Positions 1 through 64,000 of a stretch of 64,000 nt of DNA are shown here, piece after piece (the stretch's first letter is position 1; each line of letters opens with the position of its first letter). Under the pieces are notes generated by a model that saw only the letters and a list, made by a program, of their open reading frames with translations, was not told the origin of the DNA and made no database searches. The stretch lies in the IMG/VR virus record IMGVR_UViG_3300042900_000713, positions 39,886-103,885 of that record; one strand, given 5' to 3'. The position numbers were made by a program, and so were the translations under genes. The DNA comes from a virus. Its lineage: Duplodnaviria; Heunggongvirae; Uroviricota; Caudoviricetes.

Positions 1-34
1 TCGGAATTGTCCTGAATAGTAATTGCCATGATGA

Positions 35-166
35 TCAGATAAGGTGAGCAGGGGAACCGCAGGAACGATAGAAGTCTACCATGCGCAGAGCATCATCTAG
101 AGTGGAGAATGTTTGTGTTCTCCACTCGCAAGCATTGTACGGAGTTTGGTAACGGATTGAAAACAT
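35..166 (-). CDS. hypothetical small protein (43 aa)
   Basis: ATG at 164-166, TGA at 35-37, ATGA-overlap with next minus gene; no recognizable promoter. Confidence 0.25.
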   Translation of the reverse strand: MFSIRYQTPYNACEWRTQTFSTLDDALRMVDFYRSCGSPAHLI

Positions 167-189
167 GATCGTTTTAGAGAGTGTAAAGA

Positions 190-237
190 ATGGGGGAGGG
201 ATTCTCCCCCTTGTGCCAGTTGCTAGATTGTCACCCG
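190..237 (-). promoter_or_regulatory. cassette E1 (box + GGGGGAG hairpin; no clear -10)
   Basis: gggggagggattctccccc + ttgtgccagttgctagattgtcac. Confidence 0.5.
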
Positions 238-488
238 ATCAGGGCAGCGGCGAGACGATCGCGCTTGCGGATGTTAACAATTGACCACTGATTGCGCTTG
301 CCATTACTAGAACGGGTCGCGGTGAGAATACCATCATCTTCCATGTCTACCATTACGGCATGGATTGTACCTTTGTGACGCTTCGGATCCATACCCATAA
401 TGCGCACGAGATCGCTACATGTTTGCGGTCCCTGTTGAATGAGAACGCTGCGGACTGCGATGCGGGTCAGAGCGGAGAAGTTGAGCAT
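231..488 (-). CDS. hypothetical protein, 85 aa (possible winged-helix-like)
   Basis: Internal ATG (486-488) lies immediately after cassette E2; the 166-aa track ORF 231..731 reads through the cassette and is probably artefactual. Confidence 0.5.
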   Translation of the reverse strand: MLNFSALTRIAVRSVLIQQGPQTCSDLVRIMGMDPKRHKGTIHAVMVDMEDDGILTATRSSNGKRNQWSIVNIRKRDRLAAALIG

Positions 489-572
489 CGGTCGGTGTCG
501 GTGTTGACTCTTTAATCCTAGTCGGTCAGGAGGGGGACCCGTGAGTCCCCCGAACCAGTTGTCAGACTGTCC
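489..572 (-). promoter_or_regulatory. PeSL-like cassette E2 (subfamily A)
   Basis: ttgactctttaatcctagtcggtcagg + GGGGGA…TCCCCC hairpin + box ccagttgtcagactgtcc. Confidence 0.6.
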
Positions 573-750
573 CGGCAGCGGGGATCCGTTTCTCAACTTC
601 TCGAGAATTGCGACCGGCGCCAGTGGCAGCATAAAATCGGGTTTTTGCGCCACCGACGCGGGAGCATACGAGTTCGCTACGCTTTGGTTTCGCAGTGGGC
701 AGGATGGTGACGGTGAAAGTCTGACCGTCAATGATCTCGATGGTGTTCAT
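562..750 (-). CDS. hypothetical protein 62 aa; C-terminal ~15 aa encoded by cassette E2
   Basis: ATG after E3 leader; stop inside E2 box (…GTV*). Confidence 0.3.
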   Translation of the reverse strand: MNTIEIIDGQTFTVTILPTAKPKRSELVCSRVGGAKTRFYAATGAGRNSREVEKRIPAAGTV

Positions 751-837
751 TGGTCTCGTGTGCGGTGTTGACTCTTTAATCCTAGTCGGTCAGGAGGGGG
801 GAACCGTGTCCCCCTTGTGCCGGTTGCTAGATTGTCA
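751..837 (-). promoter_or_regulatory. PeSL-like cassette E3 (subfamily A)
   Basis: Near-identical to E4 over ~85 bp including the first codon of the downstream gene. Confidence 0.65.
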
Positions 838-1089
838 CAGCATCTCGATCAGATGCATCATCGTGGTGATCTGAACCGGGGTCTGCCAGATGATGACATC
901 TTCCAACATATTGCCATTCGGGCGCATTACACCAACCTCGAAAGTGTCGTGCTGAATGTCACCTTTGAGTCCAGAATCCTTCGGACCCGCAACTACACTA
1001 ATGGTCCAATAGTTCCGGAAAGTGTACTCTGCGCGAGTGCCACCTTTGACTACACTGTGATCGAAGAAGTTCAGATCGGAGAAGTTCAT
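835..1089 (-). CDS. hypothetical protein 84 aa
   Basis: ATG follows E4 leader; stop in E3 box. Confidence 0.5.
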   Translation of the reverse strand: MNFSDLNFFDHSVVKGGTRAEYTFRNYWTISVVAGPKDSGLKGDIQHDTFEVGVMRPNGNMLEDVIIWQTPVQITTMMHLIEML

Positions 1090-1175
1090 TGGTCTCGTGT
1101 GCGGTGTTGACTCTTTAATCCTAGTCGGTCAGGAGGGGGAACCGTGTCCCCCTTGTGCCGGTTCTTCAAGTGTCT
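1090..1175 (-). promoter_or_regulatory. PeSL-like cassette E4 (subfamily A)
   Basis: ggtctcgtgtgcggtgttgactctttaatcctagtcggtcaggagggggaaccgtgtcccccttgtgccggttcttcaagtgtc. Confidence 0.65.
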
Positions 1176-1366
1176 TGGAGTTTTATTTGGGCATTATTCC
1201 AACGGCATACCGCACGATGTTTTGTGCCACAATCTTTGGTTGATGTGTGGTTATTATCACAAATCACCTTCCACATATCACGAAAATCCCAATCTTCAAT
1301 ACATTTTGCTTTTGCACCACATCTTGCACAAGGGGTAATGGGTGGAGTTTTAATTTTCTGTGCCAT
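1166..1366 (-). CDS. Cys-rich small protein 66 aa
   Basis: ATG follows E5 TATAAT promoter; stop TGA in E4 box. Confidence 0.5.
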   Translation of the reverse strand: MAQKIKTPPITPCARCGAKAKCIEDWDFRDMWKVICDNNHTSTKDCGTKHRAVCRWNNAQIKLQDT

Positions 1367-1446
1367 CAGTTCTCTGTGTGTATGAAACTATTATAAGGCA
1401 TCCAGAGGCATCCAGAGCACCCCTTGTGCCACTGATCAGACTGTCA
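1367..1446 (-). promoter_or_regulatory. cassette E5 (box + TATAAT -10)
   Basis: Minus: CTGATCAGTGGCACAAGG…GCCTTATAATAGTTTCATACACACAGAG…ATG. Confidence 0.6.
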
Positions 1447-1762
1447 CAAGGTATTGCCAGTTCTGATAGGTTTGCTTTACATCATCAGAGAATCTTACCA
1501 GTTCAGGATAACCTTCGCAGCGAATCCAAAGATAACAAATGATGCATAAGTCTTTAACTTGTGCATATGTTTTTTGAATAAGATCTTTACCACCATTCTT
1601 ATACCATTGTGCAATCTTTGTGCAAATGAAGGAAACAACAGCAACAGAAACAGCAACAAAAACAATACAAACATTGATCAGATTGTAAAAGTGTTTTTTG
1701 TACTCGATCTTTGAAAGTACACTGATCAGATCGTCAACGGGAGGAAAAGATGCGGTAAACAT
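1436..1762 (-). CDS. small membrane protein (~108 aa, one TM)
   Basis: Internal ATG at 1760-1762 preceded by E6 and GGGAtgtgtcTCCCC hairpin; hydrophobic stretch VCIVFVAVSVAVVSFI. Confidence 0.5.
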   Translation of the reverse strand: MFTASFPPVDDLISVLSKIEYKKHFYNLINVCIVFVAVSVAVVSFICTKIAQWYKNGGKDLIQKTYAQVKDLCIICYLWIRCEGYPELVRFSDDVKQTYQNWQYLVTV

Positions 1763-1860
1763 TGTTTTCTGATGAGGGGGGAGACACATCCCTCACAAGA
1801 TTTAAGATAACAGAAAATCAGGGGTCGTGGCGATCTTATGTGCCAGTTGTCAGACTGTCC
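1763..1860 (-). promoter_or_regulatory. cassette E6 (box + leader hairpin)
   Basis: atgtgccagttgtcagactgtcc box; GAGGGATGTGTCTCCCCCCTC hairpin before ATG. Confidence 0.5.
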
Positions 1861-1985
1861 ACCTTGGTGACCTTATGGGTCTGATGATGCTGTAGGATAA
1901 GGGGACAATCAGCAAAGACAGCAGAGGGGTATCTGCTTGATCAATCCATCGCCACTGAAGCACCTCTCAAATAGTAAGATAAAAA

Positions 1986-2014
1986 GTATAAAAAAAGGAG
2001 GCATGATTGCCTCC
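1986..2014 (-). terminator. rho-independent terminator (minus strand)
   Basis: Minus: GGAGGCAATCATGCCTCC + TTTTTTTATAC, downstream of 2031..2225. Confidence 0.7.
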
Positions 2015-2030
2015 AAGTTGATGTAATGAA

Positions 2031-2225
2031 TTAGTTGCCTCCTTCGAATAGAATTGCATCAGATTCTTTCAGATCTTCGAGGGTCATTGTACCTGCAGAA
2101 TCACCCTCAAAATCTGAAGTCTGGCACTCAACAACTTCTAAACCAGCGTCTTCGATTTGATCAATCGATGAACCTCGTATCCAGCAATAGCGACCGGCAG
2201 CATCAGCGCAGAGGAAAACTTCCAT
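2031..2225 (-). CDS. hypothetical protein 64 aa
   Basis: ATG (MEVFLC) directly after E7 leader CAAAGACACACCC; intrinsic terminator downstream. Confidence 0.5.
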   Translation of the reverse strand: MEVFLCADAAGRYCWIRGSSIDQIEDAGLEVVECQTSDFEGDSAGTMTLEDLKESDAILFEGGN

Positions 2226-2316
2226 GGTGGTTGGGTGTGTCTTTGGTTGACTCTTTAATCCTAGTCGGTCCAAAGGGGGAACCGAGTCCCCCTTGTGCCA
2301 GTTGTCAGAGTGTCAC
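2226..2316 (-). promoter_or_regulatory. PeSL-like cassette E7 (subfamily A)
   Basis: ttgactctttaatcctagtcggtccaaagggggaaccgagtcccccttgtgccagttgtcagagtgtcac. Confidence 0.65.
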
Positions 2317-2622
2317 AGCAGAATCAAACTCTTCAATCTTACCATCATAAGCAATAAACCAAGTGTGATTTTTCTGATAGACAGATTCATCACCCTTACC
2401 ATTCTCCCGAAGGAGAGCATTAAGGCGAGACTTAGTTGTTTTAGTCTTCCAACCGCAATGATGAATAGTAATGAAACCTTCACCAATCTCGGCAATCTTA
2501 TGACCGTGAAGGTAAACTCGGGAAACTTCGTTACCCTCTTCATACTCAACACGAGTATTATCAAGGGACCAATCCTTACGGTTAAGGATTGCTGCGTTCA
2601 TCAGGGTTTCGATCTTACGCAT
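2305..2622 (-). CDS. hypothetical protein 105 aa
   Basis: ATG after E8 leader; stop in E7 box. Confidence 0.55.
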   Translation of the reverse strand: MRKIETLMNAAILNRKDWSLDNTRVEYEEGNEVSRVYLHGHKIAEIGEGFITIHHCGWKTKTTKSRLNALLRENGKGDESVYQKNHTWFIAYDGKIEEFDSAVTL

Positions 2623-2708
2623 GGTTTGAAGTGGTTTGGTTGACTCTGTAATCTTAAGGGGTCCGAAGGGGGAACCGTGTCCCCCTTGTGCCAGTTGTCA
2701 GAGTGTCA
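2623..2708 (-). promoter_or_regulatory. PeSL-like cassette E8 (A variant, -10 TAAGAT)
   Basis: ttgactctgtaatcttaagg + gggggaaccgtgtccccc + box. Confidence 0.6.
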
Positions 2709-2942
2709 CGCTGCCACTAGTTCAGTCGTGGGGATGAGCATACGCTCAGCAACCCAACGGCGGTAGGTTTGACCAATCGAACCGGTAGGACTTTCAAGGT
2801 AGTTAACAATCACGTCCTCACTTTCAGTGACGAAAGTGTAAACATTATTCAGATTGCCCTGAAAAGTGATGCTAACTTCTTGACCTTCGACATCAACAGA
2901 AGCGATGCAGGAAGATTGTTGCTCAGTAAAAGTGAAGTTCAT
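2706..2942 (-). CDS. hypothetical protein 78 aa
   Basis: ORF ends in E8 box. Confidence 0.5.
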   Translation of the reverse strand: MNFTFTEQQSSCIASVDVEGQEVSITFQGNLNNVYTFVTESEDVIVNYLESPTGSIGQTYRRWVAERMLIPTTELVAA

Positions 2943-3007
2943 GATAATAATAAAAAAAAGGGTTTGTTTGAGGCAGTTTTACATCTTACCTCAGGATGCT
3001 TATAAGG

Positions 3008-3160
3008 TTAGTCTTTATACAGATTATGAATCTTAGAGCGAATGGTGAACACTTGCTCTGGATCATAATCCTCATTATCCAAAGCATGACCAATGAAGTT
3101 GTAAATCATATCCCACTCATCTTCAGTAAAGAACTCTTTAATGGTGTCAGTGGTAGTCAT
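3008..3160 (-). CDS. hypothetical protein 50 aa (MTTTDT… N-terminus duplicated in 3275..3427)
   Basis: ATG after E9 leader CAAAGGCAAACCA; not in ORF track (<60 aa). Confidence 0.4.
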   Translation of the reverse strand: MTTTDTIKEFFTEDEWDMIYNFIGHALDNEDYDPEQVFTIRSKIHNLYKD

Positions 3161-3243
3161 TGGTTTGCCTTTGGTTGACTTACTTAAGATAACAGATCTT
3201 CAGGGTCTTGTGTGAGATCTCGTGCCACTTTGGAAACTGGCAC
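3161..3243 (-). promoter_or_regulatory. PeSL-like cassette E9 (subfamily B; palindromic box GTGCCA-N10-TGGCAC)
   Basis: ggttgacttacttaagata…cgtgccactttggaaactggcac; duplicate of E10. Confidence 0.6.
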
Positions 3244-3274
3244 ATCTCGACGAGATTGTAGTCTCGACTAGATT

Positions 3275-3427
3275 TTACATGCCCAGTAGTTTGTAATTAA
3301 GTTCGGATACTTCACCAACATCTAAACCAGTAATTTCCTGAACCTCATAAGAACTAAGTTGATTAAAGATCATGAGAAGTGCCGCAATCTCGCGGGCAGT
3401 GAATTGATTGGTGTCAGTGGTAGTCAT
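3275..3427 (-). CDS. hypothetical protein 50 aa (MTTTDT…)
   Basis: ATG after E10 leader; E10 is a duplicate of E9 including the first six codons. Confidence 0.4.
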   Translation of the reverse strand: MTTTDTNQFTAREIAALLMIFNQLSSYEVQEITGLDVGEVSELNYKLLGM

Positions 3428-3504
3428 TGGTTTGCCTTTGGTTGACTTACTTAAGATACAGGATTTTCAGGGTCCTGTGTGAGATCGTGTGCCACTTTGG
3501 AAAC
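3428..3504 (-). promoter_or_regulatory. PeSL-like cassette E10 (subfamily B)
   Basis: ~80-bp duplicate of E9 including MTTTDT codons. Confidence 0.6.
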
Positions 3505-3636
3505 TGGCACACGTAGGTTCATTGGTGAGTTAAAAAATCTACGGAATGCAGTAACAATAATGATACCCGTAGAAACTACACCAATCAAACCCAAAAAAGT
3601 AACCGTATCACCAGTGAAGTTGTAAGTTTCAATCAT
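3451..3636 (-). CDS. small membrane protein; C-terminal part read from cassette E10
   Basis: Hydrophobic N-terminal 40 aa; ORF continues through E10. Confidence 0.35.
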   Translation of the reverse strand: MIETYNFTGDTVTFLGLIGVVSTGIIIVTAFRRFFNSPMNLRVPVSKVAHDLTQDPENPVS

Positions 3637-3791
3637 CAGAAATCATGCCCAGAGTTAAGTGATTCGTTGAATGAAGCATCATCGTATCCATCTTCATCAT
3701 CATCACGAAGATAAGGATCATTCTCAAGTTGCTCCACAAGATCAAAACGAGATAGTTCCTCGATTTGATACCTTTGAGTGTAAGGATCCAT
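3636..3791 (-). CDS. acidic small protein ~51 aa
   Basis: ATG (MDPYTQ) after E11 TATGAT promoter/leader. Confidence 0.45.
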   Translation of the reverse strand: MDPYTQRYQIEELSRFDLVEQLENDPYLRDDDEDGYDDASFNESLNSGHDF

Positions 3792-3876
3792 TTGTTGTCT
3801 TTGGTGTGACTTGTTTATCATAGCAGCAGTTTAGAGACTTGCCTAGGTCTGTTGTGCCAGTTCTTATTCTGTCACA
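3792..3876 (-). promoter_or_regulatory. cassette E11 (subfamily D, -10 TATGAT)
   Basis: ttatcatagcagcagtttagagacttgcctaggtctgttgtgccagttcttattctgtcac; ~60 bp near-identical to E20. Confidence 0.6.
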
Positions 3877-4103
3877 ACCTCATAATCATAATCACTTACA
3901 CACCACCCAGAATCATCAGATAGTTTATCTGTCAATGCTTCAACAATGAAGTCAACAAAGTATTCTGGGTCTTCATCAATCTCAACCGTGAAGATCTTAT
4001 TCTCATAAGATTCTTCAACATCAATCATGTAGTTTTCATCTACATCATTGTCACCAGAAAAATCAAACTGAACATTGTTAACTTTAACCTGAACTTCAAT
4101 CAT
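3864..4103 (-). CDS. hypothetical acidic protein 79 aa
   Basis: ATG after E12 leader; stop in E11 box (…VVTE*). Confidence 0.55.
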   Translation of the reverse strand: MIEVQVKVNNVQFDFSGDNDVDENYMIDVEESYENKIFTVEIDEDPEYFVDFIVEALTDKLSDDSGWCVSDYDYEVVTE

Positions 4104-4186
4104 GATGTTTGAGGTGGTTGACTTGTTAATCTTAAGGGATCAGAGGGGGATCTCATGTCCCCCTTGTGCCAGTTGTCAGACCGTCA
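4104..4186 (-). promoter_or_regulatory. PeSL-like cassette E12 (hairpin GGGGGAtctcatgTCCCCC)
   Basis: Compensatory loop change relative to E3/E4 hairpin; -10 TAAGAT; box at fixed 31 bp. Confidence 0.6.
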
Positions 4187-4354
4187 CATCATACTTCATA
4201 AAACTTATAGTGGCGAATCTCTGACTGATAGAATGCTTCATCTTCAGAATCATTACAGAACCCGAGAAGATAGTTGCAAAGTTCGACCCGATGATTGCAA
4301 ACATCTTGCAGAATCTCAGGATTGCGTTGAAAGCAGTTGTTGAAATCGCGAATC
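4187..4354 (-). CDS. Cys-rich small protein 55 aa
   Basis: ATG after E13 leader CAAAGACACCCAAC; stop next to E12 box. Confidence 0.4.
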
Positions 4355-4440
4355 ATGTTGGGTGTCTTTGGTTGACTTGTTTAGTATAAGGCACCCAGAG
4401 CGGATCTTGGGTGCCTGTCTGTGCCAGTTGTCAGACCGTC
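4355..4440 (-). promoter_or_regulatory. PeSL-like cassette E13 (subfamily C, -10 TATACT)
   Basis: Hairpin ggcacccagagcggatcttgggtgcc + box gtgccagttgtcagaccgtcac. Confidence 0.6.
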
Positions 4441-4642
4441 ACATCAGGTCTTCATACTCACCAGAATCCATCGCATCTTCCAGTGCAGTCACCAGACCGT
4501 CGAAGTCTTCAGATGAAGGTAGGATACCAGTGAGAATGTTGACCAGATCACCATACTCTTCGCGGAGTTCGTCCAGATACTCTTTGCGATCAGCGTAACC
4601 GTTATCAGTGTAGACGGACATGAGTGGTTCGGTGTTGAACAA
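4439..4642 (-). CDS. acidic small protein 67 aa (alternative start MSVYT at ~4619)
   Basis: Degenerate cassette upstream; stop in E13 box. Confidence 0.45.
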   Translation of the reverse strand: MFNTEPLMSVYTDNGYADRKEYLDELREEYGDLVNILTGILPSSEDFDGLVTALEDAMDSGEYEDLM

Positions 4643-4712
4643 ATGTAATGTAGCAGCAATTCTCCACCAACACCAGAGTCCTGTGCCACTTCAGGAACCG
4701 TCTGAGAGGTGC
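4643..4712 (-). promoter_or_regulatory. degenerate cassette (box variant gtgccacttcaggaaccgtctga)
   Basis: Box-like sequence upstream of 4439..4642. Confidence 0.35.
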
Positions 4713-4896
4713 CCACAAGGACCTACAGCACCCTTGTAATAGTATTGTATACTCAAAGTACACAAACAAAAAAATAGATCAGGAACCACCCTGATCTACA
4801 TTATACTCAAACACCTACAAATACTTTAATTATAATTTACTCTACTCATTGGGTAACTTTTCTTATAGTGAGGCAAACCCATTCCTCATATTTAAT

Positions 4897-5064
4897 TTAA
4901 GCAGAAACCTCCATCCATTCAATATCATTACGGTAGACAATCATTGGTGATCCGTAATCATCAACCTCATCAACGGCAAAATTAACTGCATGATGTTCTG
5001 ATGTAAAGAACTCCAGATCATCAGGATTAGATTTAGGAGCAACTGACCAGGAAACGAATGCCAT
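4897..5064 (-). CDS. hypothetical protein 55 aa
   Basis: Internal ATG (MAFVSW) after E14 leader CAAACAAACGTC. Confidence 0.4.
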   Translation of the reverse strand: MAFVSWSVAPKSNPDDLEFFTSEHHAVNFAVDEVDDYGSPMIVYRNDIEWMEVSA

Positions 5065-5144
5065 GACGTTTGTTTGGTTGACTTGTTTAGTATAAGGCAC
5101 CCAGAGCGGATCTTAGGTGCCTCGTGTGCCAGTTCTCAAACTGG
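5065..5144 (-). promoter_or_regulatory. PeSL-like cassette E14 (subfamily C)
   Basis: ggttgacttgtttagtataaggcacccagagcggatcttaggtgcc + box. Confidence 0.6.
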
Positions 5145-5315
5145 TCTGCTGTTCTTTGCTGCATGAATCAATTCTTCTTCTGACAGAATGTCAATGTAAC
5201 CATTCGGATAAACACTGCAGAAGTGATCCAGTGCATCATCTGCTTCATCATAAGAAGCATAAACCGCCAGAGTCTCATATGCATCTGGAGTGATCTCAAC
5301 GATGTAGTGTTCCAT
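5136..5315 (-). CDS. acidic small protein 59 aa
   Basis: ATG after E15 leader CAAAGGACACCTCTC; stop in E14 box. Confidence 0.45.
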   Translation of the reverse strand: MEHYIVEITPDAYETLAVYASYDEADDALDHFCSVYPNGYIDILSEEELIHAAKNSRPV

Positions 5316-5400
5316 GAGAGGTGTCCTTTGGTTGACTCTGTAATCATAAGGTACCTACAGGGTCTTCTAGGTGCCTCTTGTGCCAGTTCTTAAAGTGTCC
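5316..5400 (-). promoter_or_regulatory. PeSL-like cassette E15 (hairpin ggtacctacagggtcttctaggtgcc, -10 TATGAT)
   Basis: Different hairpin sequence, same architecture and spacing. Confidence 0.6.
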
Positions 5401-5735
5401 AATTCTTATTTCCAAACACCAAAATATGACTCCTATGTGATAAGATTAAAATACAAAATCTTATCAGGAATCGTCCTGTTATTTTTTATTTCTTACACTT
5501 CTCATCCTAACCGATCTGTTAGAGACTTATAATATGATGTTTCACTGTTTGATTTATTATGTCCTGTTTTATTACGCCGGAGACAGGATATTATGACCAA
5601 CTCCCTCTTTTTATAATGATCAATAACACATAATGTATCATAAGATCATTTGGTTCTTTTAAGATTGTTACCTCTTAGTGCCGTAGCAAGAGTTCAATTG
5701 CTTATCAGAATTAATGTTCTTATGTATCTATTTAG

Positions 5736-5879
5736 TCACATAAACTCTTCAATGAAGTAATCAACTGTAATATCATGAATCTTACAGAATTCTTCTACAT
5801 CATCAGGTAGTTTCTCTAAGATCTCTGATGCTGTAAACTTAACATAGAGATCATAGAATTGGGTTTCATCAAACGCCAT
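5736..5879 (-). CDS. acidic small protein 47 aa
   Basis: ATG preceded by TTGACA-18-TAGACT sigma70-like promoter. Confidence 0.35.
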   Translation of the reverse strand: MAFDETQFYDLYVKFTASEILEKLPDDVEEFCKIHDITVDYFIEEFM

Positions 5880-5980
5880 AAGTGTTTCTGAAGGGGTTTA
5901 GAGGAACTTAAAGATCTTATAGAATACAATTATTCTCAACCGGGACAAACCTAGTCTAGCAGTAACCTGATGGTCTTGTC

Positions 5981-6013
5981 AAGCCTTATGTTAATATTAC
6001 GTAACATAAGGCT
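5981..6013. other. perfect 12-bp-stem hairpin AGCCTTATGTTA-N8-TAACATAAGGCT
   Basis: Lies between genes 6027..6305 and 5736..5879, overlapping the TTGACA -35. Confidence 0.6.
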
Positions 6014-6026
6014 CTTATGCTATCTC

Positions 6027-6305
6027 TTACCCCATCACCAACTCAGGAGACTTAGTAATCCTATGACTAAACATAGCAGTGCATTCAATACTGTAAGGAT
6101 AAGACTGAGAGTTAAACTCTTGAATCACCTCCCAAGTCTCATGTACACACTTAATGATCACTGCACCATCCATTTCAGGATCTTGAAGGTGTGCATTATA
6201 AAAATTACAAGCATATCCAATGGAAGAAGAACAAGAATGTTGATTGAAGAAACCATGCTCGTTGTTCCCAAAACCAATCACCTTATAAAGCGTTTGAGTA
6301 GTCAT
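6027..6305 (-). CDS. hypothetical protein 92 aa
   Basis: ATG after E16 leader CCAAGGACACCCG; the opposite-strand ORF 5970..6347 is a shadow. Confidence 0.5.
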   Translation of the reverse strand: MTTQTLYKVIGFGNNEHGFFNQHSCSSSIGYACNFYNAHLQDPEMDGAVIIKCVHETWEVIQEFNSQSYPYSIECTAMFSHRITKSPELVMG

Positions 6306-6377
6306 CGGGTGTCCTTGGGTTACCTGAGTATCTTACACGCCTTCTAGGGTCTTACAGGCATCTCTCAGACGGTTCTT
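6306..6377 (-). promoter_or_regulatory. cassette E16 (box variant, -10 TAAGAT)
   Basis: cagacggttcttaaagtggcac. Confidence 0.45.
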
Positions 6378-6511
6378 AAAGTGGCACAGCAACTCACCAT
6401 AAGGACTGTCTTATGTCTTATGATGTATTCACAACCAAACGAGGTCTGATGTAGGACCAGATGTAAATGATCGTCACTGAACCTACCAAAAAATAATAAG
6501 AATTAAAACAT

Positions 6512-6538
6512 AAAAAAAGGGTTCCTTATAAGGAACCC
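6512..6538 (-). terminator. rho-independent terminator (minus strand)
   Basis: GGGTTCCttataaGGAACCC + TTTTTTT, downstream of 6546..7058. Confidence 0.7.
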
Positions 6539-6545
6539 TGATGTA

Positions 6546-7058
6546 TCACCAGTTAGATTGGAAGTAATAATCGTTCTCTTCACAATAATCATGACGTAGA
6601 GAACAATTCCACGTTGCTTCATAATCTATGCACAACCAGGAAGGAATATTTTCACCACTAAACTCAAAAACTCTTTGCACTACAAAATCCTCCACACTAT
6701 TGAAATAACCTTCATAAACGTCCTCAAAATGCTTTAGATCATCTAGACTGTAGAGTGAAATAAAGGCATCCACAGCAGCAGGATCGTGATCATCCCGCAG
6801 TTCTTTATACTTTTCAAAGTATTCTAGGTCATTAATGCTATGTTCTTCGATAAAATCGTAGAGATCACTCTTTGAAGCATCTGTATTCTCAAGAACCTCA
6901 AGAATTACCTCAAGGTTCTTAGCATATTCTTCACCAAAGTAATCATAAACAGACAGAACTTCCTCAAGATCCCGACCATCTTCCACAAGATTGTCGATGA
7001 TCTCAACAATCTCAGAAGGAAGAGTTTCCTTATAGTTGGCGGTGAGAGTGATAGACAT
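6546..7058 (-). CDS. acidic protein ~170 aa
   Basis: Internal ATG (MSITLT) after E17; intrinsic terminator downstream at 6512-6538. Confidence 0.55.
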   Translation of the reverse strand: MSITLTANYKETLPSEIVEIIDNLVEDGRDLEEVLSVYDYFGEEYAKNLEVILEVLENTDASKSDLYDFIEEHSINDLEYFEKYKELRDDHDPAAVDAFISLYSLDDLKHFEDVYEGYFNSVEDFVVQRVFEFSGENIPSWLCIDYEATWNCSLRHDYCEENDYYFQSNW

Positions 7059-7166
7059 TGAAGTTGGTTGGTAGTGTGGTCGGTTGGTTGCCCTTCCGAT
7101 GCACTTACTATACGGCATCAGAAGGGCGGTCTTATGGGATTTTAGACCAGTTTGCGAGGTGTCACA
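7059..7166 (-). promoter_or_regulatory. cassette E17 (box + -10 TATAGT)
   Basis: ccagtttgcgaggtgtcac box; GATGCcgtatagtaagtGCATC. Confidence 0.5.
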
Positions 7167-7362
7167 TTGCCAGAATAAGATTTGCGACACGCTCTTCTCC
7201 AGGAAGTTCCTCCAAACGATTTGAAACCTCCTCAAACTGTTGCATGATGTTTAGATAATATGCAGAGAGATGTGGATTCTCTTCATATACAGACTGTTCC
7301 TTATCACACAATACACTTATAATGTCTAGAAGTTCACCAGATGTCAGGGAGATGGAAGTCAT
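7162..7362 (-). CDS. hypothetical protein 66 aa
   Basis: ATG after E18 (TTGACA in hairpin loop, -10 TATATT). Confidence 0.5.
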   Translation of the reverse strand: MTSISLTSGELLDIISVLCDKEQSVYEENPHLSAYYLNIMQQFEEVSNRLEELPGEERVANLILAM

Positions 7363-7456
7363 GAGATTTCAGTGGTGTGTAACAAATGTAATATAAGGGT
7401 TCTATGGGGGATCTGTCAACCCCCAGAACCATTAGCAATCCTTATGTGTCAGACAC
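7363..7456 (-). promoter_or_regulatory. cassette E18 (hairpin GGGGGttgacagaTCCCCC with TTGACA in loop; -10 TATATT)
   Basis: TTGACA-18-TATATT on the minus strand. Confidence 0.55.
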
Positions 7457-7610
7457 CAAAATCCTCTACATATGACTCTACACTCTCAGCAGGTTCTAGG
7501 TCAAATACTTTCTCAAAATCAATATCCTTGGCATTAAAATCTGAAAATACATTAAACTCCAAGGTTACACGAACCTTTTTCTTTTGTGCTTGAAGAAATG
7601 CAACTGACAT
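7449..7610 (-). CDS. hypothetical protein ~53 aa
   Basis: Internal ATG (MSVAFL) preceded by TTGACA-17-TATAGT. Confidence 0.45.
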   Translation of the reverse strand: MSVAFLQAQKKKVRVTLEFNVFSDFNAKDIDFEKVFDLEPAESVESYVEDFGV

Positions 7611-7631
7611 AAGAACTCCGTGTGGTTGATC

Positions 7632-7670
7632 TGAAGGTACTATACGATGATATGAGAGGTTTGTCAAGGG
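7632..7670 (-). promoter_or_regulatory. sigma70-like promoter TTGACA-17-TATAGT (minus strand)
   Basis: Minus strand CCCTTGACAAACCTCTCATATCATCGTATAGTACC; drives 7449..7610. Confidence 0.55.
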
Positions 7671-7768
7671 TGTTGAGAGTATGTATGTGAGTCTCATGAG
7701 AAATGTGAGTCTTATGAGGTTTTATGTGTATTTTTATGTCCGGGGTCTGGGAAAAATATCGGGCCTGC

Positions 7769-7797
7769 TTGACAAAAATGCCCTCGTGTGATATAAT
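7769..7797 (+). promoter_or_regulatory. perfect consensus sigma70 promoter TTGACA-17-TATAAT (plus strand)
   Basis: ttgacaaaaatgccctcgtgtgatataat; faces the iteron arrays and the HNH gene. Confidence 0.6.
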
Positions 7798-7877
7798 TAC
7801 TTCCAAGATCACAAGGATCTGAAGGGTATAAGTTACATAAGTTACATAATAATCTGATGAATCTGATGTATTTTAAG

Positions 7878-8033
7878 AACATAAGAACCATAATATACAC
7901 ATAAGATTACATAAGAACCATAAGACTACATAAGAACCATAAGATTACATAAGAACCATAAGACTACATAAGAACCATAAGATTACATAAGAACCATAAG
8001 ACTACATAAGAACCATAAGATTACATAAGAATA
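7878..8033. repeat. tandem 19-bp direct repeats TACATAAGAACCATAAGAY (~7.5 copies, 38-bp higher-order unit)
   Basis: Six perfect alternating GAC/GAT copies 7908-8021 plus degenerate flanking copies. Confidence 0.85.
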
Positions 8034-8098
8034 AAGTTTTCCACAAGTATAAAGAGTTTTCCACAAGTATAAAGAGTTTTCCACAGGTTTTCCACAAC
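8034..8098. repeat. tandem 20-bp repeats AGTTTTCCACAAGTATAAAG (2.5 copies; TTTTCCACA x4)
   Basis: Immediately upstream of the HNH gene. Confidence 0.8.
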
Positions 8099-8162
8099 TA
8101 CAGATTGTCTCCATTTACTACCCTACTTTCACCTATATACAAAAAAGTATGAGAAAATCAAT

Positions 8163-8714
8163 ATGTTTCAGAAGGTCACAAAGAAGATCTCTGATATTGA
8201 AGGTATGGAAAACTATAAGTTCTATTATGTTACCACCGATGGAGAGATCTATTCAACCAAATATAAGAAACCAAGAAGATTAAAGGAACAATGGTCTAAT
8301 GGTAATCAATCTTATAGAGTAGTTCAACTCTCTAATGGCAAGGGTAATCACAGATCCTTTTATATTCATCGTATTGTTGTAGAAGCATGGTTACCAAATC
8401 CAACAGACTCATGGGGTATTCAACATATTGACGGAAATGTTGAAAATAATGCTCTATCCAACCTAAGATGGATTGGTAGAAAAAAGGAAAGAGATGGTCT
8501 AATAGGTTTAGATACTGATCAATTAGAATTAAGTAAAGATCTAAGTGATTATATTCGTTTAGTACACGATGCTGCAATTAGAAAAAACATTCCTGTTCCT
8601 GATACATATGAGTTCTTTCATAAAATCTTAAATGAATCATTGAATGAGTACATCAATCGTTATGGTCTCAAGAAGACAATGTACTTGTTAGAGAATTCAA
8701 AAGAAACAATCTAA
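8163..8714 (+). CDS. HNH homing endonuclease (NUMOD4 + HNH_3 family)
   Basis: YKFYYVTTDGEIYS (NUMOD4-like) and IHRIVVEAWL…HIDGN…NLRW motifs; only convincing plus-strand gene. Confidence 0.8.
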   Translation: MFQKVTKKISDIEGMENYKFYYVTTDGEIYSTKYKKPRRLKEQWSNGNQSYRVVQLSNGKGNHRSFYIHRIVVEAWLPNPTDSWGIQHIDGNVENNALSNLRWIGRKKERDGLIGLDTDQLELSKDLSDYIRLVHDAAIRKNIPVPDTYEFFHKILNESLNEYINRYGLKKTMYLLENSKETI

Positions 8715-9101
8715 CGTAACTTGAGAAGGTGTTCCATCAAACTTATAATGATACGTAAGAGCATCTGCTTTTACATAATGATCATGATTTACTGATACAC
8801 CAAGAAGATCACACAGTTCCTTATGATTATCTTCTTGATATTCAATTGCATATAACATATGATTCAGAACATGCTCTTCTGAATGATACAAACATAAAAG
8901 TTCCTTAAGACGCACAATGAAATTACCGGAACCAGCACACAGATCTAAAAACTTGAAATTTGGATTCTTGAGTGTTTCTACTGGTATTTCTGCTAACATC
9001 TCATTGACCAATACTGATGGAGTAAAGACTTCACCAGTATTATCAATTCGGTCTTGAGTTCTTTCAAGACTTGAACCTACATTCTTAACCTTTTTTGACA
9101 T
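8697..9101 (-). CDS. DNA methyltransferase, SAM-binding half (motifs X and I)
   Basis: EVFTPSVLV (motif X) and LDLCAGSGNF (FxGxG); overlaps upstream ORF by 17 nt in another frame. Confidence 0.6.
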   Translation of the reverse strand: MSKKVKNVGSSLERTQDRIDNTGEVFTPSVLVNEMLAEIPVETLKNPNFKFLDLCAGSGNFIVRLKELLCLYHSEEHVLNHMLYAIEYQEDNHKELCDLLGVSVNHDHYVKADALTYHYKFDGTPSQVTLDCFF

Positions 9102-9924
9102 AATACGGATTTGGTATAACTTTTAACATATCACAAACTGTACGGAATCCTCCACTAATTTGACATGCCCTACGATAATTATCTGCCTCACTTGAATTCA
9201 AATATTCAATAATATCATCTGCTTCTTCTTTTGAATCCACTAAAATGTACATACAATTATCAGACACACCATATTGCCCGTCATCATAATACGGATAGAA
9301 GTTTCCACCTTCACGGAACACAACCTTTTTCTTTGTTGCTTCTGGTTCTTCTGTCTTATTATAGCATAGATTCAGTTCTCCTGATGCGGTAGTCTTGTTG
9401 ATACTCACAAATGCACCATCAAAGGCAATCATTGGATCATAAGTCTTTGAACGGCAAATGTGTCGCCATGCTCTTCCAATTTGTGGGTTCAGACGAGGAA
9501 TTGAGGAATCAGTATTCAGGTATTTCTGAAGTAAGTCGAGACTATGATTGGGAATAAAGGGATAGTCACGTAAATCAACATCAGTCCAGTCTTCAGATTC
9601 TTCAAAACGCACCTGTGTCGGTCCTGTACGGGGTGTCTTGTGAAGAACGTACCAGTCATAAGGTGTTCCTGCCTTAAAGGTCTTTTTACCCTCTACGGCG
9701 GAGTGAATGGAGAGTTTCTTTACCTGATTGTCAATTAGTAGATGGCGATGTGGATTATTTGGTTTTCTTAGACCAGGTGGATGTACGGAAATCATCAGAC
9801 CATTATCTTTTGTCAGTTCATATTGAATCTGAGCAAAATCCCCATAGGTACTGCTGCCCGTATTATGAGAATCCAAAGAATATGGTGGATTGGATATTGT
9901 TACATCAAATTGAATTGCGGTCAT
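9085..9924 (-). CDS. DNA methyltransferase, catalytic/TRD half (NPPY motif IV)
   Basis: ISNPPYSLDS near the N-terminus; with 8697..9101 forms a beta-class motif order (IV-TRD-X-I). Confidence 0.55.
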   Translation of the reverse strand: MTAIQFDVTISNPPYSLDSHNTGSSTYGDFAQIQYELTKDNGLMISVHPPGLRKPNNPHRHLLIDNQVKKLSIHSAVEGKKTFKAGTPYDWYVLHKTPRTGPTQVRFEESEDWTDVDLRDYPFIPNHSLDLLQKYLNTDSSIPRLNPQIGRAWRHICRSKTYDPMIAFDGAFVSINKTTASGELNLCYNKTEEPEATKKKVVFREGGNFYPYYDDGQYGVSDNCMYILVDSKEEADDIIEYLNSSEADNYRRACQISGGFRTVCDMLKVIPNPYYVKKG

Positions 9925-9985
9925 TGGAGTTGTTTATTATAGGGTCGTCTGAGATGTTCCGTGTGTCAGTTGTTCAGGTGTCCAT
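9925..9985 (-). promoter_or_regulatory. cassette E19 (box variant + TATAAT)
   Basis: Minus: CTGAACAACTGACACACGG…CCCTATAATAAACAACTCCAATG. Confidence 0.5.
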
Positions 9986-10648
9986 GAAGGACAAAATACT
10001 TTCACTTTGCCCATAGATTCTGTTTTTAGTCATTTCAAAATATTCTGTGTTCATTTCAATTCCAATGAAGTTTCTACCACACTGCTTAGCAGCAACACCA
10101 ATCGCACCACTCCCCATACAGGGATCCAATACTGTATCACCAACATTTGAACTTGCCTCAATCAACCTTGACATAAGTTTCACTGGTTTAGGTGTGGGGT
10201 GATCCTTGTAGTGTTCAATAGAATTACGCCATACGGCAGACTTACAATGCTCATTAAACACCGCTCCAGACTTCTTGGCAAATACACAATTTTCAATGCT
10301 CGATAACCAGATATGTTGCCCATTCATCGGAGAAGGATTAGTTTTTTCCCATATACAGTGCCTTACAGATAATCCATGATTTATCAGGTGACTGCGAATA
10401 TGTGAAACTTGAACCGAACCACAGAAAATATAAATGCTTCCAGAAGTCACACGAACAACTTCATCGATAAAGTCATCCAGTGGAAATGTAATAATATCTG
10501 CATGACTCTTATCGAGGTTTCTTAATCCACCACTTTTACGATTTACCTCATCATATGGTATATCCGTAAGAGTAAGAGAAATGCTCCCGTCAGCAAGTGA
10601 TGGGAGCACATTCATACAGTCTTCATTGTATAATTTTACATTATTCAT
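9974..10648 (-). CDS. beta-class DNA N6-adenine/N4-cytosine methyltransferase (CcrM/HinfI-like)
   Basis: LYNEDCMNVLP…LTLTDIPY (motif IV) and VLDPCMGSGAIG…IGIEMN (motif I). Confidence 0.8.
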   Translation of the reverse strand: MNNVKLYNEDCMNVLPSLADGSISLTLTDIPYDEVNRKSGGLRNLDKSHADIITFPLDDFIDEVVRVTSGSIYIFCGSVQVSHIRSHLINHGLSVRHCIWEKTNPSPMNGQHIWLSSIENCVFAKKSGAVFNEHCKSAVWRNSIEHYKDHPTPKPVKLMSRLIEASSNVGDTVLDPCMGSGAIGVAAKQCGRNFIGIEMNTEYFEMTKNRIYGQSESILSFMDT

Positions 10649-11273
10649 AGTTGAAAATAATTGTACTTGGACATACCTTAATTAGGCGCCCCCAATCAAT
10701 GGTATAACTAATTGTATCATAACTTTTATTTTTTGCAATCTTGCGGCGGCACTCATTAAGAGGGAAACGATTTTTATCAAGACCATTTTTCAATTCTTGA
10801 CGCATCACAAGTGCTGCTTTTTTATGAAAAGGAAGTATATAAAGTATAGCATCATTAATCTTATGATTGCAAATTGCCCATCCTTTTACGATTGGTTTTT
10901 TAGAATTAAATCGAATATAATCCTGACTTACAGTTTCGGCAAGAAAATCATCCCAAGTTGCATTTGGATCACGGAATTTATAATCAAGTGTAAATCCCGT
11001 TTTTACAATCCTACGAGTCTTAATACAAATTAGATTGAATGTAGTATCTACTCCTAACCTGTTTTTAAATTTAGATACGCTGTCATTACCATAATTGTCC
11101 TCAAAAGATTCGAAGTCAATTCTCAAACCAAGTTTCTCAAACTCAATATTCAATTGGTGAATGACTTCAAGATGCTCACCATTTTCAATGATTTTCTTTT
11201 CTTTTTTAATAGATTGTTGAAAATCATGAAGTTTATGATTTTTTAGATAAGGACGCTGAATAGTGTAAGTCAT
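10641..11273 (-). CDS. hypothetical protein 210 aa (possible methyltransferase partner or nuclease)
   Basis: ATGA-coupled to the MTase gene; E20 TATAAT promoter upstream. Confidence 0.6.
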   Translation of the reverse strand: MTYTIQRPYLKNHKLHDFQQSIKKEKKIIENGEHLEVIHQLNIEFEKLGLRIDFESFEDNYGNDSVSKFKNRLGVDTTFNLICIKTRRIVKTGFTLDYKFRDPNATWDDFLAETVSQDYIRFNSKKPIVKGWAICNHKINDAILYILPFHKKAALVMRQELKNGLDKNRFPLNECRRKIAKNKSYDTISYTIDWGRLIKVCPSTIIFNYE

Positions 11274-11366
11274 TGTTGGTCTTAGGAGATTAGTGCTGAT
11301 TACCTTGTTATTATAGCAGCAGTTTAGAGACTTGCTTAGGTCTGTTGTGTCAGTTCCTAATGCACC
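11274..11366 (-). promoter_or_regulatory. cassette E20 (subfamily D, TATAAT)
   Basis: ttattatagcagcagtttagagacttgcttaggtctgttgtgtcagttcctaatgcacc. Confidence 0.6.
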
Positions 11367-11381
11367 GCAGGAGGTGAGAGT

Positions 11382-11588
11382 TTAGGTGCATTCAATTACC
11401 TCAGCAATAGTTTCAACATCCCAACCTGGTAATATGCTATACATCCATTCCATGTGGTCATCAAATTCAGAATCTTCTAACTCAAGAACACGATTGATTC
11501 GTTCACTTACTGCAAGTGCTTCATCTTTTGTATCAAACTTTAAAAGACAAGTTTGTGTTTCTGTAACTAAAACATCGTAAGTCATCAA
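11382..11588 (-). CDS. acidic small protein 68 aa
   Basis: ORF ends in E20 box. Confidence 0.45.
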   Translation of the reverse strand: MMTYDVLVTETQTCLLKFDTKDEALAVSERINRVLELEDSEFDDHMEWMYSILPGWDVETIAEVIECT

Positions 11589-11746
11589 TTTTCCTCAGGA
11601 TAAAGTTTCCAACCATCAGCATAAAGTCCAAGTTCTTCACATCGGACTTCATAGGCAATTCGTTGAAGTAGACGCAGATCCATATCTTCCACTGATTTGA
11701 TGATAGAACGGCGGATTTGCTTGTCCTGGACCGTATCGGTGACCAT
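11585..11746 (-). CDS. small protein ~53 aa
   Basis: Internal ATG (MVTDTV) after E21 TATAAT promoter. Confidence 0.4.
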   Translation of the reverse strand: MVTDTVQDKQIRRSIIKSVEDMDLRLLQRIAYEVRCEELGLYADGWKLYPEEN

Positions 11747-11828
11747 GTGTGGTGTTCTTGATACCTCTGTATTATAGGGGCACACAGGAGCATGTGGAGT
11801 GGTGTGTGTGCCAGTTTGAGAAGTGGAT
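11747..11828 (-). promoter_or_regulatory. cassette E21 (box + TATAAT)
   Basis: gtgccagtttgagaagtggatc box; CCCCTATAATACAGAGG. Confidence 0.55.
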
Positions 11829-13258
11829 CAGAAAAGTTTACCGTGTGGTGCAAAAATGTCACTTAATTTACGATTCTTCTTTAATGAAATGTAGAGCATG
11901 TCAGTCCAAAATTCTTTTTGATCTTTTTGCTCCAAAGATTCTGATAAAAACTCAAGTTGCATCAATTTACTGATTGCAATGTTTTTATTTTTAGTTTCAT
12001 CTGAGTTGAATAAATCTTCAATGTATTGAGAAAATTCCTTTCTATTTTTAATATCTGTCTTTACTCTTTTACGCTTTATCTTTACAAATAAAGTTTCATA
12101 TTTTTTTTGCACTCCTTGCTTTTTAAATTCCTCTAATGTATTTGGATATTTGCTATAGTTATTTTCAAATTTTTTATCTAATAAAGTTTCAACCAAATCA
12201 ACTGGAGCCTTTCCTCCTCTTCCACCTGAATCTTTGATATTACTCTCAAATTTTAAATTTGATATTTTTTTATCTGATCCAGAGTTACTTTTAATTTGTA
12301 TTTTATTTTTATCCAGAGTTACTTGAGATTGCTCTACATATTCTTTTGTACCCTTCTGGTACATATTATATTCTATTTCTATTTTATCTACATTATACTC
12401 ATCATCCATATCTTCACTATTTAAGAGAAAATCTTTCATATTTACATAAACAAATCTTGCTTGATTAGCAGTAACCTTTTTAAGAGAAACTCCAATTAAA
12501 TATTCTTTTTTTATTAAATTTCTAAGAATATCATTTAATTCTGATAATGTTTGTGTTTTGGGTTTTCCTTGGATTGATTGTGATAAGATATCTTTAATTT
12601 CAGATTTTTTATCTTTACGAACAATCCATATGTCACTTGGATTCCAAGTTTCATATCTACCAGAATATACCTTCTTCAAACAGATTTTAATAAATTTAGT
12701 AAAATTATCCCCACTCTCTTTATATTCAATTTTTTCCCATTCTTTACCTTTAAATCTTTCTGTTATTTTTTTATTTTGCTTTAGATAAGATTCAAACCAT
12801 TCTGTTGGAATATGATTATTATTAAATATCTTTTTTAATTCAAGATATTCTGGATCATTTTTAACATCTTTAAGTGATTCAAAAGTTACGTTACCAATTA
12901 GTGATCTGTTGAAAATCCAAACAGATCCATCTTCTTGAGTTTTGGTAGTGAGTATTGGTGATTGTTTAGTAATAAACTTTATATCAATTTTTTGGGTTAC
13001 TATTTTACCAGATTTTTTTTCTTTATAGAGAATGGTGATAATTTTATTACTCTTATTTGCATAATTTAAAGTTGCTGTTGGATCTATTTTTTTCAAAGTT
13101 GCTGGCAATTTAATTAATTTTACAACATCAGAATAAGAACTATCAAACCTAGATTTTGATAGTTCTATATCAATTTCTCCATATTTAATTGAAATATCTA
13201 CGTTTACATCTGTATAAACCTTATCTTCTAATAAAGTCAATATTTCTTTTTCTTTCAT
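11828..13258 (-). CDS. Lys-rich 476-aa protein of unknown function on an AT-rich island
   Basis: Long ORF; GC content far below neighbours; stop in E21 box. Confidence 0.6.
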   Translation of the reverse strand: MKEKEILTLLEDKVYTDVNVDISIKYGEIDIELSKSRFDSSYSDVVKLIKLPATLKKIDPTATLNYANKSNKIITILYKEKKSGKIVTQKIDIKFITKQSPILTTKTQEDGSVWIFNRSLIGNVTFESLKDVKNDPEYLELKKIFNNNHIPTEWFESYLKQNKKITERFKGKEWEKIEYKESGDNFTKFIKICLKKVYSGRYETWNPSDIWIVRKDKKSEIKDILSQSIQGKPKTQTLSELNDILRNLIKKEYLIGVSLKKVTANQARFVYVNMKDFLLNSEDMDDEYNVDKIEIEYNMYQKGTKEYVEQSQVTLDKNKIQIKSNSGSDKKISNLKFESNIKDSGGRGGKAPVDLVETLLDKKFENNYSKYPNTLEEFKKQGVQKKYETLFVKIKRKRVKTDIKNRKEFSQYIEDLFNSDETKNKNIAISKLMQLEFLSESLEQKDQKEFWTDMLYISLKKNRKLSDIFAPHGKLF

Positions 13259-13300
13259 GGGTTTAATCCTCGAATTTATTTTTAATACTTGAGAATGTCT

Positions 13301-13696
13301 TTATCTAAACCTCTTCGGTATCTTTGGTTTCTGTACTGTTCCTGTAGTATTTGAAACTCTTTTAGATGCATACTCTGGATCCATCACTATTGAATAGTGT
13401 CTTCTTCCTAATGCATCAGTACCTCTTTGCCCTTGAGTTTTAACTGCCTTTGCACCTTTTTCTGGTTGGTCTTTAATGGACTTCTTAGGTACTAACATTG
13501 TGACATTTGATGTCTTTTCACCTTTTCTCTTCGCAAATCCACGAGCAGTGTTAGGGTGAGTGGCAGCATGTACCTCATCACCCTTGTATCCTGATTTTTT
13601 GATCTTTTCAGCAGTATCTGATGATGTACCATGATGTACTCTTACCATCTTCAATCGTTTTTCTGCTTCAGAGATAAACTGCGAATATGTTTGCAT
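13301..13696 (-). CDS. basic protein (paralog family with 45167..45580 and 47332..47667)
   Basis: N-terminus MQTYSQFISEAEK resembles MKTFQEFMMIAEA and MKSFSVFMEDVA; Lys/Arg-rich. Confidence 0.55.
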   Translation of the reverse strand: MQTYSQFISEAEKRLKMVRVHHGTSSDTAEKIKKSGYKGDEVHAATHPNTARGFAKRKGEKTSNVTMLVPKKSIKDQPEKGAKAVKTQGQRGTDALGRRHYSIVMDPEYASKRVSNTTGTVQKPKIPKRFR

Positions 13697-14044
13697 TCAA
13701 TTATTTTCAAGAATCTCATTTACCCAATCTTCACTGATATTCATTGCCATTACTTCAGCACTCCTAACATTATCAGCATATCCTTCTACGAACAGATATT
13801 CTGCAACTGATTCAAATACACTAGAACCATCTTTTCTCTTCAGTCCTTGTGATTTTAATTTTGCTCTTCCTGCTTTCTGTTTTGTTGCTTTTTCAGCTGC
13901 TTCCCTTCTTCTTTGAATGGCATCCGATTGTGCAAATTGCGTTGCTTCATCAGGTTCATCGTTTTCGCGTTCAACCAAATGATTCACATTTTCATTAAGA
14001 ATGTGTGCATTAGTAATATTAAAATAATTGTCGGAAGTAAACAT
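13697..14044 (-). CDS. hypothetical protein sharing an EGYAD…MAMNISEDW motif with 44435..45109
   Basis: LFVEGYADNVRSAEVMAMNISEDW vs LLDEGYADTEESATAIMANMSEDW. Confidence 0.55.
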   Translation of the reverse strand: MFTSDNYFNITNAHILNENVNHLVERENDEPDEATQFAQSDAIQRRREAAEKATKQKAGRAKLKSQGLKRKDGSSVFESVAEYLFVEGYADNVRSAEVMAMNISEDWVNEILENN

Positions 14045-14101
14045 AATACGAAAGAATATCTTTAGTATTATTTAGTTTCATTATTAATTGACCATCTAAC
14101 A

Positions 14102-14425
14102 TCATTCAAACTCTTTCCGCAATTTCTCATACTCTTTGCGTCGGTGTTCTTTTGATACGATTTTAGCAGCATCTTTGATTTGTTTTTCTTTCTCCAGTTG
14201 CTTCATTCGTTTCTCATACTCCTTGTCGTTTTCTTCACGATGCTTATAGAGATAAAAAACTTCGTGGTCTTGAGTCCATTGATCACTCCCCATTTCAATA
14301 CCTTCCCAACCCTTATCTAATTTAGATTGAAGTTCGGAAATAATATTTTCAAGAGAATCTTCAAAGTAAGATTCGCAATATCTTTCGGTTTCTTTGACTT
14401 GAATGCGGTTAGGTTGTTTAGTCAT
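14102..14425 (-). CDS. hypothetical charged protein 107 aa
   Basis: Minus ORF in compact array. Confidence 0.55.
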   Translation of the reverse strand: MTKQPNRIQVKETERYCESYFEDSLENIISELQSKLDKGWEGIEMGSDQWTQDHEVFYLYKHREENDKEYEKRMKQLEKEKQIKDAAKIVSKEHRRKEYEKLRKEFE

Positions 14426-14436
14426 CGTTCAATAAT

Positions 14437-14739
14437 TTAAATAAAGGAAAATTCGGGGTCTTTAACTGCGAGAACTATTTTAGAATGTTCTCTCACTCTT
14501 TCTCTCATATAACTCATATAATCCAATTCCTCTACATCTTTCCAAATACCATTGGTATGAGAACGCACCCATTCAAGATACCTACGACGAACACCCTCGT
14601 GCCCACCATCAGGTTCTTTGGTTTCTGGATTATAAGACAAACACATCCAAGTGATAAAGGTTGGTGTCTGCCAGAGGTCAATATCACAATCGGTTGTCTT
14701 ATCGGTCAAAGTTAGATTCATACTCATCGCTCTGCCCAA
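14437..14739 (-). CDS. hypothetical protein 100 aa
   Basis: Minus ORF in compact array. Confidence 0.5.
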   Translation of the reverse strand: MGRAMSMNLTLTDKTTDCDIDLWQTPTFITWMCLSYNPETKEPDGGHEGVRRRYLEWVRSHTNGIWKDVEELDYMSYMRERVREHSKIVLAVKDPEFSFI

Positions 14740-14984
14740 TCCCTCAAATCAATTACTTCATACCAATCACAATTCCTATCATACTCTCCACCTTTTGCGA
14801 CATAGGTTGTGTGAGTGGATTTGATTTCTCCTTTGTTTTTACCTTTGGAATAATAATCGTGAATTTCTTTAAACTCTACTTGTTCCCGTGCTTCCTTTTC
14901 AGTTTCATAGCACCCAATCCAGTCTCCAGTGCCGCTTTCTGGATAATAATAATCTCCTACAATCAATAAAAATGGTTTTCTCAT
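14724..14984 (-). CDS. hypothetical protein 86 aa
   Basis: ATG after E22 (-10 TATACT). Confidence 0.5.
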   Translation of the reverse strand: MRKPFLLIVGDYYYPESGTGDWIGCYETEKEAREQVEFKEIHDYYSKGKNKGEIKSTHTTYVAKGGEYDRNCDWYEVIDLRDWAER

Positions 14985-15066
14985 TTCAGTTCGTTGGTTG
15001 TTCTTTCATAGTATAGTATCCCACACACCATCCCAGAGCACCCCTTGTGCCGGTTCTTCAAGTGTC
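14985..15066 (-). promoter_or_regulatory. cassette E22 (box + TATACT)
   Basis: ccccttgtgccggttcttcaagtgtc. Confidence 0.55.
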
Positions 15067-15288
15067 TCCCCTCACTTCCTCATAAGTCGTCACATCTAAA
15101 CGGGATTTGCCTACCCACATTTTACCACAAGAAAGGCAATTCACTTTGAAAGTTGTTATATTTGCATCGGGGTTAGTATTCACTCCATTTTTATCATAGA
15201 CTGGAATATATGATGCAAGAGTTGATGATCCACCACTATGAGAAAAAGCACAATCCTCTCTAGGACATTCTGGATTTGGGTTTTTCAT
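15058..15288 (-). CDS. Cys-rich zinc-ribbon-like small protein
   Basis: CPRED…CLSCG; stop in E22 box. Confidence 0.5.
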   Translation of the reverse strand: MKNPNPECPREDCAFSHSGGSSTLASYIPVYDKNGVNTNPDANITTFKVNCLSCGKMWVGKSRLDVTTYEEVRGDT

Positions 15289-15983
15289 TCTGGAATACTC
15301 TTCAAAGCATTCTCAATAGTATCAAGAATTTCAGGAATCACATCACTATGCTTCCTCACAGTCTCAAAATCTTTCAGTGCCTGTGATTTTAGAGTTGGTT
15401 TTGGACGACGATACTCACGGAGATATGGAACCAAATGTTCTTGGTCGGTACAGTTCAACTCAATTGAAACCCATTCAATACACCTTTCCAGTTCCTCATC
15501 AGCAGCGAGTTGCTGAAGATACTGGATATTCTCTCGGAGACACTCTACAACTTTCTCTGGTGTTGGAGTTTTTCCTTTCCATTCCCAAAGAGCAGGACTA
15601 TCACCACCAAGTTCATCAATCAATCCTGAGAGTGCTGTTGCCCATCGTTTGGTCTCAATTTCCACCATATTAATTGGTTTGGGTTGTTTTGGATACATAG
15701 GTTCCTCTGTGTTTTGTGTTACGAATACTTTGAGCGTTTTTCCATCATCCTGTAGCGATGTGGTGATTTTATTGTACGGGTTCCAGTGCACATACTCTCT
15801 TGTATCTGTGATTACTTCAACTCTTGTGATTACTGGTTTTGGGGTCCTGAGAGCGTCAATATAACGGTCAAGAACAGCATCTGCTCTCACCATATAGGTG
15901 GCGGCAGGAATCTCCCCTATAGCCGCAAAGTTGCGTATTTCAATCAGACTCTCTGCGAGTTCTTTCGTTAGATTGTTAATCAT
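15285..15983 (-). CDS. hypothetical protein 232 aa
   Basis: ATGA-coupled minus ORF. Confidence 0.6.
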   Translation of the reverse strand: MINNLTKELAESLIEIRNFAAIGEIPAATYMVRADAVLDRYIDALRTPKPVITRVEVITDTREYVHWNPYNKITTSLQDDGKTLKVFVTQNTEEPMYPKQPKPINMVEIETKRWATALSGLIDELGGDSPALWEWKGKTPTPEKVVECLRENIQYLQQLAADEELERCIEWVSIELNCTDQEHLVPYLREYRRPKPTLKSQALKDFETVRKHSDVIPEILDTIENALKSIPE

Positions 15984-16273
15984 TTTAGTTTCTCTATATG
16001 TCGTTTAGCAAATTCACTCATTTTTTTAAGTTCATCTCGTCCCTCATCACTCAAAAAGTATTCGGCATCATTTACCCAGGTGCTCGCCCCAGAACTGTCT
16101 ATTTTTATCTCTGGTTTATAAGGTTTCTTTTTAATATCCTCGTATCTTTTTTTAACATCATCATAAGTTTTAATAGCATCATATCTACTAGGATTGAAGG
16201 CATTTGCGATAGTATAAAATCCTTCTCCAATAGAAGCAAATCCCATAGAAATATATTTAAGAAAGTTAGTCAT
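15980..16273 (-). CDS. hypothetical protein 97 aa
   Basis: ATGA-coupled. Confidence 0.55.
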   Translation of the reverse strand: MTNFLKYISMGFASIGEGFYTIANAFNPSRYDAIKTYDDVKKRYEDIKKKPYKPEIKIDSSGASTWVNDAEYFLSDEGRDELKKMSEFAKRHIEKLK

Positions 16274-16449
16274 TGGAGCGCCTCCAGTTCATCAGCATAC
16301 TTATAAAGAATACCAGGATACCCATTCATAGTGTCTGGGACGGTTCGCAAAGCAGTCACAAGTGCCTCACGCATATCATCTGTGGGTTCCTGGGTAAGTT
16401 CTCCACAAAAGGCGTCCCAGATTTTTTGTGTCCTCTCAGTGATGGTCAT
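16270..16449 (-). CDS. hypothetical protein 59 aa
   Basis: ATGA-coupled at both ends; not in ORF track. Confidence 0.4.
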   Translation of the reverse strand: MTITERTQKIWDAFCGELTQEPTDDMREALVTALRTVPDTMNGYPGILYKYADELEALQ

Positions 16450-16682
16450 TTCCGTGCCTCATAATAATATTTTGCATCTATTCCACAAGTATCAATTGTA
16501 GAATAACTGATTCTTTCGCAAGAGCAGAATGGTTGGACACTCTTTCCAGACACCAAATCATTACCTCTCGGTCTTACGCACCTAGCATACTCAAGTCCGT
16601 CTCCAAACCCAAGGGTGAAAATTATTTCAGCAATTTCGGGGCGGCAGTGCTTACAATTTTTACAGTATTTGAGGTCGGTCAT
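16446..16682 (-). CDS. Cys-rich small protein (CxxC x3)
   Basis: CKNCKHC…CVRP…CSCE. Confidence 0.5.
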   Translation of the reverse strand: MTDLKYCKNCKHCRPEIAEIIFTLGFGDGLEYARCVRPRGNDLVSGKSVQPFCSCERISYSTIDTCGIDAKYYYEARK

Positions 16683-16969
16683 TAATTTAGTGAATGATTA
16701 GGGTCAGTGTGTCCTGTTGCTGGAGTCCAAAGAACAGAGAGTTTTTTACCTTTTGTTGAGATGTTTATGTGGTCTATTTGTCCGCTTTTGCGTGTGATAC
16801 CAATCCACATCGCATCATCATCAAGTCTTTCTGCGTGAAACATCTCAATATCCTGAACGATAATCTCATCAGGATTTTTAGTTTCCTGTTTTGGGAAATC
16901 TGTCCTATTCTCCCGTTCCCTATGTTCTGCTATATCCAACATTTCCTCATAATTCAACGGTTTCGTCAT
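16682..16969 (-). CDS. hypothetical protein 95 aa
   Basis: Coupled minus ORF. Confidence 0.5.
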   Translation of the reverse strand: MTKPLNYEEMLDIAEHRERENRTDFPKQETKNPDEIIVQDIEMFHAERLDDDAMWIGITRKSGQIDHINISTKGKKLSVLWTPATGHTDPNHSLN

Positions 16970-17151
16970 TCTTCCTCCATCTCAAAACTCATATCATAAT
17001 ATGGCCCTAGTACTTCTGCTTTACTATAACACCAATTACAAAACTCCATACTTTCTATCATATCAACATCCCAACCACAACATTCCACGGCAGTATGAAG
17101 TGTAGAAAGAAACTCTGGAGTAAGAAGTTCTTTTAGTTCTTGTTTCGCCAT
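16966..17151 (-). CDS. hypothetical protein 61 aa
   Basis: Coupled minus ORF. Confidence 0.45.
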   Translation of the reverse strand: MAKQELKELLTPEFLSTLHTAVECCGWDVDMIESMEFCNWCYSKAEVLGPYYDMSFEMEEE

Positions 17152-17378
17152 AATAGTTCAAGTTCATCACAAATAGCATCAATTTCGTGAATAGCATCAT
17201 CCCAACCATTCACATAACTTACGTGACAATCATCCCTCCAATTTACATTCTCATTAGTTCCCGAAATAAGTTCTCGTAGTTTCTCAAGAGTTTCTTTGAG
17301 TGCCCAGGCAGTATTATGATGTTTGCTATTGGAGATTACCCGTAGGAGTTCTTCTGCGATTTGTTGATTTGTAGTCAT
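17133..17378 (-). CDS. hypothetical protein 81 aa (MTTNQQIAEELL…)
   Basis: Coupled minus ORF; its 5' end is duplicated at 17950-17985. Confidence 0.5.
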   Translation of the reverse strand: MTTNQQIAEELLRVISNSKHHNTAWALKETLEKLRELISGTNENVNWRDDCHVSYVNGWDDAIHEIDAICDELELLWRNKN

Positions 17379-17542
17379 TTTAGTGCATCAATAAATGTGT
17401 TATACATCCAAGAGATTACGAGTGCTTGTGCCCAAGTGAGAGGAAAGAAAGACACAAGTGCCCAACCAACTAATCCTATAACAACATAAAATCCAATTGT
17501 TTCACCAATCTTTTCGGCAGACTTTTCAGTCATTTTAGTCAT
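17375..17542 (-). CDS. small membrane protein 55 aa
   Basis: ATGA-coupled at both ends; FYVVIGLVGWALVSFFPLTW hydrophobic. Confidence 0.4.
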   Translation of the reverse strand: MTKMTEKSAEKIGETIGFYVVIGLVGWALVSFFPLTWAQALVISWMYNTFIDALK

Positions 17543-17883
17543 TCCACACCCTCACTCATAAGAACTTTAAGAGCATCCCATTCATCCGTAGTCAGCATAT
17601 CTTTCACTTTCTCTATAACTTCTTTACTTGATTCTCGTTTCTGAATTTCTTCTGTGGTATAATACTGAGCGGGTTTTCCATCTGCATCACCATAAGGAAT
17701 TGCATCATACCAACCTTGGTTTGGGAATAGTTTACATAATGCGCCTATATTTACATACCTTGGTCTCTCATTTTCTACAATATCTTGAATATGAGACCAC
17801 GCAACATCTTCTGCGGTCTCACTGTCATCAGCAACTACCATTACATCGTAAATAACAGAGATGGGATAAAGTTTTTTCGTCAT
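17539..17883 (-). CDS. hypothetical protein 114 aa
   Basis: Coupled minus ORF. Confidence 0.55.
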   Translation of the reverse strand: MTKKLYPISVIYDVMVVADDSETAEDVAWSHIQDIVENERPRYVNIGALCKLFPNQGWYDAIPYGDADGKPAQYYTTEEIQKRESSKEVIEKVKDMLTTDEWDALKVLMSEGVE

Positions 17884-17949
17884 TTGGAGTTCCTCTTGTG
17901 TGTATGGGAAATAGAATTGGGAGTAGATGGATTTGCACCATCATTGCTA

Positions 17950-17985
17950 AGTAGGAGTTCTTCTGCGATTTGTTGATTAGTCATT
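17950..17985 (-). repeat. duplicated gene 5' end (copy of 17340-17378)
   Basis: gtaggagttcttctgcgatttgttgatt(t)agtcat; encodes MTNQQIAEELL then diverges into a 34-aa ORF. Confidence 0.7.
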
Positions 17986-18483
17986 TCAGTTCTCCACCAC
18001 TTTGATTTCTTGAGTGTAAGAACTTCTATTTACAAAGCAGTCATCAAGCACTTCAGGTTCAGAATAATACTCCACATATCCTTCTTCTGATGCTTCAAAC
18101 CCATTTTCTTCACAACACATAAAATACTCTTCAGGAGTATAAATCACAGTGCGAATAATCTTCACAAGTTTTAGATTGGGATAGTTCTTCTCTTCCCTCT
18201 TGAGACGGTCAATCTCCTTCTGCATTTCTGCAATCTGATTTTCCAGTTGTTCGTATTTTTTCATAGGTTTGATTTCCTCAATGTGAATGATGTCTCCTGC
18301 GGTGGGTTCATCGGAATCTAACTCAAAACCATCATAGGTATGCTGACACTCATAATCACCTTCATCATTTTTATAATAATAAGGGTTGCCTGTAGCATTC
18401 TTTGTTATTTTACCTTCACAAATACATCCATTCCTCAAAGTCACTCGGACATTCTTATCAACAAACTGTGAAAGGTCAATCAT
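17986..18483 (-). CDS. hypothetical protein 165 aa with coiled-coil segment
   Basis: ATG after E23 TATAAT promoter. Confidence 0.55.
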   Translation of the reverse strand: MIDLSQFVDKNVRVTLRNGCICEGKITKNATGNPYYYKNDEGDYECQHTYDGFELDSDEPTAGDIIHIEEIKPMKKYEQLENQIAEMQKEIDRLKREEKNYPNLKLVKIIRTVIYTPEEYFMCCEENGFEASEEGYVEYYSEPEVLDDCFVNRSSYTQEIKVVEN

Positions 18484-18563
18484 TGTGGTTCTGTGTGTAT
18501 GAGTGTATTATAGGGTATTATGGACGGTTGTGGAGTTCCCTTGTGACGGTTCAAAGAGTGTCC
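18484..18563 (-). promoter_or_regulatory. cassette E23 (subfamily E: TATAAT + CATACACA leader)
   Basis: gtgtatgagtgtattatagggtat…cttgtgacggttcaaagagtgtcc. Confidence 0.6.
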
Positions 18564-18569
18564 TACCCC

Positions 18570-18731
18570 TCAAGTTCTCCATCCAATATCAGTGATTTTA
18601 TCTTCAAGTCGGGAGCACAAGGATTCCAAATCTTCAATCTTACATTCTAATCTAAACTTCGAATCATATTCAAGTTCATAAATGCGGTCTTCAAGTTGTT
18701 GAAATCGTTGTTCAAGTTGTTCTTCAGTCAT
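18570..18731 (-). CDS. coiled-coil small protein 53 aa
   Basis: Overlaps upstream gene start; stop in E23 box. Confidence 0.35.
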   Translation of the reverse strand: MTEEQLEQRFQQLEDRIYELEYDSKFRLECKIEDLESLCSRLEDKITDIGWRT

Positions 18732-18975
18732 TTTCAAGTTCCTTTGCTATTTTTTTAATCCAAATAATATCAAGTGCATCTGCTTTTCTTCCTGTTGCTC
18801 TACCCCATTTATTATAATGAACTCCACCACCATTTCCTAAATCAAATACAAAAGGACGGTCATCATCTGGATGCCTATGAAGCATTACAATTTTACCATA
18901 AAAAGTTTTATCGTCTCTGCGAACAACCTTGACAACATATCCAACACATTCTTCAAGGTCAACAAGTTCAGTCAT
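18724..18975 (-). CDS. hypothetical protein 83 aa
   Basis: Coupled minus ORF. Confidence 0.5.
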   Translation of the reverse strand: MTELVDLEECVGYVVKVVRRDDKTFYGKIVMLHRHPDDDRPFVFDLGNGGGVHYNKWGRATGRKADALDIIWIKKIAKELEND

Positions 18976-19207
18976 TCAAAACATCTCCAAGTTTAATGTC
19001 TTTGTTTCTCTGGTCTTTATGATACACCAAGCAATCCTTATTCCATCCCGATTCTTTCAGTACGATGTGGTTATAGGGAGTAGCATTAACATCTTTAAGG
19101 TATTCAGTATCCATAATCGCCTGCTCAAAAGTTCTTGCTTGTGTAGAATCTTCTGCTAAAACCCAACCAGATTTGGTAACTTCAACATAAAATAGTTTTT
19201 GAGTCAT
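18968..19207 (-). CDS. hypothetical protein 79 aa
   Basis: Coupled minus ORF. Confidence 0.5.
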   Translation of the reverse strand: MTQKLFYVEVTKSGWVLAEDSTQARTFEQAIMDTEYLKDVNATPYNHIVLKESGWNKDCLVYHKDQRNKDIKLGDVLND

Positions 19208-19527
19208 TTGTTCTCTCCTAATGTTTTTTTAAATTGATGTGAATAGTTCATTTCCGACCAAATATCATTCAGTTCTGCCCAGAATACTTCAGGATTTGAG
19301 TGATACCGTCTATCAGTCATACGATAAGACCACGCCTCAAAGGCATAATGAACGCTCTTCCATCCACAGATATACCTATCCAACCACAGAGGAGTCCAAT
19401 CGTCATTTCGGTAATCAAATGGATTCCAGCGATAATGAGGTTGACACCACTCATCCCAGGCATTTGTGTGTCCTTGAAGATAGTTGTAGGTATTGACCCA
19501 CCGTTTGTATTTTTCAAGTAGGTTCAT
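19204..19527 (-). CDS. Trp-rich hypothetical protein 107 aa
   Basis: Coupled minus ORF. Confidence 0.5.
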   Translation of the reverse strand: MNLLEKYKRWVNTYNYLQGHTNAWDEWCQPHYRWNPFDYRNDDWTPLWLDRYICGWKSVHYAFEAWSYRMTDRRYHSNPEVFWAELNDIWSEMNYSHQFKKTLGENK

Positions 19528-19685
19528 TCGTCAGTCTCCAAGTAATCACCAGTAGTATAAAGAAATAAAACACCAGTTAAAACCAGAGCAGAAATCCAAA
19601 GATTACCATCAGAAATTGTGTTTACTCCAATACCCAGAAAGATAAGTAGAGGTATTTGAAGTAGGAATTTGAATACAAATTTCAT
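19524..19685 (-). CDS. small membrane protein 53 aa
   Basis: ATGA-coupled; two hydrophobic segments. Confidence 0.35.
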   Translation of the reverse strand: MKFVFKFLLQIPLLIFLGIGVNTISDGNLWISALVLTGVLFLYTTGDYLETDE

Positions 19686-19686
19686 T

Positions 19687-19956
19687 TTAGTTCATCATCC
19701 AACAGTTGTTTTCATCATCCCAGTGCCGACTATCGTAAAACCTAAAATCTACACTATATCCAAAAAGACCAACCCCTACATTAACTCCTGCGTGGTCGGT
19801 TCTAGTTTTCCAAGAAAATTCAAAGGAAACTATATCAGCAGAGCGAAAGAAGTCAAAATCCCAATACTTATGACGAAATGGAGTTTTACGAGTAGTAGAC
19901 CAGATGTTTCCCCACCTATCAATCGGAAGTTCAATTTTGAAGTTAAAGTTAATCAT
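19687..19956 (-). CDS. Trp-rich hypothetical protein 89 aa
   Basis: Coupled minus ORF. Confidence 0.5.
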   Translation of the reverse strand: MINFNFKIELPIDRWGNIWSTTRKTPFRHKYWDFDFFRSADIVSFEFSWKTRTDHAGVNVGVGLFGYSVDFRFYDSRHWDDENNCWMMN

Positions 19957-20261
19957 TTTAGTTCATCTCCTTTATTAAGAATATCAGTCAGTTGATTTAT
20001 GATTTTATCCAGTTTCCTACCATTACCCAAATATTGAGTATCAGCATCCCACAAATAACAGGCAAGACTTTCAAGTTGAGGAATAATCATAGCACGAATT
20101 TGTTGTTCTTTAGTCATCAGTAATTCTCATCAACATGAAGTTCAGATTCATCTTCTCTACCTTTATCATACATTTCTCGGGCAAACTTTAAGAGTGGTTC
20201 GTTTACAAATTCATCAAGTCCACAGGTTATAGCAAGTTTAAAAATTTCTGCATCAGTCATT

Positions 20262-20651
20262 TCATTCTCCAATAAGTTCTACAAAGTCTCTAAAGTAGTT
20301 ATAGACTTCAAGGTAACCTAAAGAGTGTCCGTGTTCCCAAGCGAGTTCAAAACATTTGAACCTTTTAGGATTATTAGTCACACCATAGTCTTCAAACAAA
20401 TCATTCTTGAACTCTTCGTGAAGTTTAGTACTTTCAGTATCATATTGTTTGAGATGTGCTTTACATGCTTCTTCATCCAAAACTTCTTGAATGACTGCAT
20501 TAGGATATTCTTCTTTTAGTTCTGCTTTATCCTTTTCCCAAGTAGGACCAGACCAAAGAACTACACCCTTATCATAAACATAAGAGGTGATGTAATCCTT
20601 TTTGTTGGGATAAAAAGTTTGTGGTTTGGAATAATAATCAAAAGGTTTCAT
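20262..20651 (-). CDS. hypothetical protein ~130 aa
   Basis: Internal ATG (MKPFDYY) with GGAGAACTGAAATG RBS directly after stop of 20653..20874. Confidence 0.5.
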   Translation of the reverse strand: MKPFDYYSKPQTFYPNKKDYITSYVYDKGVVLWSGPTWEKDKAELKEEYPNAVIQEVLDEEACKAHLKQYDTESTKLHEEFKNDLFEDYGVTNNPKRFKCFELAWEHGHSLGYLEVYNYFRDFVELIGE

Positions 20652-20652
20652 T

Positions 20653-20874
20653 TCAGTTCTCCTTGAAGAGTTTGTAGATGGCATCAGCAATAGCAAGTGC
20701 TTCTTCCTTTCCCATACAAATATGTTGAATTCGTTTATCACCTCGTTCAGTATCTTCTTCCCAATAAGAAATGGTGCATCCATCGCATCCCCCATCAAGG
20801 TGAGTATCCTCTACATTATACCAAAAATCTTGGTGTTGTTGAATGCGAACTTGGTTTGTGATTTCAATAGTCAT
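20653..20874 (-). CDS. Cys-containing hypothetical protein 73 aa
   Basis: ATG after E24 TATAAT promoter. Confidence 0.5.
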   Translation of the reverse strand: MTIEITNQVRIQQHQDFWYNVEDTHLDGGCDGCTISYWEEDTERGDKRIQHICMGKEEALAIADAIYKLFKEN

Positions 20875-20957
20875 TTGGAGTTTGTCTTGTGTATGAGTGT
20901 ATTATAAGGCATCTGGTGACCCTGTGGAGGGTGTTTGTGCCGGTTTCTCAAGTGTCC
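20875..20957 (-). promoter_or_regulatory. cassette E24 (subfamily E; TCCACA-17-TATAAT)
   Basis: ~80% identical to E25 over 80 bp. Confidence 0.65.
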
Positions 20958-21145
20958 CCAACAGAGTTGAGAGCAAGACCAATTCTACTAATTTTATTTT
21001 CTAAACTATTGTAATACTGATAAACATAATTATCATCAAGATTATCATTTTTTGCTTTCCTCACAAGAGCAAGCAAATCGTTAATCTCATAATTACTAAA
21101 GGGTTCTACCGTCCATTCACCGATAGATACAACTTTTTTAGTCAT
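20948..21145 (-). CDS. hypothetical protein 65 aa
   Basis: ATG after E25; stop in E24 box. Confidence 0.45.
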   Translation of the reverse strand: MTKKVVSIGEWTVEPFSNYEINDLLALVRKAKNDNLDDNYVYQYYNSLENKISRIGLALNSVGDT

Positions 21146-21227
21146 CAGGTGTCTTTGTGTGTATGAATGTATTATAGGGCATCTGGTGCCCCTGTGAAGT
21201 ACCCTTGTGCCGGTTTCTCAAGTGTCC
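21146..21227 (-). promoter_or_regulatory. cassette E25 (subfamily E; TTCACA-17-TATAAT)
   Basis: gtgtatgaatgtattatagggcatctggtgcccctgtgaagtacccttgtgccggtttctcaagtgtcc. Confidence 0.65.
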
Positions 21228-21257
21228 TCGTTCTCTATTTCCGAATAGCGAATAATA

Positions 21258-21443
21258 TCATAATGCTTGGTATTCATCAAAACCTTCTGGGTTAAAATGT
21301 CCTATAGTAAGTTTAATTGTTTCACCAGTAAGTTCGTGTTTTAATACAACTCTGTGTGAATATTGTTTCACTACGATATAAGCATCATTAGAGGTTTTAT
21401 GCTTCCATCTGGAATTTATTTCAAGTTGTCTCATAATCATCAA
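21258..21443 (-). CDS. hypothetical protein 61 aa
   Basis: Stop in E25 box. Confidence 0.45.
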   Translation of the reverse strand: MMIMRQLEINSRWKHKTSNDAYIVVKQYSHRVVLKHELTGETIKLTIGHFNPEGFDEYQAL

Positions 21444-21467
21444 AATCTCTGGGTTCTACAAGTGTCC
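21444..21467 (-). promoter_or_regulatory. box remnant E26 (ctacaagtgtcc)
   Basis: Half-box at the 3' boundary of GIY-YIG cassette copy 1. Confidence 0.3.
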
Positions 21468-22139
21468 TTATTCTAATCTTTTTCTTTTGGAAGTATCAAT
21501 ACCTTTTGCTTTTTGATACTTTGTTAGATTTCCCGCATTAGTTATAAATCCAGTTTCAAGGCATTCCCATCGTTGTGCGGCAACTTTTTTTCCAGTTTCA
21601 CTTAATTGCTCTGTTGTAAGTCTGTGAATACCTATTTTTAGTTTTCTTCTCGTTAGCAAACTTTGTCTTGCTGTTTTTTGTCGTTGTTCTTTGGTTAAAC
21701 CACAAATACCAACACCAAGTTCTTTTACTTTTGCTCCACCTTTTTTTGCATTTTCTATTGTTTCTTCTTTTGTAAGTGAGTGAATACCAAGTTTCAATTC
21801 AGTTATTTTTTGACCTCCTTTTCTTCCTGCTATTCTTGCTTGTTTTATTGATATTGTTCCCGCACAACTTTCATTTAGACACCAGTTATCAGTATTATAA
21901 ACTGGTTTTATCAATCTTTGTTCTACTTTATTTGCTTCTATCCAACTTTCATCAGTAAAAGAAAATACTTCCAATATTTGTTTCTTTGGAGTATAAAGTT
22001 CCCAGCACCATTTATGAGTTTCAGGAGAACCCCAATACTCCTCATCAAATCTTTTTTCCTTATGAACTCCATAATAGTAATATGGAACTTCTTCAAATGT
22101 GATTTTATACAAGTATATTCTTGGACTATAAGAAGTCAT
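21468..22139 (-). CDS. GIY-YIG-like homing endonuclease with C-terminal NUMOD3-like repeats (copy 1)
   Basis: RIYLYKITFEEVPYYYYGVH (GIY…YIG spacing); repeated GIHSLTKEE / GICGLTKEQ modules; paralog of 42291..43088. Confidence 0.7.
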   Translation of the reverse strand: MTSYSPRIYLYKITFEEVPYYYYGVHKEKRFDEEYWGSPETHKWCWELYTPKKQILEVFSFTDESWIEANKVEQRLIKPVYNTDNWCLNESCAGTISIKQARIAGRKGGQKITELKLGIHSLTKEETIENAKKGGAKVKELGVGICGLTKEQRQKTARQSLLTRRKLKIGIHRLTTEQLSETGKKVAAQRWECLETGFITNAGNLTKYQKAKGIDTSKRKRLE

Positions 22140-22166
22140 AGTTCTACTTTACTAATACGGCATTAC

Positions 22167-22174
22167 TATTTATA
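22167..22174 (-). promoter_or_regulatory. T4-type late promoter motif TATAAATA upstream of GIY-YIG copy 1
   Basis: ~30 nt upstream of the ATG at 22139. Confidence 0.55.
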
Positions 22175-22175
22175 C

Positions 22176-22198
22176 AAGAAAAGGTGCCCGAAAGCACC
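22176..22198 (-). terminator. terminator hairpin GGTGCttcgGGCACC + T-rich tail (GIY-YIG cassette copy 1)
   Basis: Conserved with copy 2 at ~43135-43155. Confidence 0.5.
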
Positions 22199-22242
22199 CA
22201 ATCTATACTTATTGAAATTGCCGTATCAGTAAGCATCTTTAT

Positions 22243-22491
22243 TTATGTAGTTTCATTTTCTTCCTCTATCACATCATCAAGTTCTTGAACATTACTCTCA
22301 AATTTTATAAATCTCAAATTATTCAAGTCCTCTAAAAGTTCATTCTTTCTTTCATTTATCTTTTGAATTTCTTCTTTGCTTTCTTCTGTATCACTTATGC
22401 TGTTTTCATACCATACAAGATACTGTTCGCAACCCTCAATCTCTTCAAGAACAAGTTTCTCACACCTTTCAATTGTTTCTATGAGTTTCAT
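22243..22491 (-). CDS. acidic hypothetical protein 82 aa
   Basis: Minus ORF. Confidence 0.5.
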   Translation of the reverse strand: MKLIETIERCEKLVLEEIEGCEQYLVWYENSISDTEESKEEIQKINERKNELLEDLNNLRFIKFESNVQELDDVIEEENETT

Positions 22492-22690
22492 TTAGTTTCT
22501 CCTGTGCTTTACGACGAGCATCATATAATTCCCGAAGTCGTTGAGACCTCTCCCCTCGTTTCTTAACTTGTTCTGGACTATTATACCACGCACTATTATA
22601 TCCGTGCTCTGGGCATTCTGGATTTAGATTTTTATTGTCTGATACTGTGGTTCCTATTTTGATATGAGAACAGGTGCAGGTAGAGTTCAT
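22469..22690 (-). CDS. hypothetical protein 73 aa
   Basis: Minus ORF. Confidence 0.45.
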   Translation of the reverse strand: MNSTCTCSHIKIGTTVSDNKNLNPECPEHGYNSAWYNSPEQVKKRGERSQRLRELYDARRKAQEKLNETHRNN

Positions 22691-22691
22691 T

Positions 22692-22970
22692 TCAAACCTC
22701 CAAAATCACAACTTCTTTTCTTTCCATAGCAATTTCACCATCTACCAACTTACCATCAATCTCGTCTCTATACTCACAAGTATTTTCAGTAAATGAGTAG
22801 TATTCAATATTACTCTGCCACTTGGTAGTATAAACACAATGATGTATGCGGGATTGACGAATTACAAACTCATCCTCAATGTGCTCTCTATAGTTGTCCT
22901 TATAAACAATCAGGACTTCCATATCATCTGGGTAGTTCTCCAAAAGTGCTTTTAGATGTATAAGTTTCAT
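22692..22970 (-). CDS. member of MKxKxLKxLLExxPDDMEV small-protein family (92 aa)
   Basis: N-terminus MKLIHLKALLENYPDDMEV shared with 22974, 23500 and 23909 genes. Confidence 0.5.
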   Translation of the reverse strand: MKLIHLKALLENYPDDMEVLIVYKDNYREHIEDEFVIRQSRIHHCVYTTKWQSNIEYYSFTENTCEYRDEIDGKLVDGEIAMERKEVVILEV

Positions 22971-22973
22971 AAT

Positions 22974-23207
22974 TCAATAAAGCAAAAGGACATCTGTATT
23001 CACTCTTTGAAAATTCCAATAATCATCACTGTCTTCTTTATAATATAATGTATATTCAGTAGGGTTATTTAAATATGCAGGTCCCACTGTTGCTGTTATA
23101 ACTACCAAGTCTATTGTTCTATTATAGTCACTACTCCCATCATCTGTAACAATTTCCATATCTTCTGGAAATTTTTTTAATTTTTCTATAAGGTCTTTGA
23201 TTTTCAT
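22974..23207 (-). CDS. member of MKxKxLKxLLExxPDDMEV family (77 aa)
   Basis: MKIKDLIEKLKKFPEDMEI…DVLLLY. Confidence 0.5.
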   Translation of the reverse strand: MKIKDLIEKLKKFPEDMEIVTDDGSSDYNRTIDLVVITATVGPAYLNNPTEYTLYYKEDSDDYWNFQRVNTDVLLLY

Positions 23208-23217
23208 AAGTTAACAA

Positions 23218-23496
23218 TTAGTAACGAACGTCATAAAGTTCTTCCACTTTCTCAATACAGGGGCAGTAAAAATCCATTCTTGTTTTTTCTACGAAGCAAC
23301 CAACTTTAAACATATGGGGAGTTAAACTAAAAGGACTTCTCCAAGAAATCCAATCCTGCCTTTGATTACACCAATAGATGCATTTATAATAAAGATTTAT
23401 ATCCTCATAAGTCGTCAAGTAATATCCAGATTTACTTGGTTTTGTCTCTGGATATTTCGTCCAATCTTCTGTTGGGATGTTGCTATAGTTTTTCAT
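23218..23496 (-). CDS. Cys/Trp-rich hypothetical protein 92 aa
   Basis: Minus ORF. Confidence 0.5.
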   Translation of the reverse strand: MKNYSNIPTEDWTKYPETKPSKSGYYLTTYEDINLYYKCIYWCNQRQDWISWRSPFSLTPHMFKVGCFVEKTRMDFYCPCIEKVEELYDVRY

Positions 23497-23499
23497 AAG

Positions 23500-23733
23500 T
23501 CAATAAAGCAAAAGAACATCTTTTTTAACTCTTCTCCAACTTAAATCATCATCAAGGTCTTTTTTATAATACATCAACATTAGAGGGTCATTTAAATCTT
23601 CAGGATATACTGTTGCAGTTATAACTTCTGAATCTATTTCAGTATCATAGAACATATGGGAAGAAATATCTTTAACCACTTCCATATCATCTGGGTAGTT
23701 CTCCAGAAGTGCTTTTAGATGTTTGATTTTCAT
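23500..23733 (-). CDS. member of MKxKxLKxLLExxPDDMEV family (77 aa)
   Basis: MKIKHLKALLENYPDDMEV…DVLLLY; closest to 22974..23207. Confidence 0.5.
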   Translation of the reverse strand: MKIKHLKALLENYPDDMEVVKDISSHMFYDTEIDSEVITATVYPEDLNDPLMLMYYKKDLDDDLSWRRVKKDVLLLY

Positions 23734-23912
23734 CGTTCCGCAACTACCTCAAAATCTTTCATAGAAATTCGTTTTTTCATCCAATTACTTTTAGCAAGAA
23801 TACCTTGATTCGGAAAATAAGGAATTGCTATAAGAGTGTAATAGGGAAACCTCAAAATGTTCTGATAAAGAGTGTAAAGGCATCCATCTTTTTTGTATCT
23901 GTAAAGTTTCAT
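23730..23912 (-). CDS. hypothetical protein 60 aa
   Basis: ATGA-coupled. Confidence 0.4.
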   Translation of the reverse strand: MKLYRYKKDGCLYTLYQNILRFPYYTLIAIPYFPNQGILAKSNWMKKRISMKDFEVVAER

Positions 23913-24202
23913 CGTTCAACAACCTCAAGAACAAGAACATCTTTTTTAGTTAGAGGGATATCTTCATAAATTTTCTGTCCATCTTTATAGTCCGTCCTTG
24001 CATGATATGTATCAGTAAAAAACTTACCGTAAACTTCTTCTTTGAGTCTCCATTTAGTCGGAAAGGAACAGTATCCCAGTTCCCTATTATCAACTACAAA
24101 ATCATTTTCATAAACAACATATAAATCCGAAGAGTAATGAAGGACGACCTCCATATCATCGGGAAACATTTCTAAGAGTTCTTTTAGTTCTTTGTTTTTC
24201 AT
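23909..24202 (-). CDS. member of MKxKxLKxLLExxPDDMEV family (97 aa)
   Basis: MKNKELKELLEMFPDDMEV. Confidence 0.5.
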   Translation of the reverse strand: MKNKELKELLEMFPDDMEVVLHYSSDLYVVYENDFVVDNRELGYCSFPTKWRLKEEVYGKFFTDTYHARTDYKDGQKIYEDIPLTKKDVLVLEVVER

Positions 24203-24381
24203 TTCGGTGCTTTATGAGAGTTGATATGATAGTAATTCAAGTAATACCAAAAAAGATTTCTCATTCGGTCTTCATTTGTAAATCCGTCAATATGTGGATA
24301 CATATGACTTCTCCAAGAATACACACAATATTCCAATAGGTGAATGGAAGTGTAGATAGTCCATTTAGTATTTTTAGTCAT
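24199..24381 (-). CDS. hypothetical protein 60 aa
   Basis: ATGA-coupled. Confidence 0.4.
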   Translation of the reverse strand: MTKNTKWTIYTSIHLLEYCVYSWRSHMYPHIDGFTNEDRMRNLFWYYLNYYHINSHKAPK

Positions 24382-24563
24382 TCTTCCTCATCAAGTGTGG
24401 CGAGTAATTTTACGATATGATAGTATTCCTTATAATGCTCCGAGTTATTAAAATGCTCCACAGCATCTTCATAAGACAAATACATTATCTCATTTGTCTT
24501 ATGTAAGTCAGTATATACTTTGCCGTCTCGGCGTTTTTGCATAATCACCCAAAAATTAGTCAT
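24378..24563 (-). CDS. hypothetical protein 61 aa
   Basis: ATGA-coupled. Confidence 0.45.
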   Translation of the reverse strand: MTNFWVIMQKRRDGKVYTDLHKTNEIMYLSYEDAVEHFNNSEHYKEYYHIVKLLATLDEEE

Positions 24564-24698
24564 TTTTAAATCCTTTGTGTTTGATTTCTGTTTTTAGTGT
24601 GTGGTGCATTCTTAACTTTGACCGCCTTTCTATTTCTTTTTTTATATTATCAAGTATTTCTTCTGCTGTTTGAGGTTCCCAACTCTGGTTATTCATTT

Positions 24699-24890
24699 TC
24701 ACCAATCCATCATTCGTCCTGCTTTTGTGTCTGTGTAAATCATCACATATCCTGTGCTATAAGGATTGTTTTTACATTCGTAGTAATGCACTTTTGCTCC
24801 ATTTTCATCAGTAGTTCTTCCAACATACTTTGCGTCTCCTCTTCCATCAACACTCTCCCCATCAAAGAGACAATACCAAGTTTCATTCAT
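24699..24890 (-). CDS. hypothetical protein 63 aa
   Basis: Minus ORF. Confidence 0.45.
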   Translation of the reverse strand: MNETWYCLFDGESVDGRGDAKYVGRTTDENGAKVHYYECKNNPYSTGYVMIYTDTKAGRMMDW

Positions 24891-25057
24891 TTCATCATTC
24901 TATAAGTAAGTGGATAGTTGCAGTTGATGTGATTGAAGAAGTCCCAGGCGGGTTGTTCGTCTTCATCATAATAACCAAGCATCACAGTATCATACCATTC
25001 ATCCCAGCAAATTCCAAACCAGTAGAAACCATAAGAGAGTTTATCAAAGAAGTTCAT
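24887..25057 (-). CDS. Trp/Tyr-rich small protein 56 aa
   Basis: ATGA-coupled; further short coupled ORFs likely fill 25058-25404. Confidence 0.35.
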   Translation of the reverse strand: MNFFDKLSYGFYWFGICWDEWYDTVMLGYYDEDEQPAWDFFNHINCNYPLTYRMMK

Positions 25058-25404
25058 TTTCTTTCATAAGTTTTTGGATTTTCTCCTTACCATATTCTGT
25101 AAGTTTTCTTTTATTGTATCGTAATTCTTCTACTTCTTCTTTGGATAAATTCAACCAAGGAGTATCATCGGGAACTGGGAGATTGGGTTCAGTCATAATA
25201 ACACCCTTTTCCATTCCAAATATAGTCTGGTTGAGAATACTCTAAAACTCTTTTATATAATTTGGTTTCTCCTTCCGTATAAACTTCAACAGAATGAGTT
25301 TTCAAGTATTCTTCCATTTGTTTGTGGATTTTTACTCCCCTTTCATATACTTCTTGGTTAGTCATAATGTTTTTGTGTGTTTGTGTAAGAAAACTTGGTT
25401 GAAT

Positions 25405-25593
25405 TCATTCTCTTCCCCTAAATGTATCTGCGATTTCATCTGGAAGTAGAAATGAACCCATCCAACTATCATCTCTAGCAAAGTTACGACATTCAACTGA
25501 AAATGCCCTAATCACTGCTTTTCGCAGTTCATCTTCCGGCATATTCATAATATCTTCCTTCATACATCCACTATACCCAGTTGCGATAGTCAT
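25405..25593 (-). CDS. hypothetical protein 62 aa
   Basis: Minus ORF. Confidence 0.45.
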   Translation of the reverse strand: MTIATGYSGCMKEDIMNMPEDELRKAVIRAFSVECRNFARDDSWMGSFLLPDEIADTFRGRE

Positions 25594-25784
25594 TTTGTTT
25601 TCTCCGTGAGTTTTAGATACTGATATTCAACCTTACATTTTGCTGGTTGTTCCATACAGTAGATGATACCTTTGTTTCTTCCAGTATCTTCTCCTATATT
25701 AAAACCTATAGAATATACCCCAGCAAGACAAGCAGCAAAAGCAGAAACTACTGGAGCAACCCACCAATCATCATTGTACATCAT
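25590..25784 (-). CDS. small membrane protein 64 aa
   Basis: VAPVVSAFAACLAGVYSIGF hydrophobic; after E27 (-10 TATACT). Confidence 0.45.
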   Translation of the reverse strand: MMYNDDWWVAPVVSAFAACLAGVYSIGFNIGEDTGRNKGIIYCMEQPAKCKVEYQYLKLTEKTK

Positions 25785-25863
25785 TCATTCCTTGGTTTCT
25801 CACAGTATAGCAGAAGGCACACCACCTCACCAGAGACAGTGTGACGGTTCTTCAAGTGTCCTC
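25785..25863 (-). promoter_or_regulatory. cassette E27 (box + TATACT)
   Basis: gtgtgacggttcttcaagtgtcc. Confidence 0.55.
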
Positions 25864-26106
25864 AACTATGAGACAATAATGACACTGAAAAGCAAACACA
25901 TCTTTGTCGTGTGTTTTTTTCTCCTCATTTTCATACCAAGAATACACAACTTCATACCAAGGGTCTGTGCTTCCATAAGAATTGAGACCTTCAACAGTCA
26001 CAATACCACCAGAAGCACCAATCCAACGAGAACCAACTTGAATTTCTTCCCCTTTAAAAATGTGACCGACTATAAATTTGTGTCCGTTTTCGATTTTAGT
26101 TTCCAT
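25852..26106 (-). CDS. paralog A1 (METKIENGHKFIVGHIFKGEE…) 84 aa
   Basis: ~60% identical to 30377..30640; -10 TATGAT upstream; stop in E27 box. Confidence 0.5.
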   Translation of the reverse strand: METKIENGHKFIVGHIFKGEEIQVGSRWIGASGGIVTVEGLNSYGSTDPWYEVVYSWYENEEKKTHDKDVFAFQCHYCLIVEDT

Positions 26107-26140
26107 CAGTCCTTTGCGTGTATGAGAGTATCATAGCACC
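26107..26140 (-). promoter_or_regulatory. -10/leader module E28 (TATGAT + CTCATACACGCAAAG) without box
   Basis: Same leader as E29. Confidence 0.45.
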
Positions 26141-26484
26141 TTTGGTGGTGGGTTGGGGTCTGCAGGGACAGTTTGTGAATTGGACTTTTTAAGTTTGAGA
26201 GGTGGTTTGGGTTCTGGACAGTTCAAATTGGGTTCAAGATATTCCACTTTATCTTTTTGACTATATTTAAAATCATCACGAATTATTGCATTCGCCCAAC
26301 CCTCATCTCTATAAGGTCCATCAACAATATTCAACCAAACCCACAGAACTTTCTTTTGTGGGCAATACAAAACTGTTCCATCACCTTTGGTGACTTTTTT
26401 AAGTCTATAGTTATTCATTGGGTCTTGTTCTGGTAGGAAATCTTCACGGATTACTCGTGCTTTAGGGAATTCTGGTTTATTCAT
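26131..26484 (-). CDS. hypothetical protein 117 aa
   Basis: Minus ORF. Confidence 0.5.
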   Translation of the reverse strand: MNKPEFPKARVIREDFLPEQDPMNNYRLKKVTKGDGTVLYCPQKKVLWVWLNIVDGPYRDEGWANAIIRDDFKYSQKDKVEYLEPNLNCPEPKPPLKLKKSNSQTVPADPNPPPKVL

Positions 26485-26813
26485 TTTTCATCATCCCAAG
26501 GTGCTTTACGAGATAACAAATCAGAAAGACCTTGATTAAACTTTGGAGGTTCGGCAAGTCTCGCCTGAAGAGCATCAAAGTCTGTTGGAGACAATAAAAT
26601 TGTTTCGGGTTTCGCATCTCTGCCCCATATTTTCTGGAATTGGTATTTGTAGTGCATATCATAATACCCAGAATTCAAAGAAGTCCAAAATTGAAACTGC
26701 AAATGATTATCATCAAATCTATATACGGAATGGCGTATAAATCTATACCACCACCATATCGGTTTTCGTTGAAGAAACTTATTATCAAGTATAAGTCTGT
26801 TTAGAAATCTCAT
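26481..26813 (-). CDS. hypothetical protein 110 aa
   Basis: ATGA-coupled. Confidence 0.5.
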   Translation of the reverse strand: MRFLNRLILDNKFLQRKPIWWWYRFIRHSVYRFDDNHLQFQFWTSLNSGYYDMHYKYQFQKIWGRDAKPETILLSPTDFDALQARLAEPPKFNQGLSDLLSRKAPWDDEK

Positions 26814-27016
26814 TCTTCAACCTCCATTAGATTGTATTCATCATCACAAGAGTATCCACATTTCTTACACTTATAAACATCAATCATATTTAAAGTTTTG
26901 TGGTTTAGTGGAGTTGGACCCGAAAAGCAAACTCTTTCGTTAAACACTCCACCTGGATTTATAGCAATTCCTATTTGAATTTCACCTTTACATTCAGGGC
27001 ATACTAGGTTAATCAT
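26810..27016 (-). CDS. zinc-ribbon small protein ending …EVEE
   Basis: CPEC…CKKCG; junction GAGGTTGAAGAATGA. Confidence 0.5.
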   Translation of the reverse strand: MINLVCPECKGEIQIGIAINPGGVFNERVCFSGPTPLNHKTLNMIDVYKCKKCGYSCDDEYNLMEVEE

Positions 27017-27150
27017 TCTTCAACCTCATTTTCCTTTACTTCATCCAACCAACTGTAATTAGATTTAAGAAAAATATCTGGAATATAAGGACAATAAAAG
27101 ACACCATCTTCCCACCCTATCTTTACTTTAGGGAAACTAGTTTCAATCAT
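27013..27150 (-). CDS. small protein 45 aa ending …NEVEE
   Basis: Bounded by two conserved EVEE*/ATGA junctions; not in ORF track. Confidence 0.35.
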   Translation of the reverse strand: MIETSFPKVKIGWEDGVFYCPYIPDIFLKSNYSWLDEVKENEVEE

Positions 27151-27365
27151 TCTTCAACCTCCCATTCCTCTACACGAAACATATTGCGATAGCGTTGATA
27201 CTCATCAGTTTTACGATACTCTTCATCACAATAATAATCATAATCTTTTAGAAGTTTATCTATCTTCTCATTTGCCCGTTCTTCTGTTGAAAAGATATTA
27301 CAGATGTTTAGACTTGTAATTCCAGGTCCACTATCGTAATCTTCCACTACGACATAAATTTTCAT
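27147..27365 (-). CDS. MKIYVV…EVEE family protein (72 aa)
   Basis: Shares N-terminus MKIYVV and C-terminus EVEE with 27652..27891. Confidence 0.5.
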   Translation of the reverse strand: MKIYVVVEDYDSGPGITSLNICNIFSTEERANEKIDKLLKDYDYYCDEEYRKTDEYQRYRNMFRVEEWEVEE

Positions 27366-27616
27366 ATAATCATAATGTCCCTTACTTCACGACCTTCATA
27401 TTGTTTTTTTCTCCATTCAAGGAACAGTTCTTTGAGTTCCTTATCTTGAGGATAAAAAACTGGGTTCCAAATTCCACCCAAATAATTTTCCCAATTTTCT
27501 CCAAATTCATCGGTCGTCCTATAAACTGGATAATCTGGGTCATCAGTTTTCACATACCAAGTCAAAGTCTTTGAGACTTCTGTGATTTTCATTTTGTTTC
27601 TTCCAGTTTTTTCCAT
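27362..27616 (-). CDS. hypothetical protein 84 aa
   Basis: ATGA-coupled. Confidence 0.5.
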   Translation of the reverse strand: MEKTGRNKMKITEVSKTLTWYVKTDDPDYPVYRTTDEFGENWENYLGGIWNPVFYPQDKELKELFLEWRKKQYEGREVRDIMII

Positions 27617-27651
27617 TCTTCATATCTTAAGTATTTACAAAATGAATTTAG

Positions 27652-27891
27652 TCATTCTTCAACCTCAACTTCTTCTACTTTATATAACCAACGGGGAAAA
27701 TCTTCTTTTACAAATTTAATTGCTTCTTCTTTACTAACTTCCTCATTAGCAATATAATCTTTAATCTGCATTAGATACTCATTATCTCTTAATTGCTTTG
27801 ATTTTGATTGTGCTTTTTTCTTTGAGATGTATGCAGAATGAATTGCATTATAAGACGCATAACGATTATCAATTACGACATAAATTTTCAT
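27652..27891 (-). CDS. MKIYVV…EVEE family protein (~79 aa)
   Basis: Internal ATG (MKIYVVIDN) ATGA-coupled to 27888..28124. Confidence 0.5.
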   Translation of the reverse strand: MKIYVVIDNRYASYNAIHSAYISKKKAQSKSKQLRDNEYLMQIKDYIANEEVSKEEAIKFVKEDFPRWLYKVEEVEVEE

Positions 27892-28124
27892 ATATTCGCA
27901 ACCTCCGCCCATATTCCATCTACGGTCATAGCATAAAATTTTGGATAGTTTCTCAACATACGAACACACGCTGATGCTGCTGCCCAAGTATCAAAGATTG
28001 GTTGCTCAAAATAAGGACATTCTTCAATTGGTTGTTTGATTACTTGATATCTAACAGTCCAGGTGTTTCGGTCAAGAAACTCGGTGATTGAGTAGTCTTT
28101 TAAAATTTCAGGTTGTTCGGTCAT
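27888..28124 (-). CDS. hypothetical protein 78 aa
   Basis: Coupled. Confidence 0.5.
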   Translation of the reverse strand: MTEQPEILKDYSITEFLDRNTWTVRYQVIKQPIEECPYFEQPIFDTWAAASACVRMLRNYPKFYAMTVDGIWAEVANI

Positions 28125-28390
28125 TTTGTTTCCTCAAGTTCTTTTGCGGTGGTCTTGATGTATTGCATTGCGGCATTCCAACCATTCTCCCAATCATCTG
28201 GAGTAGTTCCCTGAATATGCTCTGCAGATAGCATTCCTTGTTCTGCAGCGGCACGGAGAGCGGCAGCAGCGATTGTGTGAGCGTCAGCAGGGCACAGATT
28301 ACCCCAATCCCAATACACCTGTTTAACAGCGTCAGAGACTACTTGTGTGGCGGGAGAGAGTGGTTTTTCAAACATTTTCAAGTTCCTCAC
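28121..28390 (-). CDS. hypothetical protein 89 aa
   Basis: Coupled. Confidence 0.5.
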   Translation of the reverse strand: MRNLKMFEKPLSPATQVVSDAVKQVYWDWGNLCPADAHTIAAAALRAAAEQGMLSAEHIQGTTPDDWENGWNAAMQYIKTTAKELEETK

Positions 28391-28556
28391 AAAGTTCTAA
28401 AATATCAGGACAGTGAATAATACCAGGAGATACTTGCAACTGATTTATAAGTTCTTTGAATGCAACAGCAAGGGCACGATGTTCGTGAAAAGGTTTTTGT
28501 AGACAATACTCTTCCTCCCAAGCATCATAAATTTTCTGTGCTCTTTCAGTCATCAA
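28368..28556 (-). CDS. hypothetical protein 62 aa
   Basis: Minus ORF. Confidence 0.45.
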   Translation of the reverse strand: MMTERAQKIYDAWEEEYCLQKPFHEHRALAVAFKELINQLQVSPGIIHCPDILELCEELENV

Positions 28557-28722
28557 AATTCCTCCATAATTAGAACACCCCGAAGAGTACTTTTAATAAA
28601 CCACCCATCCTCTTCATCCCAACAACAACCGACAAGTGCCTCTGCAATATCATCCGCTTCTACATCGGTTTCTACTGAAAGAGTTGTAAGTGCTTCAATA
28701 ATGAGATTAAGTTTTTCTTCCG

Positions 28723-29088
28723 TCATAGTCCAAACCTATTATAAAGATACACTTGTGCTTTCCCCTTTGTTTGAACTACAATGTTATAACCGAGTTTAAT
28801 AATAATAGTTGCTAAATTGTTTCCGTGTTGTTTAGCAGCACTCCAATTATGAGGATAATGGTCTATAAACTCCACACCTTTACCTGGATTTTCAAGTGCT
28901 TCTGTGATACTTTTGAGATAAAGTGTGGTAGTTCTTCCAGTTCCTCTGGTTGTTGCTTCTTCGTATTTTTTAGTAAGGTTATCTACTCTTTCCATTAATG
29001 AAACTGGGACTTTATCATAGTCAATAAAATCACTTACTTCTTCAAGTGATTTGTAAAGTTCTTGTGCGAGTTGTTTGTATTCATTCAT
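28723..29088 (-). CDS. hypothetical protein 121 aa
   Basis: Minus ORF. Confidence 0.5.
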   Translation of the reverse strand: MNEYKQLAQELYKSLEEVSDFIDYDKVPVSLMERVDNLTKKYEEATTRGTGRTTTLYLKSITEALENPGKGVEFIDHYPHNWSAAKQHGNNLATIIIKLGYNIVVQTKGKAQVYLYNRFGL

Positions 29089-29432
29089 TTGTGATACTTC
29101 AAAATCATTTTGAGTGTTGTTGCAGGAGACATATCATCTTCAAGTTTATGAGGTTGCAGAAGTTCTACAAGTTCCTCATATTTCTCTTTGTAGTTAGTTC
29201 CCAAATCTACATTCTTATCACACAGAGCATCTTTAAGAATTCTCAAGGATGCTTCTATTTTATCTGGATGGTTTGAAGGTGAGTATTGAAATGCATCAAA
29301 TACAGCACTCATCCATTCCGGGGGATATGCATACTTATGAAGAACTTTTCGGACTTCATCTTCGTCTAAAGTGTAGCGGAAATGATATACTGGGAAACCT
29401 ACTCCCATTTCTTTACAATACTCAAATTTCAT
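29085..29432 (-). CDS. hypothetical protein 115 aa
   Basis: Coupled. Confidence 0.5.
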   Translation of the reverse strand: MKFEYCKEMGVGFPVYHFRYTLDEDEVRKVLHKYAYPPEWMSAVFDAFQYSPSNHPDKIEASLRILKDALCDKNVDLGTNYKEKYEELVELLQPHKLEDDMSPATTLKMILKYHK

Positions 29433-29628
29433 TTTGCCCCTCTTGTTGGTCTAATCGTTTCTCAAGTTTCTCAATCCTATCACACAATTCCGTGATAATA
29501 CTAATCAAGGAAGGATAGTAAATGGTTTCCGTATCATCACCATCATTCATATCAATATACTTGGAATAGTAGAGTTCCTTTCCAAAGTCTCGGTCAGTAG
29601 TCATTTTCATCTCCAATAAGGTTAGCAA
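29422..29628 (-). CDS. hypothetical protein 68 aa
   Basis: Minus ORF. Confidence 0.45.
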   Translation of the reverse strand: MLTLLEMKMTTDRDFGKELYYSKYIDMNDGDDTETIYYPSLISIITELCDRIEKLEKRLDQQEGQNEI

Positions 29629-29890
29629 GGTCTTGAACGGTCATTTTACGAAGGTCTTCAAGCATAATAGTATTTTCTTGTACATTTCTTAATCCTTGTT
29701 TATATCCAAAATCATATCCTTCTTTTTCTGCCTCACGGTATGCTCCATGCCATTCTATATTTAAATTTCGTAGACTTCTATGACTTTCAATTAATTGGAC
29801 AAGAGACATATTGTCCCTAGTGCCGTAGTAGTATTTTCCGTGAATTTCTTTAGAGTAATCTTCAAGTAGTTGTTCGTCTTCAGTCATCAA
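29594..29890 (-). CDS. hypothetical protein 98 aa
   Basis: Minus ORF. Confidence 0.5.
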   Translation of the reverse strand: MMTEDEQLLEDYSKEIHGKYYYGTRDNMSLVQLIESHRSLRNLNIEWHGAYREAEKEGYDFGYKQGLRNVQENTIMLEDLRKMTVQDLANLIGDENDY

Positions 29891-30168
29891 AATTCCTCCA
29901 CAATTAAAACATCATTTACATAGGTAATACCAGTTTTATCAAGTTCTTCTTTTGCTTTTTGTGCATCCATAGCATCAAGTTTTCTACCCAAATAATCTCC
30001 AATATCAACCTCACAATACTCGGAGCAATAATCAGGCAGAGTATCAATCAAATAATCCTCAACACCACAAAGAATTTGAATTGCTTTGCGTTTGTGTTGT
30101 TCAGTAATCTCGGTATCGGGTCGTGCGATAATTTGAGTGATGTGATTAAAGAGTTCGTCCATAGTCAT
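29887..30168 (-). CDS. hypothetical protein 93 aa
   Basis: Coupled. Confidence 0.5.
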   Translation of the reverse strand: MTMDELFNHITQIIARPDTEITEQHKRKAIQILCGVEDYLIDTLPDYCSEYCEVDIGDYLGRKLDAMDAQKAKEELDKTGITYVNDVLIVEEF

Positions 30169-30380
30169 TTAAATCCCTCACAATCAGCATCAAGATATTC
30201 TACCACAGGTTTTCTTATAGTATCACAAAGGGTTTTCTTTGCTTCCTCATAAGAATGGAACCCCTCGTAATAGTCATTCCAAGCATACATATTAATCCAA
30301 ATAAGACCCAAGATTTTCCTTTGGGGATAAAATCTTACAAATTCCCCGTCTGTAAGTTTTGCAATACGATAGTTTTTCAT
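30165..30380 (-). CDS. hypothetical protein 71 aa
   Basis: Coupled. Confidence 0.5.
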   Translation of the reverse strand: MKNYRIAKLTDGEFVRFYPQRKILGLIWINMYAWNDYYEGFHSYEEAKKTLCDTIRKPVVEYLDADCEGFK

Positions 30381-30640
30381 TTCAGTTCCTCACAAATCAT
30401 ACAGTATTTACATTGAAAAGAAAAATGGTCTTTATCGTTGGTTTTCTTTTCTCCATTTTCATACCAAGAATACACAACTTCAGTCCAAGGGTCTATGCTT
30501 CCATATTGATTAAGACCTTCAATCGTTACAACAGTTTTACCACCACCAGCACCAATCCACCGAGAACCAACTTTGAGTTCTTCTGCTTTGAATATGTGGC
30601 GAACAATTGCTTTATGCCCGTTGATGATTTCAGTTTCCAT
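30377..30640 (-). CDS. paralog A2 (METEIINGHKAIVRHIFKAEE…) ~87 aa
   Basis: Internal ATG after E29 (-10 TATGAT); paralog of 25852..26106. Confidence 0.5.
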   Translation of the reverse strand: METEIINGHKAIVRHIFKAEELKVGSRWIGAGGGKTVVTIEGLNQYGSIDPWTEVVYSWYENGEKKTNDKDHFSFQCKYCMICEELK

Positions 30641-30720
30641 CGGTTTGCTTGTGTATGTGAGTATCATAGCAGAAACACACCACCCCACAAGGAGCAGTGT
30701 GCCGGTTCTTCAAGTGTCCT
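30641..30720 (-). promoter_or_regulatory. cassette E29 (box + TATGAT)
   Basis: gtgtatgtgagtatcatagcag…gtgtgccggttcttcaagtgtcc. Confidence 0.6.
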
Positions 30721-31057
30721 ACTTAAGGAGTTCTTCAGGGGACTTTTGAGTGCAAATTTGGTACTGGTTCCCTTCGGTTGCGGTGTGGCGAAGGCATTCA
30801 TTCCACCGAGGGTCGGGAGTTACATTAGAATACTTTGTAGACCAGTCATACCAGCGATTTGCGTGAGGAAGATAGACATTCACTCGCACAAGTCGTTGAT
30901 TAGAAAACCACGCCTTACACTGAACTCCTTCAAATACACGACCACGATTGTTATAATAAACATTACAAGTCGTAGAACGATATACTGTTTGTGAATATGC
31001 AGGAAGAGTGAATAGAAAAACTGAAGCAGCAAGAAGAAGGTTTTTCATAAGTATCAA
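30719..31057 (-). CDS. secreted protein with signal peptide (112 aa)
   Basis: MKNLLLAASVFLFTLPAYS… ; stop in E29 box. Confidence 0.55.
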   Translation of the reverse strand: MILMKNLLLAASVFLFTLPAYSQTVYRSTTCNVYYNNRGRVFEGVQCKAWFSNQRLVRVNVYLPHANRWYDWSTKYSNVTPDPRWNECLRHTATEGNQYQICTQKSPEELLK

Positions 31058-31123
31058 GGTAGAAGGTCAAGAAGAATTGCAAACTCCCAGCACAGGAGAA
31101 TTGCTGTAAAGGAATTAAAGAGA

Positions 31124-31330
31124 TTAATTTGGGTCATTATAATGTTCAAGAATTGCCTTCGCCATCGCAATTACAAGGTCTTTACTTCCAATAGACAAGT
31201 CTTCTCGTGCTCCTTTATGACAAGCAGTCAGGAAAAGTCCGTCATCATCTAGTGTGACCTCTACACGCTCATTTTCAGTTGTGAATACATCAATTTTACT
31301 GCGGATTACATTAGACATTTCAGTTCTCAA
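31124..31330 (-). CDS. hypothetical protein 68 aa
   Basis: Minus ORF. Confidence 0.45.
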   Translation of the reverse strand: MRTEMSNVIRSKIDVFTTENERVEVTLDDDGLFLTACHKGAREDLSIGSKDLVIAMAKAILEHYNDPN

Positions 31331-31492
31331 ATTTCAGGTGATTACGGCAATACTCAAATCGTTTCCATTCCTCATCAGAAAAATTGTCCGAAGCATAAGG
31401 AATACCTACGACATAAGCACAAACCTTGTTGAGTTTTTCGGATGGGTCGTTGCTTGATGCGATAAGAGCACTTGCAAGAAATTCAATCATTT

Positions 31493-31585
31493 TGGATGGG
31501 TGGTTCCTTTGCGGTTATGAAGTCATTATAGCAGAAAACACACCACACCCGAAGGTGTAGTGTGCCGGTTCTTAAAGCGTCACTT
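31493..31585 (-). promoter_or_regulatory. cassette E30: box + terminator-like hairpin + T-run + TATAAT
   Basis: Minus: CCGGCACACTACACCttcgGGTGTGGTGTGTTTTCTGCTATAATG. Confidence 0.6.
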
Positions 31586-32398
31586 GCTAGTGAAAACACC
31601 GTCAGAAAGTGAAAGGACGTTAGCACCGTTGATAAGAATCTTCTGAATGCTACCATTCTTCATTGCTTCACGCAAAATTTCATTCTGCTGATACTTTAGA
31701 TATTCTGGAGTGATGGTAGATGCAATAGACTTATTCTCATTTGCCTTCAGTTCAGCAGTTCGGTTCTTCACAATCTGCTCTCGTTCGGCAGATTGAGCAG
31801 TCACAACACGATTTACAGCATCCACCAAATCAGCAGGAAGGTCTGCTTTCACAACAACCACAGATTCAATCTGAATTTTACCCGCAAGGTCATTCTTCTC
31901 CAGAGACAGATTCAGGTTATTCTTAATAGTATCTTGTATCTTGTCAAGGGAACTATTTACTTCCAGAGCAGGATATTCATCAACTGATTGATTGACCGCA
32001 GAAGTAATCAAACGCTTAATGAAAGTAGACATTAGTTCAATTTGACCATTATCACTAAAGGAATGATTAGAAGTATCATATCCACTATAAAACTCATAAA
32101 GTGATGATGGCGACAAACTATAAGTAACAACAACATCCATATCTTTCATAATGGTGTTGTCTTTAGTTTTTGGAGTTAGGTCATTTGATTGAACTGTAAT
32201 CTTTCGGGTGTTGAAGACCTTAATGCTACCAAAGCCGTCATAGTGAATTCCAGGCAAAAGAATTTCATTTGTTACTTGACCACTGAAATTCGTATAAAGA
32301 CCATTCTCACCAGTGCTAATCGTAGTGAATTGTCCAGCAGTAAATGCAAGAACAATCACACCAGCACCGATACCAATACCAAGTTTTGCGAGAGACAT
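31580..32398 (-). CDS. SPFH/band-7 (prohibitin-like) membrane protein
   Basis: N-terminal TM (IGIGAGVIVLAFTAG), Ala/Glu-rich coiled C-terminus typical of SPFH domains; stop in E30 box. Confidence 0.55.
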   Translation of the reverse strand: MSLAKLGIGIGAGVIVLAFTAGQFTTISTGENGLYTNFSGQVTNEILLPGIHYDGFGSIKVFNTRKITVQSNDLTPKTKDNTIMKDMDVVVTYSLSPSSLYEFYSGYDTSNHSFSDNGQIELMSTFIKRLITSAVNQSVDEYPALEVNSSLDKIQDTIKNNLNLSLEKNDLAGKIQIESVVVVKADLPADLVDAVNRVVTAQSAEREQIVKNRTAELKANENKSIASTITPEYLKYQQNEILREAMKNGSIQKILINGANVLSLSDGVFTSK

Positions 32399-32594
32399 AA
32401 TTAAAAAAAAGTTAGTTAGTTAAGGAAAAAATCAATCAGAAGTTAAACCAGCGTAAATAAATGCTATTGCAACAAAAAGCAAAAGAGCGAGAGGAATCAT
32501 TTTGAGAAAGAACAACACTGGAAGTCCTCTCAAAAGAAGAATGTAGAGTAGAGCAGATACTCCTACTAAAATACCAAGAATTCGTACTACCACA

Positions 32595-32660
32595 TTGGAG
32601 TTTTCAAATCAACAAACATAGTATAGGGTGAATTGGTCGGTTATGCAAGGGGTCTTGTGC
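32595..32660 (-). promoter_or_regulatory. cassette E31 (box + TATACT)
   Basis: cttgtgccagttcaacgagtggcaac. Confidence 0.5.
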
Positions 32661-32664
32661 CAGT

Positions 32665-32943
32665 TCAACGAGTGGCAACTTTTAAAATAATCACATCAAA
32701 AGTAGGAGTATCATATAATATAAAAACTGATGCTTTCACCAAAAACTTATCATCCAAAGTATGAATCACAAAGGTAAGAGGCCATGCTTCTTCCCATCCA
32801 CATTTACCATAATAAAACAGTTTTGCCGCTTCTTCCACAATATCTTCAATTGTCTTATCATAAGGATTCAGAATTGAAAATCTCTCAAAATCAGAAGCAA
32901 GTTCTAAAATTGAAAACTTGTAGTGACGGTTAAGTGTTTTCAT
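32665..32943 (-). CDS. hypothetical protein 92 aa
   Basis: ATG after E31 (-10 TATACT). Confidence 0.5.
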   Translation of the reverse strand: MKTLNRHYKFSILELASDFERFSILNPYDKTIEDIVEEAAKLFYYGKCGWEEAWPLTFVIHTLDDKFLVKASVFILYDTPTFDVIILKVATR

Positions 32944-33302
32944 TGATCTATGAGATGTTCCTCGGTAGTTATACTCACAATCGTATAATCACCAGTCGCA
33001 ATCAACAAATTCGCAACAGCAATCGCCTTGGGCATCGTCTTATGATACTGCCAGCGTCGTTCCAGATCATTTTTGTAGTAGTAATCAATACGATACCGTG
33101 TAGTTTGTTCCACCCATTTATTTAAGTCCTTATCATAGGTTTTGCCCCTTGTAAGTTCGTCAATATTCAGAGTGGGTTCATTATCACCATTCTCATTTTC
33201 CCAAAATTCATCATAGCATTCGCCGGGACATTGTGAGAATGATGGTTGGTCTTTAGTCATTTTCCAAAAATCCCCCAAATAATATAAACAATCAAGTAGC
33301 AT
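32940..33302 (-). CDS. hypothetical protein 120 aa
   Basis: Coupled. Confidence 0.5.
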   Translation of the reverse strand: MLLDCLYYLGDFWKMTKDQPSFSQCPGECYDEFWENENGDNEPTLNIDELTRGKTYDKDLNKWVEQTTRYRIDYYYKNDLERRWQYHKTMPKAIAVANLLIATGDYTIVSITTEEHLIDQ

Positions 33303-33387
33303 ATACCGACACCTAACGCAAACTTTGTGTCTTTAATTCCATGTACTATCCAGATGTTTGCAAGGATTAATAGGATTTGAGAATTAG

Positions 33388-34047
33388 TCATTTGAGTTTC
33401 TCCATTAGAGCATCACGATAAGAATTATATCCATCATCCCAATCATCATCACCAACAACCCTAATAGCATCAGGCATCCACTCCATAAACATTTGAATAA
33501 ACCTCTCTACTTCTTCTTCATAAAGTTCACTACTCCTATTCTTTGGATTTTCCCATTTAAAAGCGAAATTAAACTCCCATTTCTTAAGAAGGTTTTTGAG
33601 TGTTAGTGTTTCGGGTTCTTGTTCATCAAACACCCCATTTTGCTTTGCAGTCTTCATAGCATCTTTGAGACTTTTTTCAGTTTCTTCTGGAGTTTGAGGT
33701 TTAGGTTCCCAATTAGATTTCAGGAGTGTTTTTGGGTCAACATACCAATTGCTCTCTTTGAGTTTTTCTAGTGGAGTTGGTTGAAACTTACTCACTCTTT
33801 CTTCTTTTGCGGCATTATATCCCTGTTGGAAGGAAATCCAACTATCTTCATTACCAATAGTCCATACACCATTCTCACGACCTTTTGGGTAATGACCGTA
33901 AACTCTTTTGAATGCTTCTTTGCAAGGAGTTTTATGATTTTGAAGTTCTTCAAGAAAAGACAGTTTTGCTTCTAATACTTTGATTTCTGCTTTTGTTTTT
34001 TCAATTTCTTGTGCTCCGATTTCTGCTTTTTCGTTTGGGAAAGTCAT
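33388..34047 (-). CDS. hypothetical protein 219 aa
   Basis: ATG after E32 TATAAT promoter. Confidence 0.55.
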   Translation of the reverse strand: MTFPNEKAEIGAQEIEKTKAEIKVLEAKLSFLEELQNHKTPCKEAFKRVYGHYPKGRENGVWTIGNEDSWISFQQGYNAAKEERVSKFQPTPLEKLKESNWYVDPKTLLKSNWEPKPQTPEETEKSLKDAMKTAKQNGVFDEQEPETLTLKNLLKKWEFNFAFKWENPKNRSSELYEEEVERFIQMFMEWMPDAIRVVGDDDWDDGYNSYRDALMEKLK

Positions 34048-34128
34048 TTGAGGTCTTTGTGTGTATGAGAGTATTATAGGGCATCAGGACACAAAGTTCA
34101 AGTGCCTCTGTGACGGTTCAAGGAGTGT
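34048..34128 (-). promoter_or_regulatory. cassette E32 (subfamily E; TTGAAC-18-TATAAT)
   Basis: gtgtatgagagtattatagggcatcagg…ctgtgacggttcaaggagtgtcc. Confidence 0.6.
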
Positions 34129-34130
34129 CC

Positions 34131-34319
34131 TCAATAATCCGTATAAGTTTTCAGTTCTCCACACTTTTTACATCGTAGAGTGTATTTGGAACCAATGGGA
34201 AAGTGTTTTCCTGTTAAAATATCTTCAGGAGTAACCTCAAAATCAAATACTTTTTTCTTGCCTTCTATCTCCCATTCGTGAAAGCATCCAGTCAGTAGAA
34301 ATTCAAGTAGTTTTTTCAT
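34131..34319 (-). CDS. zinc-ribbon small protein ~62 aa
   Basis: Internal ATG (MKKLLEF) ATGA-coupled; CxxC…CKKCG; stop in E32 box. Confidence 0.45.
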   Translation of the reverse strand: MKKLLEFLLTGCFHEWEIEGKKKVFDFEVTPEDILTGKHFPIGSKYTLRCKKCGELKTYTDY

Positions 34320-34483
34320 CCTATGCGTTTCCAGGGTTCCGTAAATACAATCCAGTTTTCTATATTGTGGGACATTTGGGCAGTCCAATGCTGATTATCA
34401 GTATCAATAGCATCAAGATAATGAATTCTAGTCTTGGGGTCAATTACACGAGTAATGTGTATGAATTTTGTTGGTTTAGTCAT
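34316..34483 (-). CDS. hypothetical protein 55 aa
   Basis: ATGA-coupled at both ends. Confidence 0.35.
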   Translation of the reverse strand: MTKPTKFIHITRVIDPKTRIHYLDAIDTDNQHWTAQMSHNIENWIVFTEPWKRIG

Positions 34484-34764
34484 TTAATCCTCTCAATTTC
34501 TGTAATGCGTTTCATAAAACTATCATCACCAAGATCGCCGGAGTACAAATAGTCAATTGCCCTCATAATTTCCGACATCTTACGGAGATGGGGCACTTGC
34601 GTTTTGAGATATTCAATTACCTCTTCACTATGATTGGGAAACCAACCCTCATCATACCTTCCTTCAGGTTTCCCATTGACTAAAATTTCTTCTTGTAGTT
34701 CATCAGCAAACTGATATACTTTGTAGTATTCATAACCGTTGTCGTTAAAATGCCCACCAGACAT
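34480..34764 (-). CDS. hypothetical protein 94 aa
   Basis: Coupled. Confidence 0.5.
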   Translation of the reverse strand: MSGGHFNDNGYEYYKVYQFADELQEEILVNGKPEGRYDEGWFPNHSEEVIEYLKTQVPHLRKMSEIMRAIDYLYSGDLGDDSFMKRITEIERIK

Positions 34765-34793
34765 AGAAAATCTCCTTTATGTATAAATTTAGA

Positions 34794-35336
34794 TCAACCT
34801 TTATGATTTTTATCAAATGGTGCCTTGAAGTAATGATTTGCCGAACTATGAAATACAATTAAACCTTCAACATTCATAAAACCAGGCGAGGCAAGAGAAC
34901 CTTTTCCTTGGAGTTCATACATTAAGTGATTAATCACAGCAGTATCAAACTCTCCAGTATAAAGAGTAGGAACAACATAGCAACATTCTGGTTTGTTTTC
35001 TTCATTCCAGATATTTACATTAAACAAGGAGAAACGCTTCTCACCTTTTGGAAGATTATAACCTCGTTGAATACCACTTCCCCACCATTCTCCGTGATGA
35101 CGACCAGGACCAAGTTTCATCAGTTCGCTCTTATTTTCAGATGCCCAACGACGAAAACCAAAGTTGTCGGCATCCTCACTCAACCAACGATTACGACTGC
35201 CGATAAACATATCTCCATCGTCAGTGATGTAGATAAGACCATTGGTTCCGTCAATCTTTTCGGTGACTACGCATTCTTTATGAAGACGGGGAATCTTGGG
35301 AAAGGGAATAAATTCAGGGTAAACAGTTAGACTCAT
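34794..35336 (-). CDS. Rnl2-like RNA ligase-family nucleotidyltransferase (adenylyltransferase domain only, 180 aa)
   Basis: Motif [10 protein letters not shown] (KxDG lysine), motif IV-like NVEGLIVF, motif V-like FKAPF…K. Confidence 0.65.
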
Positions 35337-35658
35337 TAGTTTTGTCTCCTTTAAGTTGATTACAAGTGTAGCACATTGGTTGAAGATTTTCTAAATCATT
35401 TGACCCACCTTTTGATTTGGGGAAAATATGGTCTACAGTCAGTGGGAGAAAATCTTCAGTATAAACATCCCAGTGTTTGGATTTACCTTTGTCTATTCCT
35501 CTTGCAAGAATAGTTCCTTCAATTCCACAGGAGACGCAGATACATCCTTTTTCAGCGAATACCTTCAGTCGTCTATGTGTTTTGAAAGGAGAATCTTGAA
35601 GAGATGAAATGTCTTTGATTGTATCCAGAGTGTATGAAAATTGTGGAATGAAAGTCAT
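35314..35658 (-). CDS. HNH endonuclease
   Basis: CxxC…[28 protein letters not shown] motif; ATG after E33 (-10 TATGAT). Confidence 0.75.
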
Positions 35659-35740
35659 TGAGGGTGCGTTCTTACCCTACTATCATATGGCATCCTGTGA
35701 GGCAGTGGAGTCGTCTTGGGACAGTTCTTCAAGTGTCTTT
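35659..35740 (-). promoter_or_regulatory. cassette E33 (box + TATGAT)
   Basis: gggacagttcttcaagtgtc. Confidence 0.5.
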
Positions 35741-35928
35741 TTGATTTCTTTGAGATTATTCAGGTGTTGCTTTTTCTCTTCCAAATCAGATTGTAGTTGT
35801 GACCTGAACTGATATTCAGATTTATGAATGGGTTCGTAGTTTATTTCTTCCTTAAGGTCAAGAGAAAGTTCTTCCAAGTATGATTCAAATTCTTCTATGA
35901 TATGATTGAGAGTATTAAGGGGTTTCAT
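35683..35928 (-). CDS. coiled-coil acidic protein 81 aa
   Basis: Stop in E33 box. Confidence 0.45.
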   Translation of the reverse strand: MKPLNTLNHIIEEFESYLEELSLDLKEEINYEPIHKSEYQFRSQLQSDLEEKKQHLNNLKEIKKTLEELSQDDSTASQDAI

Positions 35929-36158
35929 TCAACGTAATAGATTTTTTCTTTTGGTTTTCCAATTTGACGATTCAGAAACTTACGAGCACTTTCAATCGTC
36001 TCAAACTCTATTTTCTTTGGAAACATATTAAATTCCATAAAAGGAAACCAAAAAAAGATAAACTTTCGCTCTTGAGGAACAAAAACCATATTACCACTGA
36101 TATTTTGTTGTTCTATGATCCGATGAGCTTTGAGCATTATCCCACAACACGAACACAA
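35925..36158 (-). CDS. hypothetical protein 77 aa
   Basis: Coupled. Confidence 0.45.
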   Translation of the reverse strand: MCSCCGIMLKAHRIIEQQNISGNMVFVPQERKFIFFWFPFMEFNMFPKKIEFETIESARKFLNRQIGKPKEKIYYVE

Positions 36159-36451
36159 ACACTAGCTCGTCCTTGATCCACAGATGCAATTTTAGAAAAT
36201 GCCCCATAGCTTAGATCAATTCCAGCACCAGAATCATAAGGACCACGATCATTTACTGTCACATATACTTGTCGCCCATTATCTTGATTCGTAACCCGGA
36301 GACGAGTTCCCATACGATAATAAGGATGAGCAGCAGTATTTGCATAAGCATTAAAGGTCCTTCCTGATGCAGTGACTTGACCATGAAATCCGTCACCAAC
36401 ACCATAAAAAGTAGCAATAGTGCAAGTAAGTCCAGCAATCAAAGTAATCAT
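36137..36451 (-). CDS. RlpA-like double-psi beta-barrel (DPBB) protein with signal peptide
   Basis: TFYGVGDGFHGQVTASGRTF…TAAHP…GTRLRVTN…GRQVYVTVNDRGPY…GIDLS matches RlpA/expansin-like DPBB consensus. Confidence 0.65.
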   Translation of the reverse strand: MITLIAGLTCTIATFYGVGDGFHGQVTASGRTFNAYANTAAHPYYRMGTRLRVTNQDNGRQVYVTVNDRGPYDSGAGIDLSYGAFSKIASVDQGRASVCVRVVG

Positions 36452-36504
36452 AAAAATTTAAGTCTCCTTTAGTTTAGTTTTATGTTTTGGACGTTGTTGA
36501 TTTA

Positions 36505-36855
36505 TCAGAGATGTTCTTCAATCAGTTGTGCGATTTCTTCAAATGTTTTGCCGGCATCATTCAACTCAGCAAGGGATAATTCTTCTTTAATAAGTGGATT
36601 TGGCATATCAAGACCCGCCCATTTTTTCACAGATTCAGGAAGAGTAATGGATGCCTCATCAAAATAGTAATAAGTAAATGGAATCGCATCTTCGGTAAGT
36701 TGAATAATCCATTTATTGCCAGTTTGTTTTGCATAAACATCACACAATACACCAAGACAACAGAATCCGTTAGGAGACCGAAGATTTCCTTGTGTTTGAC
36801 TGTATTCGTTGGATCGTAGAGCAGTGACCCATTGTTGCTTGATTTGTGAATTCAT
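36505..36855 (-). CDS. hypothetical protein 116 aa
   Basis: Minus ORF. Confidence 0.5.
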   Translation of the reverse strand: MNSQIKQQWVTALRSNEYSQTQGNLRSPNGFCCLGVLCDVYAKQTGNKWIIQLTEDAIPFTYYYFDEASITLPESVKKWAGLDMPNPLIKEELSLAELNDAGKTFEEIAQLIEEHL

Positions 36856-36871
36856 TTTAATAAGTTTCAGT

Positions 36872-37135
36872 TTAATTTACTAATAGCAGGAAGGCATCCA
36901 AGATCTTTCGCATCTTAGACTTTGGTTTCTCATATGGTCTCTGTTCCCATTCAAGACCATCGGGACCACATTTACCATCTGATTTTCTTAGTTTTTCACA
37001 GTCTTCTCTCCATGTAGTAACTTCACCTTTCACATAATCAGTTGTATCATATGTGAATTTACCACACCAGGCAAAATAGATAGTATCTGGATTGATACAG
37101 TGCTTGCAAGTAATGCAGGATTTGATTTCAGACAT
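36872..37135 (-). CDS. Cys-rich protein 87 aa
   Basis: CITCKHC…CGKF…CEK; ATG after E34 (-10 TATACT). Confidence 0.5.
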   Translation of the reverse strand: MSEIKSCITCKHCINPDTIYFAWCGKFTYDTTDYVKGEVTTWREDCEKLRKSDGKCGPDGLEWEQRPYEKPKSKMRKILDAFLLLVN

Positions 37136-37213
37136 GATGTGTTTGGTTGACTTGTTTAGTATAGGATGTCTTGATCGTCTGTGAGAGACCCTTGTGCCAG
37201 TTGATCAGGTGAC
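37136..37213 (-). promoter_or_regulatory. cassette E34 (subfamily C leader, TATACT)
   Basis: ggttgacttgtttagtatagg…cccttgtgccagttgatcaggtgacc. Confidence 0.55.
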
Positions 37214-37455
37214 CTCTTGGCATTCATTTCATCTTCAATTTTACCACGCTCATAGCATCCACTCAGGTACAGTGGAGCAACCAGAATGCCCATAAGTCCA
37301 GCACCACTCGCAAAACCCCTAATATCATTACTCTTATTCAGTCCTGCAAGTCCACCCATAAGAAGAAATGCGATGAGAAGAGCAGTACCTGGATGATCAC
37401 CACAGGAATCAAGATGTCCAATTCCTTTGATTGTGCGACGAATTGTTTGAATCAT
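37156..37455 (-). CDS. small membrane protein 99 aa
   Basis: Two hydrophobic segments; stop in E34 box. Confidence 0.5.
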   Translation of the reverse strand: MIQTIRRTIKGIGHLDSCGDHPGTALLIAFLLMGGLAGLNKSNDIRGFASGAGLMGILVAPLYLSGCYERGKIEDEMNAKRSPDQLAQGSLTDDQDILY

Positions 37456-37964
37456 TTGTTATCAGGAACGATGTCGATTTGTTCAAAAATACCGATACAA
37501 ATATCACTCAAAAGATTTTCATCCATTTGTCCCATTCGTTCAATCAAAAACCTATTGATTACACTCACCGTAGTTTCAATATATTCTTCATCAGTTTCAA
37601 TATACTTTACTGCCTCGCCAAGAAGAGCATCGGCAAGTTTGGCAATCGTAGCGTCAGAGAGTTGTTGAGTCATTGCTTTTTGAGGTTGTTTGAGTTCAAT
37701 TTTTACAATATCAAGTAGAGACCGTTGCATACTTAGGTCATTAATACCTTCTTGAGTATAAGTAAAAGGTTGACCGCAAGGATGTTCAAAACAATATGAA
37801 TATGAGTGTGCACCATATTTTTTGATTGTCGTCACATACTCTTCATCATTACGAAGAGTAATATAAACTTCCTTATTAACGAACTCTTCAAGATTAATCA
37901 TTTGTTTTTTGTTGTTGTTATTATTTTTATATTCAATTATCTGCATACTGCCAATCACAACCAC
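37452..37964 (-). CDS. hypothetical protein 170 aa
   Basis: Coupled. Confidence 0.55.
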   Translation of the reverse strand: MVVIGSMQIIEYKNNNNNKKQMINLEEFVNKEVYITLRNDEEYVTTIKKYGAHSYSYCFEHPCGQPFTYTQEGINDLSMQRSLLDIVKIELKQPQKAMTQQLSDATIAKLADALLGEAVKYIETDEEYIETTVSVINRFLIERMGQMDENLLSDICIGIFEQIDIVPDNK

Positions 37965-38373
37965 CAGGAGTGACTACAGTTTCATTTCCGTCATACTCAT
38001 CAATTTTGTATATTCCATCAACTTCCTCAATTTGAAGGTCCGCATGATCACCATTTGCTTTCTTTCCAAGTTCTTCTACAACTTGAATTAGAGCAGGATC
38101 ATGACGAGAGACATTCATATAATACCAAGTTTGCTCAGAGTGTGCTTTATTATAAGCAACCCGTTCATCCATAGACATAGCACAGAACTCGTTTGAGCTT
38201 TTATGTTTGATACGTTCTGCAGGAGAAACTAACCAAACAGTAAACATACCCATGATTTTAGGTTTATTGTCTTCAATCCAAACTTGTTGCCCTTTGATGT
38301 CCCAATAACGTTGACATGCTTCTTTGCTGAGACCGAAACCACCGTAGCAGTTGTTGTAAACGACTTTTGCCAT
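37933..38373 (-). CDS. hypothetical protein 146 aa
   Basis: ATG after E35 (-10 TATACT). Confidence 0.55.
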   Translation of the reverse strand: MAKVVYNNCYGGFGLSKEACQRYWDIKGQQVWIEDNKPKIMGMFTVWLVSPAERIKHKSSNEFCAMSMDERVAYNKAHSEQTWYYMNVSRHDPALIQVVEELGKKANGDHADLQIEEVDGIYKIDEYDGNETVVTPGGCDWQYADN

Positions 38374-38456
38374 GAGTGCTGTATGTGTACTTTAATAGTA
38401 TAGGGTGAATTGAATCAGTTGTCAGTGGTCAGTGTGCCAGTTCAATAAGTGTCACA
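38374..38456 (-). promoter_or_regulatory. cassette E35 (box + TATACT)
   Basis: cagtgtgccagttcaataagtgtcac; 31-bp spacing. Confidence 0.55.
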
Positions 38457-38629
38457 TCATAATCCTGCCAGTGAGAGGTGAAGTAGTTATAATGACTGTC
38501 AACGTCTTTTTGATTCATTTCAAGTTCTTTACCCCATCGCTTACACAACCAGTTATTCTCAACGATTAGATAAAACTCATAAGTCTCTTCATTCTCAAAA
38601 TCTTTAACTTTGAAGGATTGAGTAATCAT
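38429..38629 (-). CDS. hypothetical protein 66 aa
   Basis: Stop in E35 box. Confidence 0.45.
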   Translation of the reverse strand: MITQSFKVKDFENEETYEFYLIVENNWLCKRWGKELEMNQKDVDSHYNYFTSHWQDYDVTLIELAH

Positions 38630-38832
38630 AGTGCTGGTTCAATTCCGTTATCAAGAAAAACATAATCATACCTTTCGCCGTATTCTTCACAGAGAGATGC
38701 AATCGTATTCTTTCTCATAAATCTACGAGACATTGCTTCTTCGGCAAGTTTGTAAATTTCGTTGTAGTCCAGGTCTTTGCAAACTTCTTGAGAAAGAAAC
38801 TTTGCGAGTTTAAGAGATACTTCAGTACTCAT
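38626..38832 (-). CDS. hypothetical protein 68 aa
   Basis: Coupled. Confidence 0.45.
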   Translation of the reverse strand: MSTEVSLKLAKFLSQEVCKDLDYNEIYKLAEEAMSRRFMRKNTIASLCEEYGERYDYVFLDNGIEPAL

Positions 38833-39016
38833 TCAAAACCTCCTTATACCTTTTAACTTCGTGATTGCATTTGCTACAGTGAAGAACCCCATCCCAGTCA
38901 TCGTGAATACTGGTTTCTTTGTAGTATCCTTCATCACATTTCTCACAATCTTTTTCCATACGGTCAATGTGAGTATAAAAATCCAGTTGCTGTTCTGGGT
39001 TCATCATTCTCCCCAC
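38822..39016 (-). CDS. zinc-ribbon small protein 64 aa
   Basis: CEKCDEG…CSKCNHE. Confidence 0.45.
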   Translation of the reverse strand: MGRMMNPEQQLDFYTHIDRMEKDCEKCDEGYYKETSIHDDWDGVLHCSKCNHEVKRYKEVLNEY

Positions 39017-39261
39017 CCTTCAAAGTATTCTGTAAAGAAACCAAATGCTAAACCAAATTTGTATTGTTGAAAATCTACACTAAAAAGAGAAGAACCGAAA
39101 AAAGAAAACAAGATGTTAATACCACCAGAAGAATGAATTATACCACCAGGAGTTTCATAATTTACCCAAAGTAGTGCTCGGTTCTTGATAATACCAAACT
39201 GCAAAGTGCGATCTACTTCACCATTAGTCCAAATTTTCTTATCAAATTGAAAGAGTTGCAT
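39004..39261 (-). CDS. hypothetical protein ~85 aa
   Basis: Internal ATG just after stop of 39263..39556; track ORF begins at TTG. Confidence 0.4.
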   Translation of the reverse strand: MQLFQFDKKIWTNGEVDRTLQFGIIKNRALLWVNYETPGGIIHSSGGINILFSFFGSSLFSVDFQQYKFGLAFGFFTEYFEGWGE

Positions 39262-39262
39262 T

Positions 39263-39556
39263 TCAATATTCCTCAATAAAAATGTAACCAACACCACCAC
39301 AGGTTTCGCAAGGATAAAGATAACATTCACCCCAAGAATACTCTGGGTAATCATCAACTACGAAGTTTGTAGCAAATACTTCACTAACATCTTTAAAATC
39401 TTCCAGTTCGTTAGGGTCGTCTGCTGAAACATAATGAAGTGTCCAAGATTTTCCGTGAGTTTCGCAATCAGGGCACTTACGAATTTCTGTTACACCTTTA
39501 ATGATGTTACGAAGTTCATCTGCGTCAAGCGTAATTCCGTTTTCAGAGCGTTGCAT
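39263..39556 (-). CDS. Cys-rich protein 97 aa
   Basis: CPDCETHG…CETCGG. Confidence 0.5.
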   Translation of the reverse strand: MQRSENGITLDADELRNIIKGVTEIRKCPDCETHGKSWTLHYVSADDPNELEDFKDVSEVFATNFVVDDYPEYSWGECYLYPCETCGGVGYIFIEEY

Positions 39557-39558
39557 TA

Positions 39559-39819
39559 TCAGTGAGAAAAATAAAGAACTTGGTCTAGAACATCTTGAAT
39601 ACCTTGTTCGGTGGTAATCAAGTTTGCGGCGACTTTAGATTTGAGATAAGTGTTTGGAGTTTGAATCCAGTGCCTCATCGCATCATAATCCCCACCGCAC
39701 AATGAGTAAAGATGCTTAAAGATTTCAAGAAACTTTACATCATCATACCAATCGGTGACTCCTAAAATTTCACCTGCCTTTCCAGCAGACTTTTGAAGTA
39801 GGTGTTTATCAGAAATCAT
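39559..39819 (-). CDS. hypothetical protein 86 aa
   Basis: Coupled. Confidence 0.5.
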   Translation of the reverse strand: MISDKHLLQKSAGKAGEILGVTDWYDDVKFLEIFKHLYSLCGGDYDAMRHWIQTPNTYLKSKVAANLITTEQGIQDVLDQVLYFSH

Positions 39820-40685
39820 ACTCGAAATCCGTGTTGTTGTGCTTGGGCGATGATGTTCTCGTAGGAATGAGAAGTCAACTCAATATCTCGGTCATACAGA
39901 AAATCCTCTGCGTCTTCTGCAAGAGTTTCTTTAGAAACTTTAAGAATACCTTTTTCCAAGTATCCATAATCCCTTGATTCAGTCACAGATTTAGTTTTCC
40001 CACAAACATCGCACTTTCCTGTCCAATGTGAAGAACAACCGACAGAATATTCACCATACTTAGTTCCACATTGGTTACATACTTGATATGCTTCTTGAAG
40101 AGTCTTCGCAGTAACCGAAGTTTCTGTAGGAAATTCTACGAACATAGGCATAGCATCCAGTTCCTCATCAGTATACTGTGGATTATCAGGATTCTGAGTA
40201 AGGGAAAGTCGTGCTTCAAGATCTTTGATTTTGGAGAGTGATTCCTCATAAGTTTCCATCAACGATACATAATCTTTACTACTATACAACTGCTTATCTT
40301 GCAGTTCGTATTCTTCCATCAGTTTATCCAGATACATCTTTTCGTTAGAATCGCTGAAAGCAAGACGACAGGCACCGTCCATAATACTGTATTCGGCAAA
40401 TCCAACAGCACGAAGAAAACCCCGGAAGAGATCATAATATTGATGCACATTTAGATCTTGTGCAGGTGCCTCAATCGTGATTGTATGCTTATCAACGATT
40501 TCTGGGAAATACTTACTCGGAGTTGATTCGGAATCGTTGACGTAAGAAAACTGGACTTTTGCGTTGTAGGACATAATGAGTTGCGTTTCAATGTAGTTAC
40601 TATAAAACCCTTGACGGCAAAAGTCAAGGGTTAGTGGGCGGTTCAGAAACTGTCTACTCTCCCCAATACTCATAAAGAAATCCAT
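39816..40685 (-). CDS. hypothetical protein 289 aa with C-terminal zinc-finger
   Basis: CNQCGTKYGEYSVGCSSHWTGKCDVCGK. Confidence 0.6.
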   Translation of the reverse strand: MDFFMSIGESRQFLNRPLTLDFCRQGFYSNYIETQLIMSYNAKVQFSYVNDSESTPSKYFPEIVDKHTITIEAPAQDLNVHQYYDLFRGFLRAVGFAEYSIMDGACRLAFSDSNEKMYLDKLMEEYELQDKQLYSSKDYVSLMETYEESLSKIKDLEARLSLTQNPDNPQYTDEELDAMPMFVEFPTETSVTAKTLQEAYQVCNQCGTKYGEYSVGCSSHWTGKCDVCGKTKSVTESRDYGYLEKGILKVSKETLAEDAEDFLYDRDIELTSHSYENIIAQAQQHGFRV

Positions 40686-41097
40686 TTGGAGTTGAGTAGT
40701 GAATATGAACTACTGTGCTACAACTACGAATATAGGACGAACACACAGGGCAGGGTCTCGCATTTCGTAGTTCTTGTCCTCCGTGACCACCTACACGACA
40801 AACAATAATTGTATCAGCATCTTCTTTTGCTTTTATAAGAACTCGCAACTCTCCGTGAAGGTAGATTTTATTTTCCAGTTGTGGTTCGTTGAAAATCCTT
40901 GCAGCATTCTGTGCCGCCCAATACTGAATTGGGTGAGTAATTTCATAAGAATTTACAGCAGAAGCAATAATACGATTTTTCTTCAAAAGAATCGCACCAA
41001 TCTTCTTCGGTGCGTCTGAAGACATAGAAACTGCATATGCTTGCTTAAGTATTTCCCTCTTCAGTGGAGACTTTGTTGCCAAGATTTGCGATTTCAT
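40654..41097 (-). CDS. cytidine/dCMP deaminase-fold protein (start may be internal ATG at ~41025)
   Basis: LHGELRVL (H[AG]E zinc motif) and RPCPVCSSYI (PCxxC); T4-type phages encode dCMP deaminase. Confidence 0.6.
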   Translation of the reverse strand: MKSQILATKSPLKREILKQAYAVSMSSDAPKKIGAILLKKNRIIASAVNSYEITHPIQYWAAQNAARIFNEPQLENKIYLHGELRVLIKAKEDADTIIVCRVGGHGGQELRNARPCPVCSSYIRSCSTVVHIHYSTPNGFLYEYWGE

Positions 41098-41275
41098 TAG
41101 AAAGTTCAGTTAGATCGTTTCGGTCTAAAACTATTAAATCATTTTGTGCTGTGTATGTCCTCACATAATCACAGGAGAGTGAGAGGATTGCAGATACTAA
41201 CTTTGATTCTGTATCTGCACCAGCATTTCTTGCATCCCACACTCGGGTCATAAACTCTTGTGCTTTGTCACTCAT
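41045..41275 (-). CDS. hypothetical protein ~76 aa
   Basis: Internal ATG (MSDKAQEF) 2 nt after stop of 41268..41897. Confidence 0.4.
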   Translation of the reverse strand: MSDKAQEFMTRVWDARNAGADTESKLVSAILSLSCDYVRTYTAQNDLIVLDRNDLTELSNEIANLGNKVSTEEGNT

Positions 41276-41897
41276 TTTCTTTAATGTTGTAGATATAATG
41301 GTTTGAAGTTTCAAATGTTCTTGTGTTTTCCACAGAATATACAGTAGTATCAATCTCATATCCAGGGTTTTTGGAGATGCGATTGAATGTCCAAGCACTA
41401 TCATACCATATAATCCTGTTGTTTGGATAGGCATAATAGTTACCAGTTTCTACCTTGAATAAATGAGCACACTTATGTTCTGGCGTTTCAGAATAATTGA
41501 AATCAGTCATTCCTTTATTCTCAAATCCCCAGTCAAGTGTGAACATATAGTTACCTTGAACTTTAGTATTGTCTGGACGAATAAGTTCTGCTTTCAATCC
41601 AGCAAGACGATTTCTTCGTTGAACATCAATATAAGAAGAAAAACAGTCCCAATACATTATTTGATTGAGTGGTTCTATTTCAGCATCAGGTTTCCAACAA
41701 AGTGAGTGTAATGGTCTGCGTGTCCAGTTTACGCCATTTTCCAAAAAACACTCAAACAATGGAACTCTTTTTTCCATTGATGCCACGGAATGAACATCAC
41801 ATTTCGTAACTTCTCCGTGACCTTGTTGGTGATTATATAAAAATTCATTACGAATGTAACAAGACCAATCTGGTAGATTATGATTTAGATAAGACAC
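41268..41897 (-). CDS. hypothetical protein 209 aa
   Basis: Long minus ORF. Confidence 0.55.
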   Translation of the reverse strand: MSYLNHNLPDWSCYIRNEFLYNHQQGHGEVTKCDVHSVASMEKRVPLFECFLENGVNWTRRPLHSLCWKPDAEIEPLNQIMYWDCFSSYIDVQRRNRLAGLKAELIRPDNTKVQGNYMFTLDWGFENKGMTDFNYSETPEHKCAHLFKVETGNYYAYPNNRIIWYDSAWTFNRISKNPGYEIDTTVYSVENTRTFETSNHYIYNIKENE

Positions 41898-41900
41898 TAA

Positions 41901-42179
41901 TTAATTCTTCTCAAAGTTGTTTCTAAATTCTTCTAATTTTTCTGGTTCATTAAGAACTGTATTAAGACCATATTGAGCAATAAATGAATTAAGAACTGGA
42001 TCGTCTACAGATTCCTCAAGATAAAGTCCACTCACCTTATTGTAGAAGTTCTCAACATCTTCAGTGACATAAGTACCAGTATCACTATCTAATCCTGACT
42101 TTGCATATGAATATAAGGCATTAGTAAGGATTTCAAGTTCTTGCTCGGACAGTTGAAAAGTAACTTTGTATTGTGACAT
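41901..42179 (-). CDS. hypothetical protein 92 aa
   Basis: Minus ORF. Confidence 0.5.
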   Translation of the reverse strand: MSQYKVTFQLSEQELEILTNALYSYAKSGLDSDTGTYVTEDVENFYNKVSGLYLEESVDDPVLNSFIAQYGLNTVLNEPEKLEEFRNNFEKN

Positions 42180-42290
42180 TTGGTTTAATGTTTTCTTTAT
42201 TTAGAATCAATTAAGTTTTTTAGGTTTGCTGCACTCATTACACACAGTAGAAAATCCGTACTTAAAGCGTTCGATTTTTTGAAAGTGTCC

Positions 42291-43088
42291 TTATGACATT
42301 CGTATTCTTTTAGAAGTATCTATACCTCTTTTGTTTTGATACCGGGTAAGTGGTCCTGATGTTGATACATATCCAGTTTCAAGGCACATCCATTTTTGTG
42401 AGTTTGTTATTTTACTACCTATTTTACCACCTATTTTACCATTTTCAATTGTTTGTTCTGCAGTTAATCCAAAAATTCCTACACCAAGTTCTTTTGTTTT
42501 TTTACCACCCTTTTTATTATATTTTTTACCATTTTCCATTCTTTGTTCTGGGGTAAATCCGCATATTCCTATACCAAGTTCCTTTGCTTTTTTACCAGCT
42601 TTTTTACCATCTTCCGTCATTTGTTCTTTTGTTCTTCCACAAATCCCTGTTTTATTTTCCTTATGTTTTTGTCCTGATATTTTCCCACCTTTTTTACCAT
42701 CTTTGGTCATTTGTTCTTTTGTTCTTCCGTGAACTCCTATACCAAGTTCTTTTGTTTTTTTACCAGTTATTTTACCTGAATTTCTACAAATTTCTAAAGA
42801 AACCTTACCACCACAATTTTTATTAAGACACCATTTATCAGTATTATAAAATGATTTAATCAATCTTGTTTCAACTTCTTGTGCTTTAATCCATCCTTCA
42901 TCTGTATAAGAAAAGACTTCAAGTATTTGTTTCTTTGCTGTATAAAAATTCCAGCACCACTTATGAGTATATGGGGAACCCCAGTATTCCTCACCAAACT
43001 TCGTTTCCTTATGAACTCCATAGTAATAGTAAGGAACTTCCTCAAAAGTAATTTTGTATATGTAAATTCTTGGACTTTGTGAAGTCAT
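42291..43088 (-). CDS. GIY-YIG-like homing endonuclease with expanded NUMOD3-like repeat array (copy 2)
   Basis: RIYIYKITFEEVPYYYYGVH; six or more KELGIGxxGxTxEQ modules; ~75% identical to copy 1 over the N-terminal 100 aa. Confidence 0.7.
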   Translation of the reverse strand: MTSQSPRIYIYKITFEEVPYYYYGVHKETKFGEEYWGSPYTHKWCWNFYTAKKQILEVFSYTDEGWIKAQEVETRLIKSFYNTDKWCLNKNCGGKVSLEICRNSGKITGKKTKELGIGVHGRTKEQMTKDGKKGGKISGQKHKENKTGICGRTKEQMTEDGKKAGKKAKELGIGICGFTPEQRMENGKKYNKKGGKKTKELGVGIFGLTAEQTIENGKIGGKIGSKITNSQKWMCLETGYVSTSGPLTRYQNKRGIDTSKRIRMS

Positions 43089-43113
43089 CGTTATTCTATA
43101 AGAACTGCATTAT

Positions 43114-43121
43114 TATTTATA
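43114..43121 (-). promoter_or_regulatory. late promoter motif TATAAATA upstream of GIY-YIG copy 2
   Basis: ~28 nt upstream of the ATG at 43088. Confidence 0.55.
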
Positions 43122-43134
43122 AAAGTTTATAATA

Positions 43135-43155
43135 GAAAAGGTGCCCGGAAGCACC
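43135..43155 (-). terminator. terminator hairpin GGTGCttccgGGCACC + T-rich tail (GIY-YIG cassette copy 2)
   Basis: Paralog of the 22176-22198 element. Confidence 0.5.
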
Positions 43156-43199
43156 TAATCTTGTCCGTAGAGAATTGCAGTTCCTATAGACAATATTAT

Positions 43200-43433
43200 T
43201 TATTCATCTATTTTAATAGGTTTATCGCAAGAATTGCAATAATAACTAAATCCAGTCTTAAAGTATTTAACTGACTGAAAGTTTTCCAAATTCAGTGGTT
43301 TGGTTTCTTTGCACCGAGAACAAGTTCGTTCAGCGGGGAGTGATGATAATGTCTTTTGCACCTTGAGTTTTGATGTGATTTTCCCAAAAAATCGCTCCCT
43401 CCAGGTCAAGAAAAATTGCAGTGTGCTGAACAT
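43200..43433 (-). CDS. Cys-rich small protein 77 aa
   Basis: CSRC…CNSC. Confidence 0.45.
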   Translation of the reverse strand: MFSTLQFFLTWRERFFGKITSKLKVQKTLSSLPAERTCSRCKETKPLNLENFQSVKYFKTGFSYYCNSCDKPIKIDE

Positions 43434-43472
43434 AAGTTTTTTTCTTTGGTTTGAGATAAATGACTTCGTATT

Positions 43473-43658
43473 TCATTTTTCGCTTTCTTTGAGTAGTTTA
43501 ATTTTATCAAATTCTTTGGGATAAATCAAGATGCATACCTCTTTCAGTCTTTCTTCTGGATACTTATTAATACAAACTGTAATGTACGAGTTACATATAA
43601 ACTGAATAGTACCAACATAATCTTTATACTGAACCACAAGACCTTCATAAAATGTCAT
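43473..43658 (-). CDS. hypothetical protein 61 aa
   Basis: Minus ORF. Confidence 0.45.
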   Translation of the reverse strand: MTFYEGLVVQYKDYVGTIQFICNSYITVCINKYPEERLKEVCILIYPKEFDKIKLLKESEK

Positions 43659-44347
43659 TGAAACCTCTTTAGAACCTTATTGTTAATATCATAAAGACCA
43701 AGAGCGCCATCAGGAGAACCACACTCTGGATCCAATACAATAGAGTTTTCATTCATAAAAACTGTATGATAATGACCCGAAACAAGTACATAATCTTGTG
43801 TTCGGTTGTTCTTCCACCATTCAATTCTTTGCTTTTTTTCTCGCTGAATTGGACCGTAGAGCATTGTAGACTTTGTGGATCTATTCAATCTATCTTCATA
43901 TATTAGACAATAATCATCATACTCAGGAACTTCAATACGACTTGAAAAGTATGCGTGTGCAACTCGGTATTCTATTTGATTTTTATCCTGAAATACCACA
44001 CCATAAGGCATTGTATTAAGAAACTCATACAATTCTTCCAAAGAAATATTAGAGTTCTCAAAGTCATTTAGAGTTCTTTGAAGATCTTCACCAATAAAAA
44101 CGTTATTACCTTTTAAATGACGGAGTAATTTGTTTTGATGATTGGATTGAAGACAAATCGCAGAGTTATTCTCAATTTGTTCTTTGACCTGATTATATAC
44201 GGAAACGGAGTTAGTGTTTTCTACACGAGAATCAAATAGGTCTCCCAGAAACAATGGAGTTAAATTGTGATTAATACAATACTCCAGTGCAGATTTCAGT
44301 AAATGTGCCTGAGAATGCACATCACTGATTAATGCAAATGACTTCAT
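43655..44347 (-). CDS. calcineurin-like metallophosphoesterase (candidate RNA-end healing phosphatase)
   Basis: LISDVHSQ (DxH), FLGDLFD (GDxxD), LQSNHQ (GNH-like), VSGHYH; ATG after E36 terminator/TATAAT module. Confidence 0.7.
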   Translation of the reverse strand: MKSFALISDVHSQAHLLKSALEYCINHNLTPLFLGDLFDSRVENTNSVSVYNQVKEQIENNSAICLQSNHQNKLLRHLKGNNVFIGEDLQRTLNDFENSNISLEELYEFLNTMPYGVVFQDKNQIEYRVAHAYFSSRIEVPEYDDYCLIYEDRLNRSTKSTMLYGPIQREKKQRIEWWKNNRTQDYVLVSGHYHTVFMNENSIVLDPECGSPDGALGLYDINNKVLKRFQ

Positions 44348-44428
44348 TGAATTTTTCTTGGTTATGAAAACATTATACCATAAAAAAGAGGGTCTTGAGA
44401 ACCCTCTGTGTGCCAGTTTGAAAAGTGG
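44348..44428 (-). terminator. E36: box + intrinsic terminator hairpin + T6 overlapping extended -10 TGGTATAAT
   Basis: Minus: AACTGGCACACAGAGGGTTCTCAAGACCCTCTTTTTTATGGTATAATG. Confidence 0.65.
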
Positions 44429-44434
44429 TTTTAA

Positions 44435-45109
44435 TCAACGAAGTCCATATTTTTTGATATCTGCTTGTGCATCATCTCTTGCTTGAAGTTCTTTACCTTT
44501 TCTATATTCGCTACCAGATCCTGCTCTATTTTTTCTTGCTTGTGATGTTGAACGCTTACGCCATTCTGGTGTATCCACCATATTAGAAAGACTACGAAGA
44601 ATAATTTCTTTATCACCACCAAGTTTTTTTGCCTGTCTTTCAATTTTACCACGATTCATTTTTTTGAATCCCTCATCAAGAACTTCTTCACAAATACTCT
44701 CCTTCCAATCTTCACTCATATTCGCCATAATAGCAGTTGCTGACTCTTCAGTATCAGCATAACCTTCATCAAGAAGATGTGTGAGGATTAGGTCGTAGAG
44801 GTCTACTTCTTCTTTTCTAGTGTTCCCATGAATTGGTTCCAGTCCTCGTCTACGACGGGATTTATTACCAGCACCTCTGTCTCCAAAATCAGAATATCTT
44901 TCTCCTTTGCCACCTGTTGATTTTTTATCTCGTGGACGTTCATCGCGAACTCCAACATTAAAAGCAGTGGCACGATCTCTTGATGATACATATGGACTAT
45001 GTTGTTTTGCAATCATCTTGTCCTTACGAGGACCATCCATCATTGCCTCATCAAGTTCATAAACACCTTGATATGCGTCTAGAAGATCTAGAAATTCTCT
45101 TGCGTTCAT
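44435..45109 (-). CDS. basic Arg/Lys-rich protein 224 aa
   Basis: TATAAATA 19-26 nt upstream of ATG; shares EGYAD…MANMSEDW motif with 13697..14044; stop in E36 box. Confidence 0.55.
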   Translation of the reverse strand: MNAREFLDLLDAYQGVYELDEAMMDGPRKDKMIAKQHSPYVSSRDRATAFNVGVRDERPRDKKSTGGKGERYSDFGDRGAGNKSRRRRGLEPIHGNTRKEEVDLYDLILTHLLDEGYADTEESATAIMANMSEDWKESICEEVLDEGFKKMNRGKIERQAKKLGGDKEIILRSLSNMVDTPEWRKRSTSQARKNRAGSGSEYRKGKELQARDDAQADIKKYGLR

Positions 45110-45127
45110 TTTACAAATACGTTTTAG

Positions 45128-45135
45128 GTATTTAT
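45128..45135 (-). promoter_or_regulatory. late promoter motif TATAAATA
   Basis: ~20 nt upstream of the ATG of 44435..45109. Confidence 0.5.
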
Positions 45136-45166
45136 AAAAAAAAGAATCCTCTCTTTTTGAAGTGGA

Positions 45167-45580
45167 TCATCTATTTTTATTTAATCTTTCTACATGCTTT
45201 TTATTTAATCTTTCTACATGCTTTTTATGTCCCTCTTCATCTCTATAAATGTGTCTACCGGGAACTGTTAGGTTATATCCAAGTCTATCTTTTCCACCAT
45301 GCCATTTATCTTTTCTTAAAAATTTATCAGCATTTTGTTTAGCAAAAGTCCTTTTACCTTTTTCAGTTTTCTTTTCTTTAAATCCCTTTGATTTTTGTTG
45401 AGGTCCAATAACCTTAATTGCAGTTATCATATTACTAAATCTACTATCAGAGTCCCTTTCACCACGCTCTCTTTTAGCTTTATCTCTTGCAAGATGTCTC
45501 TTCATTTGAGATTGCATTTTAGGTTCATTCATTGGCTTAAATGCTTCAGCAATCATCATAAACTCCTGAAAGGTTTTCAT
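45167..45580 (-). CDS. basic protein 137 aa with tandem KKHVERLNK repeat
   Basis: TATAAATA ~30 nt upstream; 27-bp tandem duplication at the 3' end. Confidence 0.55.
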   Translation of the reverse strand: MKTFQEFMMIAEAFKPMNEPKMQSQMKRHLARDKAKRERGERDSDSRFSNMITAIKVIGPQQKSKGFKEKKTEKGKRTFAKQNADKFLRKDKWHGGKDRLGYNLTVPGRHIYRDEEGHKKHVERLNKKHVERLNKNR

Positions 45581-45610
45581 ATTAACAAATACTTTTTAGA
45601 TATTTATAAA

Positions 45611-45618
45611 TTTTAATC
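45611..45618 (-). promoter_or_regulatory. late promoter motif TATAAATA
   Basis: ~30 nt upstream of the ATG of 45167..45580. Confidence 0.5.
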
Positions 45619-45637
45619 ACTCAAATAGATTCCCATA

Positions 45638-46093
45638 TTATCCTCTAATAATAGTATCAAAACCCTCCTCGTTTGTTGGAAGTTCATATTCTTTTATCAT
45701 TCTCTCAAGGACTTCTGGTGGAATGACTTTACCTGGTCTTTGGGTATTTCTTTTGAGTGCTGTTTCTAATGATACCACAAAGTACACTGCTGTTTTTTTA
45801 TAAGTATCTGGAATATGCTTAAGTTTCTCACGTCTTTGCTTCTTGGTCAAATTTGTTTGATCCCAAATTATACTCTTACCATCTTCTATTGCTTGCCTAA
45901 GAACCTTCATCATAGCAATCTGTGCGAACCTTATGTTTCCTTTAAAAACAGTATTATAAGATTGCTGGCGTTCTTTTGCGACCTCTTGAAGAATGTCATC
46001 AGAAGAAACGCGAACATATTTTTTGTATTTTGGATCATTGGAGAAGGTTGATTTTCCTGCAGTAGGAATGCCAACAAGCATTATCAGTTCCAT
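45638..46093 (-). CDS. polynucleotide 5'-kinase (T4 PseT kinase-domain-like, P-loop)
   Basis: Walker A GIPTAGKST near the N-terminus; 151 aa; overlaps the RNA ligase gene by 10 nt. Confidence 0.7.
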   Translation of the reverse strand: MELIMLVGIPTAGKSTFSNDPKYKKYVRVSSDDILQEVAKERQQSYNTVFKGNIRFAQIAMMKVLRQAIEDGKSIIWDQTNLTKKQRREKLKHIPDTYKKTAVYFVVSLETALKRNTQRPGKVIPPEVLERMIKEYELPTNEEGFDTIIRG

Positions 46094-47244
46094 TTCAAGT
46101 TACCCCACATCCAACGAGCACTTTCAATTTTCGTTTGGGAACTCAAAGATTTTCCAATCATTTTTATCAATACCTCTTGAGAACCTTTACCCGCTTTCAT
46201 TTCATACATTATAGGAACATATTTAGTCAGCAAGATTTTCTGGACGAACTCAACAGCGAAGTCTTTCTTATCAGGATACTTTGTATTTCCAGTCACAAAG
46301 AGTTCCGCCAAATCACAGGCAACGTCTTCCAGACCCACCCAGAATGCCCTCTCAAAAGAGCGTAGGCGTTGAGCGTCCTCTGGTGTCAGCAGCGGCACCA
46401 AATCGTCTACAGAGTCGTCTAGGATGGTCTGAAGGACATTCTTCTCCTGACTGATGCTGTCTTTGGAGCGGTGGCGAAGCACATAATCATCTGCCTTGAT
46501 CTTAATCATATGACCAGAATCAAAACGAATTACCACACCCTCCAAGTCTTCCCATTTACGGATGTGTTCTACAATCTTGGTGATGTCTTTGTCATCACCA
46601 GCAATTGCTTTGACTATAGGAATATTCCATGATTCGGTATATCGCTTCATAATATCATAGGGAACATATTCACCAGTATTTAAATAACGAATGCCAGTCA
46701 GAATCAGTTGATCTTCAGGATAATCAATGACAATACGATTCTTACGAGAGCACCATTCAAAAATAGGAGTGGTTCCCTTTTGGATACATTTATTAATAAA
46801 GGTGGAATAGTGTGATTTATCAGAAATGAACGCTTCTGCTTGTTCAGAAATATCAGTAACACCTGCCTTGGTTGCGAGGAGGAAACCCTCTTTGGTGGAA
46901 ATATGACGAATCATGGATCCATCAAGTTTCTCTAGAACAACGTGAGGTTCATACAGATTGATTCTATTCAGTTGAGTTTCTTCCTTCTCACCAGCATTAA
47001 AGAATTTATTGTATGGTCTTGAAATAAGAACTCCATTATCATCAAAAATCAAACCACGACATTCCCGACGAACAGAAGAACCTACAGGGTCATTAGAGTC
47101 CCACTTAAAGGTTTCCTCAAGTGCGACCATATACTGAATTACGGTGTAACCTTCTTTCTCCATTACCCGGAACTCATCTCTACCTTCAATATGAGGAAGA
47201 ACGTCATGAATGGTTTTAATTTCTGGGAAGTCGTAATTCATCAT
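46084..47244 (-). CDS. rnlA: RNA ligase 1 (T4 RnlA-like)
   Basis: ECRGLIFD…, motif I EKLDGSM (KxDG), IFEWC; length 386 aa like T4 Rnl1 (374 aa); TATAAT after terminator hairpin upstream. Confidence 0.8.
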   Translation of the reverse strand: MMNYDFPEIKTIHDVLPHIEGRDEFRVMEKEGYTVIQYMVALEETFKWDSNDPVGSSVRRECRGLIFDDNGVLISRPYNKFFNAGEKEETQLNRINLYEPHVVLEKLDGSMIRHISTKEGFLLATKAGVTDISEQAEAFISDKSHYSTFINKCIQKGTTPIFEWCSRKNRIVIDYPEDQLILTGIRYLNTGEYVPYDIMKRYTESWNIPIVKAIAGDDKDITKIVEHIRKWEDLEGVVIRFDSGHMIKIKADDYVLRHRSKDSISQEKNVLQTILDDSVDDLVPLLTPEDAQRLRSFERAFWVGLEDVACDLAELFVTGNTKYPDKKDFAVEFVQKILLTKYVPIMYEMKAGKGSQEVLIKMIGKSLSSQTKIESARWMWGNLKWN

Positions 47245-47322
47245 TACTTTGATTTATAAGGTCATTATAGCAAAAAAGGAGGGCGTTGAAACCCTCCTTG
47301 TACCAGTTTAAAAATTGTCTAC
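47245..47322 (-). terminator. E37: terminator hairpin + T6 + TATAAT (degenerate box)
   Basis: Minus: GGAGGGTTTCAACGCCCTCCTTTTTTGCTATAATGACC. Confidence 0.65.
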
Positions 47323-47331
47323 TACAGAAGG

Positions 47332-47667
47332 TTATGGTGATGGAGTAGAATTTTGTTTTTTGTTTTTTACTGTTCGTGCAATTTGTTTTACAAGATCAAC
47401 AGTTCCTTTCACTGCTTGAGTTACATTACGTGATGTTTGTGCAGACTTTGCTTTAGCATTTTGTCTTTGATATTCTTTTCTTTTTTTGAGTGCTTCTGCT
47501 TTTTCTTGTTGTGCCCGAAATAGTTGAGATGTAATTTTTCTTTTAGTTTTTGATTTTTTTCTTGCTGCCCTAGTTAAATCTACGGATCTTTTTTCACGAG
47601 CATCTGATTCTGCCTTAGCAGTTGCAACATCTTCCATAAACACAGAAAAGGATTTCATAAGCACCAA
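47332..47667 (-). CDS. basic Lys-rich protein 111 aa (MKSFSVFMEDVA family)
   Basis: Paralogous N-terminus; intrinsic terminator downstream. Confidence 0.5.
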   Translation of the reverse strand: MVLMKSFSVFMEDVATAKAESDAREKRSVDLTRAARKKSKTKRKITSQLFRAQQEKAEALKKRKEYQRQNAKAKSAQTSRNVTQAVKGTVDLVKQIARTVKNKKQNSTPSP

Positions 47668-47909
47668 AAACTCTTCTAGTATTTATTTAAAGTTCTTCGT
47701 GATAAGGCATAAAGACATATTCTTCAGGTTCTTCACCCTCAACCACAAACTCTTCAAAAATTGCATGTGAGTCATCAAAGTGTTCTTTATTCACAAGATA
47801 TTGCATTCGGTTACAATAAAACTCTTCAATTTGGTAGATGCTCAAGTTGCGCTCTGCTTGTGTCATGTAAAATACTACTTCAAAATTTATACAGTTTGAT
47901 CGTGATTAA

Positions 47910-48146
47910 TTAAGTTGCAAATGCTTCCACCACACGAGATTCTTCATTTTCCACAAGAGCAAATTTTTCTGCTTTCACAATATATTCACGAAGTTTTGGG
48001 TAGTATTCTTCATACCCTTGATATTCATAATGATTAGAAATTAAGACAAAACACTCATCATCAGTTTCAGCAATAACATTCCATAGTCCCCCGTATTCCG
48101 AACAGGGAAAACTGATTGCGTGGTCAACGATATACAGATATTTCAT
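47910..48146 (-). CDS. hypothetical protein 78 aa
   Basis: Minus ORF. Confidence 0.45.
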   Translation of the reverse strand: MKYLYIVDHAISFPCSEYGGLWNVIAETDDECFVLISNHYEYQGYEEYYPKLREYIVKAEKFALVENEESRVVEAFAT

Positions 48147-48233
48147 TAGTTTGGGTAAATTACTCCTTAATTGTAGTAGAGTTTTGTGTTTTAGTCAAGA
48201 GTAGTTGGCGTTTAGTTTCTGTAGTCATTAATT

Positions 48234-48512
48234 TCAGTCTATAGTAGTAAAACGGTCACTCCAAAGAATGTAGAACCTTTCGCTAAGGTTCTGAAGCATG
48301 GTATATCGTTGAACGATTTCGCTGTCAATTGGAAGATCAACCATACCATAAGGACAAGCAAAATCAAAAGAAGTTGACGCTTGCATGAGAACTTCATTAA
48401 TCAGTTCGTGTTCGGCAAAGGTCAAGAGAACTTGAATGTCACCTTGAGCAATGTGAGAATCTTCGTTGGTGTCTTCAACAACCGGATAGTTGGGAGTAGG
48501 AAGAGAAATCAT
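48234..48512 (-). CDS. hypothetical protein 92 aa
   Basis: ATG after E38 TATAAT. Confidence 0.5.
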   Translation of the reverse strand: MISLPTPNYPVVEDTNEDSHIAQGDIQVLLTFAEHELINEVLMQASTSFDFACPYGMVDLPIDSEIVQRYTMLQNLSERFYILWSDRFTTID

Positions 48513-48590
48513 AATTTGATTTTGTTTACAAGGTTATTATAGAGTGTTTGAGTGAGAAGTGAGAGCATCCTTGTGCCAGTTTAGCAATCG
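48513..48590 (-). promoter_or_regulatory. cassette E38 (box + TATAAT)
   Basis: ccttgtgccagtttagcaatcgccac; 31-bp spacing. Confidence 0.55.
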
Positions 48591-48717
48591 CCACTCTCCA
48601 GGCAGGCACTGACATCCTGAATTTCCTTTGCCTTGCGCGTGAGTTCCTTAAGATGCAGTGAGAGGATGTTGAGATCGTCTTCTGTGCGTCCCATAAGAGC
48701 ATCATAGACTCTCTCAA
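48526..48717 (-). CDS. hypothetical protein; C-terminus read through cassette E38
   Basis: ORF continues through box and -10 until TAA in TATAATAA. Confidence 0.35.
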   Translation of the reverse strand: MRESMMLLWDAQKTISTSSHCILRNSRARQRKFRMSVPAWRVAIAKLAQGCSHFSLKHSIITL

Positions 48718-48789
48718 AGGCCGCTGCGGTTTGTAATGTGAGTTGTCTTTCCATTATTTGATATTATGTTAATGAAGGAATAAATTTTT

Positions 48790-49299
48790 TCATTTTTGAC
48801 GAACCTGTTCTACTTTAGTTTGGTTACCATCAAGATTATATTCTTTATTTAAATCTTTATTCCACACAGTTCCGTGAATAAAACCAACGCCACCAAAAAC
48901 AATAGCGGCGATCAGAATGGCGGCACCTCTTTTAACTTCATCTTCAGTGGCATCATCATTATCAGCGAAATCAGAAATGTTAAGTCCTACAATTTTCTGA
49001 GTCAACCAAGTTGCACCAGCACCATAAGCAGTCATAAGAATCAAAGGAGTAAAATACAAAAGAAGGGCTGAACCTCCAAGAAGTCCCATCAACCAAATAC
49101 CACCAGATCCACCACTAAAGTCTAGACTGCTTCCACCAGAATTTTCACGAATCTCACGGAGGTTGATGATTTGTTCTGCACCATAAACATTTTGAAGTTG
49201 TTCTTTTGCTCCACCAGAGGTGCTTGCACCAACTTCAATGTCAACATAACCAGATTTACTCCCAAGCCAGCATTTTGCCGTCCAACGTCGTGATGCCAT
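48790..49299 (-). CDS. Gly-rich membrane protein 169 aa (2-3 TM)
   Basis: Hydrophobic segments IWLMGLLGGSALLLYFTPLILM and AAILIAAIVFGGVGFI; ATG after E39 terminator/TATAAT. Confidence 0.55.
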   Translation of the reverse strand: MASRRWTAKCWLGSKSGYVDIEVGASTSGGAKEQLQNVYGAEQIINLREIRENSGGSSLDFSGGSGGIWLMGLLGGSALLLYFTPLILMTAYGAGATWLTQKIVGLNISDFADNDDATEDEVKRGAAILIAAIVFGGVGFIHGTVWNKDLNKEYNLDGNQTKVEQVRQK

Positions 49300-49384
49300 A
49301 ATAAGATTCCTTTGAGTTACTGTGTAATTATACTAAAAAAGGGTTGCTTGTGACAACCCCCTGTGACAGTTTTTAAATTGGCTC
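49300..49384 (-). terminator. E39: box variant + terminator hairpin + T6 + TATAAT
   Basis: Minus: GGGGGTTGTCACAAGCAACCCTTTTTTAGTATAATTAC. Confidence 0.6.
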
Positions 49385-49547
49385 AACCACCCCGTTCCTG
49401 AAGAGACCTTACCATCAATTTGGAAAATTTTTCCATTTGTTCAAAATGGACTGTTGCTGGATTATCGTTGATTGCTAGTTTAAGTGCGATTAGTTCTTCC
49501 CATTCTTCAGTACTTAATGGTTTAACATTAAATGTAGTAAATGTCAT
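49383..49547 (-). CDS. hypothetical protein 54 aa with late-type promoter
   Basis: TATAAATA 30 nt upstream of ATG; stop in E39 box; plus ORF 49420..49605 is a shadow. Confidence 0.4.
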   Translation of the reverse strand: MTFTTFNVKPLSTEEWEELIALKLAINDNPATVHFEQMEKFSKLMVRSLQERGG

Positions 49548-49577
49548 TTTATCTTATAAATTTGCACATTGTAACAG

Positions 49578-49585
49578 TATTTATA
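49578..49585 (-). promoter_or_regulatory. late promoter motif TATAAATA
   Basis: 30 nt upstream of the ATG of 49383..49547. Confidence 0.5.
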
Positions 49586-49628
49586 CAATTATGTTGGTTT
49601 GCTAACAATTTATTGTAAAACTCAATAA

Positions 49629-49853
49629 TTACATCTCACCAAAGAACGGACCAAAAGATCCGCTGCTGCCAAATTTACGACTATCTAATTTTTCTAGAAG
49701 GATTTGAGTTTTTTCAATGCTATCAACAGCATAAATTAGATCAGCAATTGATTTGATTACCAACGGACTCTCATTTCTTGAGGCAAAAGAAAGTGCATTT
49801 TTTAGATGACTTTGTGCTTCTAATAGTTCTTCTTTGACTTTTTCGGAAAGCAT
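49629..49853 (-). CDS. hypothetical protein 74 aa
   Basis: Minus ORF. Confidence 0.45.
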   Translation of the reverse strand: MLSEKVKEELLEAQSHLKNALSFASRNESPLVIKSIADLIYAVDSIEKTQILLEKLDSRKFGSSGSFGPFFGEM

Positions 49854-49874
49854 TTTAATCTCCAGTTAATAGTA

Positions 49875-50075
49875 TTAATTTAGTTTAGTTTGTGGATTAA
49901 GTAAAGTACGGCAATCCTCCTCTGGAAGCATACACATAGCGCAGGATGCAATTTGATAGACATCTTCTTTTGAAAGTCCGTCCAGTGTCATACAGGGTCC
50001 GTCTCCAAAGGCAATAGAAAAACTATAACCATCATCAGGGTGGCAGGAACCACAAGTTTGGATTTGTTTTTTCAT
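49875..50075 (-). CDS. Cys-rich small protein 66 aa
   Basis: CGSCHPDD…CAMC. Confidence 0.45.
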   Translation of the reverse strand: MKKQIQTCGSCHPDDGYSFSIAFGDGPCMTLDGLSKEDVYQIASCAMCMLPEEDCRTLLNPQTKLN

Positions 50076-50593
50076 TAAAACTCATTCATTCCAAGAGGTC
50101 CAGTTACTTTTTTAAGAAGAAAACTACCATCACCTCGATCTATCCATACTACCTCATCACCGGTTTTAAGATTTGCTTCCTCTAACAGGTCGTCAGGAAA
50201 TTGAATATAATAGTCATCCACACCATTTTCAATTTTTCGCTCAATAGGAAGACGCCACTTGACTACCTTATCTGGTTTAGGTTCTTCTGGAGATAGTTTA
50301 GAAAGATATTCCATATCACTATGTCCCCAGGGTGGCATACAATCATCAATTTCTTGTTGCTTGACTTTACTTACAGTTTCTTTCCAGGCATCTTTAAACT
50401 TTGTATCAAATTCTTGAAGATAATACTGAAGATACTCATCTACAGCATACATAAGAGTTTCTGTTTTCTTTAAATTATGATTCTCAAGAGCATCTATTGC
50501 ACTATCCAGAATCTCACGGGCACTACAGATTTTTGATGATACAGACTCAAGTTCGTTGAGTGAGTTCCACACCTTTTGATAATCAAGAGTCAT
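50075..50593 (-). CDS. hypothetical protein 172 aa
   Basis: Coupled. Confidence 0.55.
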   Translation of the reverse strand: MTLDYQKVWNSLNELESVSSKICSAREILDSAIDALENHNLKKTETLMYAVDEYLQYYLQEFDTKFKDAWKETVSKVKQQEIDDCMPPWGHSDMEYLSKLSPEEPKPDKVVKWRLPIERKIENGVDDYYIQFPDDLLEEANLKTGDEVVWIDRGDGSFLLKKVTGPLGMNEF

Positions 50594-50752
50594 TTTGATT
50601 TAGTCTGTTTTGGATTGCTTGTTGAATTATAACCTGGATTTCAGAAGAAGTAAAGTGATTCATAAATGCCCAAGTAGGGTCATTTTTATCCCAATCCATC
50701 GTATAAGACCCATCAGTATTTTGAGTAATTTTAAGAGAATCTATTTCTTGAG

Positions 50753-51001
50753 TCATTGATAACTTTCCATTACAATATCAATACGAGCATCTACTGCATT
50801 AATAGAATGTATGGTCTCACATAAAACATTTGTAGTCTCAATGTTCGCCTCCTCAAGGCATTTAATGTCCTCAAGAGCACCATTATACTTTTCTTCAAGA
50901 ACATTCATTCTTTCTTCAAGTTCTTGAATGATTTGATATAAACTAGGCGATGCATTTTCATTACCATAACGAGAAATCATATAATCATAAAAATTTTTCA
51001 T
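50753..51001 (-). CDS. coiled-coil protein ~82 aa
   Basis: Internal ATG (MKNFYDY) ATGA-coupled to 50998..51312. Confidence 0.45.
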   Translation of the reverse strand: MKNFYDYMISRYGNENASPSLYQIIQELEERMNVLEEKYNGALEDIKCLEEANIETTNVLCETIHSINAVDARIDIVMESYQ

Positions 51002-51312
51002 TTTGGTTTTTTGATTTGCTGAAAGGGAACATTGAGAGTATCTGCATAAGTAACCGGGCATTCTGACGTTGAACCGTAAGTAATAACCCATTTGTTCAGA
51101 AGTATTATAGCACATTCCTTGCGATATGCAAATGCTTGCTTGCGTTGGTCAAAGTACTCTTGTGATTTGAAAGGAAGGGTCTCTGCATCCTCAAGAAGTG
51201 AATACTCAATAGTGTTCACAAAGTTTAAGTAAGTTTCTTTAAGTTCTTCTGTTGGGTTTTTTACCAGACATTCAATAAGTTCTTCAATGTTCATTTTTTG
51301 GTTTTGTATCAA
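50998..51312 (-). CDS. hypothetical protein 104 aa
   Basis: Coupled. Confidence 0.5.
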   Translation of the reverse strand: MIQNQKMNIEELIECLVKNPTEELKETYLNFVNTIEYSLLEDAETLPFKSQEYFDQRKQAFAYRKECAIILLNKWVITYGSTSECPVTYADTLNVPFQQIKKPK

Positions 51313-51526
51313 ATACTTTATAAGAATCTTTCACTAATTTATATCGTTTGAGATATGAGTCGCAATGTTCCTTACAAACAAAAAAGCATCTTTTAAAATC
51401 CTTACCTTCCATAAACTCCAAAGTTACAGGAAAGCTTTCGTGAAAAGTTTCGGATAGGACTAATACACTTGCAGGAGATTTTAGAGTTGGATTTTTTTGA
51501 ATTTTTGTTGGTTGTTTTCGTTTCAA
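51284..51526 (-). CDS. Cys-containing protein 80 aa
   Basis: Minus ORF. Confidence 0.45.
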   Translation of the reverse strand: MKRKQPTKIQKNPTLKSPASVLVLSETFHESFPVTLEFMEGKDFKRCFFVCKEHCDSYLKRYKLVKDSYKVFDTKPKNEH

Positions 51527-51692
51527 TCAGTTTCCTCATAAAGTTGTTGAGATTTTTCGTAACCCATTCGATAAGCAGTTTTTAACCATTCCATCATAGA
51601 ATCTCGATTTTGTGTCTCATAGTCAGTCCAAAATCTTTCAGCACGGATGTGAAAACCTTCTTGTTCATAAAACCAATTTTCAAATTCATCTT

Positions 51693-51917
51693 TCATTGTT
51701 CAGTAAAAAGTTTCTTATAGTATTCATTGTACCTCATGTAAGAGGTAATGGAAGGTTTAAATCCTAAAGAGTTACAACACTCAATGTAAAGGTTAAAGTT
51801 GTACCAGGGAGTTGAATTGCACAATGCAGGGTAGTTTTTATTAGTGTACCCCATATTTTTTCGTAAGTCAATCATAAATTCTAACTTTTTTTTAGATAAA
51901 GTAAAAATTCTGTTCAA
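51693..51917 (-). CDS. hypothetical protein 74 aa
   Basis: Minus ORF. Confidence 0.45.
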   Translation of the reverse strand: MNRIFTLSKKKLEFMIDLRKNMGYTNKNYPALCNSTPWYNFNLYIECCNSLGFKPSITSYMRYNEYYKKLFTEQ

Positions 51918-52165
51918 TTAACCTTTGATAATTTGTCATTTAATTCTTTTTCAAGATCTTTTGCTATCCTGTCATATTTGAGATTCTGTGTCCAAGTGGT
52001 AATAAAGTTATTAGGATGAAATCTTACCATCCATAAAAATCTTACCATATTTATTTTCATCATTTTGACGACCAATAGAAAATAATCGACAACATTCTGG
52101 TCTGTAATCATTACATACAAAACAATTCCCAATACAAGAAGCAATCCGTAATTAAGTGAAAGCAT
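51914..52165 (-). CDS. small membrane protein 83 aa
   Basis: LLLVLGIVLYVMI hydrophobic. Confidence 0.4.
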   Translation of the reverse strand: MLSLNYGLLLVLGIVLYVMITDQNVVDYFLLVVKMMKINMVRFLWMVRFHPNNFITTWTQNLKYDRIAKDLEKELNDKLSKVN

Positions 52166-52238
52166 ATATCTGTTTATGATGTGAAAATATTTATTAATCT
52201 AAATGTAAATCACCGACTACTTTATTCAAATGGTGAAG

Positions 52239-52442
52239 TCATTTGTCAATCCTCCAGTGCTCATTACCTTCCCGTTGTATCCAAAAAAAATATTTCCTAT
52301 TTATTGAAGCAAGAAAAATCATATTACCATTTTCCTGCTCCACTTCGCAAGCGTGAAAAGATTGCATAATGTTTGAGAACCTGTTCTTTGCTTTGGAACT
52401 CAAAGGAGTCACATTTACAAATTTTTTCTTGGTCACAATCAT
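52239..52442 (-). CDS. hypothetical protein 67 aa
   Basis: Minus ORF. Confidence 0.4.
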   Translation of the reverse strand: MIVTKKKFVNVTPLSSKAKNRFSNIMQSFHACEVEQENGNMIFLASINRKYFFWIQREGNEHWRIDK

Positions 52443-52466
52443 TTGGTTGGTTGCTTTATGAGTATA

Positions 52467-52670
52467 TTATACAAGATTTTTGGGTTCTTTGGTGAACCTT
52501 GTGACACCTGTAGGATTGTCCTCACGGTGCTTCTTGATAAAAATGTTTGCCTGGCGAACCGTGCTCACATCTTCCAGTTGCTCACCATTGTAAATAATGA
52601 CAAATCTCTTTCCCCAAGGGACTGTTGCATACCCATCCTCAAGAATAAATCCTCCCGTCTTACTTGCCAT
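52467..52670 (-). CDS. hypothetical protein 67 aa
   Basis: Minus ORF. Confidence 0.45.
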   Translation of the reverse strand: MASKTGGFILEDGYATVPWGKRFVIIYNGEQLEDVSTVRQANIFIKKHREDNPTGVTRFTKEPKNLV

Positions 52671-53238
52671 AATAATCTAAGTCCTCGGTGTAACGCTTCA
52701 ATATAGTAATACATAATTCGTTGTAGAACTCCATATTCTCACTCAGTTGTTCGGGTGAACTGTCAAAATCATTCGTGAGTAATTCAATAGTTCGTTGAGA
52801 AGGAATATCTGCAAACAGAAGAGTTAAACCTGCAACAATATAAGAAGCAGTATGATGCCCCGGAGAAATATTAGGCATCCCAATGATCTCATCAAATGGT
52901 TTGGGTTCAATTTCCTCATATTGAGGCATGTTCTCACTATACCAGGAAATTGCCCCCATACCACACATATAGACACAACCTTTGAGAAGATAGTCCTGTG
53001 CTTCCGCAGTCATTGTAGAAAGGTATTCTCTCTTTGGAACTTCACCTTTCTTGAGTGCTTCAGTAACTTCATCAGGAGTATCATCAAACTCGTGATCCTC
53101 ATGAAGAATATTTGAAAGGTCATGTCGTTTAATTAAGCACTCAAAAAATTGGAGTGAAAATTCAGTGGTCTCTTCAGTTTCTTTCTTAACTTCAGCAATA
53201 CGAGACTGAAGTGCCTTGATGTCAAATTTTTCTTCCAT
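52660..53238 (-). CDS. hypothetical protein 192 aa
   Basis: Minus ORF. Confidence 0.55.
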   Translation of the reverse strand: MEEKFDIKALQSRIAEVKKETEETTEFSLQFFECLIKRHDLSNILHEDHEFDDTPDEVTEALKKGEVPKREYLSTMTAEAQDYLLKGCVYMCGMGAISWYSENMPQYEEIEPKPFDEIIGMPNISPGHHTASYIVAGLTLLFADIPSQRTIELLTNDFDSSPEQLSENMEFYNELCITILKRYTEDLDYYGK

Positions 53239-53807
53239 TATTCAGTGAGAAATTGTTTTTCGTAGTTTAAAAGTTCTTGTGGTGTTTCTATGTAGTTACT
53301 GACAGAATCTGTTGGTTTATGATACCAGTTTCTACCGTAGTTTCGCTTCATCAGTTGAATATCTAAATGTTGATACTTTTTATCAGTAGGAACATAAATC
53401 TTGAAGTCACCTTTTTGATTTGATGTCAGTAATGAGAGTTGGCGATTCTCTTCTGAGGTGATATCAACAGTTGTACATGCAATGTAAAAGAGTTTCTTAA
53501 ATTGATCATATTCATTCAAGTAAATCTCTGAGTGATCCATAATCATTCTTCCCATAAATTGAGGAGAATAGCAATGATCTTTACAGAGTGGCCATTTGGA
53601 ATCCTCTTGTTTTTTCTGAAGAGCAGTGAGTGTAATGTACCCTGAAGGAATGGAGAGAGCGTGTACTAGATCGTAATAAGGTCTTGTAACTCCTCGTAGT
53701 ACGTCTTTGTCGTTTAGTTTTGACCTCCATAGATCTAGATTTGATGTGAGTGCATTGAACGCAATGAGACAGTAAGTATCAATACGATATTGAGTTGTAG
53801 GTTTCAT
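53238..53807 (-). CDS. hypothetical protein 189 aa
   Basis: Coupled. Confidence 0.55.
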   Translation of the reverse strand: MKPTTQYRIDTYCLIAFNALTSNLDLWRSKLNDKDVLRGVTRPYYDLVHALSIPSGYITLTALQKKQEDSKWPLCKDHCYSPQFMGRMIMDHSEIYLNEYDQFKKLFYIACTTVDITSEENRQLSLLTSNQKGDFKIYVPTDKKYQHLDIQLMKRNYGRNWYHKPTDSVSNYIETPQELLNYEKQFLTE

Positions 53808-53810
53808 GAA

Positions 53811-55169
53811 TTACTTTTTGATTACGTCAGCAACGAAGTTACCCTTTACAAATACCTCGTCAACCACATTCTGCACACGGCGAGCAGTTGCAATGCCAAC
53901 TTTGTTATTGTACACGGGAATGACCACTTTGCCAAATGGTTTGATGTAGTTAGAGAAATCACCTGGTTCCAGTTCACCAGACTTCATACGGGCAGTATCA
54001 TCAGGATTCACCCGAATGCAACGACCAATGCTCTGAACAGTAGAGATAAAGTTTTGTTGACGAAGAAAGATACAAGACTGAATACCAGGAACACTGATAC
54101 CCTCGGTGAGAATACCAATATGTAGAACAACAAACTTACGATTGGAGTCAGCACCATACTCACTCAACGTATCCAGAAACTCAGTACGTGAAACCTTACG
54201 CTTACCCACATATGCTCCCAACTTGGAGGTAATATGCAGAACTTCATAACCATTGTCGTGCATTTCCTCCATAAAGGAAGTTTCAGAGAGCATCTTTATC
54301 ATTACTTTGGTGTTCGGTGCCACCACCAGAACCTTGTTCATATCATCATCATTAAAAATAGTATCACATAGAGTGTAGAAGTCACGTTCGTGTGCAGTTT
54401 CTTTGTCACGGAATGAACCAACTTCCGTCACCGCAACCACAGGAGGAAGAATACTACCATTGAGAAGCAGTTCAGGTGCCTTGACATTATGAATCTTGGA
54501 ACCAAATACCTCAGCATTATTGTTACCGGGTTTTGATGCAACTTGACTGAACTTAGGAGTTGCAGTGAGAGAATAGAAGTTCTTTGCAGTCTTACTGATT
54601 GCCTCTACAGCATCAAAGAACTTACCATTTACGGCATTATGACATTCATCCAAGTAAACAACATCAATGTCCAGTTCTGCTTTTACAATTTTATCCAGAG
54701 AATGATAAGTGGTAAAGATGAGTTTGTGACCTTCTGTCTTCTCATGCCAGTAAGCAAGTTCTAGAAAGTCAGTGATACGAGTGTGCTTGGTTTCACCACT
54801 ATGAATGTGGGCGATAGAAGCATTATCAATAAACTTCTCAAACTCTTCGCTGAGTTGCTGGCAAAGAACTAGTTTCGGAGCAACCACTAGAATGGTCTGG
54901 TTACTTTCACCTTCGGTGAAACGATGCTTCGCATCGGCAATAATCATAATAGTTTTACCCGCACTAGTAGGAGCGACTGTAAGCATCCTAGAGTGCTGTC
55001 GCATCAGTCCAAAGACTTCTTGCTGGTGAGGACGCAAATCAAACATGGGTAGTTTCCTTGTGTACGAGATCATTATAGCAGTAAAAAAGTCCACTAGGAG
55101 GTTCCCAGTGGACGGTTTCTTAAGTGGTTCAGAGGCTTTAGAGATACAATTGTTTCTCAAAAGGAACAA
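53811..55169 (-). CDS. superfamily 2 DEAD/DEAH-box helicase (ResIII-like)
   Basis: Motif I APTSAGKT, motif II LDECH, motif III-like SLTATP; ATG after E40 terminator/TATAAT. Confidence 0.75.
   Translation of the reverse strand: MFLLRNNCISKASEPLKKPSTGNLLVDFFTAIMISYTRKLPMFDLRPHQQEVFGLMRQHSRMLTVAPTSAGKTIMIIADAKHRFTEGESNQTILVVAPKLVLCQQLSEEFEKFIDNASIAHIHSGETKHTRITDFLELAYWHEKTEGHKLIFTTYHSLDKIVKAELDIDVVYLDECHNAVNGKFFDAVEAISKTAKNFYSLTATPKFSQVASKPGNNNAEVFGSKIHNVKAPELLLNGSILPPVVAVTEVGSFRDKETAHERDFYTLCDTIFNDDDMNKVLVVAPNTKVMIKMLSETSFMEEMHDNGYEVLHITSKLGAYVGKRKVSRTEFLDTLSEYGADSNRKFVVLHIGILTEGISVPGIQSCIFLRQQNFISTVQSIGRCIRVNPDDTARMKSGELEPGDFSNYIKPFGKVVIPVYNNKVGIATARRVQNVVDEVFVKGNFVADVIKK
55050..55120 (-). 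terminator. E40: box variant + terminator hairpin + T6 + TATAAT
   Basis: Minus: GTCCACTgggaacctcctAGTGGACTTTTTTACTGCTATAATG. Confidence 0.6.
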
Positions 55170-55187
55170 ACCTATTCTACACAGTTT

Positions 55188-55613
55188 TTATAGGGTTGTC
55201 AAGTAATTTAAATATTCTTGATAAAGTTCATTTTCTCTTTTATATGCTGCTATTTCATGTGATTGTTGATAATACTCCAAATCTTCCATACACTCACCCA
55301 TATAATACCTTTTGGAGGACTTGAGTTTCAGTTCCCCCTTTACCCACTGTAGAATATGTTCACACTCATGTAAAAGTGTTTTCACATAGGTTTCCTTATC
55401 CAAGTGTGTATCCAGTTCTATTAGGAAACTTCTTGGACGATATGATCCTTCAGCAATATCACAATATCCATAAGCACCGTCTTTTTTCAAACTTCGGTGA
55501 AGAACTTCAATATCCAGTTTGTGTCGAGGAAGATACTCAGACACAAACCAACACACTACTTTTTTGCAAAGACGCTTGGAATAACCGTATCCAGTGGTTT
55601 GTAGAAAAATCAT
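55188..55613 (-). CDS. small HExxH protein (possible zinc metallopeptidase fold)
   Basis: LLHECEHILQW; ATG after E41 hairpin/TATAGT. Confidence 0.45.
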   Translation of the reverse strand: MIFLQTTGYGYSKRLCKKVVCWFVSEYLPRHKLDIEVLHRSLKKDGAYGYCDIAEGSYRPRSFLIELDTHLDKETYVKTLLHECEHILQWVKGELKLKSSKRYYMGECMEDLEYYQQSHEIAAYKRENELYQEYLNYLTTL

Positions 55614-55734
55614 TTAGAAAGAATTGAGAATGGTGTAGGTAACACGAGTTCCCCAGTTCATAAGAATCATAAAGGATCCTACGAAAAGCAGTCTCTCAAG
55701 GGTTGAAAAGGTCATCAGGTCTCTTGGGTTGCTC

Positions 55735-55798
55735 ACATACTATAAAGCACCTTGCAGGTGATCCTGAAGGTGCTTGTGACGGTTTGTGGAGTGGTTCT
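55735..55798 (-). promoter_or_regulatory. E41: box variant + hairpin + TATAGT
   Basis: Minus: GCACCTTcaggatcacctgcAAGGTGCTTTATAGTATG. Confidence 0.5.
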
Positions 55799-57041
55799 AG
55801 ATCTCTACAGGTCCTGGGTATCTTGGTCCATCTTTAAGAGCAACTAGGTGAGTATTGACTACAGCAATCTTGGTTCCCTCCCACCAACTAGTTTCTAGTC
55901 TCATAGATGAAAACCTTATATCAGTATTACGAATGAACACTGCTTTGTTTTTATTTGTATAATATGGGAAACTATCTTCATTCCAAAAAGATATATGAGT
56001 TGGATCACACCAAGCACCATTACCTTCTGTAGATGGGACTTCAATAAATGCCCACCCTCCAGGTGCTAGAACACGATGTATCTCCCTCATAGTTTTAATA
56101 GGATCTCTTAAGTGCTCAATCACATGAGAAGCATTGAGTACTCCAACACTATTATCTTCTAAAGGAATACCATCGTTTAAATTGCAAGTAATATCTCCAT
56201 CTTCTTGATCTATAGTGGTATATCCTTCTTTAGGGAATAAACCGCCACCCATATCAATTTTTAATAGTCCTTTATCATCAGCATCCTTTTCCGCAAGTCG
56301 TTGTGCATACTGATTATGGAGTTCTTTAGTTTTAATTTGAATTGCTTCATTTCTTTCTAGGAAACTATTATCTCCAGTAATTCTGTAAATATAAAGAACT
56401 TTAGGAATATGATAAAAATTAGTTTCAAGATAAGTTTTTATCATCAATTCATGGTCATCACATATAGAAAGTTCTACATTATGCCCACCAATTTGATGAT
56501 AAACATCCCTTTTCCATGCTCTTACATGATCTGGAGCATACCAAATATAAGAAAGTGAGTGACTAGATGGTTCAAAAGAATTCATCGCAATCAGTTTCTT
56601 ACCATTCCAGTCATAATTCGTATAAGTCCAACCAAATACGGGACCATAGGGAACAAACTTATCTTCCATATGATAAGTTGCATTATTACTATAAACAAAA
56701 CCACACTCTGGATTATTTTCAAATGCTATTTCAAGTTCGTTTAAGCAATCTGGAGTAAGAATGTCGTCATGGTCAACTTCAACAAGAACATCTCCAGTTC
56801 CTAATGAGAATGCTTTATTTTTTACATATCCGATGTTAGTATTGTTTTCTTTGTCTTCGAAGATTTTTACTTTGCTATCTTTTGTGATTTTTTGCGAAAG
56901 TTGATTTTTAGTTAAAGATCCATTTAAATAAAGAATCCATTCCCAGTCATCGTGAGTTTGTTTTGTGATGCTCTCATAGAGTTCATCAAGATAAGAATGT
57001 TGTTTATGTGAAGGCGTAATAATACTAAATTTCATTTTCAA
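55797..57041 (-). CDS. bifunctional glycosyltransferase family 2 / class I SAM-methyltransferase
   Basis: N-terminus FSIITPSHK…, VEVDHDD (DxD); C-terminus LEDNSVGVLNASHVIEHLRDP…VLAPGGWAFIEV (Methyltransf_11-like). Confidence 0.7.
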   Translation of the reverse strand: MKMKFSIITPSHKQHSYLDELYESITKQTHDDWEWILYLNGSLTKNQLSQKITKDSKVKIFEDKENNTNIGYVKNKAFSLGTGDVLVEVDHDDILTPDCLNELEIAFENNPECGFVYSNNATYHMEDKFVPYGPVFGWTYTNYDWNGKKLIAMNSFEPSSHSLSYIWYAPDHVRAWKRDVYHQIGGHNVELSICDDHELMIKTYLETNFYHIPKVLYIYRITGDNSFLERNEAIQIKTKELHNQYAQRLAEKDADDKGLLKIDMGGGLFPKEGYTTIDQEDGDITCNLNDGIPLEDNSVGVLNASHVIEHLRDPIKTMREIHRVLAPGGWAFIEVPSTEGNGAWCDPTHISFWNEDSFPYYTNKNKAVFIRNTDIRFSSMRLETSWWEGTKIAVVNTHLVALKDGPRYPGPVEI

Positions 57042-59860
57042 TCAAAGAAGAATAAGTGAAATAATCTTGAGTTAGTTAGGTCTGTTCCAAAGTATTCATT
57101 TGCAGAGTGAATACATTTTGCATCAAAAAGAACCAGACGATTAAAAACATTGCCAGCGGTGTCTACAAGTTGAAATTTGGTCTTATCATAATAACCACCT
57201 TCAAAAACATTAGTATCTTTAAAATCATTTTCATTTCTTAATTTTGTATCTTTATGAGCATACAAAGAAGTCCCACAAGAGAATGGTGCATCAGGAGTTA
57301 GATATACCATACCGGCAAGTGTTTGTCCATCGCAGTGATACACTAGAGAATCTTCTGCTGTGCAATACTGAAATCTACCACACATTCCGTGAGTTTCAGT
57401 CCAGTTTGTAATCTTTTTCCCTATAATTTTCTCAAATGCTTCCTTCGTTCCTGGGGCAATATACTGTTGATTTGAACGACTGCCTTTATAGTAATTAAGA
57501 TTTGGTTCAAATTCTTGTTGAAGAGCAAATTCTCTTACAGCATATGGGTCAGCATAAAAATCATCTACAATCCAAAGTCTCGGTTTGGTTGTTGTATTAA
57601 TAGTGAATGAGTTAATAGTTTTTTCTTCACTGACCTTTAACAGAGCATAGTTATGAAGATTTTGTGGGCAATCCCCACTATCTTGATAGATGTTGGTATC
57701 AATTAAGAAGTAATAATCTGGAAATGGAAGTTTTCTTTCCGGATCTACGAGTCTTGTTGTTTGCTCCAGCATCTTATCATACTGCTTTAGTTCATCATAA
57801 GTTTGAGCAAGATATACAATGTGCTCATTTCTTACTGGGCAGTATTTTTCTGCTTTATGAAACCATTCTATTGCTTTCTCATAATTTCCAAGATACTTAT
57901 ACCCAAGACCAATAGAGAATGTAGAGAAATAAGACATCTCGTGAATACCTTGTGCATTTACGTGCTTTAGATATTCTTCAAAGTAGAAAATAAATCTGCG
58001 GGCAAACTCTTTTGAGTGTGCTTCTTTTAAGGGATAAAAATTTCCTCCATAACAATCTTGATAAGATTTTGCAATATACCAGAAGTGATAAGTATCCGTG
58101 AGCATTGTTTCTTCACGAATCATTTTTTCTTCAAGTTTAAGTGCATCAGTAATATACTTAGTTCTTATAGTATAACTTTCCCCATCACTGGTTCCCGACA
58201 TTCTTAAACCGCGAGGAAGATTTAATCTCTCAAAGTTCTCTCCTTTATCATTATCCAGATAAATGATTTCGTGAGCGAGATCGTGTTGAAATCTCCAGGG
58301 TAGTTTTGCATTCCAAATCCAGGCACGATAGTAGATACAACCAGGATTAACTGCAGTTACATGAAAACTTTCAGTATTAGTATTATAGAAATAAGACCAA
58401 TCAAAATCTTCGTCTACTTCTAGATATTCATCACAATCCATTTTCATGATCCAATCACACCCGTGGTCATTACGAAGTGTGGTTTGAAGTAAATGGTCTC
58501 GGTTCCAACCAAAACCAACCCAACCTTCCTCAATATTATAAATGAAACCAGGAATGTTCTTATCTGCAAAAAACTCTTTTACAATATCTGGTGTTCCGTC
58601 AGTGGAACCATTATCTTGAAATACATAAAAATCAATATGTCTCCAGACACTCTCAAGCATTCTACGAATACCCTTCGCTTCATTCTTAAACATAGAAATC
58701 ATACAGATATTTGTACGGATTTCTTGCCCAGACTTGTGTGCCCGAAGAAAGTTATAGTATCCTAGATACTCGTTGAGCATTAGAACTGAACCTTGTTTCG
58801 ATGCTTCTTCCGCATAAATTCCGTCTGCTTCGTAAATATGAGCAAAACGAAGGTTCTTTGCAACACTCCAACGAACCATGTATTGTGAAGTATCAATCTG
58901 TGCAATTTTAGGAGTGTCTGTGGGTGCAGTGCGAGGTTCATCATTTGCCCAGACCTGACCCCAAGTAATGATTGAAGCATCACTGTTGAGGTGTGATTGA
59001 ATATTGCTCCACCAATTTGGATGAATTATATTATCATCATCTAAAATATAAACCCAATCATTATCACTTGGATTTAACTGATTCTTAATATATTCTAGAC
59101 CAATATTGCGATTTGGATTTCCCCAGAACCCAGTCTCTTGTGAATGAATAACAGTAGCATTTTCTACTGTGTGCTCATTCTTTACAGTATCATCAAATAC
59201 TACAACCCATTCACATTCTCTCGGAACTGAACCTACAATAAACTCAAGATTAAAAGGTCTACGAGAAGGAGTGACGATGAATACTTTTGAGTTCAATTCA
59301 ACCTCGGTCTTCTCATAAACCCAACAAGTTTCTTGTGTGGTAATTTTATTTCCAAGAACTTCTTGAACTGCCTTTTCAACTCCAGGAAAATCGACATTAA
59401 GATAATCGTGCCCAGCAATTACGCCCCCTTGCTTTACTTTTGGGAGCCAAGAAATTATATCGTCTTTTACATCTTGGTATTCGTGTGAAGCATCAATAAA
59501 AACAAAGTCTAATGAGTTGTCTTCAAATTGCTTGACTCCTTGTAGTGATTTTGCACGAATACCTTTATAATACTTTCTTACTGGTTCCATATTATTCAGG
59601 AAAGTATCGTAAAGATTAGAAGTGTCCATTTCATATTGTTCGTGTTCAACACTTCCTTCCCACGTATCCACACAGTATAAATCAATATCTTTTCCCGAGT
59701 TTGCAATTTCTACCGCCATATAAGCAGAAGACATTCCTTTCCAAGAACCAATCTCTACAAATTTACTTCCAGATGAAAATCTTTTCACCATAGAACTATA
59801 AAGTTCTGGATAATTAAACCAGACTTCACCGAATTGCGATTGGTTGTAAATGTGGTTCAT
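57038..59860 (-). CDS. 940-aa multidomain enzyme: N-terminal SAM-methyltransferase, two GT-A glycosyltransferase modules, TPR-like segment, C-terminal 2OG-Fe(II) oxygenase-like domain
   Basis: FVEIGSWKGMSSAYMA (MTase), YILDDDN (DxD), FQDNGSTDGT (GT2), YHCDG…NRLVLFDAKCIHSA (oxygenase-like). Confidence 0.7.
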   Translation of the reverse strand: MNHIYNQSQFGEVWFNYPELYSSMVKRFSSGSKFVEIGSWKGMSSAYMAVEIANSGKDIDLYCVDTWEGSVEHEQYEMDTSNLYDTFLNNMEPVRKYYKGIRAKSLQGVKQFEDNSLDFVFIDASHEYQDVKDDIISWLPKVKQGGVIAGHDYLNVDFPGVEKAVQEVLGNKITTQETCWVYEKTEVELNSKVFIVTPSRRPFNLEFIVGSVPRECEWVVVFDDTVKNEHTVENATVIHSQETGFWGNPNRNIGLEYIKNQLNPSDNDWVYILDDDNIIHPNWWSNIQSHLNSDASIITWGQVWANDEPRTAPTDTPKIAQIDTSQYMVRWSVAKNLRFAHIYEADGIYAEEASKQGSVLMLNEYLGYYNFLRAHKSGQEIRTNICMISMFKNEAKGIRRMLESVWRHIDFYVFQDNGSTDGTPDIVKEFFADKNIPGFIYNIEEGWVGFGWNRDHLLQTTLRNDHGCDWIMKMDCDEYLEVDEDFDWSYFYNTNTESFHVTAVNPGCIYYRAWIWNAKLPWRFQHDLAHEIIYLDNDKGENFERLNLPRGLRMSGTSDGESYTIRTKYITDALKLEEKMIREETMLTDTYHFWYIAKSYQDCYGGNFYPLKEAHSKEFARRFIFYFEEYLKHVNAQGIHEMSYFSTFSIGLGYKYLGNYEKAIEWFHKAEKYCPVRNEHIVYLAQTYDELKQYDKMLEQTTRLVDPERKLPFPDYYFLIDTNIYQDSGDCPQNLHNYALLKVSEEKTINSFTINTTTKPRLWIVDDFYADPYAVREFALQQEFEPNLNYYKGSRSNQQYIAPGTKEAFEKIIGKKITNWTETHGMCGRFQYCTAEDSLVYHCDGQTLAGMVYLTPDAPFSCGTSLYAHKDTKLRNENDFKDTNVFEGGYYDKTKFQLVDTAGNVFNRLVLFDAKCIHSANEYFGTDLTNSRLFHLFFFD

Positions 59861-60549
59861 AACTTAGCTCTTTCCTCAATAAGTTTTAAAATTTCTTGAT
59901 TCAGTTCTTGCCCTTTTGATGGGGCATAAAGTGCTCTGGGTCTTGGGTCAGTTCCTTCTGGTGGATCAGTAAGATAATAAACTGCCAGACTCTTTCTATA
60001 AACTCCTTCTGGACAAGTCATTGGAGTTGCAAATCCGTGCCAGGAATTGTGAGTTGTATCAAATAAAACTGCACGATTAAAGATATTATCTACTGTAACT
60101 ATCTTTTCATCCGGTTTATTTATTAAATTATTATGAGACCAAAATTCAAGATTACCACCCCATTCTACATTCCAATTTTGAGTTGTATAAATGATAAGAT
60201 TTAATTTTCTTTGAAGTTTTAATTTAGGATGAATTGAATAATCTAGATGGACATTTAATTTACCATTTTTTCCAAGTAAATGTAACCCACCACCATGCAA
60301 TCCAATATCAGGGTATAGTGTTTTTATTCCTGTTATTTCTTTGAGTTTTTCAATAAACTCTGGAGAATTTAAATATGCAAAAGTTTTATAAGTTTCTGGT
60401 CCAAAATAATACCAGTTATTACAAGATCTTTTAACTTCCAGTTGGTTGTTATATTCAAACCACGCTGGGCAATTATATTCTGGAAATTCTTGTTCTATTC
60501 TTTTTGCTCTTTCAATATCAAAAAAATTATCTATGATATGATATTTCAT
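59857..60549 (-). CDS. 2OG-Fe(II) oxygenase-like protein
   Basis: NVHLDYSIH (HxD) and NRAVLFDTTHNSWHGF; homologous to the C-terminal domain of the 940-aa protein. Confidence 0.55.
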   Translation of the reverse strand: MKYHIIDNFFDIERAKRIEQEFPEYNCPAWFEYNNQLEVKRSCNNWYYFGPETYKTFAYLNSPEFIEKLKEITGIKTLYPDIGLHGGGLHLLGKNGKLNVHLDYSIHPKLKLQRKLNLIIYTTQNWNVEWGGNLEFWSHNNLINKPDEKIVTVDNIFNRAVLFDTTHNSWHGFATPMTCPEGVYRKSLAVYYLTDPPEGTDPRPRALYAPSKGQELNQEILKLIEERAKL

Positions 60550-60699
60550 ATATGCTCATAATCTGTTCTTGAATGTATTTATTATACGTCTCATATGCTT
60601 GTGATCTTCCTGGACCCCAAATAATTCCAATTGCTCCTGGTACTTCTTGAGCAACATAAACACTTAAAGTATCAAGCGTATTCGTCAAGGTGAGAGGGA

Positions 60700-61500
60700 T
60701 TAAATGCCGAACCGTGCTCTCATCGCCAAAAAGTTTTGTGAGATTTCTGATGCTGTGAGTGCTCTGTTGTATAATTTGTACGAATACATTATTCCATTAA
60801 AGGATCTAGCAAAGTTTGTATCCAATCCTGCTGTTATTCTTGTTAGGCTATCTCCAAATATTCTAGTTGTTGATAAAGAACTTCGTATAAAGATACCATT
60901 AATATAATATGAAAATCCATTTGTAGTTTTGATTACAACTAAATGGCATATATTTGGATAACTAGTATAATTCACCAATATTGTTGGGGCAAAATTATTG
61001 TTATGTACTCCTACTACAAATCCGTTAGTTCCAAAACAAAACTGATATCCTGCGTAGGCACTATTGTTATAATTGTAATAAGTATCACCAGATAGTCCAT
61101 TTCCAGACCTATTTCCATAATATGATGTTCCAGAAAGACTTTCAGTATAGGAGGCATATATGGTTGAGTTTGCTTTTAACCAATATTCATACGTAAGTGA
61201 ACCCTCAATTTGTGCAGTTGTTAAATTAGGAGCAATATTGGTAACATAATCATCAACCCCATCAAAACTCAAAGAACCACCATTAGACGCATTATAACCC
61301 ACACCATTCACAAGAGTTCCATTATTTCCATTACCACTCAAATCAGTCCAAGTCGTTCCAGAACCTCCATAAGAACTTGAAACTCCCGCATCCAGATTCA
61401 ATACTAATCCAGACTGAACTACTCCTTTGGTTGCAACGTGAGTTCTTCCTGTGTTTGTGAGTGCTGCCCAGTTCTTTTCAACACCACCATAAACACCCAC
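60700..61500 (-). CDS. LamG/concanavalin-A-like jellyroll domain protein (paralog 1 of 3)
   Basis: TWTDLSGNGNNGTLVNGVGYNASNGGSLSFDGVDDYV … YNRALTASEISQNF. Confidence 0.6.
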   Translation of the reverse strand: MGVYGGVEKNWAALTNTGRTHVATKGVVQSGLVLNLDAGVSSSYGGSGTTWTDLSGNGNNGTLVNGVGYNASNGGSLSFDGVDDYVTNIAPNLTTAQIEGSLTYEYWLKANSTIYASYTESLSGTSYYGNRSGNGLSGDTYYNYNNSAYAGYQFCFGTNGFVVGVHNNNFAPTILVNYTSYPNICHLVVIKTTNGFSYYINGIFIRSSLSTTRIFGDSLTRITAGLDTNFARSFNGIMYSYKLYNRALTASEISQNFLAMRARFGI

Positions 61501-61501
61501 C

Positions 61502-61756
61502 TTACATTACCTCCATAGGTGCAGACCATTCTGGAGTGTTTAAAATATCTAAAATCTCTTCATAAGTGTAATACCCCTGAATGGTTGTGAGTGCCTGTAC
61601 TGATGGTGGTGGAGTTTCTCCGTCCCACTTTACAAACGTCAAAGTTTCATCCACAGATTTTCTTACAGTCTCGGCGGAAGTTTCTAATACCTGTGAGAAA
61701 TCAATAAGATTGAGTTCTGATGTTGCAAAGATGCAAAAGTTTCTATCGTCGTACAT
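61502..61756 (-). CDS. hypothetical protein 84 aa
   Basis: Between LamG paralogs. Confidence 0.45.
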   Translation of the reverse strand: MYDDRNFCIFATSELNLIDFSQVLETSAETVRKSVDETLTFVKWDGETPPPSVQALTTIQGYYTYEEILDILNTPEWSAPMEVM

Positions 61757-61773
61757 ATTAGTTTTTTAAATAT

Positions 61774-62514
61774 TTATGTGAGACCATAACGTCCTTTAAG
61801 AGCATCATAGTTTTGTTTTACTTCTGTTGCGGAGAGTGCTCTGTTGTATATTTGGGTGTTGGAGATGTTGCCTTTAAAAATTCGTGAACCAAAAAAACTA
61901 AAACGAATTTGCGCAATAAACAAATCTCTATTGATTATATAATTAACGTTACCATTACTAGCAGTTCCCGTATATACTTGGATGCCATTTTTATATCCCA
62001 ATAACGATGTTCCATTTTTGGCATAAGTTATATTTTGCCAAACTGAAGTTGTAATTTGAATACCTTTTCCTGCGCCAATTCCACCTCCACCAGTAGGTTG
62101 AAAGGTTGCTCCGTCGTGCCAAGCAAGATAAAAATATCTGTTTGTAGTTGCATCTTCAGATTGTAACACCCATCCCTGATTAAAACTAGTAGTGGCGTGA
62201 TCAAAATCTATCATTGAAACAAGTGCAAGAGTTTGAACTGCGGGATTAACCCAAACAGATAAAGTAAAATTTTGGTTGCGAATAGTTGAGGGATTAGTTA
62301 ATGAAGTATAATCATCAACCCCATCAAAAACAAAAGACCCATAATTGCTTCCACTATATCCCACTCCATTCACAAGAGTTCCATTATTTCCATTACCACT
62401 TCTATCAAACCAAGTCAGTCCAGATTTTGGATAAGACCTTGCATTTGCCGCATCAAGATATAAGACTAATCCTGATGTTACTCCCAGTGGTTCTTTTGCT
62501 CCGTGCATTAACAT
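61774..62514 (-). CDS. LamG-like domain protein (paralog 2)
   Basis: LTWFDRSGNGNNGTLVNGVGYSGSNYGSFVFDGVDDYT … YNRALSATEVKQNY. Confidence 0.6.
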   Translation of the reverse strand: MLMHGAKEPLGVTSGLVLYLDAANARSYPKSGLTWFDRSGNGNNGTLVNGVGYSGSNYGSFVFDGVDDYTSLTNPSTIRNQNFTLSVWVNPAVQTLALVSMIDFDHATTSFNQGWVLQSEDATTNRYFYLAWHDGATFQPTGGGGIGAGKGIQITTSVWQNITYAKNGTSLLGYKNGIQVYTGTASNGNVNYIINRDLFIAQIRFSFFGSRIFKGNISNTQIYNRALSATEVKQNYDALKGRYGLT

Positions 62515-62539
62515 TTTTTATTTCCTCTTCTTTTTATAT

Positions 62540-63232
62540 TCAAAGACCATAGCGGGACTTGGTTGCATTATAGTTTTGTTTGACTTCTGCTGCGGAGAGT
62601 GCTCTGTTGTATCTAAAATAATTATAAACATTCCCTTGCCCATTTCTACCTCCTTGTTGATCACTTCCAATCCAAGTGGATACTGGAGAAGGTGTTGTTG
62701 TTCTTGTAATTGATGTGGTGTTAGTAATCATAAGAGTTCCGTCAATATATACTTTATGCTCGTTGCTACCATTTGTAGTGTAAACATACATATGAGGAAT
62801 TGTTATATCAGATAAAGTAGTAATCCTACCAATCTGGGTAAATGTTACAGAAGAACTTAAAACATAAAACTCTATATCTCTAGTTGCACCATAATAATTA
62901 TTTGGATGTATGATATGTCCATTTGCCTGTCTAGAAGAAGAAATCCAACCATCCTTATTCCAAGTTGTAGTGACAGATTTTGCCCACACTATAACTGTTT
63001 CAGCATAAGGATTAGCAAGATTATATGTAACATAATCATCAACCCCATCAAAAACCAAAGAACCCTTATTAGCACTAGAATATCCAACCCCATTCACAAG
63101 AGTTCCAGTATTACCACGACCACTCAAATCAGTCCAAGTGGTTCCAGACCCTGGATAAGACTTTGGATTTGCTGCGTCTAAACAAAGAACGAGATTATCT
63201 GTTATTATTTTTGGATTGTAATTTATCGCCAA
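62540..63232 (-). CDS. LamG-like domain protein (paralog 3)
   Basis: TTWTDLSGRGNTGTLVNGVGYSSANKGSLVFDGVDDYV … YNRALSAAEVKQNY; GATAAATA ~28 nt upstream. Confidence 0.6.
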   Translation of the reverse strand: MAINYNPKIITDNLVLCLDAANPKSYPGSGTTWTDLSGRGNTGTLVNGVGYSSANKGSLVFDGVDDYVTYNLANPYAETVIVWAKSVTTTWNKDGWISSSRQANGHIIHPNNYYGATRDIEFYVLSSSVTFTQIGRITTLSDITIPHMYVYTTNGSNEHKVYIDGTLMITNTTSITRTTTPSPVSTWIGSDQQGGRNGQGNVYNYFRYNRALSAAEVKQNYNATKSRYGL

Positions 63233-63265
63233 CTTTATTTCACCTGTTTCTTATGAGAGTATTTA

Positions 63266-63628
63266 TCAAATTTTATGAATCTTAATTTCTTTATAAAATG
63301 AGTGAGTGAGTTCATTAATTTCTTTTTTGATTCTTGCTCGTTCATCATTAGTTCGATAAACACTTCTTGCAAGTTCAATAAAATGAGAAGAAAAATCTTT
63401 AGTTCTTTCTAATTTTCTTAAATCATCTTCAATCTTCCATAGTTTTTGATTGACTTCTTTAAGTTTTTGTAAATATGACGAAAGATATACCTGATGATTT
63501 TTTGCAATTTCAATAAGATCATTTAGTTCTTGGGTAATGAAACTACTAGATGAATGTTCTGACTTGATTTGGAGAATAGTAATCTTATCTAATAGTTCAC
63601 CGACTGATGTTTGAATGTTTATTTTCAT
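63266..63628 (-). CDS. coiled-coil protein 120 aa
   Basis: Minus ORF. Confidence 0.5.
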   Translation of the reverse strand: MKINIQTSVGELLDKITILQIKSEHSSSSFITQELNDLIEIAKNHQVYLSSYLQKLKEVNQKLWKIEDDLRKLERTKDFSSHFIELARSVYRTNDERARIKKEINELTHSFYKEIKIHKI

Positions 63629-63661
63629 TTATGAAGACTCATAATAATATTTTTTTAATTC

Positions 63662-64000
63662 TCATAAAACCTCTTGAACTTTATTTTTAATTTTAAGTAT
63701 TCTATTACTCCACCATTTCCTTACATCTTGAGAACTTACTTTACTATCTAGAGTATTTAATACATCACTCCAAGTTTCGGCAAAAATCCAAGGAGGATTG
63801 TCTTCATATTTGAAAGTATTTTCTATTTCTTTTTGTATTCCAACTACAATAGGAATTGCTCCATTCATTGATGCCTCATAAAGACGAAAACAATCCAGAG
63901 AAGAATTACCACGACCACAAGGAACAAAAGTAGATTGAGAATATACTTTACACATTAGTTCTTTTGATAATGAGTCTCCAATCATATAAGGTGTAATTTG
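63662..64000 (-). CDS. partial gene running off the window end
   Basis: ORF open at the right edge. Confidence 0.4.
   Translation of the reverse strand, partial: QITPYMIGDSLSKELMCKVYSQSTFVPCGRGNSSLDCFRLYEASMNGAIPIVVGIQKEIENTFKYEDNPPWIFAETWSDVLNTLDSKVSSQDVRKWWSNRILKIKNKVQEVL

What the first reader, a model, noticed from the sequence alone, without database searches (positions are those of the whole stretch)
4104..4440. Conserved upstream box sits at a fixed 30-32 bp from the -10 hexamer and supplies stop codons of upstream genes
The 3' edge of the TGGCAC half of the box is 30-32 bp from the TATAMT hexamer in E3, E5, E12, E13, E15, E25, E31, E35 and E38, which places the box at about -55 to -40. 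In B-type copies it is a perfect inverted repeat (GTGCCA-N10-TGGCAC); elsewhere it is an imperfect one (GTGACA-N10-TGGCAC). Fixed spacing plus dyad symmetry suggests a dimeric transcription-factor site, perhaps a phage-encoded early regulator or a host activator/repressor, rather than a passive UP element. Many upstream ORFs terminate inside it (…VTV*, …GTV*, …VTL*, …VVTE*), so the element also dictates C-terminal residues.
Basis: seen in the sequence. Interest (0 to 1): 0.7.

Follow-up and report, generated by a model that had tools for sequence, protein, structure and literature searches.

The report
Cyanophage promoters copy host Yfr2 box
About 37 gene promoters in this cyanobacterial virus carry the same 24-base symmetric box, at the same distance from the -10 element, as the promoters of the host's Yfr2 small-RNA genes, so the virus probably borrows a host activator protein to switch on its first genes.

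Summary
The window comes from a new T4-like cyanophage of the Kyanoviridae type. It holds about 37 minus-strand promoter-like units. Each has a 24-bp imperfect dyad, TGTGaCAcTT-N4-AAcYGGCACA, then 30-32 bp (34 of 37 copies), then TAnnnT. There is no -35 hexamer, and the leaders are CA-rich with no Shine-Dalgarno sequence. In 23 of 37 units the upstream ORF stops inside the box.

The same architecture recurs in related metagenomic phage contigs and in cultured marine cyanophages (Syn9, S-RIM2, S-RIM32).

The same dyad, at the same spacing from a -10, also lies upstream of cyanobacterial Cyano-1/Yfr2 sRNA genes:
- 15 of 25 cyanobacterial genome hits have Cyano-1 next to the box.
- 42 of 100 environmental Yfr2 promoters carry it.
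- A weight matrix built only from host Yfr2 boxes recovers 32 of the 37 phage boxes.

In marine picocyanobacteria the same 10-bp half-sites are arranged differently, and I read that arrangement as the published CGRE1 element. CGRE1 is bound and activated by the host GntR-family regulator PMM1637/PlmA.

Best reading: the box is an upstream activator site for a host factor, probably PlmA-type, driving -35-less early promoters. Binding and expression timing are inferred, not shown.

The parts
4165..4188 (-). 24-bp dyad box TGTGACGGTCTGACAACTGGCACA (first copy inside the finding). The TGA stop of the upstream 55-aa ORF lies 2-3 nt upstream of it.
4141..4162 (-). GC-rich hairpin (GGGGGAC..ATCCCCC) inside the 31-nt spacer. 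It has no T-run. Likely 3' stem-loop or terminator of the upstream gene.
   Evidence: dG -12.2; z -3.2
4129..4134 (-). -10 hexamer TAAGAT, 31 nt from TGGCAC. It is followed by TAACAAGTCAACCACCTCAAACATC and the ATG at 4103.
4420..4443 (-). 24-bp dyad box TGTGACGGTCTGACAACTGGCACA (second copy inside the finding). It contains the TGA stop of the upstream 67-aa ORF.
4389..4416 (-). Spacer hairpin GGCACCCA..TGGGTGCC. Its arms repeat the GGCAC/GTGCC half-site core.
   Evidence: dG -16.9; z -4.1
4383..4388 (-). -10 hexamer TATACT, 32 nt from TGGCAC. It is followed by AAACAAGTCAACCAAAG and the ATG at 4356.
180..235 (-). box-to--10 unit (spacing 27, atypical)
515..574 (-). box-to--10 unit with a degenerate proximal half (TGGTTC). 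It lies upstream of the 85-aa wHTH-like ORF.
779..839 (-). box-to--10 unit
1118..1177 (-). box-to--10 unit, nearly identical to the 779-839 unit over about 70 nt
1390..1448 (-). box-to--10 unit
1804..1862 (-). box-to--10 unit
2258..2317 (-). box-to--10 unit
2651..2710 (-). box-to--10 unit upstream of the Kyano_Gp96 homologue (2305-2622)
3186..3244 (-). box-to--10 unit with the perfect GTGCCA-N10-TGGCAC repeat
3453..3511 (-). box-to--10 unit with the perfect GTGCCA-N10-TGGCAC repeat (duplicate of 3186-3244)
3817..3876 (-). box-to--10 unit
4647..4705 (-). box-to--10 unit (weaker distal half)
5089..5148 (-). box-to--10 unit
5343..5402 (-). box-to--10 unit
6330..6388 (-). box-to--10 unit. The dyad at 6365-6388 is shared with a plus-strand -10.
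6365..6424 (+). Same dyad read on the plus strand, then 31 nt, then TATGAT (6419-6424). This is the divergent promoter.
9936..9985 (-). box-to--10 unit with 21-nt spacing (outlier)
11771..11830 (-). box-to--10 unit
15010..15069 (-). box-to--10 unit
18507..18565 (-). box-to--10 unit (proximal half CGTCAC)
20901..20959 (-). box-to--10 unit
21171..21229 (-). box-to--10 unit
25804..25863 (-). box-to--10 unit (proximal half CGTCAC)
30663..30721 (-). box-to--10 unit with a hairpin in the spacer
31525..31584 (-). box-to--10 unit with a terminator-like hairpin plus T-run in the spacer
32620..32679 (-). box-to--10 unit with no hairpin in the spacer
34073..34132 (-). box-to--10 unit (proximal half CGTCAC)
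35682..35740 (-). box-to--10 unit (proximal half TGTCCC)
37158..37216 (-). box-to--10 unit with the AGTCAACC leader
38397..38456 (-). box-to--10 unit with no hairpin in the spacer
44372..44432 (-). box-to--10 unit with a canonical intrinsic terminator (hairpin plus T6) inside the spacer
47264..47322 (-). box-to--10 unit (proximal half TGGTAC) with a terminator in the spacer
48536..48595 (-). box-to--10 unit with no hairpin in the spacer
49327..49385 (-). box-to--10 unit (proximal half TGTCAC) with a terminator in the spacer
52466..52523 (-). box-to--10 unit (weak; spacing 29)
55739..55798 (-). box-to--10 unit (proximal half CGTCAC) with a strong spacer hairpin

Best explanation
The box is an upstream activator-binding site in a class of -35-less promoters of a T4-like cyanophage. 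It has the same sequence, symmetry and distance to the -10 hexamer as the upstream element of the host's own Yfr2 (Rfam Cyano-1) small-RNA promoters.

Proposed mechanism:
1. After DNA entry, a pre-existing dimeric host regulator binds the 24-bp dyad centred near -54.5. A PlmA-type GntR-family protein is the most likely candidate. Its Prochlorococcus homologue PMM1637 binds and activates yfr2 promoters.
2. From that position, on one face of the helix, it recruits or stabilises host RNA polymerase holoenzyme at the TATAAT-like -10. This substitutes for the missing -35 contact and fires some 37 small, mostly unknown-function genes in this window.
3. The 30-32 bp between box and -10 is free sequence. 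The phage often uses it to hold the stem-loop or terminator of the preceding gene.
4. The box contains TGA/TAA/TAG triplets, so tightly packed upstream ORFs simply run into it and stop.

Shown here: the element, its copy number, spacing and dyad; its conservation across Kyanoviridae-type phages; and its identity with the host Yfr2-promoter element.

Taken from the literature: PlmA/PMM1637 binds and activates the rearranged picocyanobacterial version, CGRE1.

Inferred: that the same or a related host factor binds the phage box, that it activates, and that these genes are early.
For: Copy number and spacing:
- About 37 copies, where shuffles give 0-2.
- Spacing is 30-32 nt in 34 of 37 copies.

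Promoter features:
- The distal half-site is conserved although no search pattern selected it; the dyad matches at 8 of 10 positions per half.
- No -35 consensus, a TATAAT consensus at -10, and an ATG 22-28 nt downstream.
- Canonical TTGACA-17-TATAAT promoters occur separately in the same window, so this is a distinct promoter class.

Conservation in phages:
- 40 IMG/VR loci carry the architecture; host-matrix hits followed by a -10 peak at 31 nt (134), 30 nt (56) and 32 nt (39).
- It is also present in S-RIM2, S-RIM32 and Syn9.

Host link:
- A scan of 185,579 species genomes with the full dyad gave 99 loci, of which I counted 25 as cyanobacterial. In 15 of those 25, Rfam finds Cyano-1 RNA 38-40 nt from the box, transcribed away from it. 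The layout is box, 29-31 nt, TAnnnT.
- In a sample of 100 distinct environmental Yfr2 promoters chosen only by the RNA sequence, 42 have TGMCA-N10-TGKCA 30-31 nt from the -10. Another 22, all on high-GC contigs, have CAACYGKCAC-A-GTGMCAGTTG with its edge at about -55.
- A matrix built only from 35 host boxes recovers 32 of the 37 phage boxes at a threshold where shuffles give 0-3.

Candidate factor:
- The high-GC arrangement matches the published CGRE1 in length (21 nt), flanks (GTTG and its inverse, 13 nt apart) and position (-55 to -57). PMM1637/PlmA binds CGRE1 by pull-down and EMSA, the R50A mutant does not, and the wild type raises reporter expression (PMC6191309).
- The box and CGRE1 use the same 10-bp half-site, and their centres are about 10.5 bp apart, which is one helical turn.
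- In Acidobacteria the same box lies next to a GntR-family gene in four loci.
- The Yfr2a promoter of Synechocystis is as strong as psbA2 (PMC2662882), which makes it a good model for a phage to copy.
Against: - No binding, transcription-start or timing data exist for this phage.
- The box arrangement (half-sites facing inward with a 4-nt gap, centre about -54.5) differs from CGRE1 (half-sites abutting in the opposite order, centre about -65). PlmA binding to the box arrangement is untested.
- The CGRE1 authors state that CGRE1 is restricted to marine picocyanobacteria. Yet the marine phages that infect those hosts (Syn9, S-RIM2) carry the box arrangement, not CGRE1.
- I could not show that the acidobacterial GntR protein is a PlmA relative, and PlmA is reported to be exclusive to cyanobacteria. 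The factor could therefore be another family.
- 36 of 100 Yfr2 promoters matched neither pattern.
- Syn9 has only about 7 clear copies, so the box may not account for all early promoters in every cyanophage.
- The host of this phage is unknown.
Confidence: 0.6

Rival explanations
1. The box is bound by a different host factor, not PlmA. This could be another dimeric regulator, or a specialised sigma or RNAP-associated protein, that also controls Yfr2 promoters. The architecture and logic (host-dependent activation of -35-less early promoters) are the same, but the protein differs.
For: - The box arrangement differs from the only arrangement shown to bind PlmA (PMC6191309).
- The same box followed by about 30 nt and a -10 occurs in Acidobacteria, where PlmA is said to be absent.
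- Homology between the acidobacterial GntR protein and PlmA could not be shown.
Against: - The 10-bp half-site is the same as in CGRE1.
- The protein next to the box in Acidobacteria is itself GntR-family, of PlmA-like length, with an uncharacterised C-terminal domain.
Confidence: 0.2
2. A phage-encoded or virion-delivered protein binds the box. One candidate is the small wHTH-like product of 231-488. In this reading the box defines a phage-controlled (middle-type) promoter class, analogous to T4 MotA boxes, and the resemblance to host Yfr2 promoters is mimicry used to compete for or displace the host factor.
For: - An 85-aa ORF that looks winged-helix-like by eye lies in the same gene cluster. 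It has no Pfam match and only a weak hit to a PHROG of unknown function. Its own promoter has a degenerate box.
- Marine hosts use CGRE1, whereas their phages use the box arrangement.
Against: - The identical element with identical spacing drives host sRNA genes in uninfected cyanobacteria of many orders.
- No GntR-like gene is found in the window.
- The 85-aa ORF has no informative family match.
- The position at -54.5 is unlike the MotA box at -30.
Confidence: 0.1
3. The box has no protein-binding role. It is conserved because the whole stop/stem-loop/promoter cassette is a mobile recombination module, like the PeSL cassettes of T4-type phages, or because it acts in RNA as the 3' end or a processing site of the upstream transcript.
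For: - Near-identical cassettes occur, for example 779-839 against 1118-1177 and 3186-3244 against 3453-3511.
- 17 of 37 spacers fold at or below -8 kcal/mol, and 5 have T-runs.
- The box is a palindrome that could fold in RNA.
Against: - Sequence, not pairing, is conserved. The same two mismatched positions recur in most copies, and there are no compensatory changes.
- Spacing to the -10 is fixed whether or not a hairpin is present.
- The element is shared with host sRNA promoters, where it lies upstream of the transcription start.
- Conservation extends across phages with otherwise unalignable DNA.
Confidence: 0.05

Closest known systems
CGRE1 / PMM1637 (PlmA-type GntR regulator) at yfr2 promoters of Prochlorococcus and marine Synechococcus (Lambrecht, Wahlig and Steglich 2018, PMC6191309)
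   Same: - Palindromic element upstream of a -35-less -10 promoter.
- The same 10-bp half-site (CAACTGKCAC / GTGMCAGTTG).
- The same helical face, with centres about 10.5 bp apart.
- An activator role was shown for CGRE1.
- In other cyanobacteria the box stands upstream of the same gene family (Yfr2/Cyano-1).
   Different: - The half-sites are in the opposite relative order. The box is GTGMCAGTT-N4-AACTGKCAC, while CGRE1 is CAACYGKCAC-A-GTGMCAGTTG.
- The centre is about -54.5 rather than about -65.
- Here it occurs in a phage, in about 37 copies, driving protein-coding genes.
- PlmA binding to this arrangement is untested.
Early-gene regulatory element of T4-like cyanophages
   Same: - A non-canonical conserved element upstream of early genes of Syn9 and P-TIM40 and conserved among T4-like cyanophages.
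- Host-like promoters drive a separate gene class.
- I find the box in Syn9, S-RIM2 and S-RIM32, and a separate set of TTGACA/TATAAT promoters in this window.
   Different: I could not compare the published logo with this box. As far as I know the binding factor was left unidentified. Syn9 has only about 7 clear box copies by my matrices.
Class I activator-dependent promoters (for example CRP at -61.5, -72.5)
   Same: - A dimer site upstream of the -35 region.
- Strict phasing with the -10.
- The core promoter lacks a good -35.
- Alternative positions are one helical turn apart.
   Different: The recognition sequence and half-site spacing differ (TGTGA-N14-NCACA against TGTGA-N6-TCACA). The centre at -54.5 is unusual. 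An alpha-CTD contact is only assumed.
PeSL (promoter-early stem-loop) cassettes of T4-type phages (Arbiol, Comeau, Krisch and colleagues 2010; from memory)
   Same: Short repeated cassettes that combine a stem-loop and an early promoter between small ORFs of plastic genome regions. Near-identical copies suggest recombination or duplication.
   Different: PeSLs carry ordinary sigma-70 -35/-10 promoters placed after the stem-loop. Here the stem-loop is nested between an upstream activator box and the -10, and there is no -35.
Cyanophage use of host regulators NtcA and PhoB (Sullivan et al. 2010, PMC3037559; S-PM2d Pho boxes, PMC10976474)
   Same: Phage promoters that carry binding sites of host transcription factors, which couples phage genes to host physiological state.
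   Different: Those sites are few per genome and control auxiliary or replication genes. This box is the common element of a whole promoter class.

Membership tests
Cyanobacterial Yfr2/Cyano-1 promoter upstream box (box arrangement) | Dyad TGMCA-N10-TGKCA (extended form TGTGMCAnTT-N4-AAnTGKCACA) | tested here: met
   The window consensus is TGTGaCAcTT-N4-AAcYGGCACA. A matrix built only from host boxes recovers 32 of the 37 phage boxes.
Cyanobacterial Yfr2/Cyano-1 promoter upstream box (box arrangement) | Fixed distance of 30-31 nt from TGKCAC to a TAnnnT -10 | tested here: met
   Hosts: measured from the TGKCA pentamer, 35 of 42 promoters have 31-32 nt, which is 30-31 nt from TGKCAC; 29-31 nt after TGTCACA in genome loci. 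Phage: 30-32 nt in 34 of 37 copies.
Cyanobacterial Yfr2/Cyano-1 promoter upstream box (box arrangement) | Drives a Yfr2/Cyano-1 sRNA | tested here: not met
   The window has no Rfam match. The phage copies precede protein-coding ORFs. The phage shares the promoter, not the gene.
CGRE1 (PMM1637/PlmA-responsive element) | 21-22-nt palindrome with CAAC...GTTG (or GTTA) flanks 13-14 nt apart | tested here: not met
   The window and Syn9 have no such arrangement apart from chance-level partial matches. The half-sites are the same but their order is inverted.
CGRE1 (PMM1637/PlmA-responsive element) | Proximal edge 55-57 nt upstream of the transcription start | tested here: not met
   The edge of the phage box is at about -43/-44, assuming a start 7 nt after the -10. 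That is one helical turn closer to the start.
CGRE1 (PMM1637/PlmA-responsive element) | Bound and activated by the PlmA-type GntR regulator | not testable with these tools
   This needs EMSA, pull-down or reporter assays. The only indirect support is the shared half-site, plus a GntR-family gene next to the box in Acidobacteria.
T4-like cyanophage early-gene regulatory element (Doron et al. 2016) | Conserved among T4-like cyanophages upstream of small early-region ORFs | tested here: met
   Present in S-RIM2, S-RIM32, Syn9 and 40 IMG/VR loci.
T4-like cyanophage early-gene regulatory element (Doron et al. 2016) | Same sequence as the published early motif; genes expressed early | not tested
   The paper is not held, and no expression data exist for this phage.
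Class I activator-dependent sigma-70-type promoter | Recognisable -10, no -35, and an activator site upstream in fixed phase | tested here: met
   Consensus TATAAT at -10, no consensus 17 nt upstream of it, and fixed spacing.
Sigma-54 promoter | TGGCAC-N5-TTGCW at -24/-12 | tested here: not met
   TGGCAC is followed by variable sequence with no TTGC. Cyanobacteria lack sigma-54 (established knowledge).
CRP/FNR/NtcA-type site | TGTGA-N6-TCACA or GTA-N8-TAC centred at -41.5 or -61.5 | tested here: not met
   The half-sites are 14 nt apart and the centre is at -54.5.
T4 MotA-dependent middle promoter | MotA box centred at -30 replacing the -35 | tested here: not met
   There is no conserved sequence between -35 and -20 apart from a weak (A/G)TGCC. 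The box lies at -65 to -44.
PeSL cassette of T4-type phages | A stem-loop followed by a complete sigma-70 early promoter, repeated between small ORFs | tested here: inconclusive
   Stem-loops are present in 17 of 37 units and near-identical cassettes exist. However, the promoter lacks a -35 and the stem-loop sits inside it.

The most novel reading that the evidence does not exclude
T4-like cyanophages in general, both freshwater and marine, start their infection programme by hijacking the host PlmA/Yfr2 regulatory circuit. Their early promoters would be copies of the strong Yfr2 sRNA promoter, stress-responsive in Prochlorococcus, and would be fired by the host GntR-family regulator PlmA, which is wired to the PII-PipX nitrogen/carbon sensor and to high-light stress. 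If so:
- Early phage transcription would be gated by host light and nitrogen status.
- Dozens of phage boxes could titrate PlmA away from Yfr2, disturbing the Yfr1/Yfr2 sRNA network.
- The box arrangement would be the unrecognised general cyanobacterial form of CGRE1.
Probability: 0.4. Interest if true: 0.8.

Novelty: new variant of a known kind. Interest (0 to 1): 0.62.

Why it matters
To my knowledge, the factor that reads the unusual early promoters of T4-like cyanophages has not been identified since those promoters were described. These phages are among the most abundant viruses in oceans and lakes.

This analysis shows that the phage element is the same cis-element as the one upstream of the host's Yfr2 sRNA genes. 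It also shows that its half-sites are those of CGRE1, whose binder (PlmA/PMM1637) is known. Together these give a concrete, testable candidate for the factor.

The analysis also suggests that the PlmA-responsive element is not confined to marine picocyanobacteria. It appears to exist in a second arrangement across cyanobacteria.

If confirmed, this would link phage takeover to host nitrogen and light signalling, and it would provide a compact, strong, host-factor-dependent promoter for cyanobacterial engineering.

Tried and rejected
- **Single-subunit phage RNAP promoter or N4-type hairpin promoter.** Rejected: the hairpins vary in place, size and presence, and there is a clear TATAAT -10.
- **Sigma-54, ECF-sigma, CRP, NtcA, LexA, DnaA-box or MotA-box readings.** The sequence or spacing does not fit.
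- **Cruciform extrusion bringing TGGCAC to -35.** Rejected: the residual spacing after removing the hairpin is not constant, and 20 of 37 spacers have no strong hairpin.
- **Megablast of 8 kb against phage records.** No match.
- **Doron et al. 2016.** I could not read it. Eight other papers I searched did not describe its motif.
- **First reconstruction of CGRE1.** I tried GTTG-N3-GTGNCAC-N3-CAAC and it gave no metagenome hit. The Yfr2-anchored scan showed the real order is CAAC...GTTG.
- **Attempts to show the box-adjacent acidobacterial GntR protein is a PlmA relative.** The word-indexed search found only 31 close relatives. NCBIfam and PDB searches matched only the HTH domain. The exhaustive profile search listed only the top 150 close relatives, with no names.
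- **GntR-like gene in the window.** None found.
- **Non-cyanobacterial genome hits** (Bacillota, Coriobacteriia, Ktedonobacter). The -10 spacing differs (19-26 nt) and the neighbouring genes differ (Mor-family, Fic), so I did not pursue them.
Full report
**What the window is.** Almost all genes lie on the minus strand. Megablast of the first 8 kb finds nothing among 50,697 phage records. The proteins nevertheless place the sequence with the T4-like cyanophages. A DEAD/ResIII helicase is 48.5% identical to that of the freshwater Synechococcus phage S-SRM01, and 414 of the 426 matching records are Synechococcus, Prochlorococcus or other cyanophage records by name. The ORF at 2305-2622 matches Pfam Kyano_Gp96 at 6e-36, and nearly all of its 396 tblastn hits are cyanophage records. 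Gene starts lack Shine-Dalgarno sequences and have CA-rich leaders, as I would expect for cyanobacterial hosts. The host itself is unknown.

**The observation.** On the minus strand, both copies inside the finding (24-bp dyads at 4165-4188 and 4420-4443) read TGTGACGGTCTGACAACTGGCACA. Each is followed by a GC-rich hairpin, a TAAGAT or TATACT hexamer 31 or 32 nt after TGGCAC, the string A(A/C)AAGTCAACC, and an ATG.
- GTGMCA-N10-TGGCAC with at most one mismatch gives 22 strand-matches, against 0.2 expected.
- A matrix built from 26 copies finds 37 minus-strand units between 212 and 55798, plus one dyad (6365-6388) facing a -10 on both strands. Shuffles give 0-2 hits.
- The YGGCAC-to-TAnnnT spacing is 30, 31 or 32 nt in 14, 17 and 3 copies. 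Only three copies are outliers, at 29, 27 and 21 nt.
- Aligned on the -10, the consensus is TATAAT. There is no -35 consensus 17 nt upstream, and the ATG lies 22-28 nt after the hexamer.
- Canonical TTGACA-17-TATAAT promoters exist elsewhere in the window, for example at 7769-7797(+), 7639-7667(-) and 5953-5982(-). The box promoters are therefore a separate class.

**Anatomy of the box.** The positions I did not select for are conserved. These are G at -14, C at -12, A at -11, T at -9, AAC at -3 to -1 and A at +6, counted from the hexamer start. The element is a 24-bp imperfect dyad, TGTGaCAcTT-N4-AAcYGGCACA, matching at 8 of 10 positions per half. The promoter-proximal half is nearly invariant. 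The distal half is looser (GTGACA, GGGACA, AGGACA, GACCA). The same two asymmetric positions recur in most copies and there are no compensatory changes. This argues for a protein-read DNA site rather than an RNA stem. The perfect repeat GTGCCA-N10-TGGCAC is confined to two duplicated units (3221-3244 and 3488-3511). With the -10 at -12 to -7, the 22-bp core spans about -65 to -44.

**Stops and hairpins.** In 23 of 37 units the stop of the preceding ORF lies inside the box, at four recurrent offsets. These are the TGA of GTGACA and a TGA/TAA/TAG in the central N10. Most of the remaining stops lie within a few bases upstream. I read this as tight packing against an element that contains stops in two frames. 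In 17 of 37 spacers the fold energy is at or below -8 kcal/mol. Five spacers contain T-runs; those at 31525-31584, 44372-44432, 47264-47322 and 49327-49385 look like terminators. Other spacers have no structure at all (32620-32679, 38397-38456, 48536-48595). Because the linear distance is the same in all of them, the hairpin is a passenger, most likely the 3' stem-loop of the upstream gene. It is not part of the recognition mechanism.

**Relatives.** A pattern scan of IMG/VR returned 40 loci, from contigs up to 243 kb. Within them, 154 AACYGGCAC sites mostly show the unselected distal half (tGTGaCA/GTGCCA) and the same downstream layout. With the host-derived matrix described below, 256 hits in these loci are followed by a -10. 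The spacing peaks at 31 nt (134 hits), then 30 nt (56) and 32 nt (39). Cultured marine cyanophages have the element too. S-RIM2 and S-RIM32 carry it upstream of the gp96 homologue and of neighbouring small ORFs. Syn9 carries it upstream of gp73, gp78, gp79 and a few others. The element is therefore a family-wide feature. From memory of its abstract, Doron et al. (ISME J 2016) reported that a novel regulatory element controls early genes of Syn9 and P-TIM40 and that host-like promoters drive middle genes. I could not obtain the paper, so identity with this box is likely but unverified.

**The host connection.** I scanned one genome from each of 185,579 species with the full dyad TGTGMCANTTNNNNAANTGGCACA. 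This gave 99 loci. I counted 25 of them as cyanobacterial, which looks far above that phylum's share of the collection. Rfam finds Cyano-1 RNA (RF01701) 38-40 nt from the box, transcribed away from it, in 15 of those 25 loci. The taxa named include Nodularia, Anabaena, Cyanocohniella, Snowella, Merismopediaceae, Cyanothece and a Synechococcales MAG. Oriented on the RNA strand, the promoters read TGTGCCAnTTnnnnAAnTGTCACA, then 29-31 nt, then TAnnnT, then 4-7 nt, then (T)TGTGTGTGAGGAG. Cyano-1 begins with GUGUGAGGAG. This fits the conserved 5' motif of Yfr2, which Lambrecht et al. 2019 describe as nearly complementary to the conserved Yfr1 motif (PMC6778093). I therefore treat Cyano-1 as the Yfr2 family.

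To remove the bias of searching with the box itself, I collected Yfr2 genes from metagenomes using only the RNA sequence. Among 100 distinct upstream regions:
- 42 have TGMCA-N10-TGKCA, with 35 of them 30-31 nt from TGKCAC to the -10. These are on low- and mid-GC contigs.
- 22 have CAACYGKCAC-A-GTGMCAGTTG, with its proximal edge 42 nt before the -10. These are on contigs of 51-65% GC.
- 36 match neither pattern.

A matrix built only from 35 host boxes recovers 32 of the 37 phage boxes at 10 bits. Shuffled windows give 0-3 hits at that threshold. The window itself encodes no Rfam RNA, so the phage has copied the promoter and not the gene.

**The candidate factor.** Lambrecht, Wahlig and Steglich (2018, PMC6191309) described CGRE1, a 21-22-nt palindrome in yfr2 promoters of Prochlorococcus and marine Synechococcus. 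It starts 55-57 nt upstream of the transcription start and is flanked by GTTG and its inverse, 13-14 nt apart. A DNA pull-down identified the GntR-family protein PMM1637, a PlmA homologue that is universal in and exclusive to cyanobacteria. The purified protein shifts the yfr2 and yfr4 promoters, and an R50A mutant does not. The wild type raises reporter expression in E. coli.

The high-GC arrangement I recovered matches CGRE1 in length (21 nt), flanks and position (edge at -55). Comparing the two arrangements shows they are built from the same 10-bp half-site:
- The box is GTGMCAGTT-N4-AACTGKCAC, centred near -54.5.
- CGRE1 is CAACYGKCAC-A-GTGMCAGTTG, centred near -65.

The two centres are about one helical turn apart. 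The GTGMCAGTT half occupies nearly the same position (about -65 to -56) in both. Independently, in Acidobacteria the same box lies next to a GntR-family gene of about 300 aa in four loci (Pfam GntR 4e-14), and it is again followed by a TAGAAT/TACTAT-like hexamer about 30 nt away. I could not show that this protein is related to PlmA beyond the HTH domain. No GntR-like gene is present in the window.

**Mechanism proposed.** A pre-existing dimeric host regulator, most likely PlmA-type, binds the dyad at about -54.5. It activates host RNA polymerase at a -35-less promoter, in the manner of a class I activator. This gives immediate, strong transcription of many small genes. The Synechocystis Yfr2a promoter is as strong as psbA2 (PMC2662882). 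Prochlorococcus Yfr2 is induced by high light and nitrogen starvation, and PlmA interacts with PII-PipX (PMC6191309). Phage early expression could therefore be tied to host physiological state.

What is shown: the element, its statistics, its conservation in phages, its identity with the host Yfr2-promoter element, and the shared half-site with CGRE1. What is inferred: the identity of the binding protein, activation, the transcription start, and early timing.

**Weaknesses.**
- PlmA has only been shown to bind the other arrangement of the half-sites.
- Marine phages use the box arrangement although their hosts' yfr2 genes use CGRE1.
- Syn9 has few copies.
- A third of Yfr2 promoters match neither pattern.

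**Rivals.** Another host factor could bind the box, with the same logic but a different protein (0.2). A phage-encoded or injected factor is a second option (0.1). It is disfavoured because uninfected hosts use the same site. A non-protein role as a recombination cassette or RNA element is a third (0.05). It is disfavoured by the sequence-not-structure conservation and by the fixed phasing with the -10.

**Verdict.** The element type is probably already described for cyanophages. The link to the host Yfr2 promoter, the shared CGRE1 half-site and the resulting candidate factor are not described in any paper I could read. This makes a long-open question, namely who reads cyanophage early promoters, directly testable.

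Noticed in passing
window 6365-6540 (+ strand): The dyad at 6365-6388 faces a -10 on both strands (minus TAAGAT at 6330-6335, plus TATGAT at 6419-6424). The plus-strand transcript would have no ORF and would run about 115 nt to the bidirectional hairpin at 6518-6539. This is a candidate phage small RNA.
   Followed up: partly
window 231-488 (-), promoter 515-574: An 85-aa ORF looks by eye like a winged-helix DNA-binding protein. It has no Pfam match and only a weak hit to a PHROG of unknown function. Its own promoter carries a degenerate box (TGGTTC in place of TGGCAC).
   Followed up: partly
window 500-5400 and 37146-37163; also Syn9, S-RIM2 and S-RIM32 loci (L042-L045): A second conserved module starts at about the predicted transcription start. 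It reads A(A/G)AGTCAACCAAAG in this phage and TATAAGAGTCAAAG in marine cyanophages. Other units instead have ACAnTCATACACA. It is absent from host Yfr2 promoters, so it may be a phage-specific 5'-leader or translation element for Shine-Dalgarno-less mRNAs.
   Followed up: partly
window 5953-5982(-), 7390-7419(-), 7639-7667(-), 7769-7797(+), 8721-8749(+): Near-perfect TTGACA-17/18-TATAAT promoters cluster in 5.9-9.1 kb. They form a separate, host-like promoter class beside the box class.
   Followed up: no
window 9936-9985 (-): One box copy lies only 21 nt from a perfect TATAAT, a class II-like position. It is downstream of a DNA methylase gene.
   Followed up: no
window, 2-8 nt upstream of many -10 hexamers (for example 4389-4396, 11777-11784, 21177-21183): (A/G)TGCC recurs just upstream of the -10. 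Several spacer hairpins are built from GGCACC/GGTGCC arms, so they reuse the half-site core. These could be extra weak half-sites.
   Followed up: no
window 779-839 vs 1118-1177; 3186-3244 vs 3453-3511; window 1-2000: Near-identical promoter cassettes precede unrelated or paralogous small ORFs, which suggests cassette duplication or recombination. The first 2 kb is unusually GC-rich (47% against about 36% elsewhere).
   Followed up: no
IMG/VR loci L267-L300: The CGRE1-type palindrome AACTGKCACAGTGMCAGTT occurs in 34 viral contigs. In most it lies just upstream of a gene starting MIKS... In several contigs a TTGACA...TATAAATA promoter precedes it, which would put it in the 5' UTR, extended to GTTAC...GTAAC so that it could also fold as an RNA hairpin. 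This is a different use of the same site.
   Followed up: partly
genome loci L087, L094, L093, L081 (Acidobacteria); L064, L097, L105, L124, L139, L143: The same 24-bp box occurs in Acidobacteria. It lies next to a conserved GntR-family gene of about 300 aa and is followed about 30 nt later by TAGAAT/TACTAT-like hexamers. One 24-mer is identical in Terracidiphilus and Chroococcidiopsis. The downstream targets are unknown.
   Followed up: partly
genome loci L049, L058, L099, L110, L117, L130, L131, L135 (Bacillota); L057, L063, L104, L132, L142 (Coriobacteriia): Perfect TGTGCCAnTT-N4-AAnTGGCACA palindromes sit in conserved intergenic contexts. In Bacillota they lie next to a Mor-family gene, and in Coriobacteriia next to a Fic-domain gene inside a larger nested inverted repeat. 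The spacing to the nearest -10 differs from the cyanobacterial and phage case.
   Followed up: no
genome loci L053, L073, L080, L083, L103, L114, L144: Short contigs binned into Patescibacteria, Polynucleobacter, Nanopelagicaceae, Pirellulales, Clavibacter and Flavobacteriales MAGs carry phage-type box promoters with CA-rich leaders. They are probably mis-binned cyanophage fragments.
   Followed up: no
window 34794-35336, 46084-47244, 55797-59860: The window encodes two RNA-ligase-family proteins (an Rnl1-like protein of 386 aa and a 180-aa RNA_ligase protein). It also encodes two large fused methyltransferase-glycosyltransferase proteins (414 and 940 aa), the latter with TPR repeats and a DUF6445 domain.
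   Followed up: no

What the first reader, a model, noticed from the sequence alone, without database searches (positions are those of the whole stretch)
7620..8720. Plus-strand island: consensus sigma70 promoter, 19-bp and 20-bp iteron arrays, and an HNH homing endonuclease opposing the minus-strand genome
A textbook TTGACA-17-TATAAT promoter at 7769-7797 points into ~7.5 tandem copies of TACATAAGAACCATAAGAY and 2.5 copies of AGTTTTCCACAAGTATAAAG. These are followed by the only credible plus-strand gene, a NUMOD4/HNH_3 endonuclease whose 3' end converges on the methyltransferase genes. Iteron arrays next to a strong promoter could be a replication origin, a partition-like site, or a regulatory titration site. 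The endonuclease orientation is typical of an inserted mobile element.
Basis: seen in the sequence. Interest (0 to 1): 0.65.

Follow-up and report, generated by a model that had tools for sequence, protein, structure and literature searches.

The report
Cyanophage promoter, host DnaA boxes, endonuclease
The "iterons" are four textbook binding sites for the cyanobacterial replication initiator DnaA, set downstream of a conserved backward-facing early promoter in a non-coding module shared by many T4-like cyanophages; this is probably a replication origin or a host-sensing switch, and the HNH gene is a mobile endonuclease that has landed in a favoured slot beside it.

Summary
There is a perfect TTGACA-17-TATAAT at 7769-7797, the only one in 64 kb. 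There is a 19-bp array at 7900-8031, a 20-bp array at 8035-8096 and an I-HmuI-like HNH gene at 8163-8714.

The key correction is that the core of the 20-mer, TTTTCCACA, is the cyanobacterial DnaA-box consensus. Four direct copies are spaced 20, 20 and 11 bp apart, as in cyanobacterial oriC.

The promoter is conserved in 43 non-redundant uncultured relatives and in the cultured phages S-SM2 and Bellamy. So is an invariant AAGATCACAAG just after it. S-PM2 and Syn1 have an analogous promoter-plus-box module.

Phased DnaA boxes follow the promoter in about a quarter of relatives retrieved without reference to them. Syn1 has a single cluster in 191 kb.

The 19-bp array is a young, lineage-specific amplification. 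The closest relative has the dimer only once.

The slot after the boxes is a hotspot for homing endonucleases. Seven loci carry an HNH gene and eight a GIY-YIG gene, all co-directional with the promoter. These genes replace a conserved AT-rich motif (0/15 against 19/28, p=1e-5).

The transcript is unstructured and matches no Rfam family.

Best reading, at about 0.4 confidence: a transcription-activated, DnaA-assisted phage origin, like T4 oriE/oriF with an oriC-type box array. The main rival is a DnaA-gated transcription unit. Nothing comparable turned up in the searchable literature.

The parts
7449..7611 (-). First gene of the leftward early operon that diverges from the module. It is a small acidic protein (MSVAFLQAQKKKVRVTLE...) of PHROG family 12516, function unknown.
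   Evidence: The PHROG match covers residues 30-82 of ORF 7449-7697, so the start is Met30 at 7611. Homologues sit in the same position in all related loci.
7639..7667 (-). Leftward sigma-70-type promoter P- (TTGACA-17-TATAGT) for the diverging early operon.
   Evidence: It matches 11 of 12 consensus positions. The two -35 boxes form an inverted pair, TTTGTCAAG / CTTGACAAA, 99 nt apart (I16).
7685..7718 (.). Two 16-nt boxes, ATGTGAGTCTCATGAG and ATGTGAGTCTTATGAG, between the divergent promoters. The first contains the palindrome TCTCATGAGA. The second contains TCTTATG, the reverse complement of the CATAAGA unit of the array.
   Evidence: D7, I1, I7-I11, I17-I19. L271 has about 12 TCTTATG copies in the same region. 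Other lineages carry 6-7 copies of the palindrome TCTCGWCGAGA here and nowhere else in 20 kb.
7769..7797 (+). Rightward early promoter P+, a perfect TTGACA-17-TATAAT with a TG extended -10. It is antisense to the surrounding genes.
   Evidence: The -35 box, spacing, TGTG and TAnnnT are conserved in 43 non-redundant relatives while the spacer sequence varies.
7806..7820 (+). Initial transcribed element AGATCACAAGGATCT. It is an inverted repeat (AGATC / GATCT) carrying two GATC sites. AAGATCACAAG is nearly invariant in relatives.
   Evidence: Alignment A2. No RNA consensus structure was found, so the conservation is at sequence level, as for an operator or protein-binding site.
7828..7868 (+). 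Two short perfect tandem repeats: ATAAGTTAC x2.4 and AATCTGATG x2.
7874..8031 (+). The 19-bp array (38-bp true unit) TACATAAGAACCATAAGAY, about 7 copies, giving 15 CATAAGA units at 9-10 bp spacing. It is a young, lineage-specific amplification and the least stable non-coding DNA tract in the window.
   Evidence: The array is absent in L271, where the dimer occurs once. The 28-nt array probe found nothing in IMG/VR. The 200 bp from 7827 rank 4th least stable in 64 kb, and the three lower ones lie inside one AT-rich ORF.
8037..8096 (+). Four direct consensus cyanobacterial DnaA boxes TTTTCCACA at 8037, 8057, 8077 and 8088, spaced 20, 20 and 11 bp.
   Evidence: The consensus is given in PMC4674748. 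The identical doublet lies in cyanobacterial dnaN/dnaA-dnaN oriC regions. Boxes occupy the same place in relatives and in S-SM2. S-PM2 and Syn1 carry them in an analogous module.
8163..8714 (+). Free-standing HNH homing endonuclease gene (I-HmuI-like catalytic domain plus a conserved C-terminal domain). It is co-directional with P+, and no terminator-like site was found between them.
   Evidence: Nine in-slot homologues share 31-88% identity with invariant H69, H88, N96 and N100. The gene is present or absent among relatives, and its presence excludes the AT-rich motif. No + strand terminator lies between 7800 and 8163.
8697..9101 (-). Convergent gene that bounds the module on the right. It encodes a 134-aa fragment carrying the N-terminal AdoMet-binding motifs of an N6 DNA methyltransferase.
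   Evidence: Pfam N6_Mtase, E=2.8e-4. It overlaps the HNH stop by 18 nt.

Best explanation
Window 7620-8160 is this phage's copy of a conserved non-coding control module of T4-like cyanophages (Kyanoviridae-type). It lies between two leftward early transcription units.

**Shown.** A leftward promoter (P-) starts the next early operon. A strong rightward promoter (P+), read by the host's principal sigma factor, fires antisense to all neighbouring genes. Its transcript is non-coding and unstructured. It crosses a conserved +5..+20 element and then a lineage-specific repeat tract. It then reaches a helically phased array of four consensus host DnaA boxes.

**Inferred mechanism.**
- The module is an early, transcription-activated replication origin of the T4 oriE/oriF type. 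Host RNA polymerase transcribes from P+ into the easily melted tract. In this phage that tract is the 73% A+T, 19-bp array. In relatives it is a conserved AT-rich motif.
- Host DnaA sits head-to-tail on the phased boxes, as at oriC. It helps to open the DNA and/or stalls the polymerase. The transcript then stays annealed as an R-loop and primes leading-strand synthesis by the phage replisome.
- The 19-bp array is not a classical iteron set. It is a recent slippage amplification of a dimer of a 7-nt motif (CATAAGA / TCTTATG). That motif also decorates the early promoters of this lineage and probably binds an unidentified regulator.
- The HNH gene is a site-specific homing endonuclease. It has replaced the AT-rich element of the empty allele and is expressed by read-through from P+.
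For: 1. **The boxes match the host consensus.** TTTTCCACA is the cyanobacterial DnaA-box consensus (PMC4674748). Four exact copies lie within 60 bp, against 1.7 expected in the whole window.
2. **The spacing is phased.** Adjacent boxes are 20, 20 and 11 bp apart here. In relatives retrieved without reference to the boxes the spacings are 11, 12, 21 (x4) and 22 (x2). All but one exact box are in the orientation of P+. A degenerate inverted box often lies 13 bp after the last one.
3. **The same doublet occurs in host origins.** The 21-nt doublet lies in box clusters beside dnaN, or between dnaA and dnaN, in cyanobacteria.
4. **The cluster is unique in a complete genome.** Syn1 has one cluster in 191 kb, at a position syntenic with the window: helicase, then small early genes, then the module, then further small genes; in Syn1 gp25/gp6 follow, a stretch that would lie beyond the window's left end.
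5. **P+ is under selection without any gene downstream.** The -35 box, 17-18 bp spacing, extended -10 and TAnnnT are conserved in 43 non-redundant loci, and 28 of them have no gene downstream.
6. **The layout fits an unwinding element.** An AT-rich motif flanks the boxes in endonuclease-free relatives and in S-PM2. In the window the tract between promoter and boxes is the least stable non-coding 200 bp of the 64 kb.
7. **The RNA is unstructured.** It folds worse than shuffled controls (z = +1.6), shows no consensus structure and matches no Rfam family. That fits a hybridising or primer RNA better than a folded one.
8. **There is precedent in the same phage superfamily.** T4 oriF and oriG are a promoter plus an AT-rich DUE with an R-loop primer. 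T4 oriE is an early promoter plus evenly spaced direct repeats, and its primer RNA is antisense to the local gene (PMC3016281; T4 annotation).
Against: - There are no replication data of any kind.
- The boxes are optional. Only 8 of 34 non-redundant relatives retrieved without reference to them carry boxes. Box-less relatives have ATTGAnnnTCAAT palindromes in the same slot. L231 has an HNH gene but a decayed promoter and no boxes.
- The conserved AT-rich motif is absent from the window and from every endonuclease-bearing allele, so it is dispensable.
- In S-ShM2 two boxes lie between a promoter and a gene start, which looks regulatory.
- The non-template strand is A-rich, not G-rich, which does not especially favour R-loops.
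- GC skew gives no signal in Syn1.
- No DnaA-trio pattern is evident by eye after the boxes.
- T4-like phages encode their own replisome and are not known to need DnaA (own knowledge).
Confidence: 0.4

Rival explanations
1. DnaA-gated transcription unit, a host-state sensor. The boxes act on transcription rather than replication. DnaA bound downstream of P+ blocks or attenuates the strong antisense transcript. This limits read-through into the toxic endonuclease gene or into the 3' end of the convergent operon, and it couples that read-through to the host's DnaA level or cell-cycle state.
For: - All but one exact box lie on the non-template strand downstream of P+ in one orientation.
- The same slot holds other protein-site-like palindromes in box-less relatives, as if different roadblock proteins were interchangeable.
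- In S-ShM2 boxes lie between a promoter and a gene start.
- In the window no terminator-like site separates P+ from the HNH gene. In all 15 endonuclease loci the gene is co-directional with P+.
- DnaA-box complexes blocking RNA polymerase, and DnaA acting downstream of lambda pR, are established in E. coli (own knowledge).
Against: - Most relatives have nothing downstream of P+ to regulate.
- The uniqueness of the cluster in Syn1 and its oriC-like phasing are not required for a roadblock.
- The idea is not exclusive of the origin model, because a stalled polymerase favours an R-loop.
Confidence: 0.25
2. DnaA sink or interference site, like datA or the T5 injection-stop region. The array titrates or inactivates host DnaA as the phage genome multiplies, or tethers phage DNA to membrane-bound DnaA. 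Either way it interferes with host replication initiation.
For: - The array is a consensus, phased cluster like those of chromosomal DnaA-binding loci.
- T5-like phages carry 8 oriC-like DnaA boxes within a repeat- and palindrome-rich untranslated region, for which DnaA tethering has been proposed (bioRxiv 10.1101/866236).
Against: - There are only 2-4 boxes per genome.
- The boxes are absent in most relatives.
- The model does not explain the tight, oriented association with a conserved promoter.
- T4-like cyanophages degrade host DNA anyway (own knowledge).
Confidence: 0.1
3. The product matters, not the DNA. P+ makes an early non-coding RNA. It could be an antisense RNA against the end of the convergent operon, or a sponge whose repeated CAUAAGA and UUUUCCACA motifs bind a protein or an RNA.
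For: - A conserved strong promoter has no ORF downstream in 28 of 43 relatives.
- The first 20 nt of the transcript are conserved.
- Tandem repeats recur in the transcribed leader in several lineages, for example 13 nt x8 in L417 and 36 nt x3 in L360.
Against: - No Rfam match, no consensus structure, and folding worse than shuffled sequence.
- Beyond +40 the sequence is not conserved.
- An exact match to the host DNA-binding consensus, with helical phasing, points to the DNA level.
Confidence: 0.1
4. The 19-bp array, taken alone, is a neutral product of replication slippage (a VNTR) with no function of its own. A plasmid-type iteron origin with its own Rep protein, or a partition site, is the reading this would replace.
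For: - The copies are nearly identical, with a strict 38-bp alternation, the signature of recent duplication.
- The array is absent from the closest relative and from IMG/VR.
- Other lineages show different expansions at the same place.
- None of the neighbouring genes scanned matched a Rep- or Par-type family.
Against: - The amplified unit is a motif that is also enriched at the early promoters of this lineage.
- The array forms the least stable non-coding tract directly before the DnaA boxes, so the amplification may have been co-opted.
Confidence: 0.1

Closest known systems
Bacteriophage T4 oriE (and oriF/oriG)
   Same: - The phage belongs to the same superfamily.
- The host-type promoter has a transcript that is antisense to the local genes.
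- Evenly spaced short direct repeats (oriE) or an AT-rich unwinding element (oriF/G) lie downstream.
- A free-standing homing endonuclease gene, segC, lies about 1 kb from oriE.

Sources: PMC3016281; T4 annotation.
   Different: - T4 origins have no DnaA boxes.
- oriE lies inside gene 5, not in an intergenic module.
- There is no sequence similarity.
- Origin activity here is untested.
Cyanobacterial oriC (DnaA-box cluster beside dnaN)
   Same: - The 9-mer TTTTCCACA is identical.
- The head-to-tail doublet with 11-bp spacing is identical.
- Further boxes lie at one or two helical turns.
   Different: - There are only 2-4 boxes, nearly all in one orientation.
- There is no dnaA or dnaN.
- The array is embedded in a phage promoter module.
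- No DnaA-trio is evident.
T5-like phage injection-stop (iss) region
   Same: It is a large untranslated region of a lytic phage, full of repeats and palindromes, with an oriC-like set of DnaA boxes of unproven function (bioRxiv 10.1101/866236).
   Different: - T5 has 8 boxes in a terminal repeat tied to two-step injection.
- This is a T4-like phage, with no evidence of terminal repeats or two-step injection.
- Here the boxes are tied to a promoter.
Lambda pR / ori-lambda and P1 oriR (own knowledge)
   Same: Host DnaA boxes are combined with transcription (lambda: DnaA acts downstream of pR to activate the origin) or with 19-bp iterons (P1 oriR).
   Different: - Those systems have a cognate phage initiator gene (O, RepA) whose product binds the iterons.
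- None was found among the neighbouring genes scanned here.
- The 19-mers here are not conserved.
PeSL cassettes of T4-type hyperplastic regions
   Same: Both are small non-coding cassettes with strong sigma-70-like early promoters, set in the region of small non-essential early genes (PMC2839356).
   Different: - PeSLs are many per genome, co-directional with the genes and paired with terminator stem-loops.
- P+ is the window's only perfect-consensus promoter and points against the surrounding genes; the DnaA-box cluster beside such a promoter is single in Syn1's 191 kb.
- P+ is followed by DnaA boxes.
Free-standing homing endonucleases of T4-like phages (Seg, Mob; I-HmuI fold)
   Same: - It has an HNH catalytic core like I-HmuI.
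- It is intergenic.
- It is present or absent at one locus.
- Unrelated endonuclease families share the slot.
   Different: - No NUMOD4 domain was detected.
- The C-terminal domain is family-specific.
- The target site is inferred, not shown.

Membership tests
DnaA-box cluster (oriC/datA-type DnaA-binding array) | 9-mers matching the host's DnaA-box consensus | tested here: met
   There are four exact TTTTCCACA. This is the cyanobacterial consensus (PMC4674748). The host is inferred to be a cyanobacterium from the closest cultured phages and a Kyanoviridae Pfam family.
DnaA-box cluster (oriC/datA-type DnaA-binding array) | Several boxes clustered with helical phasing | tested here: met
   The spacings are 20, 20 and 11 bp. 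In relatives they are 11-12 or 21-22 bp. Cyanobacterial oriC clusters show 11- and ~21-22-bp spacings among others.
DnaA-box cluster (oriC/datA-type DnaA-binding array) | Binding by host DnaA | not testable with these tools
   This needs EMSA, footprinting or ChIP with Synechococcus DnaA.
Bacterial-type origin unwinding module (boxes + DnaA-trios + AT-rich DUE) | AT-rich unwinding element adjacent to the boxes | tested here: inconclusive
   The window has a low-stability tract just upstream of the boxes (99.6th percentile). It lacks the conserved AT-rich motif that flanks the boxes in relatives.
Bacterial-type origin unwinding module (boxes + DnaA-trios + AT-rich DUE) | DnaA-trio repeats next to the proximal box | not tested
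   Inspected only by eye after the last box in the window and L005. No obvious trinucleotide periodicity was seen, and no formal test was run.
T4-type R-loop origin (oriF/oriG/oriE) | Host-polymerase promoter firing into the origin | tested here: met
   There is a perfect consensus promoter, and its elements are conserved in 43 relatives. Activity itself was not measured.
T4-type R-loop origin (oriF/oriG/oriE) | Persistent R-loop, or an RNA primer used by the phage replisome | not testable with these tools
   This needs DRIP or S1 mapping and replication assays.
T4-type R-loop origin (oriF/oriG/oriE) | Early replication peak, or autonomous plasmid replication on infection | not testable with these tools
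   No read data were available. GC skew in Syn1 is uninformative.
Iteron origin with cognate initiator (P1 oriR, lambda ori, R6K gamma) | Rep/initiator gene adjacent to the iterons | tested here: not met
   The neighbours are the HNH gene, methyltransferase genes, a small acidic protein and an anti-restriction-like protein. No Rep-like family was matched.
Iteron origin with cognate initiator (P1 oriR, lambda ori, R6K gamma) | Iteron array conserved among close relatives | tested here: not met
   The 19-mer array is absent in L271, whose HNH protein is 86% identical, and in IMG/VR.
Partition site (parS / centromere-like repeats) | Adjacent ParA/ParB-type genes | tested here: not met
   No such family was matched in the neighbouring ORFs that were scanned. 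The phage is of a lytic T4-like type.
Free-standing HNH homing endonuclease | HNH catalytic motif | tested here: met
   It matches HNH_3 and I-HmuI. H69, H88, N96 and N100 are invariant in nine homologues.
Free-standing HNH homing endonuclease | Presence/absence polymorphism at a fixed site, with an intact empty allele | tested here: met
   15 of 43 loci are occupied (7 HNH, 8 GIY-YIG). The AT-rich motif is found in 0 of 15 occupied and 19 of 28 empty loci, p=1e-5.
   No NUMOD family was found at E<0.01. A conserved C-terminal domain of unknown type is present.
Free-standing HNH homing endonuclease | Cleavage of the endonuclease-free allele | not testable with these tools
   This needs an in vitro cleavage assay or a co-infection experiment.
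Structured non-coding RNA | Conserved secondary structure or a known family | tested here: not met
   No Rfam match. RNAalifold predicted 0 pairs. The fold z-score is +1.6.

The most novel reading that the evidence does not exclude
T4-like cyanophages have borrowed the host initiator. A conserved antisense early promoter plus an oriC-style DnaA-box array forms a DnaA-dependent phage origin. Phage DNA replication is thereby coupled to the host's DnaA activity, and through it to light and cell-cycle state. The same module serves as the preferred landing pad for homing endonucleases of two unrelated superfamilies.
Probability: 0.3. Interest if true: 0.75.

Novelty: new variant of a known kind. 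Interest (0 to 1): 0.6.

Why it matters
Where and how cyanomyoviruses start DNA replication is not known. These are among the most abundant viruses in the ocean. T4-like phages are generally regarded as independent of the host initiator.

This module is compact and sequence-defined. It carries host DnaA boxes and is present in culturable phages (S-SM2, Syn1, S-PM2). That makes the question directly testable. If DnaA is involved, it would link phage replication or early transcription to the physiological state of the host.

The locus is also a clean natural example of a single non-coding slot invaded repeatedly by HNH and GIY-YIG endonucleases, with a recognisable empty-site allele. That is useful for studying intron-less homing.

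For annotation, the small ORFs called across this region in S-SM2 and Syn1 are probably spurious.

Tried and rejected
- **Structured RNA.** Rfam at the gathering threshold on the whole window, and at permissive E-values on the module and on Syn1, S-PM2, S-ShM2 and L271, found nothing. The only hits were microRNA-model matches in the repeat/palindrome-rich tract upstream of the promoter in S-PM2 and Syn1. RNAalifold and single-sequence folding were negative.
- **tRNA or tmRNA.** None found.
- **Close DNA relatives among cultured phages.** Only the methyltransferase fragment matched, in P-SSM2, P-SSM5 and S-CAM7.
- **Exact 19-mer array in IMG/VR.** No hit.
- **Metagenome scan with a 16-mer.** It did yield the informative relative L271.
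- **GC and AT skew in Syn1.** The skew is dominated by transcription direction and shows no inflection at the module.
- **Fur box in box-less relatives.** Only L376/L377 give a striking match (2 mismatches). The others are no better than shuffled sequence.
- **Pho box.** The CTTA cores repeat at 9-10 bp, not the 11 bp of CTTA-N7-CTTA (consensus from PMC3037559; read from the sequence).
- **NtcA site (GTA-N8-TAC) and the RpaB HLR1 motif.** Checked by eye on GTTACATAAGTTACATAA. The spacing is wrong (own knowledge of the motifs).
- **Partition site or plasmid-type iteron origin.** No Par or Rep family was matched in the neighbouring genes scanned.
- **Literature.** Eight full-text searches, most of them combining cyanophage or other phage terms with DnaA or origin terms, found no description of this feature. 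One of them was wasted on "macrophage" matches. Subscription-journal genome papers could not be searched.
Full report
**1. Observation**

- The promoter TTGACA-N17-TATAAT lies at 7769-7797 (+). It is the only perfect match in the 64 kb, where 0.10 is expected, and it has a TG extended -10.
- Tandem Repeats Finder reports a 19-bp array at 7900-8031 with 6.9 copies. It also reports a 20-bp array at 8035-8085 with 2.5 perfect copies, and an overlapping 11-bp doublet at 8076-8096.
- The + strand ORF 8163-8714 is an HNH endonuclease. It matches Pfam HNH_3 (E=7e-6), PHROG HNH families (E=2e-22) and I-HmuI, PDB 1U3E (E=3e-9). NUMOD4 was not detected.
- The other + strand ORFs tested have no family match. 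Those inspected in detail (24.0-26.3 kb) lie opposite small minus-strand genes.
- The ORF converges on, and overlaps by 18 nt, a minus-strand methyltransferase-fragment gene.

**2. What kind of genome this is**

Almost all genes are on the minus strand, and most are small.
- The window encodes an RnlA-type RNA ligase, a helicase and several DNA methyltransferases. It also encodes a protein of the Pfam family "Kyanoviridae Gp96".
- The closest cultured phages are Synechococcus phages B3 and B23, whose RNA ligase is 59% identical.
- The window is therefore the early-gene, hyperplastic region of a T4-like cyanophage.
- In Syn1 the analogous module lies between a helicase gene and the gp25/gp6 baseplate genes, among small early genes. 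The window shows the part of that order it contains: helicase, small early genes, module, more small genes.

**3. The 20-mers are host DnaA boxes**

The core of the 20-mer, TTTTCCACA, fits TTWTNCACA. It is the "species-specific" DnaA-box consensus of cyanobacteria (PMC4674748).
- The window has four direct copies at 8037, 8057, 8077 and 8088. The whole window holds 6 against 1.7 +/- 1.3 expected.
- In cyanobacteria it sits in clusters of 3-10 boxes. Their spacings include 11 and about 21-22 bp, among others.
- Those clusters lie directly upstream of dnaN (L118) or between dnaA and dnaN (L170), the canonical oriC location.
- The phage array therefore copies both the word and the spacing of host oriC.

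**4. The module is conserved well beyond this genome**

*Loci found through the box doublet.* Searching IMG/VR with the doublet found homologous modules in L005, L023, L083, L086, L093, L095 and L106.

*Loci found without reference to the boxes.* I retrieved loci through the small diverging gene 7449-7611 (PHROG 12516).
- This gave 52 loci with enough upstream DNA.
- Pooled with the nine loci found earlier and de-duplicated, these gave 43 non-redundant modules with a recognisable promoter.

*Shared skeleton*:
- a G-rich, TTTT(A/G)TG-containing upstream region;
- TTGACA, then 17-18 bp ending in TGTGn, then TAnnnT;
- the nearly invariant AAGATCACAAG(A/G)(C/T)CT at about +5 to +20;
- ACATTTAWAAG-type units that are often tandemly repeated;
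- then, variably, DnaA boxes;
- then a conserved AT-rich motif (TTTTTAATACATTTTTAATT and variants);
- then the terminator hairpin of a convergent gene.

*DnaA boxes in the box-independent set.*
- Exact boxes follow the promoter in 16 of the 52 loci, which is 8 of 34 non-redundant loci.
- All but one exact box are in the orientation of P+.
- The local spacings are 11, 12, 21 (x4) and 22 (x2).
- A one-mismatch inverted box often lies 13 bp after the last direct box.

*Cultured phages.*
- S-SM2 has the full module with two boxes. Bellamy has the promoter but no boxes. P-TIM68 and S-B05 lack the module.
- A more distant version occurs in Syn1 and S-PM2. It reads TTGACA-N17-TAAGAC/TAAGCC, then about 50 nt that include AT-rich sequence, then 2-3 boxes.
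- A BLAST of the box array hit 105 phage records, and 87 of them are cyanophages (Synechococcus phage, Cyanophage and Prochlorococcus phage records). In most listed rows the match lies in unannotated DNA.
- Syn1 has exactly one cluster in its 191 kb, antisense to the local genes.

**5. The 19-mer array is young**

- The copies are nearly identical and alternate T and C at position 19, so the array grew by duplicating a 38-bp unit.
- Each 19-mer is two CATAAGA units.
- L271 is the closest relative found. Its HNH protein is 86% identical and its DNA about 81-85%.
- L271 has the same motif 21 times, in both orientations, spread over about 600 bp around both promoters. It has the 16-nt dimer only once, and three DnaA boxes.
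- The 28-nt array probe is absent from IMG/VR.
- The same 7-mer is enriched at intergenic sites across 1.8-7.7 kb, some of them beside minus-strand -35 boxes.
- Other lineages carry different dispersed motifs at the same place. TCTCGWCGAGA occurs 6-7 times there and nowhere else in 20 kb.
- Other lineages also show different tandem expansions in the transcribed leader.
- The array is thus an amplified binding-site-like motif, not a conserved iteron set.
- It is nevertheless 73.5% A+T. The 200 bp from 7827 are the fourth least stable in the window. The three lower stretches all lie inside one AT-rich ORF.

**6. The slot after the boxes is a homing-endonuclease hotspot**

- Of the 43 non-redundant loci, 7 carry an HNH_3 gene of one family. 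Nine such in-slot proteins, two of them from loci outside this set, are 31-88% identical to the window protein, with invariant catalytic residues.
- Another 8 loci carry GIY-YIG (Seg-like) genes of two types.
- All 15 are on the strand of P+.
- The AT-rich motif (up to 4 mismatches) is found in 0 of the 15 occupied loci, anywhere within 1.7 kb. It is found in 19 of the 28 empty loci. Fisher p = 1e-5.
- The endonuclease genes therefore replace the motif. The motif marks the empty allele and is the likely homing target.
- The window lacks the motif.
- L231/L232 have the HNH gene but a decayed promoter and no boxes.

**7. The RNA**

- No terminator-like site separates P+ from the HNH gene.
- The 359-nt leader folds worse than shuffled sequences (z = +1.6). 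98 of 100 shuffles fold at least as well.
- The conserved 5' element has no consensus structure.
- Rfam gives nothing.

**8. Mechanism**

*Shown.* A conserved antisense early promoter reads through a lineage-specific repeat tract into a phased array of consensus host DnaA boxes. The site is unique in the one complete genome examined. A mobile endonuclease gene occupies the adjacent slot.

*Inferred.* I favour an origin function, at about 0.4 confidence. The reasons are as follows.
- T4 oriF and oriG are a promoter plus an AT-rich DUE with an R-loop primer.
- T4 oriE is an early promoter plus evenly spaced direct repeats, and its primer RNA is antisense to gene 5 (PMC3016281; T4 annotation).
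- The module here adds an oriC-type DnaA array in the orientation and phasing seen at host origins.

*Weaknesses.*
- The boxes are optional among relatives.
- The AT-rich motif is dispensable.
- S-ShM2 shows a regulatory-looking arrangement.
- There are no replication data.

*Rivals.*
- The strongest rival, at about 0.25, is that DnaA acts as a roadblock on P+ transcription. That would gate read-through into the endonuclease gene or the convergent operon. The two ideas are compatible, because a stalled polymerase would promote an R-loop.
- A DnaA sink, or a T5 iss-like tether (bioRxiv 10.1101/866236), is less likely.
- An RNA-level function is also less likely.

**9. Novelty**

- DnaA boxes in phage control regions are known from lambda and P1 (own knowledge) and from T5.
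- Promoter-driven origins are known from T4.
- I found no description of DnaA-box arrays or of this module in cyanophages in the searchable literature. The comparative cyanomyovirus analysis I read looked for Pho and NtcA sites only (PMC3037559).
- Subscription-journal genome papers could not be checked.
- I file this as a new variant of a known kind.

Noticed in passing
window 8697-9101 (-) and 9085-9924 (-): An N6 DNA methyltransferase appears split into two overlapping ORFs in permuted order. The upstream 279-aa ORF starts at the NPPY catalytic motif and carries the target-recognition part. The downstream 134-aa ORF carries the FTP...DLCAGSGNF AdoMet-binding motifs. It could be a beta-class enzyme broken by a frameshift, or a two-subunit enzyme. 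Only the 134-aa part has DNA-level relatives, in P-SSM2, P-SSM5 and S-CAM7.
   Followed up: partly
L357, L360, L380, L386, L417, L418, L426, L430 (IMG/VR relatives), 130-320 nt after the conserved promoter: GIY-YIG (Seg-like) homing endonuclease genes of two types occupy exactly the slot that the HNH gene occupies in the window. They always lie on the promoter's strand.
   Followed up: yes
L359, L360, L362, L365, L378, L384, L387, L392, L425, L426 (relatives without DnaA boxes): One or two palindromes of the form ATTGAnnnTCAAT (or, in L359 and L426, the related TTGATA...TATCAA) sit where other relatives have DnaA boxes. L376/L377 instead have GATAATAAGAATCATTATC, two mismatches from the Fur-box consensus. 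The slot seems to accept binding sites for different proteins.
   Followed up: partly
L228 (Syn1) about 2570-2600; L230 (S-PM2) about 2570-2595; also L081, L094: A conserved element, CACTAGGGAGTRYCYYTRCGGA, lies 30-50 nt after the DnaA boxes in classical Kyanoviridae. A long palindromic or repeated tract (aatcttaag..., ttttgagattt...) lies upstream of their promoter. Neither is explained. The small ORFs annotated across these regions (Syn1_073/074, SSM2_085-087) are probably spurious.
   Followed up: no
window 6546-7235 (-): The C-terminal half matches a PHROG family annotated as anti-restriction protein (E=3e-12). Early anti-restriction and methyltransferase genes thus flank the module.
   Followed up: no
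window 11828-13258 (-): A 476-aa ORF with very low G+C (about 25% across 12-13 kb) and no family match. It contains the three least stable 200-bp stretches of the window and a 34-bp tandem repeat at 12252-12324.
   Followed up: no
window 42408-42776, inside ORF 42291-43088 (-): Overlapping 90-bp and 12-bp tandem repeats (77-95% matches) lie inside a 265-aa ORF with no family match, so the protein is internally repetitive.
   Followed up: no
window 45174-45228: A perfect 24-bp tandem repeat (TTTTTATTTAATCTTTCTACATGC x2.3) lies at the 3' end of ORF 45167-45580 (-).
   Followed up: no
window 1-1000: G+C is 52% here against 32-42% in most of the rest of the window. The stretch carries ORF 231-731 (-), which has no family match, and a strong minus-strand terminator at 210-192. 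It may be the edge of the structural (baseplate) module.
   Followed up: no
window 8721-8749 (+): A second near-consensus promoter-like site (TTGAGA-17-TATAAT, 11 of 12) lies directly after the HNH stop codon and points antisense into the methyltransferase fragment. It may be chance.
   Followed up: no
window 57038-59860 (-): A 940-aa protein combines PHROG matches to a DNA methyltransferase (N-terminus), a glycosyltransferase (middle) and a minor coat protein (C-terminus). This is an unusual fusion.
   Followed up: no
window 7806-7820 and related loci: The nearly invariant start of the P+ transcript contains GATC (two copies in the window), and the phage encodes several DNA methyltransferases nearby. 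Methylation-sensitive control of this promoter is conceivable but was not examined.
   Followed up: no
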